Assembly (NCBI RefSeq): GCF_026210795.1
Contig: NC_089429.1
Location: 7,130,001-7,194,000 of the forward strand
Direction: 5' to 3'
Origin: Rhizophagus irregularis
Lineage: Eukaryota
Length of the DNA: 64,000 nt
Of the stretch, positions 1-64,000 are shown in pieces; position 1 is the stretch's first letter; every line of letters begins with the position of its first letter. Position numbers and translations under genes: made by a program. The notes under the pieces are model-generated. The model was given only the letters and a program-made list of their open reading frames with translations, had not been told where the DNA came from and searched no databases.

Positions 1-40
1 GAAAACAGCAGTAATATCGGAATAAATCCGGGTCTCTGAT

Positions 41-256
41 TTTTTTTTTTATTTTTATTATAAGACTCGTGAACTGGACTACAAGCAACTGCTAGCAGTA
101 CGAAATACAAAATAACGAAACAAAACTAAGCTAATGCCTGTTCATCCAATCCCCCAGGTAGCTGGAGAGGAACCGCCAAGCCTCTTATTCAATTGAATCC
201 TAGGCAAAGCCAGATCAAACCAAAGTACCGGTGGAGCCACAATAATATACCTAAAG
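41..256 (-). mobile_element. Short non-LTR retro-insertion (5'-truncated LINE 3' end or SINE)
   Basis: 16-bp TSD AATCCGGGTCTCTGAT at 25-40 and 257-272; poly-T at 40-50 is a poly-A tail on the minus strand. Confidence 0.85.
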
Positions 257-1438
257 AATCCGGGTCTCTGATGCATGCGCATCAGCGCATTTCAGAAGTT
301 TATAAAAATCACATGACCGATACGCAGTATTTAGTGTATTCACGTATTACAGGTATTACAGGGGAATGAAACTTTTCGTAGTGATAATAGAAATATATCA
401 CATATGTTAATTTGTTCAATCTGTACAACAAAGGTGATATGAAATAAATAGTGTGATATAATCGTATTCGTATTTAAAAAAAAACATCCGTAAAAAACCT
501 GTTAATTTTCTTTGAAATTACCACAAAAATAAAACATTTCTTGAACCATTTTTTTTTTTTGCTACATTGCATCACATGTCGGGTAATTAAAAATCACTTT
601 TGACTATTTTTTCGTTCATTACAAAAGATGATAATCTCGATTTTTTTTTTTAACCGGCAGATGATGTCATGTACTCACTAAATTTCTAAAAAAAGAAATT
701 CATCAGCCACAAAACTTGTTATAGAACGTGACGATAAATAAACAAAATAAACAAAATAAACAGAAATATAACCATTTAAATAATGATAATTTTCGTTCCC
801 ACGTTTCCTGGTTTTTTATTTTTTTCATTCAAGAAACAATATTTGAGATGGCTACAAATTATTCACCAAAAACATTTTCATGAATTATTATTATACAATT
901 ATTCACAAAAAAACAATTCAAAATTAGACTTCGTACATCCAAGAAAATTAGAATCATTTTTTACAAACTGGAAGAATAGAAAATTAGAAAATCAAAGAAA
1001 TTACCTATTAGTGTAAATACTTGTAGCGTTGTAATCCAAACTTACGAAGACGATGATGTAATTATTTAAATCAATTTATGAGTGTATTTCTTTTTTTATG
1101 GTATATTAATATTTTTTTTTTAGAAAATAGACTACTACTGTTATATGGTTAATTTGGATATTCAAAAGATTAGGATGTTATATTGAAAAAAGAAATCATA
1201 TAGGCAGAATTGCAAAATCAAATTCGTTGGTTAAAGAAGCTGCCAACAACTTGATCCTAATATTGACCAAGTTCATTCAAAATGGACCAACCTGGGAGAT
1301 GATGATGGCTACAGGCAACAAAAGACCTCGAATTCGAGAAGGCAGCCTTTGCAATCTTCGTTTCAGAAGTCCAAACGGGGATAAAAGAATTCGTAAAGTA
1401 GGCAATTGCTTTACGAAGTTGTAAGTGGCGATGTCGCA

Positions 1439-3061
1439 CGCTTGATTACTGGCGTACATAACGTCCGGCGGGCTTGATCTATTCTAGAGCAAACCAAGAA
1501 ATTAACGGGTTCCTGGGTCACATGTACCTCTTACGTTTGCCTCCGCTTGTCGCCTTTTTTCTTCATACAAAGCTTGACTCCGTTCTTTAATTAAAGTAGA
1601 AAAAGGTGTTTCACCACATACAAAATTTTTCTGAAAGATGGAGATGTAGAATTAGGATATTATTCTAGTTTTAATAAAAAAATTCTTGAAACTAGTAAAT
1701 TTCTTTTAGAAGATTACGAAGTTTTTCAAGTAGTTAGAAAGACAAATTAAATTTATGAAGTTCCGAAGCTGAGAGTCATTCTAGAAGCCGCCAAGAAATT
1801 AACGGTTAAATTCGCAAATTATAAGCTCAGAGTTCTTCAATGACAACCAAGGATATAATTACTTTAAGAAATTTGGATTTTTCTTCTGATTATTCTGATG
1901 AAGCTGATAACTTCTATAATCCCGATAACTATATACGCACGCCCGATGGTTGCCGGCAACCGAAAATCCTTATGAAGAGAGGATGATTTTATCGTACGCT
2001 TGATTACTGGCGTACATAAAGTCCGGGCTTGATCTATTCTAGAGCAAACCAAGAAATTAGCGGGTTCCTGGGTCACATGTACCTCTTACGTTTGCCTCCA
2101 CTTGTCACCTTTTTTCTTCATACAAAGCTTGACCCCGTTCTTTAATTAAAGCAGAAAAAGGCGTTTCACCTACAAAATTTTTCTGGAAGATGGAAAGGCG
2201 TTAATTTTTTGTCGAAATAAGATATACGATATACCGTATAACGAATAAAGAATTTACGCGTCCTTAAATTAATTCTATTTTCTTTGAATATTTAAGGAGG
2301 TTTATATTTAAGGGGTTTGAAAAATTATTTTGAAGCAGGAGTAATGAAACCAAGTATTTGTATTCTAGTTATAATAGAAAAATTATTGAAACTAGTAGAT
2401 TTATTTTAGAAGATTACGAAGTTTAAGTAGTTAGAAAGACAAATTAAATTTGGAAAGTCCCAAAGCTGAGAGTCATCCTAGAAGAAACCAAGAAATTAAC
2501 GGTTAAATTCGCAAATTATAAGCTCAGAGTTCTTCAATGACAATCAAAGATATAATTACTTTAAGAAGTTTCTTCTGATTATTCTGATGAAGCTGATAAC
2601 TTCTATAATCCTGATAACTATATACGCACGCCCGATGGTTTCCGGCAACCGAAAATCCTTAATGAAGCTTGATTACTGGCGTACATAACGTGGAGGCAAA
2701 CGTAAGAGGTACATGTGACCCAGGAACCGGTTAATTTCTTGGTTTGCTCTAGAATAGATCAAGCCCGGACGTTTGTTGGCTTTTTTCTTCATACAAAGCT
2801 TGACTCCGTTCTTTAATTAAAGTAGAAAAAGGCGTTTCACCTCATAAAAAATTTTTCTGAAAGATGGAGTTAGGATACGATTCTAGTTATGATAAAAAAT
2901 TCTTGAAACTAGTAAATTTCTTTTAGAAGATTACGAAGTTTTTCAAGTAGTTAGAAAGACAAATTAAATTTGAAGTTCCAAAGCTGAGAGCCATTCTAGA
3001 AGAAACCAAGAAATTAATGGTTAAATTCGCAAATTATAAGTTCAAAGTTCTTCAATGACAA
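1439..3061 (+). repeat. Three tandem ~400-670 bp copies within a degenerate coding-like region
   Basis: Unit beginning GCTTGATTACTGGCGTACATAA recurs at ~1440, ~1998 and ~2667; copy 3 carries a 77-bp inversion; frames contain stops. Confidence 0.85.
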
Positions 3062-3552
3062 ATCTTGAATATTACGATGCTAAAACTGGTTCACGATTAC
3101 TACACTTTCCTTGACCGATCACGATGAGATGCTCAACTATATCAAAATGAAAAAGCAGAAAATTTGAAAGAAGCTTTTGTAAAAAGGAAGGGCCGAAGGG
3201 TTGTGGATCATACTGAAATACAGATGAATTGATTTATATCATAAATCAGCATTGCGAAGTTTGTTTAGCATGTAAATTTATTCCTTGTATTAGTTAATCT
3301 ATATAGAAATTTTTTTTTCTTTTTTTTTGGTAATGTAAATAATTAAATTTATTAATAAACTCTTAACAAATTATTCAAATAATATATGCTCTTAACAATT
3401 ATTTCTAATTAATAATGCTTTACCTACAACTTACAAACTCACTGGTCGCGAAGTACAACAAAATTTCTTATTAAAAATTATTTATTAAAGAATTCTTTAA
3501 CTATTGATCTTAAAAGATTTTAATTAAGTTTATTGATGCAATAATTTGATTC

Positions 3553-3729
3553 ATGTATCGAAAAAAAAAAATGTTTAATTTTTTTATGCTTGTATCATTT
3601 GTTCATTTTATATTAATTTTATCAAATTCTGCTTTAGTTGCTATTCAACCTCAAGGTTGCCGCGTGACAGTAGTAGTAATTCACTGTATGATCGATCCAT
3701 TTCAATGTTTTGATTCAAGCAAAAAATAA
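3553..3729 (+). CDS. Candidate small secreted Cys-containing peptide (58 aa)
   Basis: Manual translation MYRKKKMFNFFMLVSFVHFILILSNSALVAIQPQGCRVTVVVIHCMIDPFQCFDSSKK*; basic n-region, hydrophobic core, ALVA-type cleavage site, 3 Cys; below the ORF-track cutoff. Confidence 0.4.
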   Translation: MYRKKKMFNFFMLVSFVHFILILSNSALVAIQPQGCRVTVVVIHCMIDPFQCFDSSKK

Positions 3730-4004
3730 ACAAAAGTATCGATTTAAACGCACATTATTCATAAAAGACAAATGAATATCGACTCGTGCAATTGTATTTG
3801 GATTAAGTTGGAACACCCATTACTAGTTTTTATTTCGAAATTTCTGACATGAATTTTCTAAAAAAAATAAATGATAAAAAAATAAAAATAAAATATTTAC
3901 AATAATAATAAAAATAACGTAATAATAATAATTAAAATAACATAATAATAATGATAATAAAATAACATAATAAAAATAACATAATAATAATTAAAAATAA
4001 ACCC

Positions 4005-4712
4005 CTAATAATTATGTTCGTAATTTTGAATCCATTTGGTTTGAACAAACCACTCCCACAATTTATTTGTCTTGTTAACATCTATTCTAAGGAGTTTTTG
4101 TGCATCACACCTGCGAAATGGTAATGATTTTTCCATAGCCGTTCTGGCAGAGGAAATTAGTATGTATTTTGCTAAAAGGTATTGAAAAGGCGTAAGCCTT
4201 AATGTTGTAGCTACGCAAGCTTCTTTAGGATGTAAATAGTCATAATACGGGAATTGTATTATAGACCGAGGTTCTGAACTCCAATTGACTTTTGGGGTTA
4301 TTTTTTTAAGTATTGACTTGTCAAGTTTTAATAGTTCAATCATTTTCCATAATTCATAGATTGAAATATTGAGAAGATGCAGATTTTTATCAGTTACAAT
4401 TGATTCGTACCATCTCCTTCTGCTTTTCTTATCAAGTTGATTAGAATTTCCTGATTTTCTCGAATAAGGGCTTTTTCTAATTTTATTATTAGGGGGAACT
4501 CCACATAGAAGGTTAGAGTGATTTACGTCAACGCTAGAAGAGGTAGATTTATTCGATAAAGGCTTTTCATACTCCTTTTCCGAATCTTTAATCAATTTTA
4601 GTAATTCCGGAGATGCGTCGCAAAGTCGCATTCTATATTTATTCGATTTACTAATTAATGATGTTGATGGTTGCGCGAAAGAATTGACGTCGTTGGTAGT
4701 AGAAGATTGCAT
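4005..4712 (-). CDS. SWIRM-domain protein (Fun19/YOR338W-like chromatin factor)
   Basis: 235-aa intact ORF; C-terminus LHPKEACVATTLRLTPFQYLLAK...FRRCDAQKLLRIDVNKTNKLWEWF matches the fungal SWIRM domain pattern. Confidence 0.85.
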   Translation of the reverse strand: MQSSTTNDVNSFAQPSTSLISKSNKYRMRLCDASPELLKLIKDSEKEYEKPLSNKSTSSSVDVNHSNLLCGVPPNNKIRKSPYSRKSGNSNQLDKKSRRRWYESIVTDKNLHLLNISIYELWKMIELLKLDKSILKKITPKVNWSSEPRSIIQFPYYDYLHPKEACVATTLRLTPFQYLLAKYILISSARTAMEKSLPFRRCDAQKLLRIDVNKTNKLWEWFVQTKWIQNYEHNY

Positions 4713-7700
4713 TATAAATTTGAAAAAATTCTTTCGATAAAGAATAATAATTTATTTGTTTTTTTTTAAGAAGTAAAAAAATTTTTTGGTTTGTTTTTTA
4801 CAAGATGGATACTTTTTACGCGTTATTTATACATGAAATTTTTCATAATCAAGATAAATTAAAAGTTTATGCAATTAAATTAAAATATATATATATATAT
4901 TGTAAATTTTTAATAAAAATATATTCATAATTATTTATTATATTTGAATAATTGTTAATCAATATATATATATATACCAAAACATTATTCAAATATAGTA
5001 TTCAATATATTTATTATAGCAATTACAGATAATTATGTAACATAACAATCGATTTAAATCGGATAATAAACGCGGGTTTATATTTGAAATGTTTCTTCCA
5101 TGATATTAGTACAGGCAAATGTTTTATTGTAAAAAGGGAGTTCATACGAAGAAAATCCATACTCATGGCCAACTTTACCATTATTTTTTATTATTATCAG
5201 TTATTATTGATCTATAAATAAAATTCGACGATATATTTAATATATCTGTATTCTTTATTTAAGTATAAATAGGGGTTAGCACATAAGATTTTCTTACGGC
5301 AGGCCGATGAGGAGATATTCCTTTACTATGGATACACGAGTAATGAAATTACAAGGGCATGTGAACATGAGTACCAGCAGATTCTCAATGACAAAAAAAT
5401 ATTTTACCAAAGAACACCACGATTTATTTTTTATTTCATGGTAAAATAAAAGAACGTGACGTGCAGATTATATTCTACAAATTCCTTGTTTAATTGAATA
5501 ACGAATTAAAACCACCGACATTTCCTGTCCAATGACGACCATTTTCATTGTCTTTCCAATATTTTATTAATTATTAAAATATATTTCGTGAAAGATTAGA
5601 TCATGATAAATATTTAATACTTGAACCTGTTACTTTGCTAAATTGATATCAACAAGGATATTACCATAATATTACCATAATTTGAATAATAACTTGCCAG
5701 ATATGAAACAAAAAAATTCTTTATAATACAGTAATAATTATTATTATTATTACAAATGTGTCACATCAGCGATCCCATCTAATATGTTCTGAACTTATTA
5801 AAAAAAAGGTAAAGAATTCATATTTTGAAACAAAACAGTAATTTATACAATTTATATAATAACTATATTAGGAATAGTAACGTAAAATTTTTAAACTTAG
5901 TATGGTAGTACGTAATTACACACTTGGGACAAAGAAAAAAAATTTTAATTTTAGGAATTTCTTATTTTAAAATCTTTTCATTTTTCTTCTCTCTTAGTAA
6001 AATGATATCATATGCGATAAAAGGTGCATATAATTGATTTTATCAACTTTAGCATATGAATTACATTTCTCGTTGATTGGTAAGATATGCTGGGAATTTA
6101 TTCACCCGTGTGAAACCTTACATCATTTGTACTATTATAAAGTTATTGCATTGTTTTAACAGCACATAAAACTATTGGATAATTATATTTTCGTCGTAAA
6201 TTACTATTATTAATTTTTAAATTAATTTTTTCATTTGGATTAGAATTTTATTTACCGATTTTGAGTAAATATTTTTTTGTATCATTCAAAACTTGTTTTG
6301 GTGAAGTATCATTTTTTAAATTGTGAGTAATTTGAAACATGACTGAAAATGATCTAAATAAAGATCTTGACCGGCTGATTTATTGATGACCCATGTAAAC
6401 ATTCAAGGTTCTAAACATTCTATAATTTTATAACTCTACGTTTATAATTAGCCACCCCATTTCCAAAGTGAAATTTACTAAGATTCGAAATTTCGATGCG
6501 CGTACTTTGAATATTTATTGAAATGTATATTTTTGGTATTTCTTTCCATCACTCTTTTATTCCAAAAGAGTATTGATCGATAAAGGCTTAACCTAATTTA
6601 ATTAAGCGTTTTGGACATGAAAAAATGAAACTTTTTAATTTAAACTAGTTCATTTTAATGGTGCCCATTTTAATTCAGTGAATCATAGACAACTTTATCA
6701 ATTAGTCTATATATGTATAGTACAATGATACTGACTTAGCCGAGCGCATCGCAGATGGAAAAGTTCTAGGCGACTAAATAATGAATTGCGCAGCATAATA
6801 ATATGATCATCGAGGACGTATTTTTTGTTAGTTGTAATAGTGATTTAAAAAATTATTTATTATTCGTAATTATGAAATATATGTTTAATTATAATGAAAT
6901 TAAACGAATAAAAACGTTTTGCATGACTTTAAAAATTTACAATGAAGTTTTATGGGTCGGTTCTTGAAATCAGTTTGGTTCGGACTTCGGAACGGTTTTT
7001 ATTATGGTTAAAAATAGGTTTAAACCCAGGAGACTCAGAGTCCTCCGAATTTAGATCGATTCGAGAATTGACTACATCAATTTCCAAATTAGAGTTTTTG
7101 TTCTGCGGGCGATGAAACATTTCGGATTTGTTTCGCCTACTCATAAAGCCACTTCTTTTGATTTACGGAAAAATAACTAAAAGGCAACTTGATAATTTTC
7201 ATGTTTTAAGTAGAAGTTGGATCGGTTATCCAGCAATTTTTTGAAATCTTTTTTTTTTTATTATATGCAATATATATATATATTTATTATTATTTAAATT
7301 ATATTCATTTATATGCCCTTGAATAAATTTTACGATAATTCATTCATTCATTATACAGTATACTTCAAAATATTTTACTTTTTTTACGTTAATTATTTCC
7401 GTATCTTCGTTATCCATCCGTATAATCCAAACAATAATTATGTATGAAATTAAACACACGCATATCTTTCTTTGAAAGGAACATAGAGGCGTTATTATTT
7501 CGATTAATTTAGATTACAGGCTAAATGATTTCATATTTGTTTTTCTTTAGTTGTTTCGTTTCATAATTTACACAAAGATGTTGAAATGGCGCGATATTTC
7601 TTTATTTATAATATTTATGATTTATTTCCGTAATTTCCGCGATTTTCCACGATTTCATGCGTACCCTTATTCGTTTCATTTGTCTTTTTATGGTTTGTAT

Positions 7701-7841
7701 GTTGCTGCGCAAGGTTTAAAAATTAAATATAAAAGCAACCATAACAGTCCCGGTCAAAAATAAGAATATAAAAAGATATTCTAAACAAAAATTTAAGATA
7801 TTAATTATGATTTTATTTCATTAACAAAAAAAAAAAATCAT

Positions 7842-8082
7842 TCCCTCAAGACCATCAAAACCGTCTCCCCCAAACCATCCTCAAAACCGTCCTCCTAACC
7901 TTCCTAACCTTCCTAACCTTCCTAACCGTCCTTACCGTCCTTACCGTCTTCAAAACCATCCTAATTATCCATCAAAACCGCCCATCCTAATCGTCCATCA
8001 AAACCGCCCATCAAAACCTCCATCAAAACCTCCATCAAAACTTCCATCAAAACCTCCATCAAACCCGTTCTCAAAACCCGCT
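7842..8082. repeat. C-rich minisatellite (9-12 bp units: CCTTCCTAA, AAAACCTCCATC)
   Basis: Tandem degenerate units; minus strand reads partly as GFDG repeats but with stops. Confidence 0.75.
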
Positions 8083-8823
8083 CCTAAGAAAAAAAAAATT
8101 ATGGTTAGTTAAGATGAATTAATTAAAATGAATTTATCCAAATTACAACTCTCAACTAATTTAATCTTTTTGCAATCTATAGTATACGAAGTAATCTGCT
8201 TCATTCTTTTCCGTTTTCGTTTCACTTTTAAAAATTTTATCCAAAAATAAGATTAAACAAAAACGCTTTTTTATATGTAAAAATAAATTTTCAATCAAAT
8301 AAAATATTAATATGATTTTATTATAAAATGTAATGAAATGTGAAGTTCTTATCCATTGCTGTGCCATTATCTTAATCACGAAATCTCTAAAAATTATTAA
8401 TTTAGGTACAATATCTGCTGCGCCATCTTATAATATTAAAAAATCAAGCTGATGATTATCCTACACGAAAAATTTTAAATATAATTTCATCATGACATAC
8501 TCAAAACTAACATTCCTTATTTACGTTAAAACCTGAAAATGCAAACCAAATCGTCGAAATTTTGTAGCAACAATACCTCCATTTACCCTCAATAGTCAAT
8601 GCGAAAAATATAAATGTAAAAATTAATTCTTATCAAAATAGTTTCGACCTTTGCAACAACCTTTTAGAAAATAAAAAAATCCAACTAATAAAAATAGATG
8701 TGTAAGAATTAGAATTCAAAAGTTGTGGCGTAAGAAATTACAAGAACATTTCTTCAAATACTTTCGAAAAAATTTAATGATATGGCGATTATGGCGTGTT
8801 TGTGTGTCGTATGCATTTCCAAT

Positions 8824-9845
8824 CATAAATCAAATAAATAAACTGGTTGAGAACAATCAAGCCGTTTTAATTTTTTAAAAGACTATAATAGGAAAATAGG
8901 GATGGTGTGTACCGTAATAAGCGACGCAAAAATCTGAGTTGATTCTTCAGACGAAATAGAATATTTACGGGATGAAAAATTAATGTTTCAAAATGGAACA
9001 ATAGACCTCTTTTCTTTTTGAAAAGACTGATGATATACAGTAAATATTTACTAAAAATAAGAACTTATGCCTTTGGGTAATAACTAATTATCCAAGGTTT
9101 TGCACAAATAAAAAAATGAAACGAAAATTTAGAAAGGGAGCATAGTACAGCATACCCTGTTATATAAAATAAGATAAATAATCATCAATTAAGTTTTTTA
9201 TATGTATTCATTGTTCCTGAATTCAGTTTTTGTACAATAATTTTGATGCAGATCGTACAACGACAAATGAACTAATAATATGACGGCTCGGTTGACTTAA
9301 CATTTCCTGAAATATATTACAAGAATTGTAGGACAAAAATAAAAAGAGAATATTTTAAAACAAAGAAAAATATTAACCACGATTTATTTATTTAACCAAT
9401 AATTATTATTTTTTCATGATAACAAAAATCACTACCATTGATAGGTAGAGATAATAATAATATAATTTAAAATCTTTTTTTTTTTAAGTACTGTAATTAG
9501 TAATATTACGTAGAATTTTGAAATTTAAGTTCGCTTAGAATATATTAGTGACGTTTGATTAGGGGTCTAGATTCTCAATTGTTTAATTTATTCTTTAATC
9601 TATTTGTAATACAAAAAGATTGCGAAGTAAAATTGGGGAGAAAAATTATTTCACAACTAAGAATTCTTAGAATTTTTACCTTGTTAAAGGCTTTTCTGCT
9701 TCGGAGAAAAATAAAATGCCGATCATATGATAATGTCAATGCAACAAGAAATAAAAAAAGGCTGAAAATTCTATGGATTTTTCGTGACCCGGGAATCCGA
9801 TAAATTTAAATCCACCATTATAGTAGTGGCGCAACAATTACGATA
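8824..9845. repeat. Dispersed duplication, copy 1 (block A 8824-~9403, block B 9558-9845)
   Basis: Block A matches 28291-~28935 directly; block B matches 28001-28275 in inverted orientation. Confidence 0.85.
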
Positions 9846-12800
9846 TCCGGATAACAATTCTATATAATATAGACTCAATTTTTTATTAAAGTTGTACATA
9901 ATTACTAATTTATGAGTGAAAGTGGAAAAAGTGGAAAATTTACAGAAGGTTAAAAAAAAGTTGCATACGCGTCACGCGCGTCACGTCTAATGAATTAATG
10001 AATTTTACTAATTCACGACTTCGCGCAATTTGTGTTACAAAGTATTATAGTATTACACGTGGGTTAAAGTCAGTTACGTATTAAGTCAGTTACGTGCTTT
10101 TCCTTTTACAGTTACGAATCAAATTCTTCACAACAAACACGATAATTCCAACAAAGTACAATACGAAACACGATCCTAATTCAGAAACTGTATATAAATA
10201 GAGGTCTTGGTCTAAACAGTGGTTAAACTAACTTCGAAAAAATTTTTTTTCACAACTACCCGCACAACTATACATTTTTTTTCACAACTACTCGCGAACG
10301 TTTTGGTGCGCGCCATTTTCCAAACACGCTTCTGTGTTCTCCGGAAATTATTATTAATTTGACAACTTTATTATTTACCATTTGACTTCAGAATAAGATT
10401 ATAAAGTAGAAGAGTATAAGTTTATAATAAATTTGTTTGAAAGTTACTGAAAGCAACGAGGTAATTTATGATAAAAAATTATTTATGTCGTCTTTCATGG
10501 TAATTTGATAAAAGACTATTTACTGAAAGATCAATGACTTCTTTTTCTTTTGTTAGAATTGCTCGGGTCTACGAAAAAAAAATATCGGCGCTCTTCTCGC
10601 GTTCACCGCGTCCTCTTGAGAAAAAAAAATCGGATGGAGAAAATCAGAGAGAAAGAAATCGGAAGTAAAATTGGAACAGCTTAGCTTAATTTTACGAATG
10701 AAAAGGGACTTACCCGGAACCAAAGTGCAGATCAAACCAACTTATAGTAAAGAGGATCAGGCACAATTAAAAAAAGATCTAATGTTGGCGGGCGGAACGC
10801 GCACCTATAAAATAAAAATCTTACGGTCCTTCAAGGTAATTTATGATAAAAAATTATTTACTGTCAATGACTTCTTTTTCTTTTAAAATGTCGTCTTTCA
10901 TGGTAATTTGATAAAAAATTATTTACTAAAGATCAATGACTTCTTTTACTTTTGTTAGGTCAAGAGTTTTTAAATAAAGAATCAAATATCAAGGCGCATA
11001 AAAGAACATTGTCTTCTTGAAAGCTAGATCTTGTTGGCTGTATTTATTGATGAAACGTTCAAAAAATGAAAGAAGTTTACCTAGAGCTTATAAATATACC
11101 ATAAAACCAAGAGAGTTGAAAAGAATGTTTCATAAAGAAAAGGACAACTATTTTACCAGAATTAACGCGATGTCATTACAAATTGATTTTATTTTAAATG
11201 AATAATTGTACTTTTATCTGTTTCAAGTGCATATTAATTTTATTCCGTCCACTAGTTACTAGTTTCCTTTGCATTCTTTTCTAGTAATTTCTTATTATTA
11301 TTTTTGGATTCCCTCCGATTTTCTTCATCTTCCTCCCGATTCTTTTTTCTCATGGTGAGAATTGATTTTTTTTTTACTATACTTGGCATGAATTTTGTCG
11401 AACCTGTATAAGATCTATAGAAGCAAATATTAACAAAAAAAATAAAAAAAAATATGAATTAGATATTAAACTCAGAATTTAAAGAATAAATCTGCTATAT
11501 ATTATATTATAATAAAACGTTTCTTCATAAAAAAATAGCATCACTTTTAATTATTTGCATTATTTGTTAAGATCGCATTATTTGTTAAGATCTAAAAGCA
11601 GATCATGTAGAGATTATTAGTAACCATGCGTGATATAGAAAAAGATAATCAAAAGTTGGTTCACCCTCAAGGTGCACCCGCGGTTTGGTTTACAGTTTGT
11701 TCGACTCTAGTATATAGTTTCTATGTAATTGTACTGTAACTTAGTTCACGTTGAAAATAAAAATAAATAAAAAGATCATCTCAATAGGTTTTGAAAAAGT
11801 AAATCTATAAATTAAAAGAAAGGAAGCTATTTTAAAATAAAAACAACAAACCTAGTGAGTGTCATTGTTGATATATAACGCATATGATACATTATCATAA
11901 CTGTAAGCTGTAATATTGGTGTTGCTTCCTTCTAAGATTTCATTCAAAATTTCGGCTTAATACATTGGATTTACTACTTTGTTAACGTGTTCAGTTCGAC
12001 ATGCATTATCAAGTGAATGGGCTTTTAAAAGAAAAGCAAAAAATTTAGAAAGTCTAAATGATAAGAATTTTATATTAATGTTTTTAAAAAAAATTCAGAG
12101 TTCAAGTATATCGAATTAATTGTAATTAATATATTTATCATTGGCAGCGTCCCTAGCAGATAATGAATCAATTTCGTCTCTCGTTCGATCACTTAGATAT
12201 TGATTGCGACACAACAAACTAAAAGAAAAAGGAATTGGTGTATTGACTAGTGAAGGCATAATGACAAAATGTTCTAATGTAGAAAAAAAAATATACAAAG
12301 AAGATTCATAAGAAACCCAAGTTATGAGATATAATAAATGATAATTGACGGAAATTGACGATGTCATATTGTTAAAGATTCATCACTGGGTATGAACGGT
12401 AGAAGCAATTTCACGCGGGTTTGATGCTTGATCTATTTTATTAATACGCAAAATCAATTAAATTTATTAATACAATAGTGATGATACGATAAAAAAAATT
12501 TGGTCAAATTAATCGAGACTTTCTATTGTTATTTTAGTACACTTGTTAGTATAATAAAGAAGGTATAATTTCATGAAAAATATTATCATCAATTTTCTTG
12601 ATATTATTAATATATATATTTTTTTTATTAAAAGTGATGTTGAATAAAGATCAAATATATTAAAAAAGACTTTAATGATTTTTAGGAAGGATTACAGCTG
12701 AACAGCCAACACTGTTTAAACATCCTATAGTGGTTGTGTAGGATATATTGACAATTATATCATCAACGTCATCACACAGAATTTGTGAAGGCTGTTGATA

Positions 12801-15742
12801 GAGTACAGCTTTAAGTCATTTATGGTTTTGCCATTTGAAGTTATGAAGAGATTAATTGTGGTTGGCTTGTAGTTAGATATATAATTATATGATTTAAATA
12901 TATTACATACTTAATTTATAAGATCAGCAGCAATACCGTGTCTTCCATCAAGAAATATTTATCACCGAAAAACGTCATAAGATGAGATCTAAACAGCCGA
13001 AATTAAATAATTAAAGAGAGCTAAACGGGTTCAAATTGTTTCAAACGTTGTATCCAACACACTTGATTTTTATTAATAAAATCTTGATAATATGGTTAGA
13101 ATAAGATTATTGAGAAAATCAAGCCATTGTCCTGCTCTTTCATGAACATTCACTTACAAGCTCAATTATGACAAGTGATTAGGACCAGCATAATTAGGCA
13201 ATGTACCTAGTGCGTTGGAGTTCGTTAAACGAAAACAATTTAGACACAAATCACGAGTTAGTGGCTCATGATTTTTCAATTATGTTATCAGATTTGTTAC
13301 TGTAGCAACATTCAAATTATATATATATTGAAGGGATTGATGTAGAAACTTTAGCTTTAATTATTTATTATTTATTATTTATTATAGATTATTTGGTATA
13401 CATAATCGTGAATCTAGTGAAGCAGTTACGCAGTAGTACTGATTCTTGCTGTAACAACTGCTACAGTTATGGTTGTAGGCATACTCAGGATTTGAGCTGA
13501 TAAAAGAAGCCGCAGGTGACTAGCCTTGATTTCTTGGATATAATTAAATTCTATTAAATTTACTTAATGTTCGGCAGTGATATAAACAATAAAAATTCGA
13601 AACCAAATATATAATAATTTTATAAAGTTGTATATTTATTACAAGTTTACAACGGATTCGGGAGAATTTGTTTGACGAGTAAGTACAAATGTAAATTTTT
13701 TATTTACCGTTATAATTAAAATAATTAAAACAATTACCTTTTTTTATTAGAAATGAAATAATATTAAATCAAGAACATCAATCAATCAAAATTCTCTTGT
13801 TACTTGCAAAACTAATAATAATCAATCAAACCCATCGCGATATAGGCCTATTCTACTATTCTACCACGCTCTCCTCTTCTGATTCTTTGCTTATAAGTTA
13901 TTCTCAATTCTTTTGTGTTTGTTGCTAAATGTTATTCCATCAGTCTTTCATATGTTCAATATCTAATCCATATTCCTATTAAGCTCCTATATGATTGCGT
14001 TTTTGGCCGATTTATCAAACGTAAAGACCCCTTTTTCAATTGATTTTTAATCTCCTCTTCTTTCTTTTGGTCGCTTCCCCAATTTCCAATAGCTTTTAAT
14101 CCCACGTTTCTAACTTCTGAATTTCGGTAGTGTAATCTCTAAAAATATTGCCATATTTCTTTACCATTGTTCTATTTGTTTTTTTTCCTTCTGTATTAAT
14201 AAAATAAGGTAGTTGAACAATTCTCAGCAAACCATAAATAGTGATACAAAACTCTACCTTTTGCCCTTACGAGAAATTGTAATGAGATTATCAGTTTGAT
14301 TGAAATATTTTTACGGATGTGCCGAGTAGCAAATCATGCTCATCTGGTAACCTTTCGAGCGCAGTGAGTGCGGCGATCTTGTAATTAAGAAGAGTACCCT
14401 CTTACATGGTTTCATAAGGACAAAGTCATATCTAATTCTGGTTAGAAGTTGAATGCGCAACAGCAACTTAGAATCTTTTAGAGACATACAACTAAAGTGT
14501 ATCCGCTGTGTCACTGTGTGTTTGTAGTTTAGAACATCATTTCGATGTAACTAAAGCCGTGAGAAATTCCATTTTCTCTTCCATTTTCCCTAACAGATAT
14601 TTGAAGTATTATTGCCTAAATTAATACAATCTGATGAGGGGTTTGCATCAATAATAAATAAAGAAATAAAATAATGACCGACTCATTGAATGCATTTTTC
14701 CTTCCATCGACTTTTTTTTTGAAGTTCGAGAGCTTAGAAAGCCATTGATCTCTAACCTACGATTATAGAACGAGAGTCTCCAATCATAAGAAGGAAAATG
14801 CATATTATTGTTATAATAACCAAAATTTTGTATCATTTATCTAATAGATCAAAGAAGATAAGAATGAAAAACATCTCGGAATGGTAGTGAATAAATTACC
14901 CCACATCCAATATCTATGATGACAGGAAAATGGTTGAATTAATTTTTGGATGACAGAAAAAGCCAAATAGATTCTTTCTCGATCCCAAGATTTTTAGATG
15001 ATCTTTCAAATTACTTTTTCAGGTATTTGGAAAAAATTCCCGTCTTTGTCCTTTTAATAAGTTTTGTTTATAAGTTATTTAAAGATGAAATGTGTGATAC
15101 GTTAGGAGCCTTTTGAACTAATGTTCTTGAACGTTTTTTATCAACTTTAGAACGTGCAGACTTATTTCGCACCGAAAACAAACCAAGATGCTTGGTTTAC
15201 CATTTATCACCTGATTCCTGTTTTTTTAAACAATCCTAGACTACAATTGAGATAATAATGTGCCCACTACCATAACTCTAAATTAATTTTCGCTATTTAT
15301 AACTGATATTAATGGTAAAACACCCGATCTGTACGGATCATATTCGTTGAACAATTTCTTTGCCGGATTAAAATCCGTTTTTAACCCGGATATTAACTGC
15401 GGTTAAACAGATACTAATAAATATAGTTCATATTTTACAATTGTTTCACAAAAAATATATTTGTTTTAAAAATAAATAATAATTTTTTTTAAAAAAAAGA
15501 AATCAAAAAGAGGTGGCGTTCAAACGTTGATCAGATTATCATTTTTAAGGCTGATCCCATCCGGTTTTAACTCGTTCGATGATTACCATGATAACAAAGA
15601 CAATAACCAAAGTTTTTGTTGCAAGTAATATTTTATTTCCATTTATAATATACAATAACCATTTATCATAATACGATAACAAATAATTTATATAAACCAT
15701 TTTTTTTTTTACCCCAAATTTCCACACCAAATTTTTATCATT

Positions 15743-17314
15743 ATGCCTTCTTACTTACCGGTAGAAGTTATTGATATAATTATAAGTCATATTGACAAAT
15801 CCGATTCATCAATATTACTAAACGTTTCTTTGATCAATAGAGAATGGTGTCTAATTGGGATACTTCATCTTTGGAAAAATCCATTCATTAAAATAAATAG
15901 TAAAGCGCGCTTCAAAGTTTACTCAAAAATTATCACAATTCTTTTATCTCACTTAGACGATAAAACACAATCCTTCTTAAAAGTAAAAGATTCATTTGGT
16001 ATTCCACGTCGAACAACTTTTAATTACCCTTCCTTTATCAGACAAATTGATTTCGTGATACTATGTAATTTAATACACTCTTGGTTAGATCAAACCAAAT
16101 TTTCTTCTCATTCGATAAATCAAGAAATTGATTATAATAATGAGAATAGTGGTTTGCTATCTTACGATTATAGTAAACACAGCGATGGATTTCAATTTAA
16201 AATTGAAAATTTGATATTTTTTGAGGTCTTATTTAAATTAATTATGACAAAAACCCAAGGAATTGATACCCTTCGAATTATATCATTCGAACACGAATTT
16301 CCGGTATCATATCTATATACTCTAATCAATACTGAAAAAACACGAAGGAGCTTATCAAGACTTAAACAATTTAAATGCAAGGGAAATTTCTTAAAAAGAG
16401 ATTTGATAAGTCTTATTACGGAAATCTCACATGAAATTTCAACCTTTTCTATATCTCTTTCAGATGATTTTGATCAAGATTTGAAGACGAGTCAAGTGTC
16501 AAAGTTCCTTAAAGATCAAAAAAAAATAAAAAAATTAAATGTAAAACCAAATAATTTGGTTACTCCTAAGTATATAAGGAAAGTAAGAACGAAAACTTTA
16601 CTGGAAATTAAATTATTTGAAGGCAATTTGGATTATATGTTAGAAAATTTATTAAAATGTCCTAATTTAAGAAGGATCTGTTTTTGTGATTCAAATTTAT
16701 ATAAAAGTCAGAATTTAAGTAAAGTTGTTTTTCCTAATCTTTTAGACTTGGAAATTATTAACTGTAATGTTTTTTCATCGGATGATTTATCATCACCTAT
16801 CATACCTTTTCTTATTCATAACGGAAAGAAAATTATGAACATTCGATTATCATCAATTTCTGGTGATCAAATTGGATTTCTTTTAAAAATTTCTAAAAAA
16901 TATTGTTCAAACCTTGTAACATTATCTGTGGATATACAAGATGAACCCGAATTAGAAATTTTTAGTAAAGTTCTTAAAAGGTGTCGTAGTCTAAAGGTTG
17001 TCGATTTTGGAAACAAATGTAAATGGCAATATTTTGTTAATAAAAATATTCTTTACCTTAACAATATTAGCCCAAGAAATCTTAGAAAGTTGAGAGTAAG
17101 GTACTGGAAAGTAGATATAGATGTTTTTAAGGAGTTCTTTGAAAATTATGGTACTTTCCTAAATGAATTTGAATGTTCATGCACAGGAGAAGAATCTGAT
17201 ATCAGAACATTAGTAATAAATTTAGTGAAAGGAATGAATAGAAATTTAGTTTATTTATTAATTGAAGAAGTGGAATTTCAGTTGATTCATTTGGTGAAAG
17301 TTAGATTAAATTAA
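15743..17314 (+). CDS. F-box / RNI-like leucine-rich repeat protein
   Basis: 523-aa ORF; N-terminal F-box-like LPVEVIDIIISHI...LLNVSLINREWCLIGILHLWKNPF, FNYPSFIRQID motif and LxxLxL repeats. Confidence 0.85.
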   Translation: MPSYLPVEVIDIIISHIDKSDSSILLNVSLINREWCLIGILHLWKNPFIKINSKARFKVYSKIITILLSHLDDKTQSFLKVKDSFGIPRRTTFNYPSFIRQIDFVILCNLIHSWLDQTKFSSHSINQEIDYNNENSGLLSYDYSKHSDGFQFKIENLIFFEVLFKLIMTKTQGIDTLRIISFEHEFPVSYLYTLINTEKTRRSLSRLKQFKCKGNFLKRDLISLITEISHEISTFSISLSDDFDQDLKTSQVSKFLKDQKKIKKLNVKPNNLVTPKYIRKVRTKTLLEIKLFEGNLDYMLENLLKCPNLRRICFCDSNLYKSQNLSKVVFPNLLDLEIINCNVFSSDDLSSPIIPFLIHNGKKIMNIRLSSISGDQIGFLLKISKKYCSNLVTLSVDIQDEPELEIFSKVLKRCRSLKVVDFGNKCKWQYFVNKNILYLNNISPRNLRKLRVRYWKVDIDVFKEFFENYGTFLNEFECSCTGEESDIRTLVINLVKGMNRNLVYLLIEEVEFQLIHLVKVRLN

Positions 17315-20300
17315 GATTAATATTTTCTTTTTTGATATTTTTAATTAATATATAAGGTGATTTCATTAGAAGTTTGTTATTCATATCAAATGTACAATCA
17401 AACTAAATTACATGTGAAAAATGCAAAAATAACCAATAATTCTCCTTTGAATTTTATTAGTAATAGGAAATGTTTTTTTGTAATATCAATAAGACTTTTT
17501 ATATTTATCAATAAAGCATCATATATAGATTATTAAAAAAAAAATGACTTTTATACTTGTGATAAGCAATGTAATCAACATTCTTGGACATTAGTTGTTG
17601 TAATTATAAGTTCCTTGTACTAGTGTAGCTAATGTATACAGAAATTTAGAATCTTTTTAATATACAAGTTATTCATTCTCCTTCAAACCCAATTCAAAAA
17701 ATCCTTACCAAAAGAATAACTCATATAAAGAATTATCATTTTTAGAACTACTAGTGAATAATACAAACAAAAGAAATATTAATAATACTATTCAATAATT
17801 AAATAATTGGAATGTAGAAAATAATTATATATGGAATAGACAATGTCAGTGTAATAAAATGGATACAAATATGAACCCTTAATGATGAATTAATAAAAGA
17901 AAAATAAGAACAAAATAATTAAATCTAAAAAATAAATTATTAGTATCAATATTTTATGATTTTAATATATTTTATAAAGAAACATATAATATATTTACCA
18001 TTATTAATAAAGGATTTTTATATTATCAGCAATATAATATTATATATATATAAACTTTTGATCAAATTTTACAATAATACTACATTTATATTGATAATTA
18101 ATATTTTATGTAAAGAATTTTGTGAAAGAACTTATATTAATAGAAGGATTTCAATTTAAAGGTCAAAAAGTTATAGAAAAGCCTTATATATTAAAATATT
18201 TAAGGAAGTAAAAAATTAATGCCATTTGAAAGTTTATACATATTACTTTAATATATTTTAAAAAAAGTTATATTTTATTAGTTATTAAACCCAAATGAAA
18301 ATAGGCCAATTTATGTAATTTAATTAATGATTGATCCTGTACTGAAAATGTAATTGATAAATACCAATGTTATATTATTGGTAAATTAATATTGATGTAA
18401 TTGATATACAATTTAAAAATTAAGTAATTTTTTATATAATTTAATATTATTTATTATTTTTTAAATTCAATTTTAAATAAATCATTTGTACTATTTTAAT
18501 ATATTTTAAGAATATTTTAATATAAGAATATTTTAACCATAAAATCTGTGCATTTTAAGTATATATATATTTTTATAAGACTAGTAAAAGTAGATTATAA
18601 TTAATCAAAATTATTGTTTTATTCAGAAGTTAATATATTGATTTTAAAAATTTTAGAAAATAATCAAAGGAATAATGCTTGGACTTTTGAAAGAGTTTTA
18701 TATTCTAAAGTTACTCATTTACTAAATATATTATATATATATATTTTTTTTTTAACTAAAAAAAAAGTGAAAAATTATAAAACTAACTATCATTTAAACC
18801 ATTAATGAGATCATAAATAATAGTAAATATTATTTAAGTTTAACAATCTGATTATTATCATTATAGTAGGTGAGTAAAATATTATTTTTGAGAGTAAAAT
18901 ATTAATTTAGACTTTTAGGTAATATATATATGCATACCATCCATTTCAATTCAAAAAAAATAAATATTATATATTTTTAACCATTTAAAAATATATTATC
19001 AAATTGACCTATTTCATAAATTGTTTTAACTAATAAAATTATGAGTTCATGCAATAATAGTACCTTAAAAGTTGAAATCACTATAATGATATATTATCTC
19101 GCAATAACAAAACTTTTGATTCATTCTTATATATAATATATATGTAGAAAATTTCCCTTTAATTACCTATAAATATAATTATCAGTTTAACTAAATAATA
19201 TCAACTCTGTTGATTAATCAGTTATTATAATCTATAGTTTCAAATTCTTAATTTCATCAAATGTTATATAATCAACTCATATTCGAATTTTAAGTAATAA
19301 TGAAAGAAATAATTCAAGAAATTGATAATTCCTCTAAATGACTTCTACTGAGATTTTGATCAGTTATTACTATCATGAGATGCCTTCTATAAAAGAATAT
19401 TTCTACATTATTCATACTATTTTGATATGTATTCATGTATTTATCATCTCATATTCAATAGTTTTCCACAAAGCTGTAATTGTCATGATAAACTACAAAA
19501 GCTATTGTAGAGTTACCTTTAGTAAGAATTAAAGTACAATTTTGGCTTTTTTTACTTTTTTAATTGCTGGCATTATTTGCATCATCTGTTTTAATAATAA
19601 GTAATAACTATGAATTACCATCTTACTTTTGTCAGTTTTTTTGCTTTGTTGATATTTAGCTTTATCCAATATTCTCTTAATTACTTTTTGTTTTGCTTGG
19701 ATTATATTCTGAAGGTGTCAATGTTAGATCCGCATTTGTTCTATATACTTTGTAAATAATTGATAATTACTATTCTCTGAAATTCTTTTCCACTTAAGAT
19801 TTTGACATCTTTTACACATTCAGCCAGATCATATATACATTTCTTCAAAGTGCTACGATATTATTATAAAACTCAATACATTTCTGAAAATTAGGCTTGA
19901 AATCTATTATCATATACCCCTCTTCTGAATAAGGTGAAATCTTGAAATATTCGGTGCGCCCATCACGAAGTTAAACTAAGCATTTACCAACTATTTATTA
20001 AATGCTTTTAAGAATATTTAATTTAAGGCTTATTAAACGGGTTTCAACGCAGCTTGTATTTGATAAGGATTATTTTTTTATTGCTAACAGATTAATAATA
20101 TTATGTATTAATTTTGCATTATAATTTATAACTAAAATACTTAAATTAATTATATAATAAATGATAGTATATTACGCTATTCTAATATTGATATTTTAAT
20201 ATTATTTCACTACTCAATTTTATTATTATATTTATTATATATATTGTTATATATTACATATGATATATCTTTTACATTACGACTAATTAAATTTCCAACA

Positions 20301-20363
20301 CTTCCAAAGACCTTTCCTGCTATTAAAATTAAAAGATTTCCATGCATCCGGAGACCAGGTTGT

Positions 20364-22400
20364 CTAATAAAAAAAAGATAATGAAATTAAATTAATAAAA
20401 CTAGTTCACTAAAAGAAATATATTCAAAAAAAAAAAATACTTTGGATTTTTCTTACCAAAATTCTACGCTTCCAAAGACCTGGTCATCTGGTCATCTAGA
20501 AAAAAAAGATAAAAATCAAAACGTTAGTAAGACGTTTCATTAAAAGAAATAAATCAGAGAAAACTCCAATACTCACTGAAATCTACGTGTCCAATAAACC
20601 GGTTGTCTAAAAAAAAAAGAGAAGAATTGAAGTACCTAAATCCAACGTGTTCAGACCAAAGAGTAAGCCATCTAAAAAAGGGAGATAACGAAACGTTAGA
20701 AATAGTTCATTAAATAAATAAAACTTTCCGATTTCTTACCAGAATCTAGAATACAAGAACTGTCTAAAAAAAAATAATAATGAAACATTAATAAACGTTT
20801 CATTAAAATAAAAAAAAAACCCCCATCAAAAACAATGTAACTAACTATTTTTTTGATGTATTACTATTAGATGAAGTACGAGAAGTAGGACGAACCTGTT
20901 TTTCACTTTCAACTGTATTATTACGTTTATTATTATCCTTATCTTTATTAAAATTCCTGATAGACCGGCCGCCTAAAAAAATAGAAAAAAGAGAAACCAA
21001 AACGTTAACAAACGTTTTGTTAAAAAAAATCTTTTAAAGAAAAACAATTACCGAAATCTCACGTGTCCAGAACCGTCTAAAAAAAAGAAAGAACGAAACG
21101 TTAGAAAACATTTCATTCGTTTCGTTAAAACAAATACTTGTCAATATAATATTGATTTGTACTAACACAAAAAATCCCATCTTGATTTTCATCAATAATC
21201 TTTTTTTTTTAGTCGCGGATTGTACCGAAATGATTTTATTCAAATAATGCATGCCATCAAGGTTCGAAGAACAAGCCGTCTAAAAAAGGAAGATAACAAA
21301 ACGTTAGAGACAGTTCGTTAGATAAATAAAATTAAAAAAATCTCTTCTGATTTCTTACCGGAATCTAAAAAAAGAAACGTTAGTAAACGTTTCGCTAAAA
21401 TAAATAAAAAAAAAAATAAAATAAATTGAAGAAAAAAACTTACAAATCCGTGTCAAAGAAGTTTTGAAGAAGCCGACTAAAAAAAAAGAAATAAGACGAA
21501 ACATTAATAAGTGTTTCGTTAAAATAAATAAAAGAAAAAAATTACTTACCGAAAGTCATGTCCAAAGAGCCAAAGACCTGCCTAAAAAGAATAAAAAACG
21601 AAATCGTTAAGTTAACGTTTCGTTATAGTAAAGAAGTTTAAGAAATCAAACTTAAATACCGTAATTCTGCGCGCTTTAAAGACCCCGAAGAAGAAGCCAT
21701 CTAAAAAGAGAAAGAAGACGAAACATTAGTAAATGTTTCATTAAAGAATAATAAAAATGGCCCCCTCTCCTACCAAATTTCCATTCATTCAAGTACTCGA
21801 AGGTCTAAGCCGTCTACTAATGTCCAACCCCCGGAAACCTGAAAGATCTGCCTAAAAAAGAAAAAGAAACGAACTGTTAGTATAGTTCGTTAAAAATAAA
21901 AAAATTAGTATAAAAAAAAAATTAAGACTTACCAAATTCCAAGCCATCATCAATTTATTTTATTTTTGAAGAGCCCTAAAAAAGAAAAAAAAGTGAACTG
22001 TTAATAACAGTTCGCCAAAGTAGCTAAATTAAAGAAAACAAAAAAAAAATGTACCAAAAATTCGCGCGTCAAAAGAAACCAAGAAACCGTCTAAAAAAAA
22101 GTAAGAAAACGAGTCATTAGAAACTAGCTCGTTAAAATAAATATAATTAAAGAAAAAAAAATAGTTTACCAAAATGTCGTGTCCAGGGAGACTAAAATAA
22201 CCGTCTAAAAAAGGATTTTTGGTTTTTTTTGTGGGTGATTTTAACTTTTCTTTTAAACAGAAGAGGGAAAAGAAGAAAGAACGAAGGAAATGGAAATGGA
22301 GAGAGTGAAACTGTGAAAGGAAGAGAACGAAGGGAAGGAAAATGGGAAAAGTGAGAGAGAGGAAAGGAAAAAATGAAAGAGTGGAAAAGGTAAAGAAAAA
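20364..22400 (-). ncRNA. Intron/micro-exon array A (about 14 repeated introns), putative non-coding multi-exon transcript
   Basis: Repeated minus-strand GT(AAGT/AAGA/GAGT/ACAT)...hairpin containing CTAAC/CTAAT/TTAAT...poly-T-TAG introns, e.g. 22091-22169, 21976-22054, 21852-21932, 21582-21659, 21477-21549, 21365-21443, 21280-21358, 20672-20739, 20364-20456; exons mostly 6-78 nt. Confidence 0.6.
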
Positions 22401-22439
22401 AATTTGTAAAAAAAGATTATCGATTTGTTAGTCTATAAT

Positions 22440-22449
22440 ATCACGTGAT
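22440..22449. promoter_or_regulatory. ATCACGTGAT E-box (bHLH/Cbf1-type site) upstream of array A
   Basis: Perfect palindrome ~45 bp beyond the purine-rich (minus strand: CT-rich) first-exon block; same layout as array B. Confidence 0.5.
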
Positions 22450-22849
22450 ATTTTTAATAAATAAGTATTTTAATAATTTGTAATCTTTTACAATAAGCAT
22501 TCAGTAAATACAAAATTTAAACATTTATTAAATTTATTAAATAATTTGTGTTTTAATACAAGTCCAACTTTGTGATAGTCTATTATTGACATATTTCTTT
22601 TCGTTACCATAATAATTAGAATTGGATGATGTTAAAAGACGACCAAATAAGTTTTGGTATTCATCAATGTCAACCTTTGTGATTCCATAAAAGGAACACG
22701 AATTTTGCTGTCATCGTATTTATCAAGATTTCTATTAAATATAAGTTCTGTGGACCATTGTTCATTACGCGAGTCGTAAACTCAATTTTTTAGTTGACGC
22801 TTGAATGAGTCAATCATGTTAGTTGATTTAACACGTTTTAATGTTACTA

Positions 22850-23100
22850 CCGTATTTTGCGGGCCACAGTACCCCCCCTATGCACAGTACCCTACAAAAA
22901 AGAACTCCCATTTTCTACCGATTTTATTATTTAAAATAATTTAATAAATACCTAGGTATTACTCATGATAAATACCCAATTATTATATAAGTTTTATACA
23001 TATCTACTAATAATAAAAACTCACACAATGGTGGGGGGTATAAGGTCAAAACCTCTGAAATCTGTATCATACCCGGGGTACTGTGGCCCCCGTTATACGG
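22850..23100. mobile_element. Tc1/mariner-pogo type MITE
   Basis: TIRs CCGTATTTTGCGGGCCACAGTACCCC / GGGGTACTGTGGCCCCCGTTATACGG; TA on both flanks. Confidence 0.85.
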
Positions 23101-23169
23101 TAATTAAGTATCGATCTTTGATAGGTCAGGTTATAGATAACTTTAGATTTGTATTCCTTTAAGTGTCAC

Positions 23170-23991
23170 CAGTGTATGATACAAGATTTTCACAAAATGC
23201 ACGTGACTATGATCTGTGCGCAAATCGCACAAAATATTTCATTCACAATTTTCCTTATCTATGATTCAGAATATTAAAAAAAAGATTTCCCAATTCTGAA
23301 TTTTATCATTCAATGCGGATTTTTGATGCACAACAATTACCTTTAACTCAAGCTTTAATTAATCAGTATGGCGAAAAAGAGATTAAAATTATCAGTGAAT
23401 TTTATGGTAGCCAAAAAGTTGATGAAGATGGTAATCAGGTAATGTTTACGAACCAATAATTGATAAAAAAGAATTAGAAAAGGAATGGGTGTTTGTACGA
23501 CAGTTTATAACTAATTTTAGAGAGTTCAAATTTGTTGAACAATGGTTTAGAATTTTTTCAACAACAAATTTTCTTCTTTATATCCTAATACCTCAAAAAT
23601 TATTCATATTATTTTAATAATTCCACTTTCCAATGCTTCAATAGAAAGAGTTTTTTCACGTCAAAATTTAATTAAAAATAAGTTACAGAATAAGATGAAA
23701 TTGGAAACACTTCATTTTTATCTAAATATTTTAATTAATGGACCGTCATTAGATTTATTTGATTTTGAAGCGGCATATAATCATTGAGCACAATTACCTC
23801 AGTTTAAATTAGGTTATTAATATTGCTGTAAATTTGGTAATTTGAGTTATAAATTTATTAAACATGAATTTAATGAGCAAATAATACAAATTACAAATAA
23901 AAAATTTGTGCAAAATATGTTTGAAAATAATTGCGGGATCAATTTTGTTTTCCGCAAATTACACGTGACATTTATTGAATTTTATTCACTG
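23170..23991 (+). mobile_element. Internally deleted hAT element retaining the transposase C-terminal dimerisation region
   Basis: CAGTG...CACTG ends; 8-bp TSD AGTGTCAC (23162-23169, 23992-23999); remnant YPNTSKIIHIILIIPLSNASIERVFSRQNLIKNKLQNKM (Dimer_Tnp_hAT-like), frameshifted. Confidence 0.9.
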
Positions 23992-24226
23992 AGTGTCACT
24001 AGACCAGTTCATTTCTGATCGTTCGGATTTTTGATCGGGTTTTGAGTTGATAATTGTTGATAATTATTGGCTGACAAATTGCGTGACCTGATCAACGAGT
24101 TGATCAACGATCCGAATTCCGAACTTAAAAAAGGTTGATCAAATTTTTATGAGTACCCGACTGCGTAAAAAACACGAAAAAAAACAACACGAAAAAAATA
24201 CGATTTTAACAAAGTTTTAAAAGAAC

Positions 24227-25230
24227 ATGAATCAATTACAATTTAACGGAAAAACTTCAACTAAACGTCCTAACTCTTCTGCTTCTTCTTATGGAGCTGA
24301 AGCTCAAAAGAAAACGCGTTTAGTTTCACGAAAACCGCGTTTAATTTTACCTAAACCAGTTCTTACTGAACCACAACCACAAAATATCATTCTTCAACCT
24401 CAACAGCAACAGCAAAGTGTTCTTTCTGAACCTCCTCAGCAGCACCAGCAGCAAAGTCAGCTTCAAAAGCAAAAGCAACGTATCTTTCCTTCTCAACATC
24501 CTCCTTTTCAAGAGCAATATCAAATACCTCATTTGTCTTCCACTTTAATGGTAAGTTTTGTAATGCATATTTTAACTGTGAATATAAATATTTATTGAAT
24601 TTTATTTTAGATTAGAAATGATGATAAAATTTCTCAACCTAAAAAGACAAGTATTTCTAAACAATCTAAGAAAAAAGATGACGATGACAAAGATCAAGAA
24701 CCTATCGAAAAATCTGGTTGGAAGAATAGTGAAATTGAGATTTTACTTGATTATCTTCAAGAAAATTTCACATCTTGGTCTAAAGGAAATAAAACTAAAT
24801 TTTATAATAATATGGTAAAGAATATTTTACCAAATAAAGATGCAATTGCAATAAAAAGTAAGTTTTTTATTTTAAGCAAATATCTTAATTCTTTTAATTA
24901 ATCTTTTAATTATTTATTCAAGATAAAATTGCACACTTAATAAGAAAATACGAAAGTGTGAAGAAGTATAATAATCAATCTGAAGTGGAACGTAAAGATT
25001 GGGAATGGTATGATATGCTAGATATAATTTTTGAAACACGTGAAAATATATCACCTTCATTTTTGGCTAATAATAATAAGTCAACAGATATTATCGAAAC
25101 TAAAAAGGTAAATAATAAAAAACAAAAGAACAAAAATAATTATGAAGTTATGACTGAAGCAATAACTGAAATGAATCAAACACGTGAAAAAATTTGGGAG
25201 CAGAAAATGATGTTAGAAAGGAAAAATTAG
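24227..25230 (+). CDS. Harbinger Myb/SANT-like DNA-binding protein, 3 exons (24227-24550, 24611-24857, 24923-25230), 292 aa
   Basis: GTAAGT...AG introns join an open frame containing WKNSEIEILLDYLQENF...IKNKIAHLIRKYESVKK...WEWYDMLDIIF. Confidence 0.75.
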
Positions 25231-25342
25231 ATAAAAGTTATGAGTTAACAAGAAAGATTGGCATATAAAAGAGAGCGTAAAAGGTAAGAATGAAAATGGA
25301 ATTTGATTTAAAGGGGAAGGGATTAGAGATTAATGTAATATG

Positions 25343-26528
25343 TTAGTTTTTAGTTTTATAATATAATAAAATCTTTTTCATTTCTCCTGCTCTTTTTAAT
25401 ATATAATTATAATCATTATCATAATCACTATCATCACTGTTATTACTATTATTATTATCATTACTATTATTACTATTATCATTATCATTACAATTATCAT
25501 TATTTGATTCCAAAAAATTATGTAAAATTATACAACATTCAGTTAAACAAACTGCAGTTGATATTTTTCTAATATTTAATTCTTTTAAACAACCAAATCT
25601 ATTTTTAAGTCTACCAAAAGCATTTTTCACTACTACATAATGTAATATTAAATTGTATTTGTAAATTATTTTGAGTATTAGTAAAAGGTTTAATAAGAAA
25701 ATTAGATAATAAATATGCTAAGTCTCCTAATAAATAATCCTATTCTTTTTTATAAATGTAAAAACATTTTGATAAAAAAAAATGAATTTTGATATATCTT
25801 TACATTATGAACTAATTCTGGCTATCCTATTTTATAATAAATAAAAATACTATGATAATTAACAATACCTTGATTCCAATATATTTCAGGTTGTTTTAAT
25901 AGTAAGATTATATGATTACCATCAATAGTACCAATAATATTGCCAAATCCTCCAATATCTTTAAAGCCTAAACAAACCATCTTTTTTATTTATTCTGTTG
26001 GCCATATAACTAATAAATTTTTTAATGAAAGAATAGCTAACATGACTTTCTTACAATAGAGAAAACAGTACTTTTTGATATACCATAACATGTGTAAATA
26101 TATACTAAAAATTTCATTCTTTACTAATTCTTTATAAAAAAATAGCTAGTTGTAATTCAACTGAAGTTTACTATTTATTACCAGTTGATTGAAAAATTAA
26201 ATATGTTTCAATATTAGTTATAAGATTTTAAAAGTTTTGAGAATCCATTCTCATAATTTTTTTAAATCTAATATTATCATATTTAGAAACAATTAAGTAC
26301 TATTACTCTTTAGATTTAGCAATATTACTTTGAAAATGTAACTTTAAATAATGAGATAAAATCTAGTAAAATACATAATTCAAGAAAAATTATTTCATTA
26401 TTTTTAGCATTAAATAGTTCTTCTTTAGAATTATAATTATTTGATTTATTATCAGAATCATCAAAAACTTGACTTGATTTAATAAAAAAATTTATTAATA
26501 AATTTTTAATAGTTTATTAATATGTCAT
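25343..26528 (-). pseudogene. Harbinger (DDE_Tnp_4/HARBI1-like) transposase pseudogene
   Basis: Motifs IIGTIDGNHI, YLLGDLAY, VVVKNAFGRLKNRF (catalytic E changed to K), CCIILHNF; many stops and frameshifts. Confidence 0.85.
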
Positions 26529-28000
26529 TTTTTGAAGAAAAAAAATTTTTTATAATCAAAATAAGTTAATTAAATTAAAAATTGGTGCATCATATTTGTA
26601 TTAATTCTCAAACAATTAAAAATGAACTGGTCTACTAATATTACTATAGAACCCAAATAATACTAATATAATTTACAAATAAACTTTAAGTATCAAAGTA
26701 AAAATATATTTTATAACATAATTCTGTTAATATTGAAGCTAGAAAAGTGATTTACTATCATTAAAATCCTTTCATCAAGATGAATCCAATAATATAAATT
26801 TATTAAAATCAAATCACTAGTTGTATTAAAATAAAGGTATATAGGATAATAAAATTTTGAAAACACCCCTATAATACACAACTTTTGAAAAATTTTAATA
26901 TATATTCTAATTAAACTTAAATGTGAATTGTATCAGTATCCTATTATTACAAATTAAATTTAAAAATCTAAATTTGTTTTAGTAAATCTAAAAATGAATT
27001 GTTGTTATTTTATTTTATCCTGTTATTTATTAATCTGTTAACTATTTATTTTTATTATATAATATATATCATATAACAAAACTAAATTTATACTTAAAAT
27101 CTATAAAGTATTTATTTTATTATCATAATGTTTATCAAAGCATTTATTAAATATTTATAAATAACACTTATTAAATACAAGATGTGTTAAAAAAGTGCCT
27201 ATAAGTATTAAATTAAAGTATTAAAAAAATGCTTAAAAAATTAACTATTTAATAAATAATAAAATATTGCAGTATTTAAGTATTAATTTTTTTATTACTT
27301 AACAGTTAATAAATGCAAATTTTTAATACTTATTAAATACTGGTAAATACAAGACTCCGTCCATTTAGTTAAACTTTATAATAACTTATTTATTTTAGGT
27401 TTAATAAAAATATATAAATTTTAGATGTAAATTTAAATAATTAATGTATTCATTAGGTTCTGATTTTATATTGATATCTGTTAAATTTGCAATTATAATA
27501 CTATATATTATAATACCATAATTATAGGAAATATGAAAAGATAATCAAATGGACTTTGCAAATAATGTTTTCCTTTATTTATTAGATTAAAATTTCCTTT
27601 ATCATCCCTAATAAAAAAAAGGATGAATTAATTTTTATAATTACCTTAATATTATCAAAATAAATATTAATGATGATATAGTATATAGTTTATTATAATA
27701 CTTTCACATTATAATAGTATCAGTTTTATAATTTGCAAAAATAAACCCATATTTTTCATAAGAGATAACCGTCAGTATATATATAATAGGACTACGTAAT
27801 CACGTGGAATCTAAAAATAAAAATGAAAATAAAAGTAAAAAAACGAAGTATAGTACTTAACGTAAAAAATAATATTAATAAAAAATTCAACAGATTTAGA
27901 TCATAAATTAGTAATTATGCACCAATTTTAATAAAAAATAAATTGAGTCCATATTATAGTATTTCGATCTGGATAGAACAGGATAGAGCCGTTATCTAAT

Positions 28001-28935
28001 TATCGTAATTGTTGCGCCACTACTAACTACTATATAAATGGTGGATTTAAATTTAAATTTATTATCCGGAACGTTAGCCTTTTTTATTTCTTGTTGCTAT
28101 TCACGCATTGACATTATCATATGGTCAGCTTTTTATTTTCTCAGAAGCAGAAAAGCCTCTAACAAGGTTGTGAAACAATTTTTCTCTCCAATTTTACTTC
28201 GCAATCTCTTTGTATTACAATATGGATTAAAGATTAAAGAATAAAGTAAACAATTGAGAAACCTAGATCCCTAATTAAACCATTTTTAGCCATAAATCAA
28301 TAAATAAACTATTGGTTGAGAACAATGCCATAGATTATAAATGATAACGGAAAATGTGGATGCTGTGTAATAAGCGACGCGGTCCGTATTTTCAACCTAT
28401 CGGTTATTCAGACGGCAAAAAACCTGAGTTGAGTTGATTCTTCTGAGTTGATTCTTCTCTGAGTCGAAATAGAATATTCACGGTGAACCAATAAAGATTA
28501 ATGGAACAATAGACCTTTGAAAGACTGATGTGATTTACAGTAAATATTTACTAAAAATAGATTTCTTATCGCACTATCAAATTAAACTTAATAATTTTTA
28601 TGCCTTTAGTAATAACTGTTTTACACAAATAAAAAAATGAAACGAAAATTTAGAAAGGGAACAATAAAATAAGATAAATAATTATGTTCCTAATCAATTA
28701 AATTTTTTATATGTTTATTCATTGTTCCTGAATTCAGTTTTTTGTGTTTTTTGTACAATAACTTTGACAAATGATGCAGATCGTACAACGACAAATGAAC
28801 TAATAATATGACAGGGTTGACTCTGAAATACATAGAATATTTTAAAACAAAGAAGAATATGAATTCTGACTACATTTTATATTTTAAGAATTCGATTAAC
28901 CGATTAACTACGATTTATTTTATTTAACCAATAAT
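28001..28935. repeat. Dispersed duplication, copy 2 (inverted block B followed by block A)
   Basis: 28001-28275 is the reverse complement of 9558-9845; 28291-28935 aligns with 8824-9403 with indels. Confidence 0.85.
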
Positions 28936-31462
28936 ATTATGCCATAAAGTATTGAATACGATCAACGGTATTCTAGTTTTAAATTCCGAAGAAACTCAGA
29001 CACGGGATAAATTTTTTTAGGGTTAAAATAATTTAGGTTTAGAATCGTGTAATTATATGGGAGAAATGTGAAAAATAAATTTTTATTTTTGAATTGAATA
29101 AATAAAATTTTCATCTCAAATGAGATAATAAAATAATTTTAGAAATATTATTGTAGAAATAGAATAATTTTAAAGAAATGTATCGTGGAAATAATTTAAT
29201 AGATTTTAGAAATATTATAATCTATATGAAAATAGAATAATTTTAAGAAATGTAGTAAATCAAATACGATTTACTACAAGAAAAGTTTTTTTACAAGGTG
29301 CGATGAGGGGATATTAAAATATCATCGCACCCCGGTTTAGAAATTATCAAGCAACGCTCAATAATTCATCGATATATGGTAGTACGATAATTTTTATTTA
29401 GAAAAAGTGAAATTAGTGTGTAAGTGTTGTTTGAGATTCATTTTTAAATAATTTTTAATTTGGAAAAGAATTATTTTTTATTTTTTTTTCTTGTTGATTT
29501 TTTAATGAAGCTTGATCACGGTCTATTTATAATGTAGCGGGAAAAACAAATAAACCGAACGTATATTTCTGTGATCCCTAATTTGACACGAGTTAAATTA
29601 AGTTTTGTTTAATAGTTGATAAAACTTTGATAAAGAACAATGTTAAAAAATATATGCGACCGTAAAGACAATGGTAAAACACATGTGCCCGCCATTTGTG
29701 TCGCGGATAAAGATTAGCTTTTTTCTATTGGTATAATATTTTCTGAAACATAATCATTTATAGACATACCTGGAAACAATTCTTTTTATACTACTGCGAT
29801 TTTTTTTCTCGTGTAATTTAAATTACATAAAATGAAATACTTTTCTATTATCAAAACATTGGATGGGTCACTGTATACCCTGATTATACTGCATCCATAC
29901 AAGTTACTATACAATCTAAAACTTGGAGCTGCAATTAAAAAATTACCTATCGGATTTTTCGCCAGCAGTGTTACCTCCCTCTGGCTTTGGTCTCAGATTG
30001 TTATTACAGGTTACAGGTGGATGTCATCAAAGTTTACAATAGGTTTTTTTTATTATAACGTAATTAAAATTACAATTTGTTTATTAATAATTTAGTATTT
30101 AATAGTGAATTACATAATTATATTATTTCGAATTATGTATTTTCCCAATGATTATAGTAATAGATAAAAATTTAAAAAAAATTATTACGTAATATGAATT
30201 ATTTAACGTGTAAATCATATAATTTATTTTTTTTAAAGGAATATCATTGTAAAATTATTTATATCAAATAAAATATTTCAGAAATTTGCTGAGCACATTT
30301 GGGAAAAAAGGCTGAACGTAAAGAATTATTAATGCATCAAATGAAACAATATCATAAACGAGAAAAACAGGAAGTTTCATCAAGAATTTAGTTTCAGTTT
30401 CGCCCGAAACACTAGCATGCACTTCCTCACAAAAAAATCAAGGCTTCGATAAACAAATATATATAAATTAAAAATTTTAAAAAAAGAAATTTGTGACATC
30501 CACATGTACGTAAGTACGTTATGGTAGAAAGTTGACTTGTGTAAAAAAAATTACTACTATTTAATGTAATTTTTATTGACTTTGTTAATCAAAAAACAAT
30601 TTATATTATAAAAGCATTTGCATGTAAAAATGTATATCAGATGTTTTTTATGTAGATTTGTGTAAAAAAATCTACATAAACTGTACAAATACTATTTTTA
30701 GATTTTATGAAATATATTATTTAAATATCTGATATATATAGATTTTTTAATATGTAATAATTTATTGTTTAATACTAAATAAATAACAATTAACTATTAC
30801 ATAAATTTTTTGGTCATCTATTATTTTACTTATCAAAAAGCAAAATTTTTAAAGTAGTTATATTTAATACATAATAATCTACAAAAATTAGGCAATTTTA
30901 ATTTAATATTCTCCTCCTTATTTTTGAAAATTTAAAAGGAAATTATATTCACATATGTTTAAAACACCTCTTCTTTTTTTAAAAATTTTTAAATAATACC
31001 AAATATTTCTGATTTTCTGAAAATTTTAATATATTTAAATATTATTTTTTAAAATTATTCCTTTTTTTTCCTCAAATTTTTCAGCTTAAAAAGGCATTAA
31101 ACTAATTATTAATTTGGAATGGTTTATTTTGTATGGTTTTTCCAAAATAATTATATTTTTTAAAATTAATAGTATATAAAAAAAATTGTTTAAAAATAGG
31201 TATACCAAATTATGTGATTATATGAAAATCATAGTAAAAATTGTTAAATTTAGATTTGTTATAAGAAAACTTAAACAAAACTTTACTTTTAAGTTTTAGA
31301 GTTAAGCTTTATCAAATAATATAATTTTAGTATAGTTTATTACTTTATTTATAAAATTAAACCAAAAGCAAGTTAATAAAAGTTATAAATATTTTATTTT
31401 TAAATTAATTAAAACTTTCTAATACTTTACAAATAAATAGTGCATTTATATTATTTATATAT

Positions 31463-31709
31463 TGGGTCCTGTGATCACCAGACATTGAAGATAAGGCCTT
31501 TATGGCTAAAATGACCCGTTACTAAATGAAGTCTACTTACAGAGTCAAACAATCACTCGACAGTATATACGTGGGGTACTACCGGTATGACGAGTGGTTT
31601 GTAGTTTGATTATATTAAAGTAGTTATTAGGAAATTTTACTTTGTATATATTTTCTTTATTTTTTTACTTTAATAAAACTGCAAATGCGCTGCAGAAAAA
31701 AAAAAAAAA
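31463..31709 (+). mobile_element. Short non-LTR retro-insertion with poly-A tail
   Basis: 15-bp TSD ATATTATTTATATAT at 31448-31462 and 31710-31724; A-run at 31696-31710; GC-richer than the flanks. Confidence 0.75.
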
Positions 31710-32039
31710 ATATTATTTATATATATAGTAATAAATTTATTAAAAACTTTATTAAGATTTGAGAATTCAAATAAAAATTATTATTGATATTATTTAATTT
31801 TTTTTTAGTTTTCTATATTACTATTTAAATATAAAATATCAAATATTTTGTAAAGTAATAATTAGATTAATTTTTTAATATTTGAATAAAATTATTTATT
31901 TTCTTAAAAATATTAATAAGTAATTAAAATTTTTTTAAAATTATTGAAGTAGTTAACTACTTTTTAAATATACTGTAAATTTAATAAAATTTATTATGTA
32001 ATTAGTTAAGGGTAGAGTGTATTTACGCCACAACATATA

Positions 32040-33361
32040 CACACCCCTACCATAAATTACCGGATTTTTGTCACGTGAATCGGCACATCAGTGTCACAAT
32101 CTGCAATTTCTCCCTATCGCACATATAAACAAAGAAATAAAAAAAAAATGTTTTTGTTACTCTTCTAGTCTTAAATACGTGGAAATGAACTGTCAGCAAC
32201 TAATAAACGTGAGCAGATTATTAGTGCTTATTTGAGTGGCGTCAAACAAAAAATTATTTCCACTCAGCTTGATATACCTACCAGTACAGTAAGTGATACT
32301 ATCAAAAGATATAAAGAAACAGGCTCTGCAATACCTAAGAAATGTTCTGGGTGGCCAAAAATTTTAACTCAACATGATACACGAGTTCTACGACGTATTG
32401 TTCGTACTGATCGGTTTTCTCCTCTAGGTGATATAACAAACAGATTAAACTCCAGCCTTAACACAACTTTGCATCAAAGTACAGTTAGAAGATATCTTCA
32501 TGGAGTAGGTATTAGCAGTTATTCTACACATAAGAAACCTCTTTTAACTGAAAAACAATGAAAAGATCGATTGAGATGGGCTAGAGAAAAACAAAATTGG
32601 GAAGATGAGTGGAAACAGGTAGTATGGTCTGACGAATCAAGATTTGCTCTTTTTGAATCAAATGGTCGAGTAAAAGTGTGGAGAAGTCCTGGAGAAGCCT
32701 ACAATAAAGATTGTATTCAACCTACAGTTAAGTTTGGAGGGGGTTCAGTGATGTTTGGGGTGTGTTTTGCTAATATGACGTGGACTTTCATTGTGATGAT
32801 GGAAACATGAATGACGATTACGTCAACGTTTTAGCTAATCACTTTATACTATAGGTAAATAATTACCCCTGGTTCCATATTTCAGCAAGATGGAGCTTCA
32901 TGTCATACATCAAATTATAGTATTTGGTGGATGAGAACGCATAATGTTCCAATGTTAGACTGGGTGACGCAAAGCCCAGATCTAAACCCGATTGAGAACT
33001 TGTGGGACCATTTGGATCATCAGGTACGAAAAAGGAAGCCTTTGCCTAAATCTAAACAGGAGTTAATTAGTAAGTAGTGGAGGAATGGAGAAAAATAAGC
33101 ATAGAAACATTACACCACCTAATTTTAAGCTTACCTATCGATTTGGCGAGTAATAAAGGCTAAAGGTGGACATACTAAATATTAATTTTATTGGTCCAAA
33201 TTTTTTATATAATAAACTTCATATTCGATATTTTATTTTAAGAAAAAAAAAATATTTAATTATTAAGTGAAAAAATTTTTTTATATATATATAAAATTTT
33301 GAATTTTACGCATAAATTCTACAAATAGTAAAAAAATCTGGTAATTTATAGTAGGGGTGTG
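32040..33361 (+). mobile_element. Tc1-family DD34E transposon
   Basis: TIRs CACACCCCTACCATAAATTACCGGATTTTT / AAAAATCTGGTAATTTATAGTAGGGGTGTG; TA TSD. Confidence 0.93.
32178..33185 (+). pseudogene. Tc1 transposase pseudogene
   Basis: HTH region, VWSDESRF, FQQDGASCH and SPDLNPIENLW (34 residues between D and E), ending GGHTKY*; in-frame TGA at 32559 and frameshifts. Confidence 0.9.
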
Positions 33362-34322
33362 TATACAATAATGGACTAAAAAATGTAGATCATTACGTGA
33401 CTATAAAACGAGCAAAAGCAGATGAAAAATTTATGATTTCTCACAAACTACCATATGAATTTTGTTAAATACACATTTAAAAAGAGTATATACATGCACT
33501 TCATTTTATTTATTAAAACATTTAATCATTTGCTATTAGTTTTTTTGAGTGTATTTGGACTTTTAAAAGCAAATATGACTAATAATAAAAAAATAAAATG
33601 GTATTAATAAAAAATTTTATTTGAATAAGTAATGCACAATGATTTTTTGATATAAAATATTTTTTTTTTATTATACTATTAGCTTGTAAAGTTTTATAAG
33701 TTTCAAGTTGATTTGAAGATATGTTTTCTAGGTGATTCGCAACTTACCATAGGAGATTCGCAACTTAATGACAACTTTATAGTGTAATATTTTGTCATAA
33801 ACCTTATTTGTACTATACTTTGCTAAAGTTTATTTGAAAGACAGAAACTCTAGCTTTCTAAAGAGTACTTTTAAACAGTTTTACATAGAATATTGAGGGA
33901 GTTTTCTTTATAGCAAAGTAAAAAAAAAATGATTTTTTTTTTTAGCCATATGATCAGCTATATCAATCCCTCTATCCTTAATAAAATATAAATTTTTTTG
34001 CAATTAACTGAGTTTTTATTTGATTTTAACATTACATAATATTAATAAATAATTGTTATAGATTTTACTATATAAAACCCATATATTTCATATATTTATA
34101 TAAAGAAATGAACCTTACTTTTAAATAAATTAATAAATCATTTTTTTAAAAAAAATAATTTTAAAAAGGGAAAATATATATCTCATTTCCCTTCCTTCCC
34201 ATATATATGATGTTAAGATTTCACATTTTAATATTTTATAATAAAAAAAAAACTTTTAATATACAAACTTTTTAAAATGTCTATTATATGTATTTTTCCT
34301 CTACTTTGCAAGTTCACTTAAA

Positions 34323-34511
34323 TTTATTTATTTATTTATTTTATTACTAAAAGAGTGGTAGTACCAAAACTATTACAAATAAAAGTGTGGAAGCATTTAC
34401 ATGCCTGACTACTAGTATACATGTATAGAATTCAGAACTTCATCCCTTACAGGACCTCACTCTTCGATCAGACTATTTGAAAAACTAGGACTATGCTAAC
34501 AATTGGAATGG
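34323..34511 (-). mobile_element. Short non-LTR retro-insertion with (TAAA)n tail
   Basis: 15-bp TSD GCAAGTTCACTTAAA at 34308-34322 and 34512-34526; (TTTA)n at the left end. Confidence 0.85.
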
Positions 34512-34733
34512 GCAAGTTCACTTAAAGCATCAAAGAACTTTTTTTCGGGGGGGGGGTTTTTTCATTAAATCACGTGACGTATTTAATTCTAGCCAGAATT
34601 AAATGATCAGCGTACAAAATATCCTTTTTTGGAATAAAGGCGAGATTTAAACATTACAAACATTACACATGGCGAGATCTAAATTTTCCCTTTTAAAAAA
34701 TCAATAATAGAAAAAAGAAAATTTAAAAGTTAA

Positions 34734-37700
34734 CCCGAGACATGGAACAGACTGAGAGCGGATATTGCTAATGCAAAAGAAAGTAACGATAGTAAGACTA
34801 TTCAAGACAATATAGAATTTACATGGAATTATATTACCGAGACACTAGTGGACACAGCGCGCGCTACTTTCCCACACAAGAAAAAAGATCGAAAGTAACT
34901 AACAACAAATTATTTCAACCCGAAAATACACGCGAAACTTAGCAAGGTGGTTGATTCTCATGCTGAATGAGGCGGCCAACCCACGCCAAGATAATAATAA
35001 TGCACATGACTTAAGTCAGGAGCTCAGCGATTGGTTTCCATAGCCACAAAATATAATACAGACTATCCGGACGTGGACGAAACCTATCTAAACCCAAATC
35101 TTGTACCATTAACAACCACTTGGGTAGATCAGGTAAAAGCGGTACTTAAGGCCCGTCAAAAGCATGAACGAGCTAAAATGCTAGCCAAGCAACGTACCGA
35201 AATATCAGAAGCAATAGAAAAGAGGATCCAACAAATTGAGAGCGATCAATCCAAATGGATCAATAATTCGTTGAAAAATCAATTCCTATTGATCGACTGC
35301 TAAAAGTGCACCCCTCGAGTTGTTAATATCACCAGACGACATATCGGAACAAGCAATAGCCTCTATTCACATCAGTTCAGAAAAAGGAGGGTCAGTTTCT
35401 CATCAATCCATGATATGCCACCTTTTTGGCAAAAGATATATGAACCAGTGACTCAGAATGAACAGGTTTTTGATGAAGTACTCACAGAAATTGATGATGA
35501 GGAATGGGATACGATCTTGAAAAGTGTAAACGAAAAATCAGCAGCAGGAGTCATAGGAGTTATTATATTATGATTAAAAAATTACCTCCAAGATTACAGA
35601 ATTTAATTAGATGCGCCCTAAATCTTATACTGACAATGGGTAATCTACCTAACAATACAATTGGAAATTCTCGACCATTATTCCGATTCCAAAACCAGAA
35701 AAATTCAGCTATAACATGGCAAACGTTAGACCTATCGCGCTTTTGGACAATTTTAGAAAGTTATTAACCAAAACAATAAGTATTCGTTTAGGAAAATATT
35801 GTGACAGCAAAATTATTGTGGACTCCCCGGAGACTCCACAACCACCCCAATACAGATAATTAATACTTTAATTGAAGATGCAAAAACCAACAACAAACAA
35901 TTATGGATTATGTTTCAAGATATATCCAATGCCTTTGACTCCATCAGCATGAAAGGACTGAATTTAGCGCTACAACGCGCCAACGCCTGAACCTCCCAGA
36001 TCGTTTGATCACCTTAATTATTAGGCTCTTTACTAACCGAAAAGCCCAGATACTTACAGCCTTTGGAACTACACCTTCTTTCACAGCAGGGGATGGGATA
36101 GATCAAGGCGATAGTCTATCCCCTTTAATAGGCGAATCTACTATGATCCTCTGCTCAAAGCGATCACAACGAGAGATACAACAAAACAGAAACCATATTG
36201 GTTATGAAATCAGCTGTGTATGCCCACCGATCCTGCCAACCCGAATACGTGGGTTAAATACAATAATTCAGTGGCAGTAGCAGCTTATATGGATGACACA
36301 GCGTTCATTGAAACCTCCAAAGAACGTATGCAAGTAATTCTGAACATAGCGAACTCATTTTATAGCACAATGGATATATTTATCAATATCAAAAAATGTG
36401 ACTTGTCATTTTTCAACTCACCATTATCCATAACGGAGAATAAAGTTTACTTGGGGATTCATAAAATGATATCATCAGGATCACAGGCGGGGAAGTTCGT
36501 TATCTAGGGGTCTTCTTGACAGCAAAAGGGCCAGATTATTAAACAAACAAAGGATTGTATAAATCCGAGATATCTTCTTACAAACAGTAGGGAAGAAATT
36601 GCTATCGATTGCTCATGTAGTTTATTTAACTAATAAAGTCCTTTACCTCAGATAGCATATCTCAGTCAGACACTGATAGTCAAAAGGAATGGAAAAACCC
36701 ATATTATCATTCGTTAAGCATACGATAGGAATAGTAAAGTCCAGTTCTAACTCAATCTTATTTCATGAAGGAAATATTGGGTTTGGCAGTACATATTACA
36801 AATTTTATTAAAATCCTGAATTCATCAAACACCGCCACAGATACAACCCTGATTAGGCTCAGACAAGGTTAAATTCAAGCGCGATGCACGACTGATATTT
36901 TTTCAGCAATTTTAAAATATAGGGACGTTTTCAAAGCCATTGACCTTGGTCTAAACTTAATACAAATCGTGTGAAAGACTCGTTCAGGATAGAAGGTCAA
37001 TAGAACCATACTCGATGAATGGATTAACTATTTCACCCGTCATCGTTATTAAAGATGAATAAACCGGCGGATAAATACCCCCTATTCTTTGCCCACCAAC
37101 TTGTAACGCATGATGGACGACATATGATAACATGGGCTCAATCAAGACTCCTCTCCAGACTGTCAGCCAAAGGGAAAAAAGCAATCTGGTTCAAGCACCT
37201 AGAATGGTTGTTCTCGCAAAACGACAGCTCGAGATTACTTAAGGACGGTTTAAGGTATAATCCCCCAGCCTTCTTTAATGATCATTAATGATCATCTACC
37301 GATCCCATCCAAAGACAGGCGAAACAAAGAATGGATTGTATTCAAAAGAAGAAAAGAATACCAAGTAGCCAAAATTACTATGAAATCACACAAGAAGGAT
37401 ATGTTATCCGTAGAAATCTGGAACATAGCTAGTTTTGATCCACATTTGGGTAATTTATACCAACTTGAAAAGCCAGCTCGCAGTTTAACACTTGACATTC
37501 CTAGAAAATCGGCAAGAACACTTAATGTGACGCACAAAGATGGCAACTTTGCGACAAATACCCCGCTAAACTTAATTACAACAAATTGCCTTTGTGTGAT
37601 ATCAACCAACAATCAATACGCAGATGGAAGCCCAGTCTCATTGCACCAATGACGATTCGTCTCCGACATCAATCAGTGAATCAATAGAGTACAGTGAATC

Positions 37701-39558
37701 GGATATCGCCTCCACGCCGGCTATAGTAATTGACCAAGATCGGTTAATAGATATAAGGTTCGGCTCTTCGGATTTAGCTAAGACTTTAATGGACGCCAAA
37801 AAACGTTTGTTAACACTAAGTCAACTAAAATTTTATACCGATGGTAGTCTTAAAAAACGCTCCCATGGTAGTATCATAGACAGCAATGCTAGATCGAACA
37901 TCAAATGGGACCCAAATACTAATGAGGTAGCGCAAGGCGCAGCATTTTATTGAAATTACAACAGAACAACATGTTGTGTCGCGCATTGACAATTGGCCAT
38001 CTTCGACCAGGGCGGAAATATATACAATTTTACTGGCGTTACTTACTTGTTCAAATGGATCGAAAGTGCTCATATATACAGACAACGCGGCAGCGATACA
38101 AGCAATTAATGGAATATTAGGCACCAGACCGAGAAATTTTAGTTAGAAATAATTTTTTATTATTATATAGAATTTTTAGAGTAGTTAGAAAGGGTAATTT
38201 AGATTTAGAACATAAAGTAAAAGGACACAGTGGGTATATATGGAACGAGAAAGTAGATGAATTAGCCAAACTCGCTAGTACTAGCCCTTCGACTCAATTC
38301 AACCTAGCCCACGATGATATAAACTTTTTACCAACGATCGATAATATTAAGAACATGATACAATTTTTTAATGACGCGCAATGGACTGTAATCAAGATGC
38401 CTTAATAGATCGTATAAAGATTACGACTGGGATGTCACATGGAACGCTGTGAAATAAGTCAAACATTTCAAATGCACAAGTTCTATTCGCAACAAATTCT
38501 GGGCGTTTTGGGTTAAAAAATTGCTGAACAACCTATTACCGATAGGAAAACTGCTCCAATTACGTTCCAACGCTGTACAAAAATTTCACTTGCCCAATGT
38601 GTAATATAGAAGATGAAAGGTAGCACATATTGGTTCATGTACAGGACACAGAGCAATAGAAGCCAAAGCGGCAATTTCACTCGTCCCTGCTTACCATACT
38701 ACAAAGAGACTTAAATTTTAAAGCCAAAGCGGCAATTTTCACTCGTCCCTGCTTACCATACTACAAAGAGACTTAAATTTTAAATCAACAGCAAGCGGAC
38801 AATTTTCTCAAAAGATTAATTGGAATTTCTGTGACTTCAGAGGGGTTTTCATCGATCTTTCAGGATGCAATAAAAGGAAAAATCGACGCATCCATGACGA
38901 ATAAAGCGTCAAAACTGTTTAATTTTACCAGGAATAAATGTATTACATTTTGTACCAAATTGCTAACTATCATGTTACCCAGATTTTCATAGAATGGTGG
39001 ACTTCCAGATGTCAGTTGACCGTTCAGTGGGAAAGTACAAACGGTATCTCCACCTTAATGAACAGATCGGTCAGTAACAACAAACATAACAACTCTGTCC
39101 GGCGTAAACCACGGTCAAACAGTGATGAATTTGAAACGTACGACGGCCCAATGCGTAACATTGTCGACTCTAGAGGAGGTACTCTAATCAAGCCAGCTGA
39201 ATGTTTCGCCAGGTCCCTCCGAAAGATGATGGATCAAGCAGGATTATTCGCTCAACAAAATCGTTAGAAGGGTTAAATTGGGAATTTTGATCTTTATTTA
39301 GAGATTGGAACCTGTAGATTTATTTATTATTTATAGTCTTATTTTTATTTTATTTCTCAGATTAGTTATAATGTTTAATTTTAATCAATTCAAATTTTGG
39401 TATACTAGGTTTATATTTACAATTTAGTTTCAGCGGTGTGGCATGGGATATATCTGCAGGCGGGTAGGGTATAATCTATTTAGAATAGGATTTGGTTCTT
39501 GTAACTTTTCCTTTAAATAAGGAATACTGCTCCCTTTGAGTATAATAATAATAAAAAA
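34734..39558 (+). mobile_element. 5'-truncated LINE with RT, RNase H and C-terminal zinc-finger remnants (frameshifted)
   Basis: RT motifs QDISNAFDSI, GIDQGDSLSPL, AYMDDT; RNase H motifs FYTDGS, SSTRAE, IYTDN, KVKGHSG..WNEKVDELAK; CPMC; (TAA)n/poly-A tail; 16-bp TSD AAAATTTAAAAGTTAA (34718-34733) and AAAATTTTAAAGTTAA (39559-39574). Confidence 0.92.
38660..38784 (+). repeat. ~62-bp tandem duplication inside the LINE
   Basis: AAGCCAAAGCGGCAATTT...AGAGACTTAAATTTTAAA occurs twice. Confidence 0.85.
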
Positions 39559-39611
39559 AAAATTTTAAAGTTAATGCTATTATGAAAAATATAATTTTTC
39601 CCATAAGTATT

Positions 39612-40020
39612 ATATTATCGCCTTTTTCTTTTTAGTGTGATCTAGCTAAAATAATAATTAAAAAAGGTGAATTTTTTAAATCTGTGATTACTAAGATTTT
39701 ATTGTATTTTTAGGTAGAGAGGGTGCAAATACAAGCTGAAAATGCAATAAAATTTTAGTAATCACAAGTTTTAAAGTAAGTTTACTTACATATAAGTGAC
39801 TCCTTAAAAATTTGTGTAACATTTATGCTTTAAAAGTTACTTATAAGTAAACTTACTTTAAAACTTGTAATTACTAAAATTTTATTGCATTTTCAGCTTA
39901 TATTTGCATCTTCTCTACCTGAAAATACAATAAAATTTTAGTAATCACAGGTTTCTAAAATTCATCTTTTTTTATTATTATTTTAACTAGATCACACTAA
40001 AAAGAAAACAGCGATAATAT
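39612..40020. repeat. Foldback element / long palindrome (~185-bp arms)
   Basis: ATATTATCGCC...AAGTAAGTTTACTTACA mirrored by TATAAGTAAACTTACTT...GCGATAATAT. Confidence 0.85.
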
Positions 40021-40759
40021 GCATAAAAATTAATATATAAGTAATTTGTTTTTACTAAATAACTTTTAATTAATAAAGAAAATTAATTTTATTTAACTAA
40101 AGTAATAAAATTATAGTCAAAAATTAGTAAATAAAAGAATAAAAAATTTGAAAGTTAATACTATGATGATTTTCTTAATAAATATTATATTTATATTAGA
40201 ACTTCAAATATTTAATATAAAACTTATAATTAATTATATTAAAATTAATATTTTTTATTATTTTAATTTTGTAATTATTTTAAAATTTAGTAATCAGATT
40301 TAAATAAACTTTTTTTAAAATATTAGTAGTAAAATCAAATTATAACTTATTTTAAATTTATCTGAAGTTTTCTTACACTTATAAAGATTAATATTTAAAT
40401 AGTTTTAATTAAAGTAATAGAATTATATTTTGAAAATAACAAAAAAAAAAAATTTAAATTAGTATAATTATAAGAATTTTAAATTATATATATAAATTAT
40501 ATTGAAATTAAAATTTTTATTATAATTAATAAGTAAAATTTATATTATAAAATTATTGCACTACTATTAATAAGTATTTGTTTTATAATTTATATAATAT
40601 ATATAAATTTTTATAAAAATTATTTTTACTACTAATAAATTTGAATTTTAATTAATATTGGTAGTTTTAAATTTTTAATAATTTTTTTTTTTTATAATTA
40701 TCCTTAAAGGAATTAATAAGCTTTATTAAAAAAATATGATAGGTATATCAATCTATATA

Positions 40760-41645
40760 CACTTACCTGCCAAAAGTATTTGAGTAATTCTAAAAAATGA
40801 CCATTAAATCACATTATTTTGACATCCAGTAATCAGAATTTAATGATTTATAATTCATTGGATTCGTCTAATTGAGACACATCTAATCACAGCATTTTAA
40901 ATCTATAAGTTCAATAAATCAGAAGTTATCATTAAATGTCTAAAAACAGTAAAATGCAAATAACTTTTGATCCATCAATCCTAGAGACATGAAAATAATA
41001 GATATAATGTACCTTAATAAAACAAATCTAATGAATCATATTTCATCTTTCTAGATTTAATAGGGAAGAAAACTTTATAAAATTTGTATTTGCTAAATTT
41101 TTAAAAATAAAAAACGAATTACTTCATAAAGTTAAATCACATTATTTCAATAACCAGTGAATAGAATTTAATAATTTATGATTCAATGGATTCATATTAT
41201 CAAGATACATCTAATTGCAGTATTTTTATGTCTCTAAATTCAATGAATCAGATGTTATTTTTAACAGTAAAATGTAAATAATTTATTATTCATTTTTAAA
41301 AATTTGACATATACAAATTTCACAACATTTTCTTTTCTATTAAACTTAGAAAGATGAAATATGATTCATTAGATTTGTCTTATTAAGGTACATTGTATCT
41401 ATTATTTTCATGTTTCTAGGATTAATAGATCAAAAGTTATTTGAATTTTACTGTTTTTAGACATTTAACGATAACTTCTGATCTATTGAACTTACAGACT
41501 TGAAAATACTGTGGTTAGATATATCTCAATTAGACGAATTCAATGAATTATAAATCATTAAATTCTGATCACTGGACATCAAAATAAATAATGTGATTTA
41601 ATGGTCATTTTTTAGAAATGTCCAGATATTTTTGGCAGGTGGGTG
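40760..41645. mobile_element. Tc1-like foldback MITE with ~330-bp inverted arms
   Basis: Ends CACTTACCTGCCAAAA / TTTTGGCAGGTGGGTG; TA flanks; arms align over ~40760-41090 and ~41315-41645. Confidence 0.88.
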
Positions 41646-41928
41646 TAAAACTATAACCTTACTTTATAAAGTAACAATATGCAATGCAAAAATATACTTT
41701 ATGAGCAATTTTATTTTAATTTTATTTAATTATAAAAGATATTACTAAATATCATCAATGGTAGATTTATAATATAATGCTGATCAGTATTTTATTAGTA
41801 AATTTTAATTCAAACCAAAAGTGTATCTTAATACTATTATAGTAACAATCACTGCTAATAATTTTCAATTATAAATATTATATAAATATTTTATTAAATA
41901 TTTTTTAATAGTATCTTTTATTTTTTTA

Positions 41929-42633
41929 CAGTCAACTCTTAATATAACGAAGTTGGCATCCAGGCTGATTAGGCCTTCGTTATAGGAATATTCGTTAATA
42001 TGATGGGAAAATCTAGTATAACCTGGAAAATTTTTGTGTATTATGGTATATTGTCGTATAATAATTGTATCTTATAATGCAAAAATGCAAGTTACACAAA
42101 ATATCTTCATTATATTGAAAAAAATTTGTTATAAAAGAAAATTCGTTATTAAAAGGGGTATTTTTCAAGGACCCCAGATATCTCCAAAACAGGTCATAAG
42201 TCACACTTTCGGCAGATTGGCCCATTTTTCAGGGTTTAAAAAATCGTTTTTTGTAAATATCTCGGCATCCAGTGGTCCAATTTTGATGAACTTTTTTTAA
42301 AATTGTAGATCTAAATGAGGGCTACAAAATAAAAAAAAGTTCATTAAAATTGAATCACTGGATGCCGAGATATTTACAAAAAACGATTTTTTGAGTTTCA
42401 GCAAAAAGGGTGTTTTTGGCCAAAAGTCCATTATGACCTTTATATTAGATATCTGGGGTCCTATTTTTCATATACGGTTTATAAAATTTACTTCATTAAA
42501 CGGTATATAGCATTTAATTAGTAAAATTCGGTATAATGAGATTTTTTTCATATGTTAAAATCTGTACCATACTGAAGATCCGTTATATTATAAAATTCGT
42601 TATATCAAAATTCGTTATAAGAAGAGTTGACTG
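41929..42633. mobile_element. pogo/Tigger-like MITE
   Basis: TIRs CAGTCAACTCTTAATATAACGAA / TTCGTTATAAGAAGAGTTGACTG; TA TSD. Confidence 0.88.
42168..42462. mobile_element. Nested foldback MITE with 8(-9)-bp TSD
   Basis: AGGACCCCAGATATCT / AGATATCTGGGGTCCT with ~130-bp arms; ATTTTTCA on both flanks. Confidence 0.85.
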
Positions 42634-43230
42634 TATTATGATAGTGGTTATCTATACGCAACAAAATCTGAAATTTAAAATTTCATTATTTATATTATAT
42701 AACTTATTTTTAAAGTACTTTGTTAAAATATAATAATTGTTGCATAAGTGGCAAAATTTTTTTTTGCTATATTACATGGAATTCTTATGGAATTTTTGTA
42801 AAATTTATAAAAATTACATGTAAACTAGTTTAAAATTTTATGTTTTTATTATTGCTATTTATTAAAATTATCCAACTTTAACCTAAATATTAATTAAAAT
42901 TCTTATTAAATTCTATAAAATAACTTGATAGAAATTTTTACTACATATTGCTCTATCATTTTATCAGTTTAGTTTTTTTTTTCTATTTAATTTATAATTT
43001 ATAAAAATTTGAAATCACATAATATTAGTATGATTTATAGGTGATCACCACTATATATCTTTTATTAAATATAAATATTAAAATATAATTTTATTAATAA
43101 TTAGTTAATTACTTTAGTCAATAGTTATATAATTAAAATTTGCCTAGTAAAATTATTTAGTAAATTAAATTTACTGTATTTTAAAACTTGATATAATTTT
43201 AGTATTATTATAAAAAGTTAATTCTTGTTA

Positions 43231-44038
43231 TAGTAAAGCTTGTTATAGTAAATTTTGGCTTATAGTAAACTTTTTTTATTTTCCCAATTCACTTACTAAT
43301 AAATCTTATTTGTTATAGTAAACTTACTAATAAAATCTCAATATTAGATATAGTGAACTTTTTAAGAATTTTATATAAAATGTATATTATAAATTTATAT
43401 TTGGACGCTTTGCAGTAGAAAGGGACGAAACTACTAAAAAAGTTTAAATTTCTTTTATATGCCAAAAATATTCTAAATGCTATAATTTATTCAGATTTTA
43501 TATTAACTCATTTTTGTTTTTTTTTGGTAGTTTTGTTCCTTTCTATTGCAAAGCACCCATTTGTTATAGTGAATATCATGTAAAATCATTAGGTATATTG
43601 TTTACAAATCACTTTAATACAAAAATTAGAATTAGATATATTTCACTTTATTATTACCGTAAATTTACAAGATTATATTATGAAATGCCAATAGAACTAT
43701 TATCAGATAAAGAAATTATATTGGTCTAAATATACACAGAATTGGAAATCCTTAATACTTTAAAATTAAAAATTAAATACTTTTATTAAAAGAAACTTTT
43801 TATTTTTTTTTTTTGTGTTAAGATTGTAAATCAATTTATTAAACAGACAAAAACCATTGATACAAATAATACAAACTAAAAAGAACCACTGATTCCCCTA
43901 TCTACCATAGTAAAGAAACTTTTTATTGTATTAATATAAGGTTTACTAAGAAATCTTTCATTTTTGTGAATATTTATTTGTTATATAGTGAACGAAAATG
44001 GTTGGAACTAAGGGTTCACTATAACAAGCTTTTCATTG
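43231..44038. mobile_element. Degenerate pogo-like MITE
   Basis: Left TAGTAAAGCTTGTTATAGTAAA versus right TTCACTATAACAAGCTTTTCATTG; internal TATAGTRAAC repeats. Confidence 0.55.
43403..43558. mobile_element. Nested MITE with 4-bp TSD (possibly Sola-like)
   Basis: TIRs GGACGCTTTGCAGTAGAAAGG / CCTTTCTATTGCAAAGCACCC; ATTT on both flanks. Confidence 0.75.
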
Positions 44039-44266
44039 CTATTTAATTTTCATTAATAATTCAACTTTTAAAATTCAAGATTGTTTATTTGCAAAAAACA
44101 AATGCCTATATTCATAAAATTTTTAGTTTAAACTATAACAAATATGATATTTTAAGTATCAGTATATTTTTACAATATGAATAAAAATATGATTAATGAA
44201 CAAGTATCTTCAATATTAAGTTATAATGATATAATGATATAAAGGATGTATATAAATAAATATATA

Positions 44267-44432
44267 TTTATTTTATGTAAAAGCAGGAGAGTAAACAATA
44301 AAAAAGGTCCTATACATTCAAAAGAATAATGACACTAATTGAAACTCTTCGCCCATCCTTATCCAAGGACAAACCCTCACTTATACCCTACGAAGCCACC
44401 CATTCCTTATCCCGACTGATAAGGAACGACCT
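44267..44432 (-). mobile_element. Short insertion flanked by a 16-bp direct repeat (probable retro-insertion)
   Basis: TATAAATAAATATATA at 44251-44266 and 44433-44448; T-rich left end; GC-richer interior. Confidence 0.55.
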
Positions 44433-44469
44433 TATAAATAAATATATAAAATATATATATATAATAAAC

Positions 44470-45405
44470 TGTAACTCTTGTGACATACAATCATTATAAT
44501 ATGTTTTACTGTGCCGCATTTCTTTATTAGTGATTTTTGTTAATTCCGCTTTAATATCTTCATTATTATCCATCTTTTGTTTATCATGCATTGATCCTCC
44601 TTTAGATGTACCGTTATTCCAATTTTTCTGTAATTATACCAGAATCGCGAAGAGCTCAATGTTTGGGCAAAATTTGGCAAGAGCATTTAAAATTTCATTC
44701 GTATCAGTAATGTCTCTTACTCGATTCGCGGGGAGGCAGAGTACAACTTCTTTAAGGGTTTTGTTTGCACCTTAGCTGCTAATTTAACTTTTCCATTTTC
44801 AGCACGTAATTTTTCTATTTCCAATTTACTCTTTTCTAACTCGTATTGTTGAGTTAATTTTTTTTCTTCTAATTCAAACATTTTTTGACATTCATGTTCT
44901 TCTAAAGTTAATTTTTTTCCATAAAATCTATTAGCATACTATTTGATAATTAAGATTTTGATTAATATTTTCAATCAGATCCATATTCAGTTTCTTCATA
45001 TCGTTGTTTGATAAAATTTTTTTCCTTTTAGGAGTAGACATATGTGTTTCCAAATCTTGTTTACTGTATGACTTTAAAAAAGGTCTGACTTAGTGCTTTT
45101 CTTAATAAAATATTGTAATTGATATGCTGCTGTATAAATTTCAGAGCATCCACCTTTGGCCATCTTGTGATAAATATTGAAAGGTGAATGGCTCAGTAAG
45201 GATGGCATTTATCAAGAGGAATATTATTATAAGGAGTATTGATGAAATTTGCACACATTTGGTAAGACATTTTGAAGATTTTAGTAATATTTGAAAAAAT
45301 TTGATTTTGTTTGAAAATTTGACGTTTTAACTCAAGTTCTAGTTTTGTTAGACTTTTGTCTTTAAGATTTTCTTTTTCACTCATCTTACGTCGGATGTAA
45401 GTCAA
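44470..45405 (-). pseudogene. Disrupted gene of unknown function with a coiled-coil segment
   Basis: Long protein-like frame (…ELEEKKLTQQYELEKSKLEIEKLRAEN…) broken by stops and frameshifts. Confidence 0.4.
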
Positions 45406-46907
45406 TATTTGAAAAGATTAAAATTTAATTATCTACAATCGACTTGAAGAATAGATTTATAAATATTTTTTTTTAAAAAAAAAAATTACGATTTTACCCT
45501 CTCTATCATACCATTTTCAGCTGAAACCCCAAGTTAATAGTTAATATTACCTGTTAAGGTTTCGCTCTGTAATACAATCATACGAGTACATAAATAATAA
45601 GGTTTGCCCCATAAAATTTTTAGACGGAATTCATACGGAATTTCTAATTTTAAATATGTTTCCCGCGTACAGCCTCGTTTTTTTATGTGGCGATGTTATC
45701 AAGATCACATCATCTTTAACAATTGATATGGGGATGGTATAAAAAAATTTTCTGGATTTTTTTAATAACAGATATGGCGTTTTTTATATGCCCTTACTTT
45801 GCTGTAAGCCCTCCCAGAAATATAATTATATTCAATTGAACATTTAATCGACCAACAAGAGAACTATTAGTGTAGATTTACTTTTAACAATGACTTAATT
45901 AGCGTAACTGACGTAATATTTTATATAAAGTATGTTATTTATTGATCAAATTTACGTTCGTTTTATTAACAACACAACTAGAAAAACGAAATTATGAACT
46001 ACTATATCAAATGTATGTAATAGTTTTTTAAAGCAATTTATTTATTAATTACTATTGAGGATTGAACAACAACGAAGAGTGTATGTCCCGTATAGTTGAG
46101 CGTAAGTCTTTCGCAAAGGCAGTATATTTTTAGAAAAAAGTGTTAATTATATTATGACCGTTTTTAGAATAGGACTAAGGATATGTAACATTCACAAGGA
46201 AATAGTTCACTTTAGTCTTTTAGTGTTATAAGGATAATGGTGCGAAGTTACTGGGTTAGGGTGGATACAATTATATAAAGTAATGGCCAATTTTTTACCG
46301 ATTGAATCAGAAAGCCTTTTAATCAAAAAATAATGTCATATTGCCTTCATATAAATTACCGAGAAAACCAACATTTGAACATTCGAATTTCGTAGAAGAG
46401 AATATCGTAGGAGAATAACGATAAGAAGAAGCATCATAGACCAGGCTCCGCGTATATAAAACAAGAAGACATTTTCGCGAATTTCAAAGATTATATTAAC
46501 AAAAAAAAGTCAAAAATGAAGATGAGAAATACATGAATTATTTTACTCAAATCACGCCATATTGGATTATAGACATCGAAACGCGAAACGCGTCAGTTTT
46601 CGAGAAATAATGGAAATGATGCATCAAGTCATGCAAAGTTTGATGAATATAGTGTATCAGACAAAAACAAAAGTCCCAAAAAACGTATAATTGAGAATGA
46701 TCAGGAGACTTCCGCCAAGGCCGTAGTTTTGAACAATCGTGGTGGGAATGACACCCATGTAAGATAGAATAATCACATGATTTATTATTAAGCGTAACGC
46801 AAGATTTTTGCTACACAGCCACGGGCCACCCTTAAAAAATTACGTAATAATATCCTTCACTTTTATTGAAAAAGGACAATTAAATATCATCCTTCCGGAA
46901 CCAACTA

Positions 46908-47091
46908 CAGTCTAACCTCGATATACCGATATTTGATATACCGATATACTATTAAAAACTTGATATACCGATAAAATTTTATTTTCCCACTATATGTGAG
47001 GACATATAAATATCGGTATAACTTTGATATAACGATATTTTCTAAAAATTTTATATATGTCCCGACATATCGTTATATAAAGGTTTGACTG
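46908..47091. mobile_element. pogo/Tigger-like MITE
   Basis: TIRs CAGTCTAACCTCGATATACCGATA / TATCGTTATATAAAGGTTTGACTG; TA TSD; internal GATATACCGATA repeats. Confidence 0.85.
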
Positions 47092-47811
47092 TAACATGTA
47101 AATATTGTAATGAAGAAATAGTAGAAAGTTCGAATCTTTAGCTTACATTTATTCTAAAGCCAATCGTATTATTCCCAATAATTAATAAACACATAACATT
47201 GTGCATTTTTGAAGACTTATAATATTACGGAAAAAAATTGGTTATAGAGGGTACCTTACTAGTAGTACCGAATCTTTCACCGAATTCCCGTTATGCTTCT
47301 CAAGCTGCGATACAAACTTCCTCTAATTGTTATGATGCGGTTACCGCTTCGACAACGGCGAGTTTAAAAATGTTAAAATTGTTAGGATGAGTGTAAAGAT
47401 GGCTTAGAACGTAACATTTTTTTTTTTATCTTTTTTTGCATGTATTACTTTCAAATCTACTACTTCTACACAGTCAATCAATACGACTTTTTTTGTCGAA
47501 CACGAAAATTTGATTTATCTTAGCCCTTGCAGTAGATGAACTCATTTAAAATACTTAGTTTATTATTTTTTTATTGTTTATTTACCGTTTCTTTAATACC
47601 ATATAAATAAATAATAAAATAACTAAATATTACTATGACTAAATATTATGACTATCCCTACTACACATTCTTCGGCAAAGATGGCGACAGTCTGCATGGT
47701 CTTGAGGTTCTATAAACGTATGGAAAGATCTTTACTCGCTGAGAAGAGTAAAGATGGCTTAGAACATCTTCCTTGAATAACATTTTTTTTTGCATATATT
47801 ACTTTCAATAC

Positions 47812-48060
47812 TTAATATACTCTATTTTTTTTTTCTAAAATATTATTGAAATAAGAATTCCGAGTACCACAATGGATCTCGAATTCAAGAGTATGTAAAT
47901 TTGCTTCATTATCAATAATCAGTTTAAATAATAACATTTGAATTAATCTTTGGAAATTTTCAATCTCACTTAAATAACTTTTTTCAGGTTTTAAAGTTTT
48001 AACAGCATTTTCAGACCACTTGTAAACAGGAGAAAGAATCTTCCACGTATTCTTATTCCC
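47812..48060 (-). pseudogene. Fragment of an F-box/LRR-family-like gene
   Basis: FQRLIQMLLFKLIIDNEANLHTLEFEI resembles the post-F-box segment FEVLFKLIMTKTQGIDTLRI of the 15743 gene; no F-box start. Confidence 0.45.
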
Positions 48061-48520
48061 CCTCTTCTTAAAGATAAAGCTTATTCGTTTTTTACAAGCC
48101 CTCATAAATTTTTTTCGCTTTCTTACTTTGTGAAAAAAAAATGCCATTTTGAAATTTTTTATTTTCACAAAATAAGAAAGCGAAACAGTAATGCCGTTTT
48201 CACTTTGTTCCTTAGAAGTTCGTGGCCCTATTTAATTTATATATTAATAAAATTAATGTTGCAAAAAAAAGATTAATAATAAATAATGAAATTTAAGAAC
48301 ATTTACCAATTGGTATTTTCTCCCGCATCACGTTTTCATTCCAAAAAAACTCTGACATGATCAATTTTCCAAAAAATTTTTTATAGGACTCCAAGAAGTA
48401 AAATGTTTATTTTATAGAAGAAGATATTGGAAGATACTTTATTTGGTTTTTTGAAATTATTTTTTTTTTGATTGCGAGAGGAGTTTGAAGAGAAAAGATA
48501 GCAAAAAATCACATTATTTA

Positions 48521-48682
48521 TGTTGTGCCCCAAATCTCAATATGCCCCAAATTGACGATAATCATCGATGATTACTATATGTGAAAAGTAATGCTAGAAA
48601 AATTCTTAAGGCATTATGAAGGTAGGCCGATAATTTAGGCCGATCGTTGATTTGGGGCACATCGTCAACTTGGGGCATAACA
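48521..48682. mobile_element. MITE with TGT...ACA ends and 4-bp TSD (Ginger-like)
   Basis: TGTTGTGCCCCAA / TTGGGGCATAACA; TTTA on both flanks; internal TGCCCCAAAT repeats. Confidence 0.75.
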
Positions 48683-50389
48683 TTTATACCCTAAATTTCT
48701 TTATCATACATGTAAATATGTGATTTACGCAATATGTATTAAAGAAGCTAAACCATTTTTGTATTTATTAACATAAATTTTGCATAATAAAGTAAATCGA
48801 ATAAAAAATTATTCGTGTTATAAAAAAAAAAATATCAGTTGACTTTTGAAAACAAATTATTAAAACGTTGCAATTAATTTAATGACTTATCGGAAGTTTG
48901 CGCCGAATGATTTCGAAAGAAAATTCTCTCTGAATTGTTTTTATTTACATGTTTTATGATCAAAATAAATATATTTGGATAATCAATTGATTAATTCATG
49001 TTCTTATTCTATATTTGAAATCATTTTTTTTTAGATTTTCGTAAGATAATCAATATTTGATTTATTTAATTAAAACTGAAAAGTTATAAAAAAAATGTTA
49101 AAAGTTAATTAATGAATTGATACACCAAATAAACTGAACATGATGTGCGAAACGATACTTTTATCTGATATATCTGATATCGTGTTTTTTTTAAATGTAT
49201 CTATGCATGTAGATCTATTGTATTTGTATGATACCATGATCGGAATGATATTTTAATGCATCAATATAAGAGAAATTACACATTATTTTTAAAAAAGTAA
49301 TAATTTATCTAAATTTGTTCATTTGTATTCATTCATTTGATAAGAAATTACTTTACTTTGGGCCAAATTTTTTTTTTTAAAAAAAAATAAAAATAAAAAT
49401 AAATAATAAAATAAAAAATTCATATGAATTATTTTTTGTGTGGTAAAATTATGCGATACATTTCCTGTAATGTTTCACATACGTTTGCATCAATTTAATT
49501 GATTTTTAAAAAATATATAATATTTATTTTTTTGATTCATCTTTTTCTTTTTACGGAATTTTATTATCGTAATGAATTGCATATGATATCAACTGAACCT
49601 ATTGTTCTCTCACTTGCATATCTGCGTAATTGTTTATAGACGCCTAGTACAAACTCATGGAATCTCCTTGTTATATCCTCATTATAAATCAAAGAATTTG
49701 GATTTTTTTGGTCTGCATTATTTATGATCTTGGCCGGAATTATAAAGGTTATTACAATAAAAAGGGTTTACCACGAAATCCCGACAAGCACAATCCCGAT
49801 ATAATAAAATCCTGAGGCACATATTCCCGACTAAGACAATATACTGAACGATCAAAATCCCGAAAGTATCATATCCCGAATGGTCTAAAATCCAGTATTT
49901 AAATTTCCTGAAAGTTCAAGTTACTGATGAGTCAAAATCCCGACACAATATTATATTTTAAGTATCTGTTTGATTTTTGTTTACTAGGAAGATCATTTCC
50001 TACTGATTATATAATTTGCGGCAATTAATACAATCATACATATGCACTTTGATTTCAAATTTAAATTAATAAATTTAATGAATAAAATTCATAAAAATTG
50101 CAATTTTGATTTATGACTTACATGTTACAGTATATTTATTTGCATAAGCTAATCTAGCATAAATTAATCTAGCAATACAGACTATCACAGGTCGAACAGA
50201 TGTCATTGTCGCAAAATTTGCCTGGAATTTTTCTGGCAAATTGAGAATTATCCCGGTAAATTGAGGTAAATTGTGTTACAATTTTGGGATAATGGAGGAC
50301 TTACAATTTGGCAAATTTTGTCAAAATGGCGGAATTCCTACAGAATTCCTAATTCAAATGTTGAGAAATTTTTCAGTAAATTATCATTA

Positions 50390-50990
50390 AATTGTGGGAA
50401 ATTTTAGGCAAATTTTTAGTAATGTTATGCAAACGAAGTGTAAATTGTGGTGAATTTAGTTAAATTTTTAGTAATTTTATGCAAACTTAATGTAAATTGT
50501 GGTGAATTTTAGGCAAATTTTTAGTAATTTTATGCAAACGAAGTGCAAATTGTGGTGAATTTAGTTAAATTTTTAGTAATGTTATGTAAACGAAGTGCAA
50601 ATTGTGGTGAATTTAGTTAAATTTTTAGTAATTATATGTAAACGTAATGTAAATTGTGGTGAATTTAGTTAAATTTTTAGTAATGCTATGCAAACGAAGT
50701 GCAAATTGTGGTGAATTTAGTTAAATTTTTAGTAATGTTATGTAAACATAATGTAAATTGTGGTGAATTTAGTTAAATTTTTAGTAATGCTATGCAAACG
50801 AAGTGCAAATTGTGGTAAATTTAGTTAAATTTTTAGTAATGTTATGCAAACGTAATGCAAATAGTGGTAAATTGTAGTGTATTTTTAGTAATATTATGTA
50901 AATTGTTGAAAATTTAGGTGAATTTTTCAGCAATGTTGTGCAAACGTAATACAAATTGTGGAAAATTGTGGTGAATTTTGCATTTTTTTG
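50390..50990. repeat. Subterminal minisatellite, ~52-bp unit
   Basis: AAATTGTGGTGAATTTAGTTAAATTTTTAGTAATGTTATGCAAACGAAGTGC repeated about 10 times. Confidence 0.9.
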
Positions 50991-51360
50991 GTAAATGTTA
51001 GCTAGATTTTTGAATAATTTAGTGAAATTTAGGATAATTTCGGACAATTGAGTGAAAATGTTTTACCGATTTTGGACAATTGAGTGTAAACGATATAAAT
51101 GCAACATTTTCGAAGATAATTTAGTGAAATTTTGCAATAATTTCAGATAATTGAGTGAAATTTTTGGACAATTGAGCGAAATTTAGTAATAATTTTAAAC
51201 AATTTAGTGTAAACGCCATGACAATTTAAAACACTGATTTATAATCTATTATAATTTTATTTATTAATAAATGCACAATTATTATTATTTAACGATAATC
51301 TATATTTATCAGATATCCGATAATCTATGGATAATCCGCACCAGTGCCAAAATAGAAAAC

Positions 51361-53960
51361 CTAAAAAAGAAAAAAAATGAAACATTAATATACATTTCGT
51401 AAAAAAAAATAAATTAAAGAAACATTTCGAAGTTATATACCTTCGAAATGTTGAATTCCATACGTCCAATAAGCCGCCTGAACCTAAAAAAGAAAAAAAA
51501 ACGAAACATTAATTTATGTTTCATGAAAAAAATTAAATTAAAGAAACATTTCGAAGTTATATACCTTCGAAATGTTGAATTCCATACGTCCAATAAGCCG
51601 CTGAACCTAAAAAAGAAAAAAAACGAAACATTAATTTATGTTTCATGAAAAAAATTAAATTAAAGAAACATTTCGAAGTTATATACCTTCGAAATGTTGA
51701 ATTCCATACGTCCAATAAGCCGCTGAACCTAAAAAAGAAAAAAAATGAAACATTAATTTATGTTTCGTGAAAAAAATTAAATTAAAGAAATATTTCGAAG
51801 TTACATACCTTTGAAATGTTGAATTCCATACGTCCAATGAGCTGCTGAACCTAAAAAAGAAAAAAAAACGAAACATTAATAACCGTTTCGTTGAAAAAAA
51901 TAAAAATAAAAAATATTTTGAAGTATACCTTCGAAATATTGAATTCTGGTCTGTCCAATGGCCGCCGAACCTAAAAAAAAAAAAATGAAGCGTTAATAAA
52001 CACTTCGTTGAAAAATAAAATAAAAAAATTTCGAAGTATACCTTCGAAATATTCCCTTTCGTTTTCCCTTTCCCTTTCGTTCTCACCCTTCCCTTTCGTC
52101 TTCTCTTTCGTTTTCTCTTTTCCTTTACATTTTTCACCTTTCCCTTTCATTTTTCACATTCCCCTTTCGTTTTTCACCTTTCCCTTTCGTTCTCATCTTT
52201 CTCTTTCCTTTCGTTCTCACCTTTCCCTTTCATTCCTTTAACCTATAAAAAAACAAAAAATAAACGAAACTTAAATAATGTTTCGTTATATAATAAAAGA
52301 ACACCCCACCAAATGCCCGGAGTTTCCTTTGTCTCCTCCAATTACTTGGATGGGTTCTTCAATTCATTCACCTTTGCCAAGCACTTTCTTTTTGAACTTC
52401 TTAACCATTTTAGTTCCAATTTGGCAGAAGTGGATGTTAAGGTGATCTATAAAAAAAATTGAAACGTTAGTTAACGTTTCGTTAAGAAATAAAGAAAAAA
52501 ATATAAACAAAAACAAATTTTCCTTTATTACCTTCCACCCAAAGTCTGGTTCGTGAATTCGTTCCGGCGTTCCTACAAAAAGTAAAGGAAAGAAACGTTT
52601 AATATCGTTTCTTTAAAAAAAAACAATAAATTAAGTTTCGCAACGATTCGTTGCAAAACTCACTGGGTCGTTTCATCCAAACGTCCAGAACCTACAAAAA
52701 GAAGGAAAGAAACGTTAGTTAACGTTTCTTTTAATAAAAAAAAAATAAAAAATTAAGTATCGCAATGTAACATTGCGAAACTTACCAGTTCGTTTTTATC
52801 ATTCTAACGTCCGGAACCTACAAAAAGTAAAAAAGAAACGTTAATATAAACGTTTCTTATAATAAAAAAAATAAAAATTAAGTTTCGCAATGTAATATTG
52901 CGAAACTTACCATCATCCTAACGTCCGGAACCTACAAAAAGTAAAATAAAGAAACGTTAGTTAACGTTTCTTAAAAAGAAATAAATAAAAATAAAGTTTC
53001 GCAACACAATGTTGCGAAACTTACCGGTTCATTTCGAACTCATCATCCAAACGTCCGGCGTTCCTACAAAAAGAAAAAGGAAACTTAGAAACGTTTCCTT
53101 ACAAAAAAAAGAAAAAAATTTTTTTCTTAAAAGTTTCGAAGCGTACAACAACACGCTTCGAAACTTACCGATTCGCCTTCTAAAGTCGAATATCGAAAAA
53201 TCTCTACAAAAAAAAAATAGGAAACGTTAGAAACGTTTCCTTACAAAAAATTAAAAAAAAATAATTTTTTTTAAAAAGTTTCGAAGCGAAACGCTTTGAA
53301 ACTTACCCTTTCAGTTCCTTGCTTCCCGAAGTCGAATACCGAAAGACCTACACAAAAAAAGAAAGAAAGGAAACGTTAGAAAAGTTTCCTAAAGAAATTA
53401 AAAATTTTCAAAAAGTTTCGAACATATGCTTCGAAACTTACCATTTCGAATCCCAAAGAAGCATGCCGAAGGACCTACACAAAAAAAAAATAAGAAACGT
53501 TAGATACGTTTCCTAAAGAAATTAAAAAAAAAACACTGTTTTGAAGTGAACTCGCTTCGAAACTTACCCTTAATTTCCTAAATTTCCGAAATCGAATATC
53601 GAGATCTAAAAAAAAAGAGAGTATAGGAAGCGTTAGAAACGTTTCCTAAAAGAAATTAAAAAAAATATATTAAAAGTTTCGAAGCGAACGCTTCGAAACT
53701 TACCATTTCGTTGGAATTTTCCGGGAAGGGAAAGGGGAAGGGGAGAGAAAGAGAGGGGAAAAGGGCGAAGGGAAGGGAAATGAAACGAAAAGGGAGGAAG
53801 AGAACGAAAGGGAAAGGGAAAATGGAGGGAGAAAAGGGGGAAATGAAACGAAAAGGGAGGAGGAGAAAGGGAAAGGGAAAATGGAACGAAAGGGAGGGGG
53901 AGAACGAAAGGGAAAGGGAAAGGGAATGAAAGGGAAAGGGAAAGGGAAGAAAGAAAGAGG
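51361..53960 (-). ncRNA. Intron/micro-exon array B (17 introns), putative non-coding multi-exon transcript
   Basis: Introns 53606-53703, 53475-53567, 53348-53441, 53204-53306, 53064-53168, 52932-53024, 52818-52910, 52692-52785, 52573-52663, 52447-52531, 52243-~52309, 51971-52041, 51851-51928, 51729-51808, 51607-51686, 51484-51564, 51361-51440; all GT...TAG; exons mostly 21-43 nt. Confidence 0.7.
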
Positions 53961-54050
53961 ACGTGAGAAAAAAAAATTAAGCTTTTGCTAAAAAAAGCTT
54001 AATTTTTTTTTTCGTTATACCGCAGCTGAAGCTGCGGTAATTATTAAGTA

Positions 54051-54073
54051 ATATCACGTGACGCACGTGATAT
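54051..54073. promoter_or_regulatory. Double CACGTG E-box upstream of array B
   Basis: ATATCACGTGACGCACGTGATAT ~90 bp beyond the purine-rich first-exon block. Confidence 0.5.
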
Positions 54074-54479
54074 ATAATTTTATATAAATAGGGGCTTTCC
54101 CCCGCCCCAGAATTTTTTTTTTTATTTTAATAATTTTAAATAGATGTATATATATATATTATATATATATATATATATATCTATTAACTAATACTTTACG
54201 AAAAGCCCCTCCTCTGTAAACAGGTAGAGGTCATAAAGTACCTATAGGGGAGAGCCATTGCTGCTCCCTCCGCCTGTTTATAGTGACAAAAAGAGGGAGT
54301 CTTCAGTAGTAAGGTTTAGTATTAAATTACATCACAACACATCGTGTTATATTAACAATGTGTTTAATGTTAAATAATGCGTTTAAAATATAAATATTAT
54401 AAATTTAATAATGTACGTAATTAAATAAATAAAAATTATCATCAATTTTTAATGTAATTAAGTGTAATGCTACGTTATC

Positions 54480-55500
54480 CAATGTAATTGTAGTATTTTT
54501 TTGTGTTTTTTAGTGCAATTCCGCGTTTTTTAGTGCAATTCCGCATTTTCTAGCATAATGTTACATTTTCCAGTATAACGCGAAATTTTTTAAAAAAAAA
54601 ATGATAATTGTGGTACTTTTTAGTGTAATGCTACATTGTCTAGTGCAATTGTGGTATTTTTTAGTGCAATTCTGAATTTTCTAGCATAATGTTACATTTT
54701 CCAGCATAACACGAAATTTTCTAAAAAATATGATAATTGTGGTACTTTTTAGTGTAATGCTACATTGTCTAGTGTAATTGTGGTATTTTTTAGTGCAATG
54801 CCGCATAATCTAGTATAGTGCTACATTTTTTAGTATAATTTAATGTAATGTGGAATTTTCCAAAAAATGAGATAATTGTGATGCTTTTTAGTGTAATTTG
54901 GTGAAATGCTACATTTTCCAGTGTAATGCTATATTACTGAGCATTTTCAAAAAAAAATGTAAAATCTTAACATTCTGACGAAAATGAAACATTTTGACCA
55001 AAAAAACGTAAAATTTGCTGAAAATATGCAACATTTGACAGAAAATATAGAATTTTCATTAAAAAATACACCATTTGCAAGAAAATCGGAATATTTGACA
55101 AAATTTGAATTTAATTGACAATGTTATAACAATTTTATGAAATGTTGTTACAATGATATCACATTGAAGATAAAATGTGGCATTTTCATAAAAATGCACC
55201 ATTTGCAAGAAAATTGGAACATTTGACAAAAAAAAAGCAAAATTTGATTTTAATTGACAATGTTATAACAATTTTATTAAATGTTATTACATTTGAGGTA
55301 AAATGTGAAATTTTCATAAAAATGCACCATTTGCAAGAAAATTGGAACATTTAACAAAAAAAAAGCAAAATTTGATTTTAATGACAATGTTATAACAATG
55401 TTACGAAATGTTACAAAAATGTTACATTTGAGATATAATGTAGCATTTTCCCAAAATTTCATAAGATTTGCTAAATCGGACAATGTTGTAACAATGCTAT
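54480..55500. repeat. Right subterminal repeats of the CACAG element (two families of ~127-131 bp units)
   Basis: TAGTGCAATT...TGTGGTATTTTT duplicated at ~54531 and ~54662; CACCATTTGCAAGAAAAT...ATGTTATAACAA three times at ~55068, ~55197, ~55325. Confidence 0.8.
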
Positions 55501-55690
55501 TCCAAAAAATTGCTCAGCGTAATGCAGCATTTTCCACAATTTCCCACCATTTTCCAGGAAAATGGGGAATTTGCATTTTTTGAATTTTGGACAATGGCGC
55601 CCCTTCGACCTGTGTATTACTACTCATATTACATATAACTATGTAAAATTCCATTCACTAATATAAATTCTAAAATAATTCATCTTAAAA

Positions 55691-57132
55691 TTAAAAAGAA
55701 AGATTGTGGGCAATACCACGAAGAAATTCCATAAGTGAACGGTTACTTCGCTCATTAATAATTGACATAATCCTATTTTCTCTTTCAATCCAAACTTTTT
55801 TCTGCTTCTTTCTTTGTTCTCCACGTATAATACATTCAATTTGAAGCTCAACCTGCTGCTGTTCTCTTTGAATCTCATTAATAATAGTGAAAAGTCCTAC
55901 ATGGATTCACCAACCAGAACTTCCCATCTACGATGCCATGCCTCAACTACATTTTGGGTTCTTGGAATCCCCAATTGGATAGAGTCATATACCGACCACA
56001 ATTGTGGTGGAAAAGGAAGTGCAGAACGAACCACATGGCCATTTCGCATTTCTCGGCGAATTCTCTCAAGAACATAATTGTCTTCAAACCATTGCACCAA
56101 ATCATTGGCCTCTTGAGGCATTTGTGGTTTTAAAATATTAAAAGCTGCGGGTATTTCTTGAGAGGGTAAAAAGGCTAAAGCAAATAAATGTCGTACCATA
56201 ATGCTAAAATGCTCATCATTTCCATATTGAATCGCTAATCCACATCTTTGTATTTGCCGCCACCCATTTTGACAAAGATGAAAAAAACATCCTTTATTAT
56301 TGGTATCAGGAAATTTACTACGTGATACATTAATTGCTGCCAACTCAAAATCAGTAATGATACTTTGTGGCTTTAATTCAATATCATTATCTTCGGCAAA
56401 CTCAATTAAATTTTCAAATAACCACCTGTATAGCACCTCAGATTTACGAGTCATAAGTGCATACACCAGTGGAAGAATCCTAGAATTGTCTTCAGCACCA
56501 ACAGGTGCGTGTATTGTGTACATTTGATGGAATATGGTAGGAACAGTCTTAAATGTTCCGTTCATAATCCAAAATAATGCATTAGCTAAGTGCTGGATAT
56601 TTTCTCTTGTAGTAAATAGAAGGATTCGTTCTTGACCAACCATATAATCTTTAACTAGGAAAATATTTCCATGCAATGTATGACAAAGTGATTCTGGTAT
56701 GTTTATTTCAGTAATATTTTGTGGCTGAGGTGGCATTTCTGATTTTCTAACACGGCTAATTGTTCTACGAAGAGCATTAGGTGATGGGATGTAAGGATGA
56801 ATTTCTTCTGGAATACTAATAATATTATCTTGAATTATTTTTGCGGGTTTATCTCTTGTTTCAGAAGCTTGACGCTTGATCTGAGCAGTAAGTTTTGCGA
56901 CTCCAGCATCACTTGCTTGAGGTGCGTGATTATGATCAGTACAACTTCGAAGATAATGCAAGTTATTACATAAGGTTGTTACAGCACGGCCTTTACACCC
57001 TTCTGATTTTCTTTTTGCACAACACCAGTAAAATATTGCCTCACGGTTCCGTTCCTTTACCATCAAATAACCTCGAACATTGATTTTATTATTTCCCTTA
57101 TTTGAAGGTACAATATCACAAACCTCATCCAT
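55691..57132 (-). pseudogene. MULE transposase (FLYWCH-type zinc finger + MULE DDE), inactivated
   Basis: FYWCCAKRKSEGCKGRA...HNH; WIMNGTFK (consensus DGTF, D changed to N), ITDFE, GCFFHLCQ, RTQNVVEAWH; frameshift near 55900, after which VGLFTIINEIQREQQQVE...FLRGIAHNLSF* continues. Confidence 0.92.
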
Positions 57133-58686
57133 TATTACAAGAAGTTATATGGTTAAATTATAATGAAGAAAATTAAGGTTTATGAAAAGTGTTTTACAAT
57201 GAGGAAAGTTTTTGTCTAAAACAAAGGAGACTTTATGATCAGGATTAAAAGTTAATTCTGATCAGATTAATAGTGAGATCACGCAGTAGTAATTGACATA
57301 ATAACTCCTTGCAATTGTGCAATCACTACGATATTATTACATAAATGGTTACATGAAAAAATTTTTTTTTCTTAAGGAGTTATTATTGTGTCGGGATTTT
57401 GACTCATCAGTAACTTGAACTTTCGGGAATTTTGAATTCCAGATTTTGGACTATTCGGGATATAATACTTTCAGTATTTTAATCATTCAGGATATTATCT
57501 TAGTCGGGAATAGGAGTGTCAAGATTTTATTACATCGGGATTATGGTTGTCGGGATTTCAGGAGGATCCCCAATAAAAAATAATTGATATTCTATTGTCA
57601 CATGATAAAAAAAAATTGCAACAATCAACATATGAAATTTAGAATAATTCGTCCAAAAAGGAATAAATCACGGGAAAAAACGTTTCACAATAAATCAAAT
57701 AAAATATTTTTTCAATATATTATTTACAGTAAGTTGATAACAACAAAAATGATTGTACACTTGTATCACAATTCACGGAACGAGAGGTTTTATAATATTG
57801 AAATGATTATAAGTCACAAATGAATGAATAGAACTAATGAAAATGCAAATTTTGTATTTCTGTTAATAGATAACTTTATTAGATTTTATCACCAAGTTCT
57901 TGGAAATTTTAAAAAAAGAAAACAAGTTGAAATTATTAATTCCATCATAATATGCAATTAAAAGCAAGAGCTGTATCGAACTCTCTTTCGATTATTTTAA
58001 TGAATTTTATATAATAATATTTTTGATAAATCTTCGTTTATGGTCATTCAATTGGAGTGTAGGCCAAAATCTTCATAATTCTACCCAAATATGAACGAAA
58101 TCGAAGAAAGGAAAGGTTTTATCCTTTAATATAAATGGAAGGAACGTTTAATGAATAATAAGAATTTCGTGACAATAACGAAATTTTTTAATAAAAGTTT
58201 GTAAATTTGAATTTTGTTTACAAATAATGAAAGTTTGGATTCAATGTAGAAAAGGAAATTTTATAGCCTAGTTATGAAAACGAATTTATTGTATGAATTT
58301 TCGTATTTGATTTTTTTGAACAATTTTCTCTAGAAAGATTTATGTCGGATCATAAAACGCGTAATTGTCGAATCAAAATATAGGGAGATCATCGTGAGAA
58401 AAAAAATGTATTACGTAAAATGGTTTTGAAAAAAAATTCTTTTATAAATGCTTGATGATTTTTTGTAAGATTAACTTCAGATTAAAAATTCTGGACCGAT
58501 TTTCTTAATTGAAATGTGCCATTCTTTTTTTTTTTTAAAAAAAAACAGTAATAGAAGCTATACATGTTGAATATGACGAACTGGCATTATGTGATACAGA
58601 AAGTCACCCTCTTTTAAATTATTTTAAACATGCATGTTTTCTTAAATGTTAGGGAAGCCTACATCGGTTATATAATTTAATTAACA

Positions 58687-58937
58687 ATGTCCAGTATGTT
58701 ATTAATATAAACTTATTATATTAGTCAACCAATTTTTCAGAGGATTACAGCATCGAATCTGAGAGAATCGGTATCGAACGAGATATTGAGGAACTGGTAA
58801 ACCTGTTGGAACATGTCGAAACAGGAAGAAAGAACTGCGCCGCGGCAAGGAGAGACAAGAATGCCTTGCAGTATCACCAAGACCGTTATCAAGCCTATAC
58901 AATTGCCGTCAGTTACTACAAGAACCGGTTATCTTGA
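58687..58937 (+). CDS. Candidate small two-exon protein (~67 aa), function unknown
   Basis: ATGTCCA, then intron 58694-58740 (GTATGT...TTTTTCAG), gives MSKDYSIESERIGIERDIEELVNLLEHVETGRKNCAAARRDKNALQYHQDRYQAYTIAVSYYKNRLS*; GC-richer island. Confidence 0.4.
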
Positions 58938-60927
58938 AGTCAATATCTAAGCACGCAGTCACACAGGAGGATATGGATCGCCTGCCTCTGCGATCAAATA
59001 ACCTTTGATTTTTTTTTTCAAATTTTCAAATTTTCGTAGAATTTTAATATTTTATTTCAAGGCAAATTTTTTATGAAAAATCCCAGTATTAATCATTTAT
59101 AATTATTATTTATGTAAACGCATTATCATTTTACCATTTTTATCATTAAGCGAATTATATTACAATATTAATATAGATATATACAGTATATAATAACCGA
59201 ACTAATTATAGAATACATCTGTCTTTGATTCATTATTTCCATATCATTAGTTGTGATATCTAATTTAAGATAATAAATTCCATGAAATATTTTACAAATA
59301 AAATTGGGATACTATGAAAATACACTTTAAGAGATTTTATCAGATAAGAAAACTTTATTTTTCAGAATAGGATGGGGATATGAATGTTAATGGCCGAGAA
59401 GCAACGAAGTCCAAATTTGAACGATAATGATTAATGAGTAACACTGCATATTATGAACAATATTAATTTCAAACTATATACTAAAAATTTACTAATTTTC
59501 AACGCGAAAACTGGTTATATTGATTAATTTAAGTTAAACTCTTTCATTAATCAAAGTTTTTATCGGAGTATCGGAAATCAAATTTTTTCCTAAGAAATTC
59601 CGTAATGAAATTTAAATAAGGATAATAATTATTGAAATTACTGACAAATCGTTTTTTGCGAAAATGTTGATCAGTGGTATCATCCCATCTGACTTATTTA
59701 CTTGTGAAAGATTCGTGGAATAAATAATTTATTTCGTACAAATGTCAATGTAACGATAGTAACGTGTCATATTCTAAATTAGTCAATTTATTGTGACCGA
59801 ACTAGGAATAATCCTAATAATTAGATTAAATTTATAAGTTTCATGTTACTTGAAATGATATTTTCATTAAAACAGATTATATTACGATTAATGTATATAA
59901 TACTGTAAAATATTGGAAAAAAATTTAAAATATTTACAAAACTTATTAAATTGTAAATACGTGTTTTCAATTAAAAAACCAATCATTATTAATACTGAAT
60001 CAAACTTTATTGATAATTTTTAAAGAATTTTAGAAACAGTAATCAATAATAACACTATTTTTAAAGAATTCTAGATTTATTTTAAGACAAATATTTAAAT
60101 TTACATGATTAGATACAAATATTTAAATTGAAGTGATGGACCAAAAAAATTTAAGATTATCCCCCAATCTTAAATTCACCCCCGTGTATTTCTCCATAAT
60201 CAAGTCACGGGCCGTTTACTTATAACGCGCATATTGAACGGCCCGTGACTTTACTTATAACGCGCGTCTCCCCGCGTCTTCTCCCCACCGCTTTTTCTTG
60301 GGGATAATATTTTAAATATGACACGGCACGCTATATGTCGCGTGCCGTGCCCTAATTATCCACGAATTTAGTGGATGTCGTTTCATGTTGCCTTCTTGAG
60401 GACGTTTTTTGTCAGTGATTAAAGAAGGAGGTTTATAAAATGTAATGATTTTAATGATTTTGTTAATCATTGGTTTTAGTGATTTAATAATTTGATGATT
60501 TTTAATATTTTTAATATTTATTTTTGTCAATTTTATAGAAATCCATAAAGAAATTTTTTCATGGTTTATATATCTAAATTTACTTATAATTTCATGTTGT
60601 TACCAATTTAATTAATTAATATAATTACATTACCCCTTTAAATAAACCAGCGAGGGGTCATTTAGGTTTCGAATTTAAAGATTATCTTTCATTACAGGGA
60701 CTATAAAGGAAATTATCAATCAAAATAGTAACGTAATAAATTTAATCATTTAAGTTACATATTTCAATATAAAATTATTATAACTGATAATCGCTAATAA
60801 AATAAAGAATTCCTTTAGTTCATCACAATCGGAATTACCGCGTTATTTTAAAAAATTATTCCAAATATAGATCACAAGAAGAATGAAGTATATATTAATT
60901 AACCGAATTCAGCAGCAATTCATCTAA

Positions 60928-61124
60928 ATGGATTCGTGTACTTCGAAATTTATATGGTGAAACATTTATTATATTCAATAACGAAATGGACCAGTTATAG
61001 TATGAATAGTATGAATAAGCATTCAATGGATTCGTGTACTTTGAAATTCATATGGTGAAACATTTATTATATTCAATAACGAAATGGACCAGTTATAATA
61101 TGAATAGTATGAATAAGCATTCAA
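60928..61124. repeat. ~98-bp tandem duplication
   Basis: ATGGATTCGTGTACTT...GAATAAGCATTCA occurs twice. Confidence 0.85.
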
Positions 61125-64000
61125 GATTCATATTTCTAGGCCAAAAATATCATCATTAACTAAACAAAATAATATAAGTCATTCAAATATAGATAAATCA
61201 ATAGGTAAATAAGTAAGTTGTAAGCTTATATCATATGTTTATCTCACAAAAATCGGAAAGTCTATTATTTCTGACAATTCCGATAATCCCAAAAATAGGT
61301 TACAGGATCGGGAATTTATTAAACAAGAAGAATTTCAAATTTCTGGACCAGTCGTATTTCCTACAGTACAGTATGGATATGCATAATCTTTTATTATTCA
61401 TACAAAATTACAATCAGGAATTTTTCGGGACTGATCCGATATACGAGATAGATTATCTAGAATAAAATTTTAGACGAAAATACTTTCTTTATTTCGTTAA
61501 AAACTAGATTCAATTTTAAAATACAACCCATAAAAATAAATTTTGTGAACAAAAAGGAGAAATTAAATTAACCGAATGCCATCAATATTGTCCAATCATC
61601 AATCCATTTGAATGGAAGATCATATTGTATTTGTACTATCACAAAGTTTAAACTTTATTAAACAAGGTATTTCTTTCAAGTGCAACTTTCATTGGTATGA
61701 GTCTTTTATTGTTTCGGTTTAAAAATTTCAAACTTTTTTAATCAATGAAACTAAAAAGCGTCATAAAATTAGTGTTACAAATATCAATAAAATTTGTCAT
61801 CTCATCAGGATTTAACTTATACGAAAATACGAAAACCCTCGTAAATACAAAGAAAATTTAAACCAATAGAATTTTATGATAAATCAGGAGTAATTCAATC
61901 GATGGGGTGTCTTAATATTACTAATAAATAATGATTTTTTTTGATTTTTTATATCTATATTAACATAAATTTTCTTAAGTTATACAGTATAATATAAAAA
62001 CTTTATATATTTTTGTTCTTTAGAACATATTTTACTTATTTAAATACCATTTTTTTCAATACAATACTTATATAAAAAATTTATGTTGAGCTAACTTTTA
62101 TAGTTCAACCTCCAGATGCAACTTATTGGTAAAAGGTAAGTATTACTTTTAAATATACAAATATATGTAATTTTTATGAGGAATCAGTTTACTTAATGAA
62201 TAAAAAGCAAGTTTCTTAATAAATTTTATGATAAAATTTTGGCAAAAACAAAATTTATATAAATAATTTCTAATTTTTTTGCATAAATACAATTTTAATT
62301 GCAAATTACATGTTAAAATAAAATAATATTTTAAATATTTACAATATTTATCAAATTTTATAATTTGACTAATTTTAAAAAATTGTTAATAGTAAAAGTA
62401 TTTCAATAATTATTTAATTTTAACAAAATTTAAAATACAATCATTTTAAATGATTATAAAACAGTATGTAAAATTTGAGAATACCATATTTTATTGAAAA
62501 GAAGTACCCTATTCTTGCAAGAATTTTGGATGAGAAGTTTGGGAAGGGGTGTTTATTTTCAAGACTTTTTTTAAAAATATGATTATCTATTAATCAAGGG
62601 GTTTTATCACTTCAGAAATTTTTTTTACTGATTTGGGAATTTCACTATGTGAATTAAAGGTATTATTTCACATTTGTGATTTTATAACTTTTGTGTGACC
62701 TTATAACTTTTATGAAACTTTTATATAACCTTAGTTTTCAAGCGATATTATTTTGATATTATTTTGATATTGATTCAATATCAATTTAATATCGATGCAA
62801 TATCAAAATAAAATATTATTATTTCAATATGTAATTGTTATCGGTCATGTTGTAGATGATAACTGATAATAAAGTTATTGGATATGTATGACGTAAAGCA
62901 ACTGAGACCTTTTTCGCGTATCTTATTTATTATTTTATAATAATGTGATCAAAATTTTGTATATTACTAATTATAAAGTGACCAAAATTTGTGTATCACT
63001 ATTATAAAGTGATCAATAACATACGTGAAAAATGTCCAGTGCTTACATAGAACATATACAATAACATATTGATATTAAATTAATATTGAAATGATATCAA
63101 AATGATAATAAAAATGACATCAAAACAATGTATTTAAGTTTAAAATTACACTTGCAGCTCCCATTAGTTGCTTCACTTTTACTTTTACTTTTTGATTCAG
63201 TGGATAATTTAAAATATTCTTCAGGTAGTTTTTCTATTAGTTAATATTTAATAGATTTAAAACTTGATTAGATTCAATTATTAGTACTTTATTTAGCCTA
63301 CAAATAACTTGATTGTTAGTTTCTACTAATCGATTTGCTAAAGCTTTTTATTATTTAACTGATTCTGCCTAATATAAATGTATTGAGCTTTTTTCCTTTT
63401 ATTTATTCTATAACTGATAATCCATTTGTATAACTCTACTTTTACTTCAAGATAAAATGCTTCTCAGCCAGAATTTACACTTATATTTGTTGCTTTTATT
63501 TTATCTTTCCAGTTTAAACTTGCTTTGATCTATCTTTTAACCATACTAACATCAAGTTCAAAGTACCTAAAGCTTCATTTCTACAACATTTTTTAGTATA
63601 AACAATTAAAGATGTTAGCTTTAATTATTTTTCACTAGTCAAAATAAGAAATTTTGGACATGTGATTTTTGGCTAGGTTTCAGAATAAATTTCAGCCAAA
63701 ATTCGTCTGAATTCAATTTTGGCTTAATTTCGACTCACATGATTTCTGAAGTTCTTTTCTGAAGTTCTTCTGAAGTTCTTTTGAAATTCTGATTTTCCGA
63801 AGTTTCGATCATTATATAAAACTCAGTTTTCAAAATTTATTATGAACAAATGGCACTTATGTATAACTCAAAAAAAGAATTTATGTAAAATCCAATAAAA
63901 AGCAACAACTCATCAAATTTCGATTAATAAAAATGAAAATTTATTATTATTATTTTTAACGAATGTTAAATTTTCTATTAACAAAATTTACGGCCAAATA

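What the first reader, a model, noticed from the sequence alone, without database searches (positions are those of the whole stretch)
51361..53960. Repeat-spacer-like array of 17 structured spliceosomal introns separated by micro-exons, carried by a CACAG transposon
Seen: on the minus strand a 70-105 nt unit repeats as GTAAGT/GTGAGT/GTATAT, hairpin, T-rich linker, hairpin containing the CTAAC/TTAAT branch motif, poly-T, TAG. Between units lie variable exons of 38, 33, 41, 35, 39, 21, 32, 28 and 41 nt, two longer exons, then five of 42-43 nt. Exon lengths are not constrained to multiples of 3, and splicing exons 1-6 by hand gives only short ATG-initiated peptides (12 and 37 aa). Established: GT-AG ends, CTRAY branch points and polypyrimidine tracts are U2-type intron signals. 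Inference: this is a transposon-borne transcript whose conserved part is the intron, not a protein. It could be a host RNA releasing many structured intronic RNAs, a spliceosome-stalling substrate feeding RNAi, or a combinatorial micro-exon system. I do not recognise a described system with this layout.
Basis: partly seen in the sequence, partly recalled or inferred. Interest (0 to 1): 0.9.

Follow-up and report, generated by a model that had tools for sequence, protein, structure and literature searches.

The report
Transposon-borne arrays of hairpin introns
Jumping-DNA elements of a mycorrhizal fungus, and likely of its relatives, carry rows of short hairpin-folded introns between tiny exons that keep no common reading frame; related copies are transcribed and spliced, and the splicing itself likely helps the element pass as a host gene and avoid being silenced.

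Summary
Confirmed and extended. Seventeen GT-AG introns (67-129 nt) lie on the minus strand at 53703-51361. They sit inside a gene-less CACAG element (50186-55614, ATA target duplication, CACTA/CMC-like), itself nested in a Mutator element. RNA data from related copies show junctions at exactly the borders of introns 8-11. The spliced exons show no coding signal: 2 of 24 indels keep the frame, ORFs are no longer than in shuffles, and public Rhizophagus irregularis gene models read the same exons in different frames. The conserved part is the intron. A hairpin buries the branch adenosine, and a second hairpin covers or displays the 5' splice site; both show compensatory changes. A second array lies in the same window (22169-20364). 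Twenty-one soil-metagenome loci hold the same intron, always in arrays, some beside CACTA-like, hAT-like or Helitron-like ends. Ten literature searches found no description. Function is untested. I favour a cassette whose job is to be spliced, marking the element as gene-like (0.40), over a slow-splicing trigger for RNAi (0.25). Introns 1-7 and 12-14 have no displayed junction, and no DNA-run control was obtained.

The parts
49764..57570 (-). Host Mutator-like element (MULE): about 190-nt terminal inverted repeats, 9-bp target duplication, transposase gene 57132 to about 55690 with a frameshift near 55897
   Evidence: Inverted arms 49775-49953 / 57381-57559, 87%; identical 9-mer on both flanks; MULE E=2.5e-21 and FLYWCH E=8.4e-10; frame change read
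50186..55614 (.). Non-autonomous CACAG-ended element (CACTA/CMC-like) that carries the array, inserted just downstream of the MULE transposase gene
   Evidence: 11-bp perfect terminal inverted repeat beginning CACAG, 3-bp ATA duplication on both sides; no transposase-sized ORF inside
54450..55480 (.). Left subterminal repeats (20-21, 41, 128-129-nt periods)
50350..51200 (.). Right subterminal repeats (52-nt period, 9.8 copies; 21-nt units)
53965..54108 (-). Putative promoter/leader: palindrome with two CACGTG boxes (54051-54073) and further palindromes
   Evidence: Sequence; stem listed; a TCACGTGA box also precedes array B. Promoter function is inferred; no read start was mapped (table 6 empty)
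53704..53975 (-). Exon 1, CU-rich, inverted copy of exon 12
   Evidence: Local alignment score 119 over about 170 nt against at most 76 in 300 shuffles; duplex -186 kcal/mol; inverted arms I2-I8
52573..53703 (-). Introns 1-9 (type I: donor inside a 5' stem, T-rich linker, branch hairpin, pyrimidine tract, TAG) with exons 2-9
   Evidence: junctions for introns 8 and 9 in related copies
52243..52572 (-). Exon 10, intron 10 (52531-52447), exon 11 (75 nt), intron 11 (52371-52243); branch hairpin only
   Evidence: Joints skipping 85 and 129 nt with CT..AC ends; an independent donor/acceptor scorer chose the same donor
52042..52242 (-). Exon 12, GA-rich, complementary to exon 1
   Evidence: covered continuously together with intron 12 by one contig (table 8)
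51361..52041 (-). Introns 12-17 (type II: hairpin across the exon-intron border with the donor in the loop) and five 42-43-nt exons; recent 122-nt tandem duplication
   Evidence: Period 122, 5.2 copies, 91%; one CT..AC joint from donor 51686 to acceptor 51361 in a contig
20364..22169 (-). Second array (B) of about 15 introns of the same family, mostly with the branch hairpin only
   Evidence: 10 covariance-model hits; 13 introns called plus further acceptors
22170..22450 (-). CACGTG box and CU-rich first exon of array B; no carrier-element ends were identified

Best explanation
This is a spliced, likely non-coding transcription cassette carried by a gene-less DNA transposon, and its likely job is the act of splicing: loading many spliceosomes onto the element would mark it as gene-like chromatin and help it escape silencing. 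Shown: 17 U2-type introns in tandem; junctions at introns 8-11 in RNA of related copies; no frame conservation in the exons; conserved, covarying hairpins over the branch site and the donor; arrays in several kinds of element. Inferred: polymerase II starts near the CACGTG palindrome. The array grew by tandem duplication of intron-plus-exon units. The hairpins slow or order spliceosome assembly, because the UACU part of the branch site is left in a loop while the branch A is paired. This would lengthen spliceosome residence and leave partly spliced RNA. The benefit would act in cis, keeping the element's ends open to a transposase supplied in trans.
For: Splicing occurs at predicted borders: 7 reads in X21, 6 in X22 and a contig in X7, with skips of 85, 91, 94 and 129 nt and CT..AC ends. 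Splice signals are strong rather than weak: donor +3 to +6 is 81-86% consensus and YTRAY is present in 91 of 103 non-redundant introns (the donor figures are inflated by how introns were selected). The branch hairpin is specific to arrays: 15 of 22 array candidates against 1 of 20 intron-like candidates elsewhere in the window. Several carriers seem to consist of ends plus array only: the window element, L064/L065, L080, L081 and L021/L034. Their ends are CACTA-like, hAT-like and Helitron-like, which suggests repeated recruitment. CpG is kept (observed/expected 2.16 in array A, 1.71 in B, 1.13 for the window). Precedent by analogy only: introns counteract HUSH repression even without splicing (PMC8770142, abstract seen); KDZ1 of Cryptococcus carries two non-coding RNAs and moved in an RNAi-proficient strain (PMC11343200, passages seen).
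Against: No chromatin, methylation or small-RNA data were examined. Burying the branch A and the donor should hinder splicing, which in Cryptococcus triggers RNAi rather than protection (PMC5851062, passage). Array A has a roughly 170-bp fold-back that is a natural Dicer substrate. Carriers were found by searching for the intron, so 'ends plus array' is an ascertained sample. Array B has no identified carrier. C>T and G>A are 123 of 305 variant places in X21, which would fit methylation of some copies. HUSH is an animal system and no fungal equivalent was tested.
Confidence: 0.4

Rival explanations
1. The array is a built-in RNAi trigger. Hairpins stall spliceosomes, RNA-dependent RNA polymerase and Dicer turn the stalled or folded-back RNA into siRNA, and the element limits itself or silences sequences captured as exons.
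For: Mean pairing probability of the branch A is 0.73. One contig is spliced upstream but keeps intron 12, and most laid reads hold intron sequence. Exon 1 and exon 12 form a long duplex. One long exon of L050 weakly resembles a TPR repeat (E=0.028, below the cut-off). Stalled-spliceosome RNAi is known in Cryptococcus (PMC5851062). R. irregularis has thousands of small-RNA loci (PMC8647823, passage).
Against: Splice-site sequences are near consensus. No fold-back was noted in array B or the metagenome arrays (inspected by eye, not tested systematically). A gene-less element that silences itself should lose to deletion variants. Intron-holding reads come from an unstranded library and may be antisense or DNA. 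Only 1 of 15 long-exon translations gave a plausible family lead.
Confidence: 0.25
2. The arrays are self-expanding minisatellites of one intron-exon unit, with hairpins made and kept by template switching at the DNA level. Transcription and splicing are by-products.
For: Clear local tandem duplication (periods 122, 114 and 142). Decayed copies exist: lost acceptors in L016, and acceptor-only repeats in L080, L097 and L100. Template switching can mimic compensatory change.
Against: Splice signals survive in arrays only 65-70% alike whose exons have diverged beyond alignment. The donor, branch site and acceptor have a strict one-strand polarity (53 of 83 against 0 of 83 with all three).
Confidence: 0.12
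3. The transcript is a host for RNA products: stable excised introns that bind or titrate splicing factors, or circles of exons 2-11 promoted by the exon 1/exon 12 pairing.
For: Conservation is concentrated in the introns and their folds. The complementary arms flank the first eleven introns.
Against: No Rfam family reaches its cut-off (8 sub-threshold matches). The hairpins sit on the splice signals, which points to a role during splicing. The 'goes back' joints displayed do not fall on splice sites.
Confidence: 0.1
4. The palindromes are DNA docking sites for an element-encoded or host protein (an anti-silencing or TnpA-like factor), embedded in introns so that they cost nothing.
For: The invariant cores are short CpG-centred palindromes. 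Earlier unchecked notes describe palindrome arrays in introns of other fungal transposons.
Against: Outer stem positions change on both sides while keeping pairs (for example column 12-27: 10 two-sided changes in 25 cells), and loop lengths vary from 3 to 8 nt. This fits a fold better than a fixed binding site.
Confidence: 0.07
5. The array is a fast-evolving micro-exon protein gene.
For: With the RNA-supported donor, the spliced window copy has ATG ORFs of 65, 83 and 123 aa. Twenty-two of 29 public models read exon 11 in one frame and 22 of 29 read the 42-nt exon in one frame. A 147-aa model has 9 cluster members.
Against: Two of 24 indels and 1 of 12 net length differences between homologous exons are multiples of 3. 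Nine exon chains have no longer ORF than dinucleotide shuffles (P 0.18-0.91). The 42-nt exon is open in all three frames and is annotated in all three. No Pfam family passes its cut-off, and no convincing homologue exists outside R. irregularis.
Confidence: 0.06

Closest known systems
Introners and fungal introner-like elements; sister stwintrons of Hypoxylaceae (PMC11282704 passages; PMC8469720 abstract)
   Same: Families of similar, structured spliceosomal introns linked to mobile DNA.
   Different: Those are inserted singly into unrelated protein genes and pair end to end. These occur only in head-to-tail arrays with non-coding micro-exons, have two local hairpins, and are cargo of a larger element.
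Spliced transposon-derived lncRNAs of Blumeria hordei (PMC10648671 passages) and the non-coding RNAs inside KDZ1 of Cryptococcus (PMC11343200 passages)
   Same: Non-coding RNAs transcribed from within fungal transposons (shown spliced in Blumeria).
   Different: The Blumeria RNAs average 2.3 exons, under 1.9% have more than five, and many are antisense to transposon genes. Here there are 15-17 introns of one structural family and no overlapping gene. Intron content of the KDZ1 RNAs was not in the passages I saw.
SCANR substrates of Cryptococcus (Dumesic 2013, as reviewed in PMC5851062, passage)
   Same: Transposon transcripts predicted to splice slowly.
   Different: There the introns are poorly spliced parts of transposon mRNAs. 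Here they are near-consensus, structure-masked introns that make up the whole transcript; siRNA production is untested.
Schistosoma micro-exon genes and snoRNA host genes such as GAS5/UHG (recalled, no call)
   Same: Many tiny exons; or short non-coding exons around conserved introns.
   Different: No frame symmetry or ORF, unlike micro-exon genes; no snoRNA match in Rfam, unlike host genes.
Non-autonomous CACTA/CMC elements (defining features recalled from Yuan and Wessler 2011; CMC in fungi in PMC5751038 passages)
   Same: CAC-starting terminal repeats, 3-bp target duplication, subterminal repeats.
   Different: The interior is an intron array instead of transposase remnants or captured genes.

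Membership tests
U2-type spliceosomal intron | GT...AG ends with donor consensus | tested here: met
   strand control
U2-type spliceosomal intron | YTRAY branch motif and pyrimidine tract before the acceptor | tested here: met
   91 of 103 introns, median 26 nt from the end
U2-type spliceosomal intron | Removed from RNA at the predicted borders | tested here: met
   Introns 8-11 and one type II junction in related copies; introns 1-7 and 12-14 had no displayed joint (15 of 40 joints shown)
U2-type spliceosomal intron | Lariat formed at the predicted branch A | not testable with these tools
   needs lariat-enriched reads
CACTA/CMC DNA transposon | Terminal inverted repeats starting CAC and a 2-3-bp target duplication (feature recalled) | tested here: met
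   11-bp perfect repeat and ATA duplication
CACTA/CMC DNA transposon | Subterminal repeats | tested here: met
CACTA/CMC DNA transposon | CMC-type transposase in the element or in an autonomous partner with the same ends | tested here: inconclusive
   None in this copy; no whole genome is held to find a partner, so it is filed as CMC-like only
Introner / introner-like element | Dispersed single insertions in unrelated genes | tested here: not met
   21 of 21 loci hold 2-13 hits each; no hit outside the two arrays in the window; the 110 dropped loci gave 4 weak single hits
Introner / introner-like element | Terminal inverted repeats pairing the two ends of the intron | tested here: not met
   Folds show local hairpins rather than terminal repeats
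Micro-exon protein gene | Frame-preserving exons and one long ORF | tested here: not met
   30 of 75 exons are multiples of 3; 2 of 24 indels keep the frame; ORFs no longer than shuffles
snoRNA/miRNA host gene | Intron holds a known small-RNA family | tested here: not met
   No Rfam match at its gathering score in 50000-56000
Stalled-spliceosome RNAi substrate | Spliceosome-bound precursor and siRNA production | not testable with these tools
   no small-RNA library was offered

The most novel reading that the evidence does not exclude
Glomeromycotan transposons of at least three unrelated kinds have recruited one portable module, a promoter plus a string of hairpin-gated introns, whose only product is spliceosome occupancy. 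It disguises the element as a host gene and so defeats methylation or RNAi. The module may be present in hundreds to thousands of copies per genome and may account for a share of the so-called orphan genes.
Probability: 0.35. Interest if true: 0.92.

Novelty: categorically new. Interest (0 to 1): 0.8.

Why it matters
It would be a class of non-coding locus in which intron architecture is the conserved function. It gives a natural, many-copy test of a standing question: does splicing mark a transcript as self, or does slow splicing mark it for RNAi? It is also a large natural set of hairpins that mask the branch site and the donor, for studying how RNA structure gates spliceosome assembly. Practically, these arrays are already annotated as hypothetical proteins in R. 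irregularis, so they probably inflate orphan-gene counts and belong to the 24% of that genome left as uncharacterised repeats (figure from PMC8647823; the link is my inference). 'Categorically new' refers to the architecture and rests on ten searches of an open-access library; the function is unproven.

Tried and rejected
No whole genome is held, so copy number and an autonomous partner could not be measured. Run search: no RNA holder listed by the index; raw RNA runs came in by species label only. Only 4 of the 24 listed runs were laid, none of them a DNA run, so joined forms were not checked against DNA. The viral-contig scan gave 13 matches, none with the intron context. Of 131 fetched loci I kept 21 by low GC and intron context and dropped 110; the model gave only 4 weak single hits in those. 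Rfam: 8 sub-threshold matches. ESM Atlas: best score 0.78, uninformative. RNAalifold recovered only the first helix of my 32-row alignment, with a covariation term near 0. The branch helix was supported only when I named it (84.6% of cells paired) and by the arm-swap test. One row of that alignment was truncated. A first ORF test with single-base shuffles gave P<0.002 for L016 and 0.03 for L066. Those chains skipped uncalled exons, and the signal vanished with consecutive exons and dinucleotide shuffles. Captured-gene idea: 15 long-exon translations gave two sub-threshold Pfam leads, both from one L050 exon. A bacterial promoter scan does not apply to a fungus. Back-splicing: the displayed 'goes back' joints join homologous exon sequence, not splice sites. 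Earlier-findings look-ups by place and sequence returned nothing. Supplements of the cited papers were not opened; repeat libraries or small-RNA locus tables there could already list these arrays under another name.

Full report
Setting. The window is about 27% GC. The nearest named matches to its sequence are Rhizophagus irregularis gene models, so it is very likely from that arbuscular mycorrhizal fungus or a close relative. No whole genome is held. The finding lies in two nested elements. The outer one (49764-57570) has about 190-nt inverted ends, a 9-bp target duplication and a MULE/FLYWCH transposase. The inner one (50186-55614) has CACAG-starting inverted ends, an ATA duplication and subterminal repeats on both sides, and no transposase-sized ORF. 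These features fit a non-autonomous CACTA/CMC element (features recalled); no partner transposase was found.

The array. Introns 1-9 carry a 5' stem that includes the donor. Introns 12-17 carry a stem across the exon-intron border with the donor in the loop. Nearly all carry a second stem at the branch site. Five array introns fold with z = -3.9 to -6.3, against -0.06 and -1.96 for two stretches spanning presumed introns of another gene in the window. Tandem periods of 122, 114 and 142 nt show growth by local duplication. Upstream are a palindrome with two CACGTG boxes and a CU-rich first exon. That exon is an inverted copy of the GA-rich exon 12 (score 119 against at most 76 in 300 shuffles).

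RNA evidence. Four of 24 listed runs were laid on 51150-54450. In two poly(A) RNA runs, 1014 and 1109 of about 11 million reads were laid. Of these, 7 and 6 reads skip 85, 91, 94 or 129 nt with CT..AC ends, exactly introns 10, 9, 8 and 11 (intron 11 from the donor at 52371). A contig set guessed to be RNA shows all four joints at one depth (18.9), so probably in one contig. That contig runs on through exon 12 into unspliced intron 12. A further contig joins donor 51686 to acceptor 51361. The fourth run showed none of these joints. Limits are as follows. The reads differ from the window and so come from related copies. Only 15 of 40 joints were displayed, and none of them covers introns 1-7 or 12-14. 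The library is unstranded and no DNA run was laid. Between 73 and 89% of laid records run on into unlike sequence; their loose ends read as acceptor-plus-exon of other arrays, so many more arrays exist in that organism.

A family, always in arrays. A model built from 32 introns finds 27 hits in the window, 17 in this array and 10 in a second array at 22169-20364, and none elsewhere. A pattern scan of metagenome contigs returned 119 stretches of an estimated 410. Twenty-one AT-rich loci hold the intron. The model finds 127 hits in them, 2-13 per locus and on one strand per locus (many of these introns built the model, and some loci are near-duplicates). The other 110 loci gave four weak single hits. 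Carriers differ (hAT and Helitron motifs recalled). L080 and L081 have CACAG-type ends and L027 a CACTG-type end. L064 has an hAT-like end. L021 and L034 have a Helitron-like 3' hairpin. In L027 the array faces a protein gene whose best named matches are Rhizophagus proteins at about 74% identity, and that gene's three introns lack the hairpins. Array B has no identified carrier.

What is conserved. Among 103 non-redundant introns from 20 sources, 91 have a YTRAY motif, a median 26 nt from the acceptor. The branch region folds with median z = -3.4. The four bases before the motif's AAC are mostly unpaired (0.13-0.23) and the branch A is mostly paired (0.73). Cognate arms pair better than arms swapped between introns (6.69 against 5.71 of 9, maximum 6.02 in 1000 swaps). 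On the alignment, 12 of 21 named pairs show two-sided changes and 0 of 500 shuffles reach the score. The structure was named by me from these sequences, relatedness is not controlled, and RNAalifold alone recovered only the first helix. Intron-like candidates outside the arrays lack the branch hairpin (1 of 20 against 15 of 22). Anchoring only on the symmetric hairpin, a pyrimidine tract plus YAG follows on the sense strand in 72 of 83 cases and on the other strand in 0 of 83.

What is not conserved. Exons (median 35 nt, 48% GC) are mostly unalignable between arrays. In 17 alignable pairs, 2 of 24 gaps are multiples of three. Nine chains of consecutive exons have no longer open frame than dinucleotide shuffles. 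Public models splice these exons into 'hypothetical' or 'unnamed' proteins in different frames, sometimes switching frame within one model. Hits among 1.8 billion representatives are R. irregularis models or weak low-complexity matches. Against this reading: the RNA-guided splice form of the window copy has ATG ORFs of 65, 83 and 123 aa, and most models prefer one frame for exon 11 and for the 42-nt exon (22 of 29). These ORFs lie largely in GA-rich sequence and in a repeat open in all three frames.

Mechanism. The data place selection on splice signals and on the folds that mask them, not on a product. I commit to the reading that the cassette is there to be spliced. Near-consensus introns at about 120-nt spacing would load the element with spliceosomes, the hairpins would prolong or order that loading, and the element would be treated as a gene. 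The main reason is that several gene-less elements of different kinds consist of little but ends and array, which points to a benefit in cis, although the sample is ascertained. The close rival reverses the sign: masked branch sites, intron retention and the fold-back make an RNAi trigger as in Cryptococcus. No chromatin or small-RNA data were available to separate the two.

Literature. Ten searches of an open-access library found no description of such arrays. Passages seen: PMC8647823, PMC10234402, PMC10648671, PMC7082362, PMC13465315, PMC5751038, PMC5851062, PMC11282704, PMC11343200. Abstract and outline only: PMC8770142, PMC8469720. No supplements were opened. Schistosoma micro-exon genes, snoRNA host genes and the terminal signatures of CACTA, hAT and Helitron elements are recalled. 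Unchecked earlier notes describe a seven-intron cluster in another fungal transposon and palindrome arrays in transposon introns; these are leads, not support.

Verdict. The feature is real and spliced at least in part, is very likely non-coding, and belongs to an apparently undescribed family of intron arrays carried by several kinds of transposon. The architecture is well supported; the function is a ranked hypothesis. Interest 0.8.

Noticed in passing
window 20364-22450 (-): Second intron array with a CACGTG box and CU-rich first exon; two long exons (about 21120-21279 and 20845-20972) look like inserted coding-type sequence but have no Pfam match.
   Followed up: partly
window 22848-23102: About 255-bp element with 35-nt inverted ends (MITE-like), just upstream of array B.
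   Followed up: no
window about 24000-26500: Decayed element with a weak DDE_Tnp_4 match (25343-25717, minus, E=4.9e-5, below cut-off) convergent with a three-exon gene (24221-25230, plus); PIF/Harbinger-like layout (inferred).
   Followed up: partly
window 32175-32561 (+): Tc1-type transposase fragment (HTH_Tnp_Tc3_2, E=2.3e-11).
   Followed up: no
window 35000-38400 (+): GC-richer stretch with broken ORFs that read like reverse transcriptase and RNase H of a LINE-type element (by eye; not scanned).
   Followed up: no
window 4005-4709 (-) and 15743-17314 (+): SWIRM-domain gene (E=1.4e-8) and a 523-aa ORF with an F-box-like start by eye and no Pfam hit.
   Followed up: no
window 54194-54300: A roughly 110-nt piece upstream of the array is shared with a highly covered contig (depth 212, 9 differences) in run X7, so another abundant sequence carries this segment.
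   Followed up: no
L080:1-520, L097, L100: Arrays whose first half consists of 35-45-nt repeats holding only a pyrimidine tract, acceptor and exon, with no donor: acceptor-only units.
   Followed up: no
L065:1087-1116, L067:about 1325-1357: Some arrays end in a donor hairpin with no acceptor after it; a highly covered contig (depth about 920) shows the same ending.
   Followed up: no
L050:261-474 (-): A 214-nt exon that looks like a frameshifted fragment of a TPR-protein gene (TPR_11 E=0.028, below cut-off): possible gene-fragment capture into an array.
   Followed up: partly
L034:1-2301: Two head-to-tail copies of an array-bearing unit ending in a Helitron-like hairpin.
   Followed up: partly
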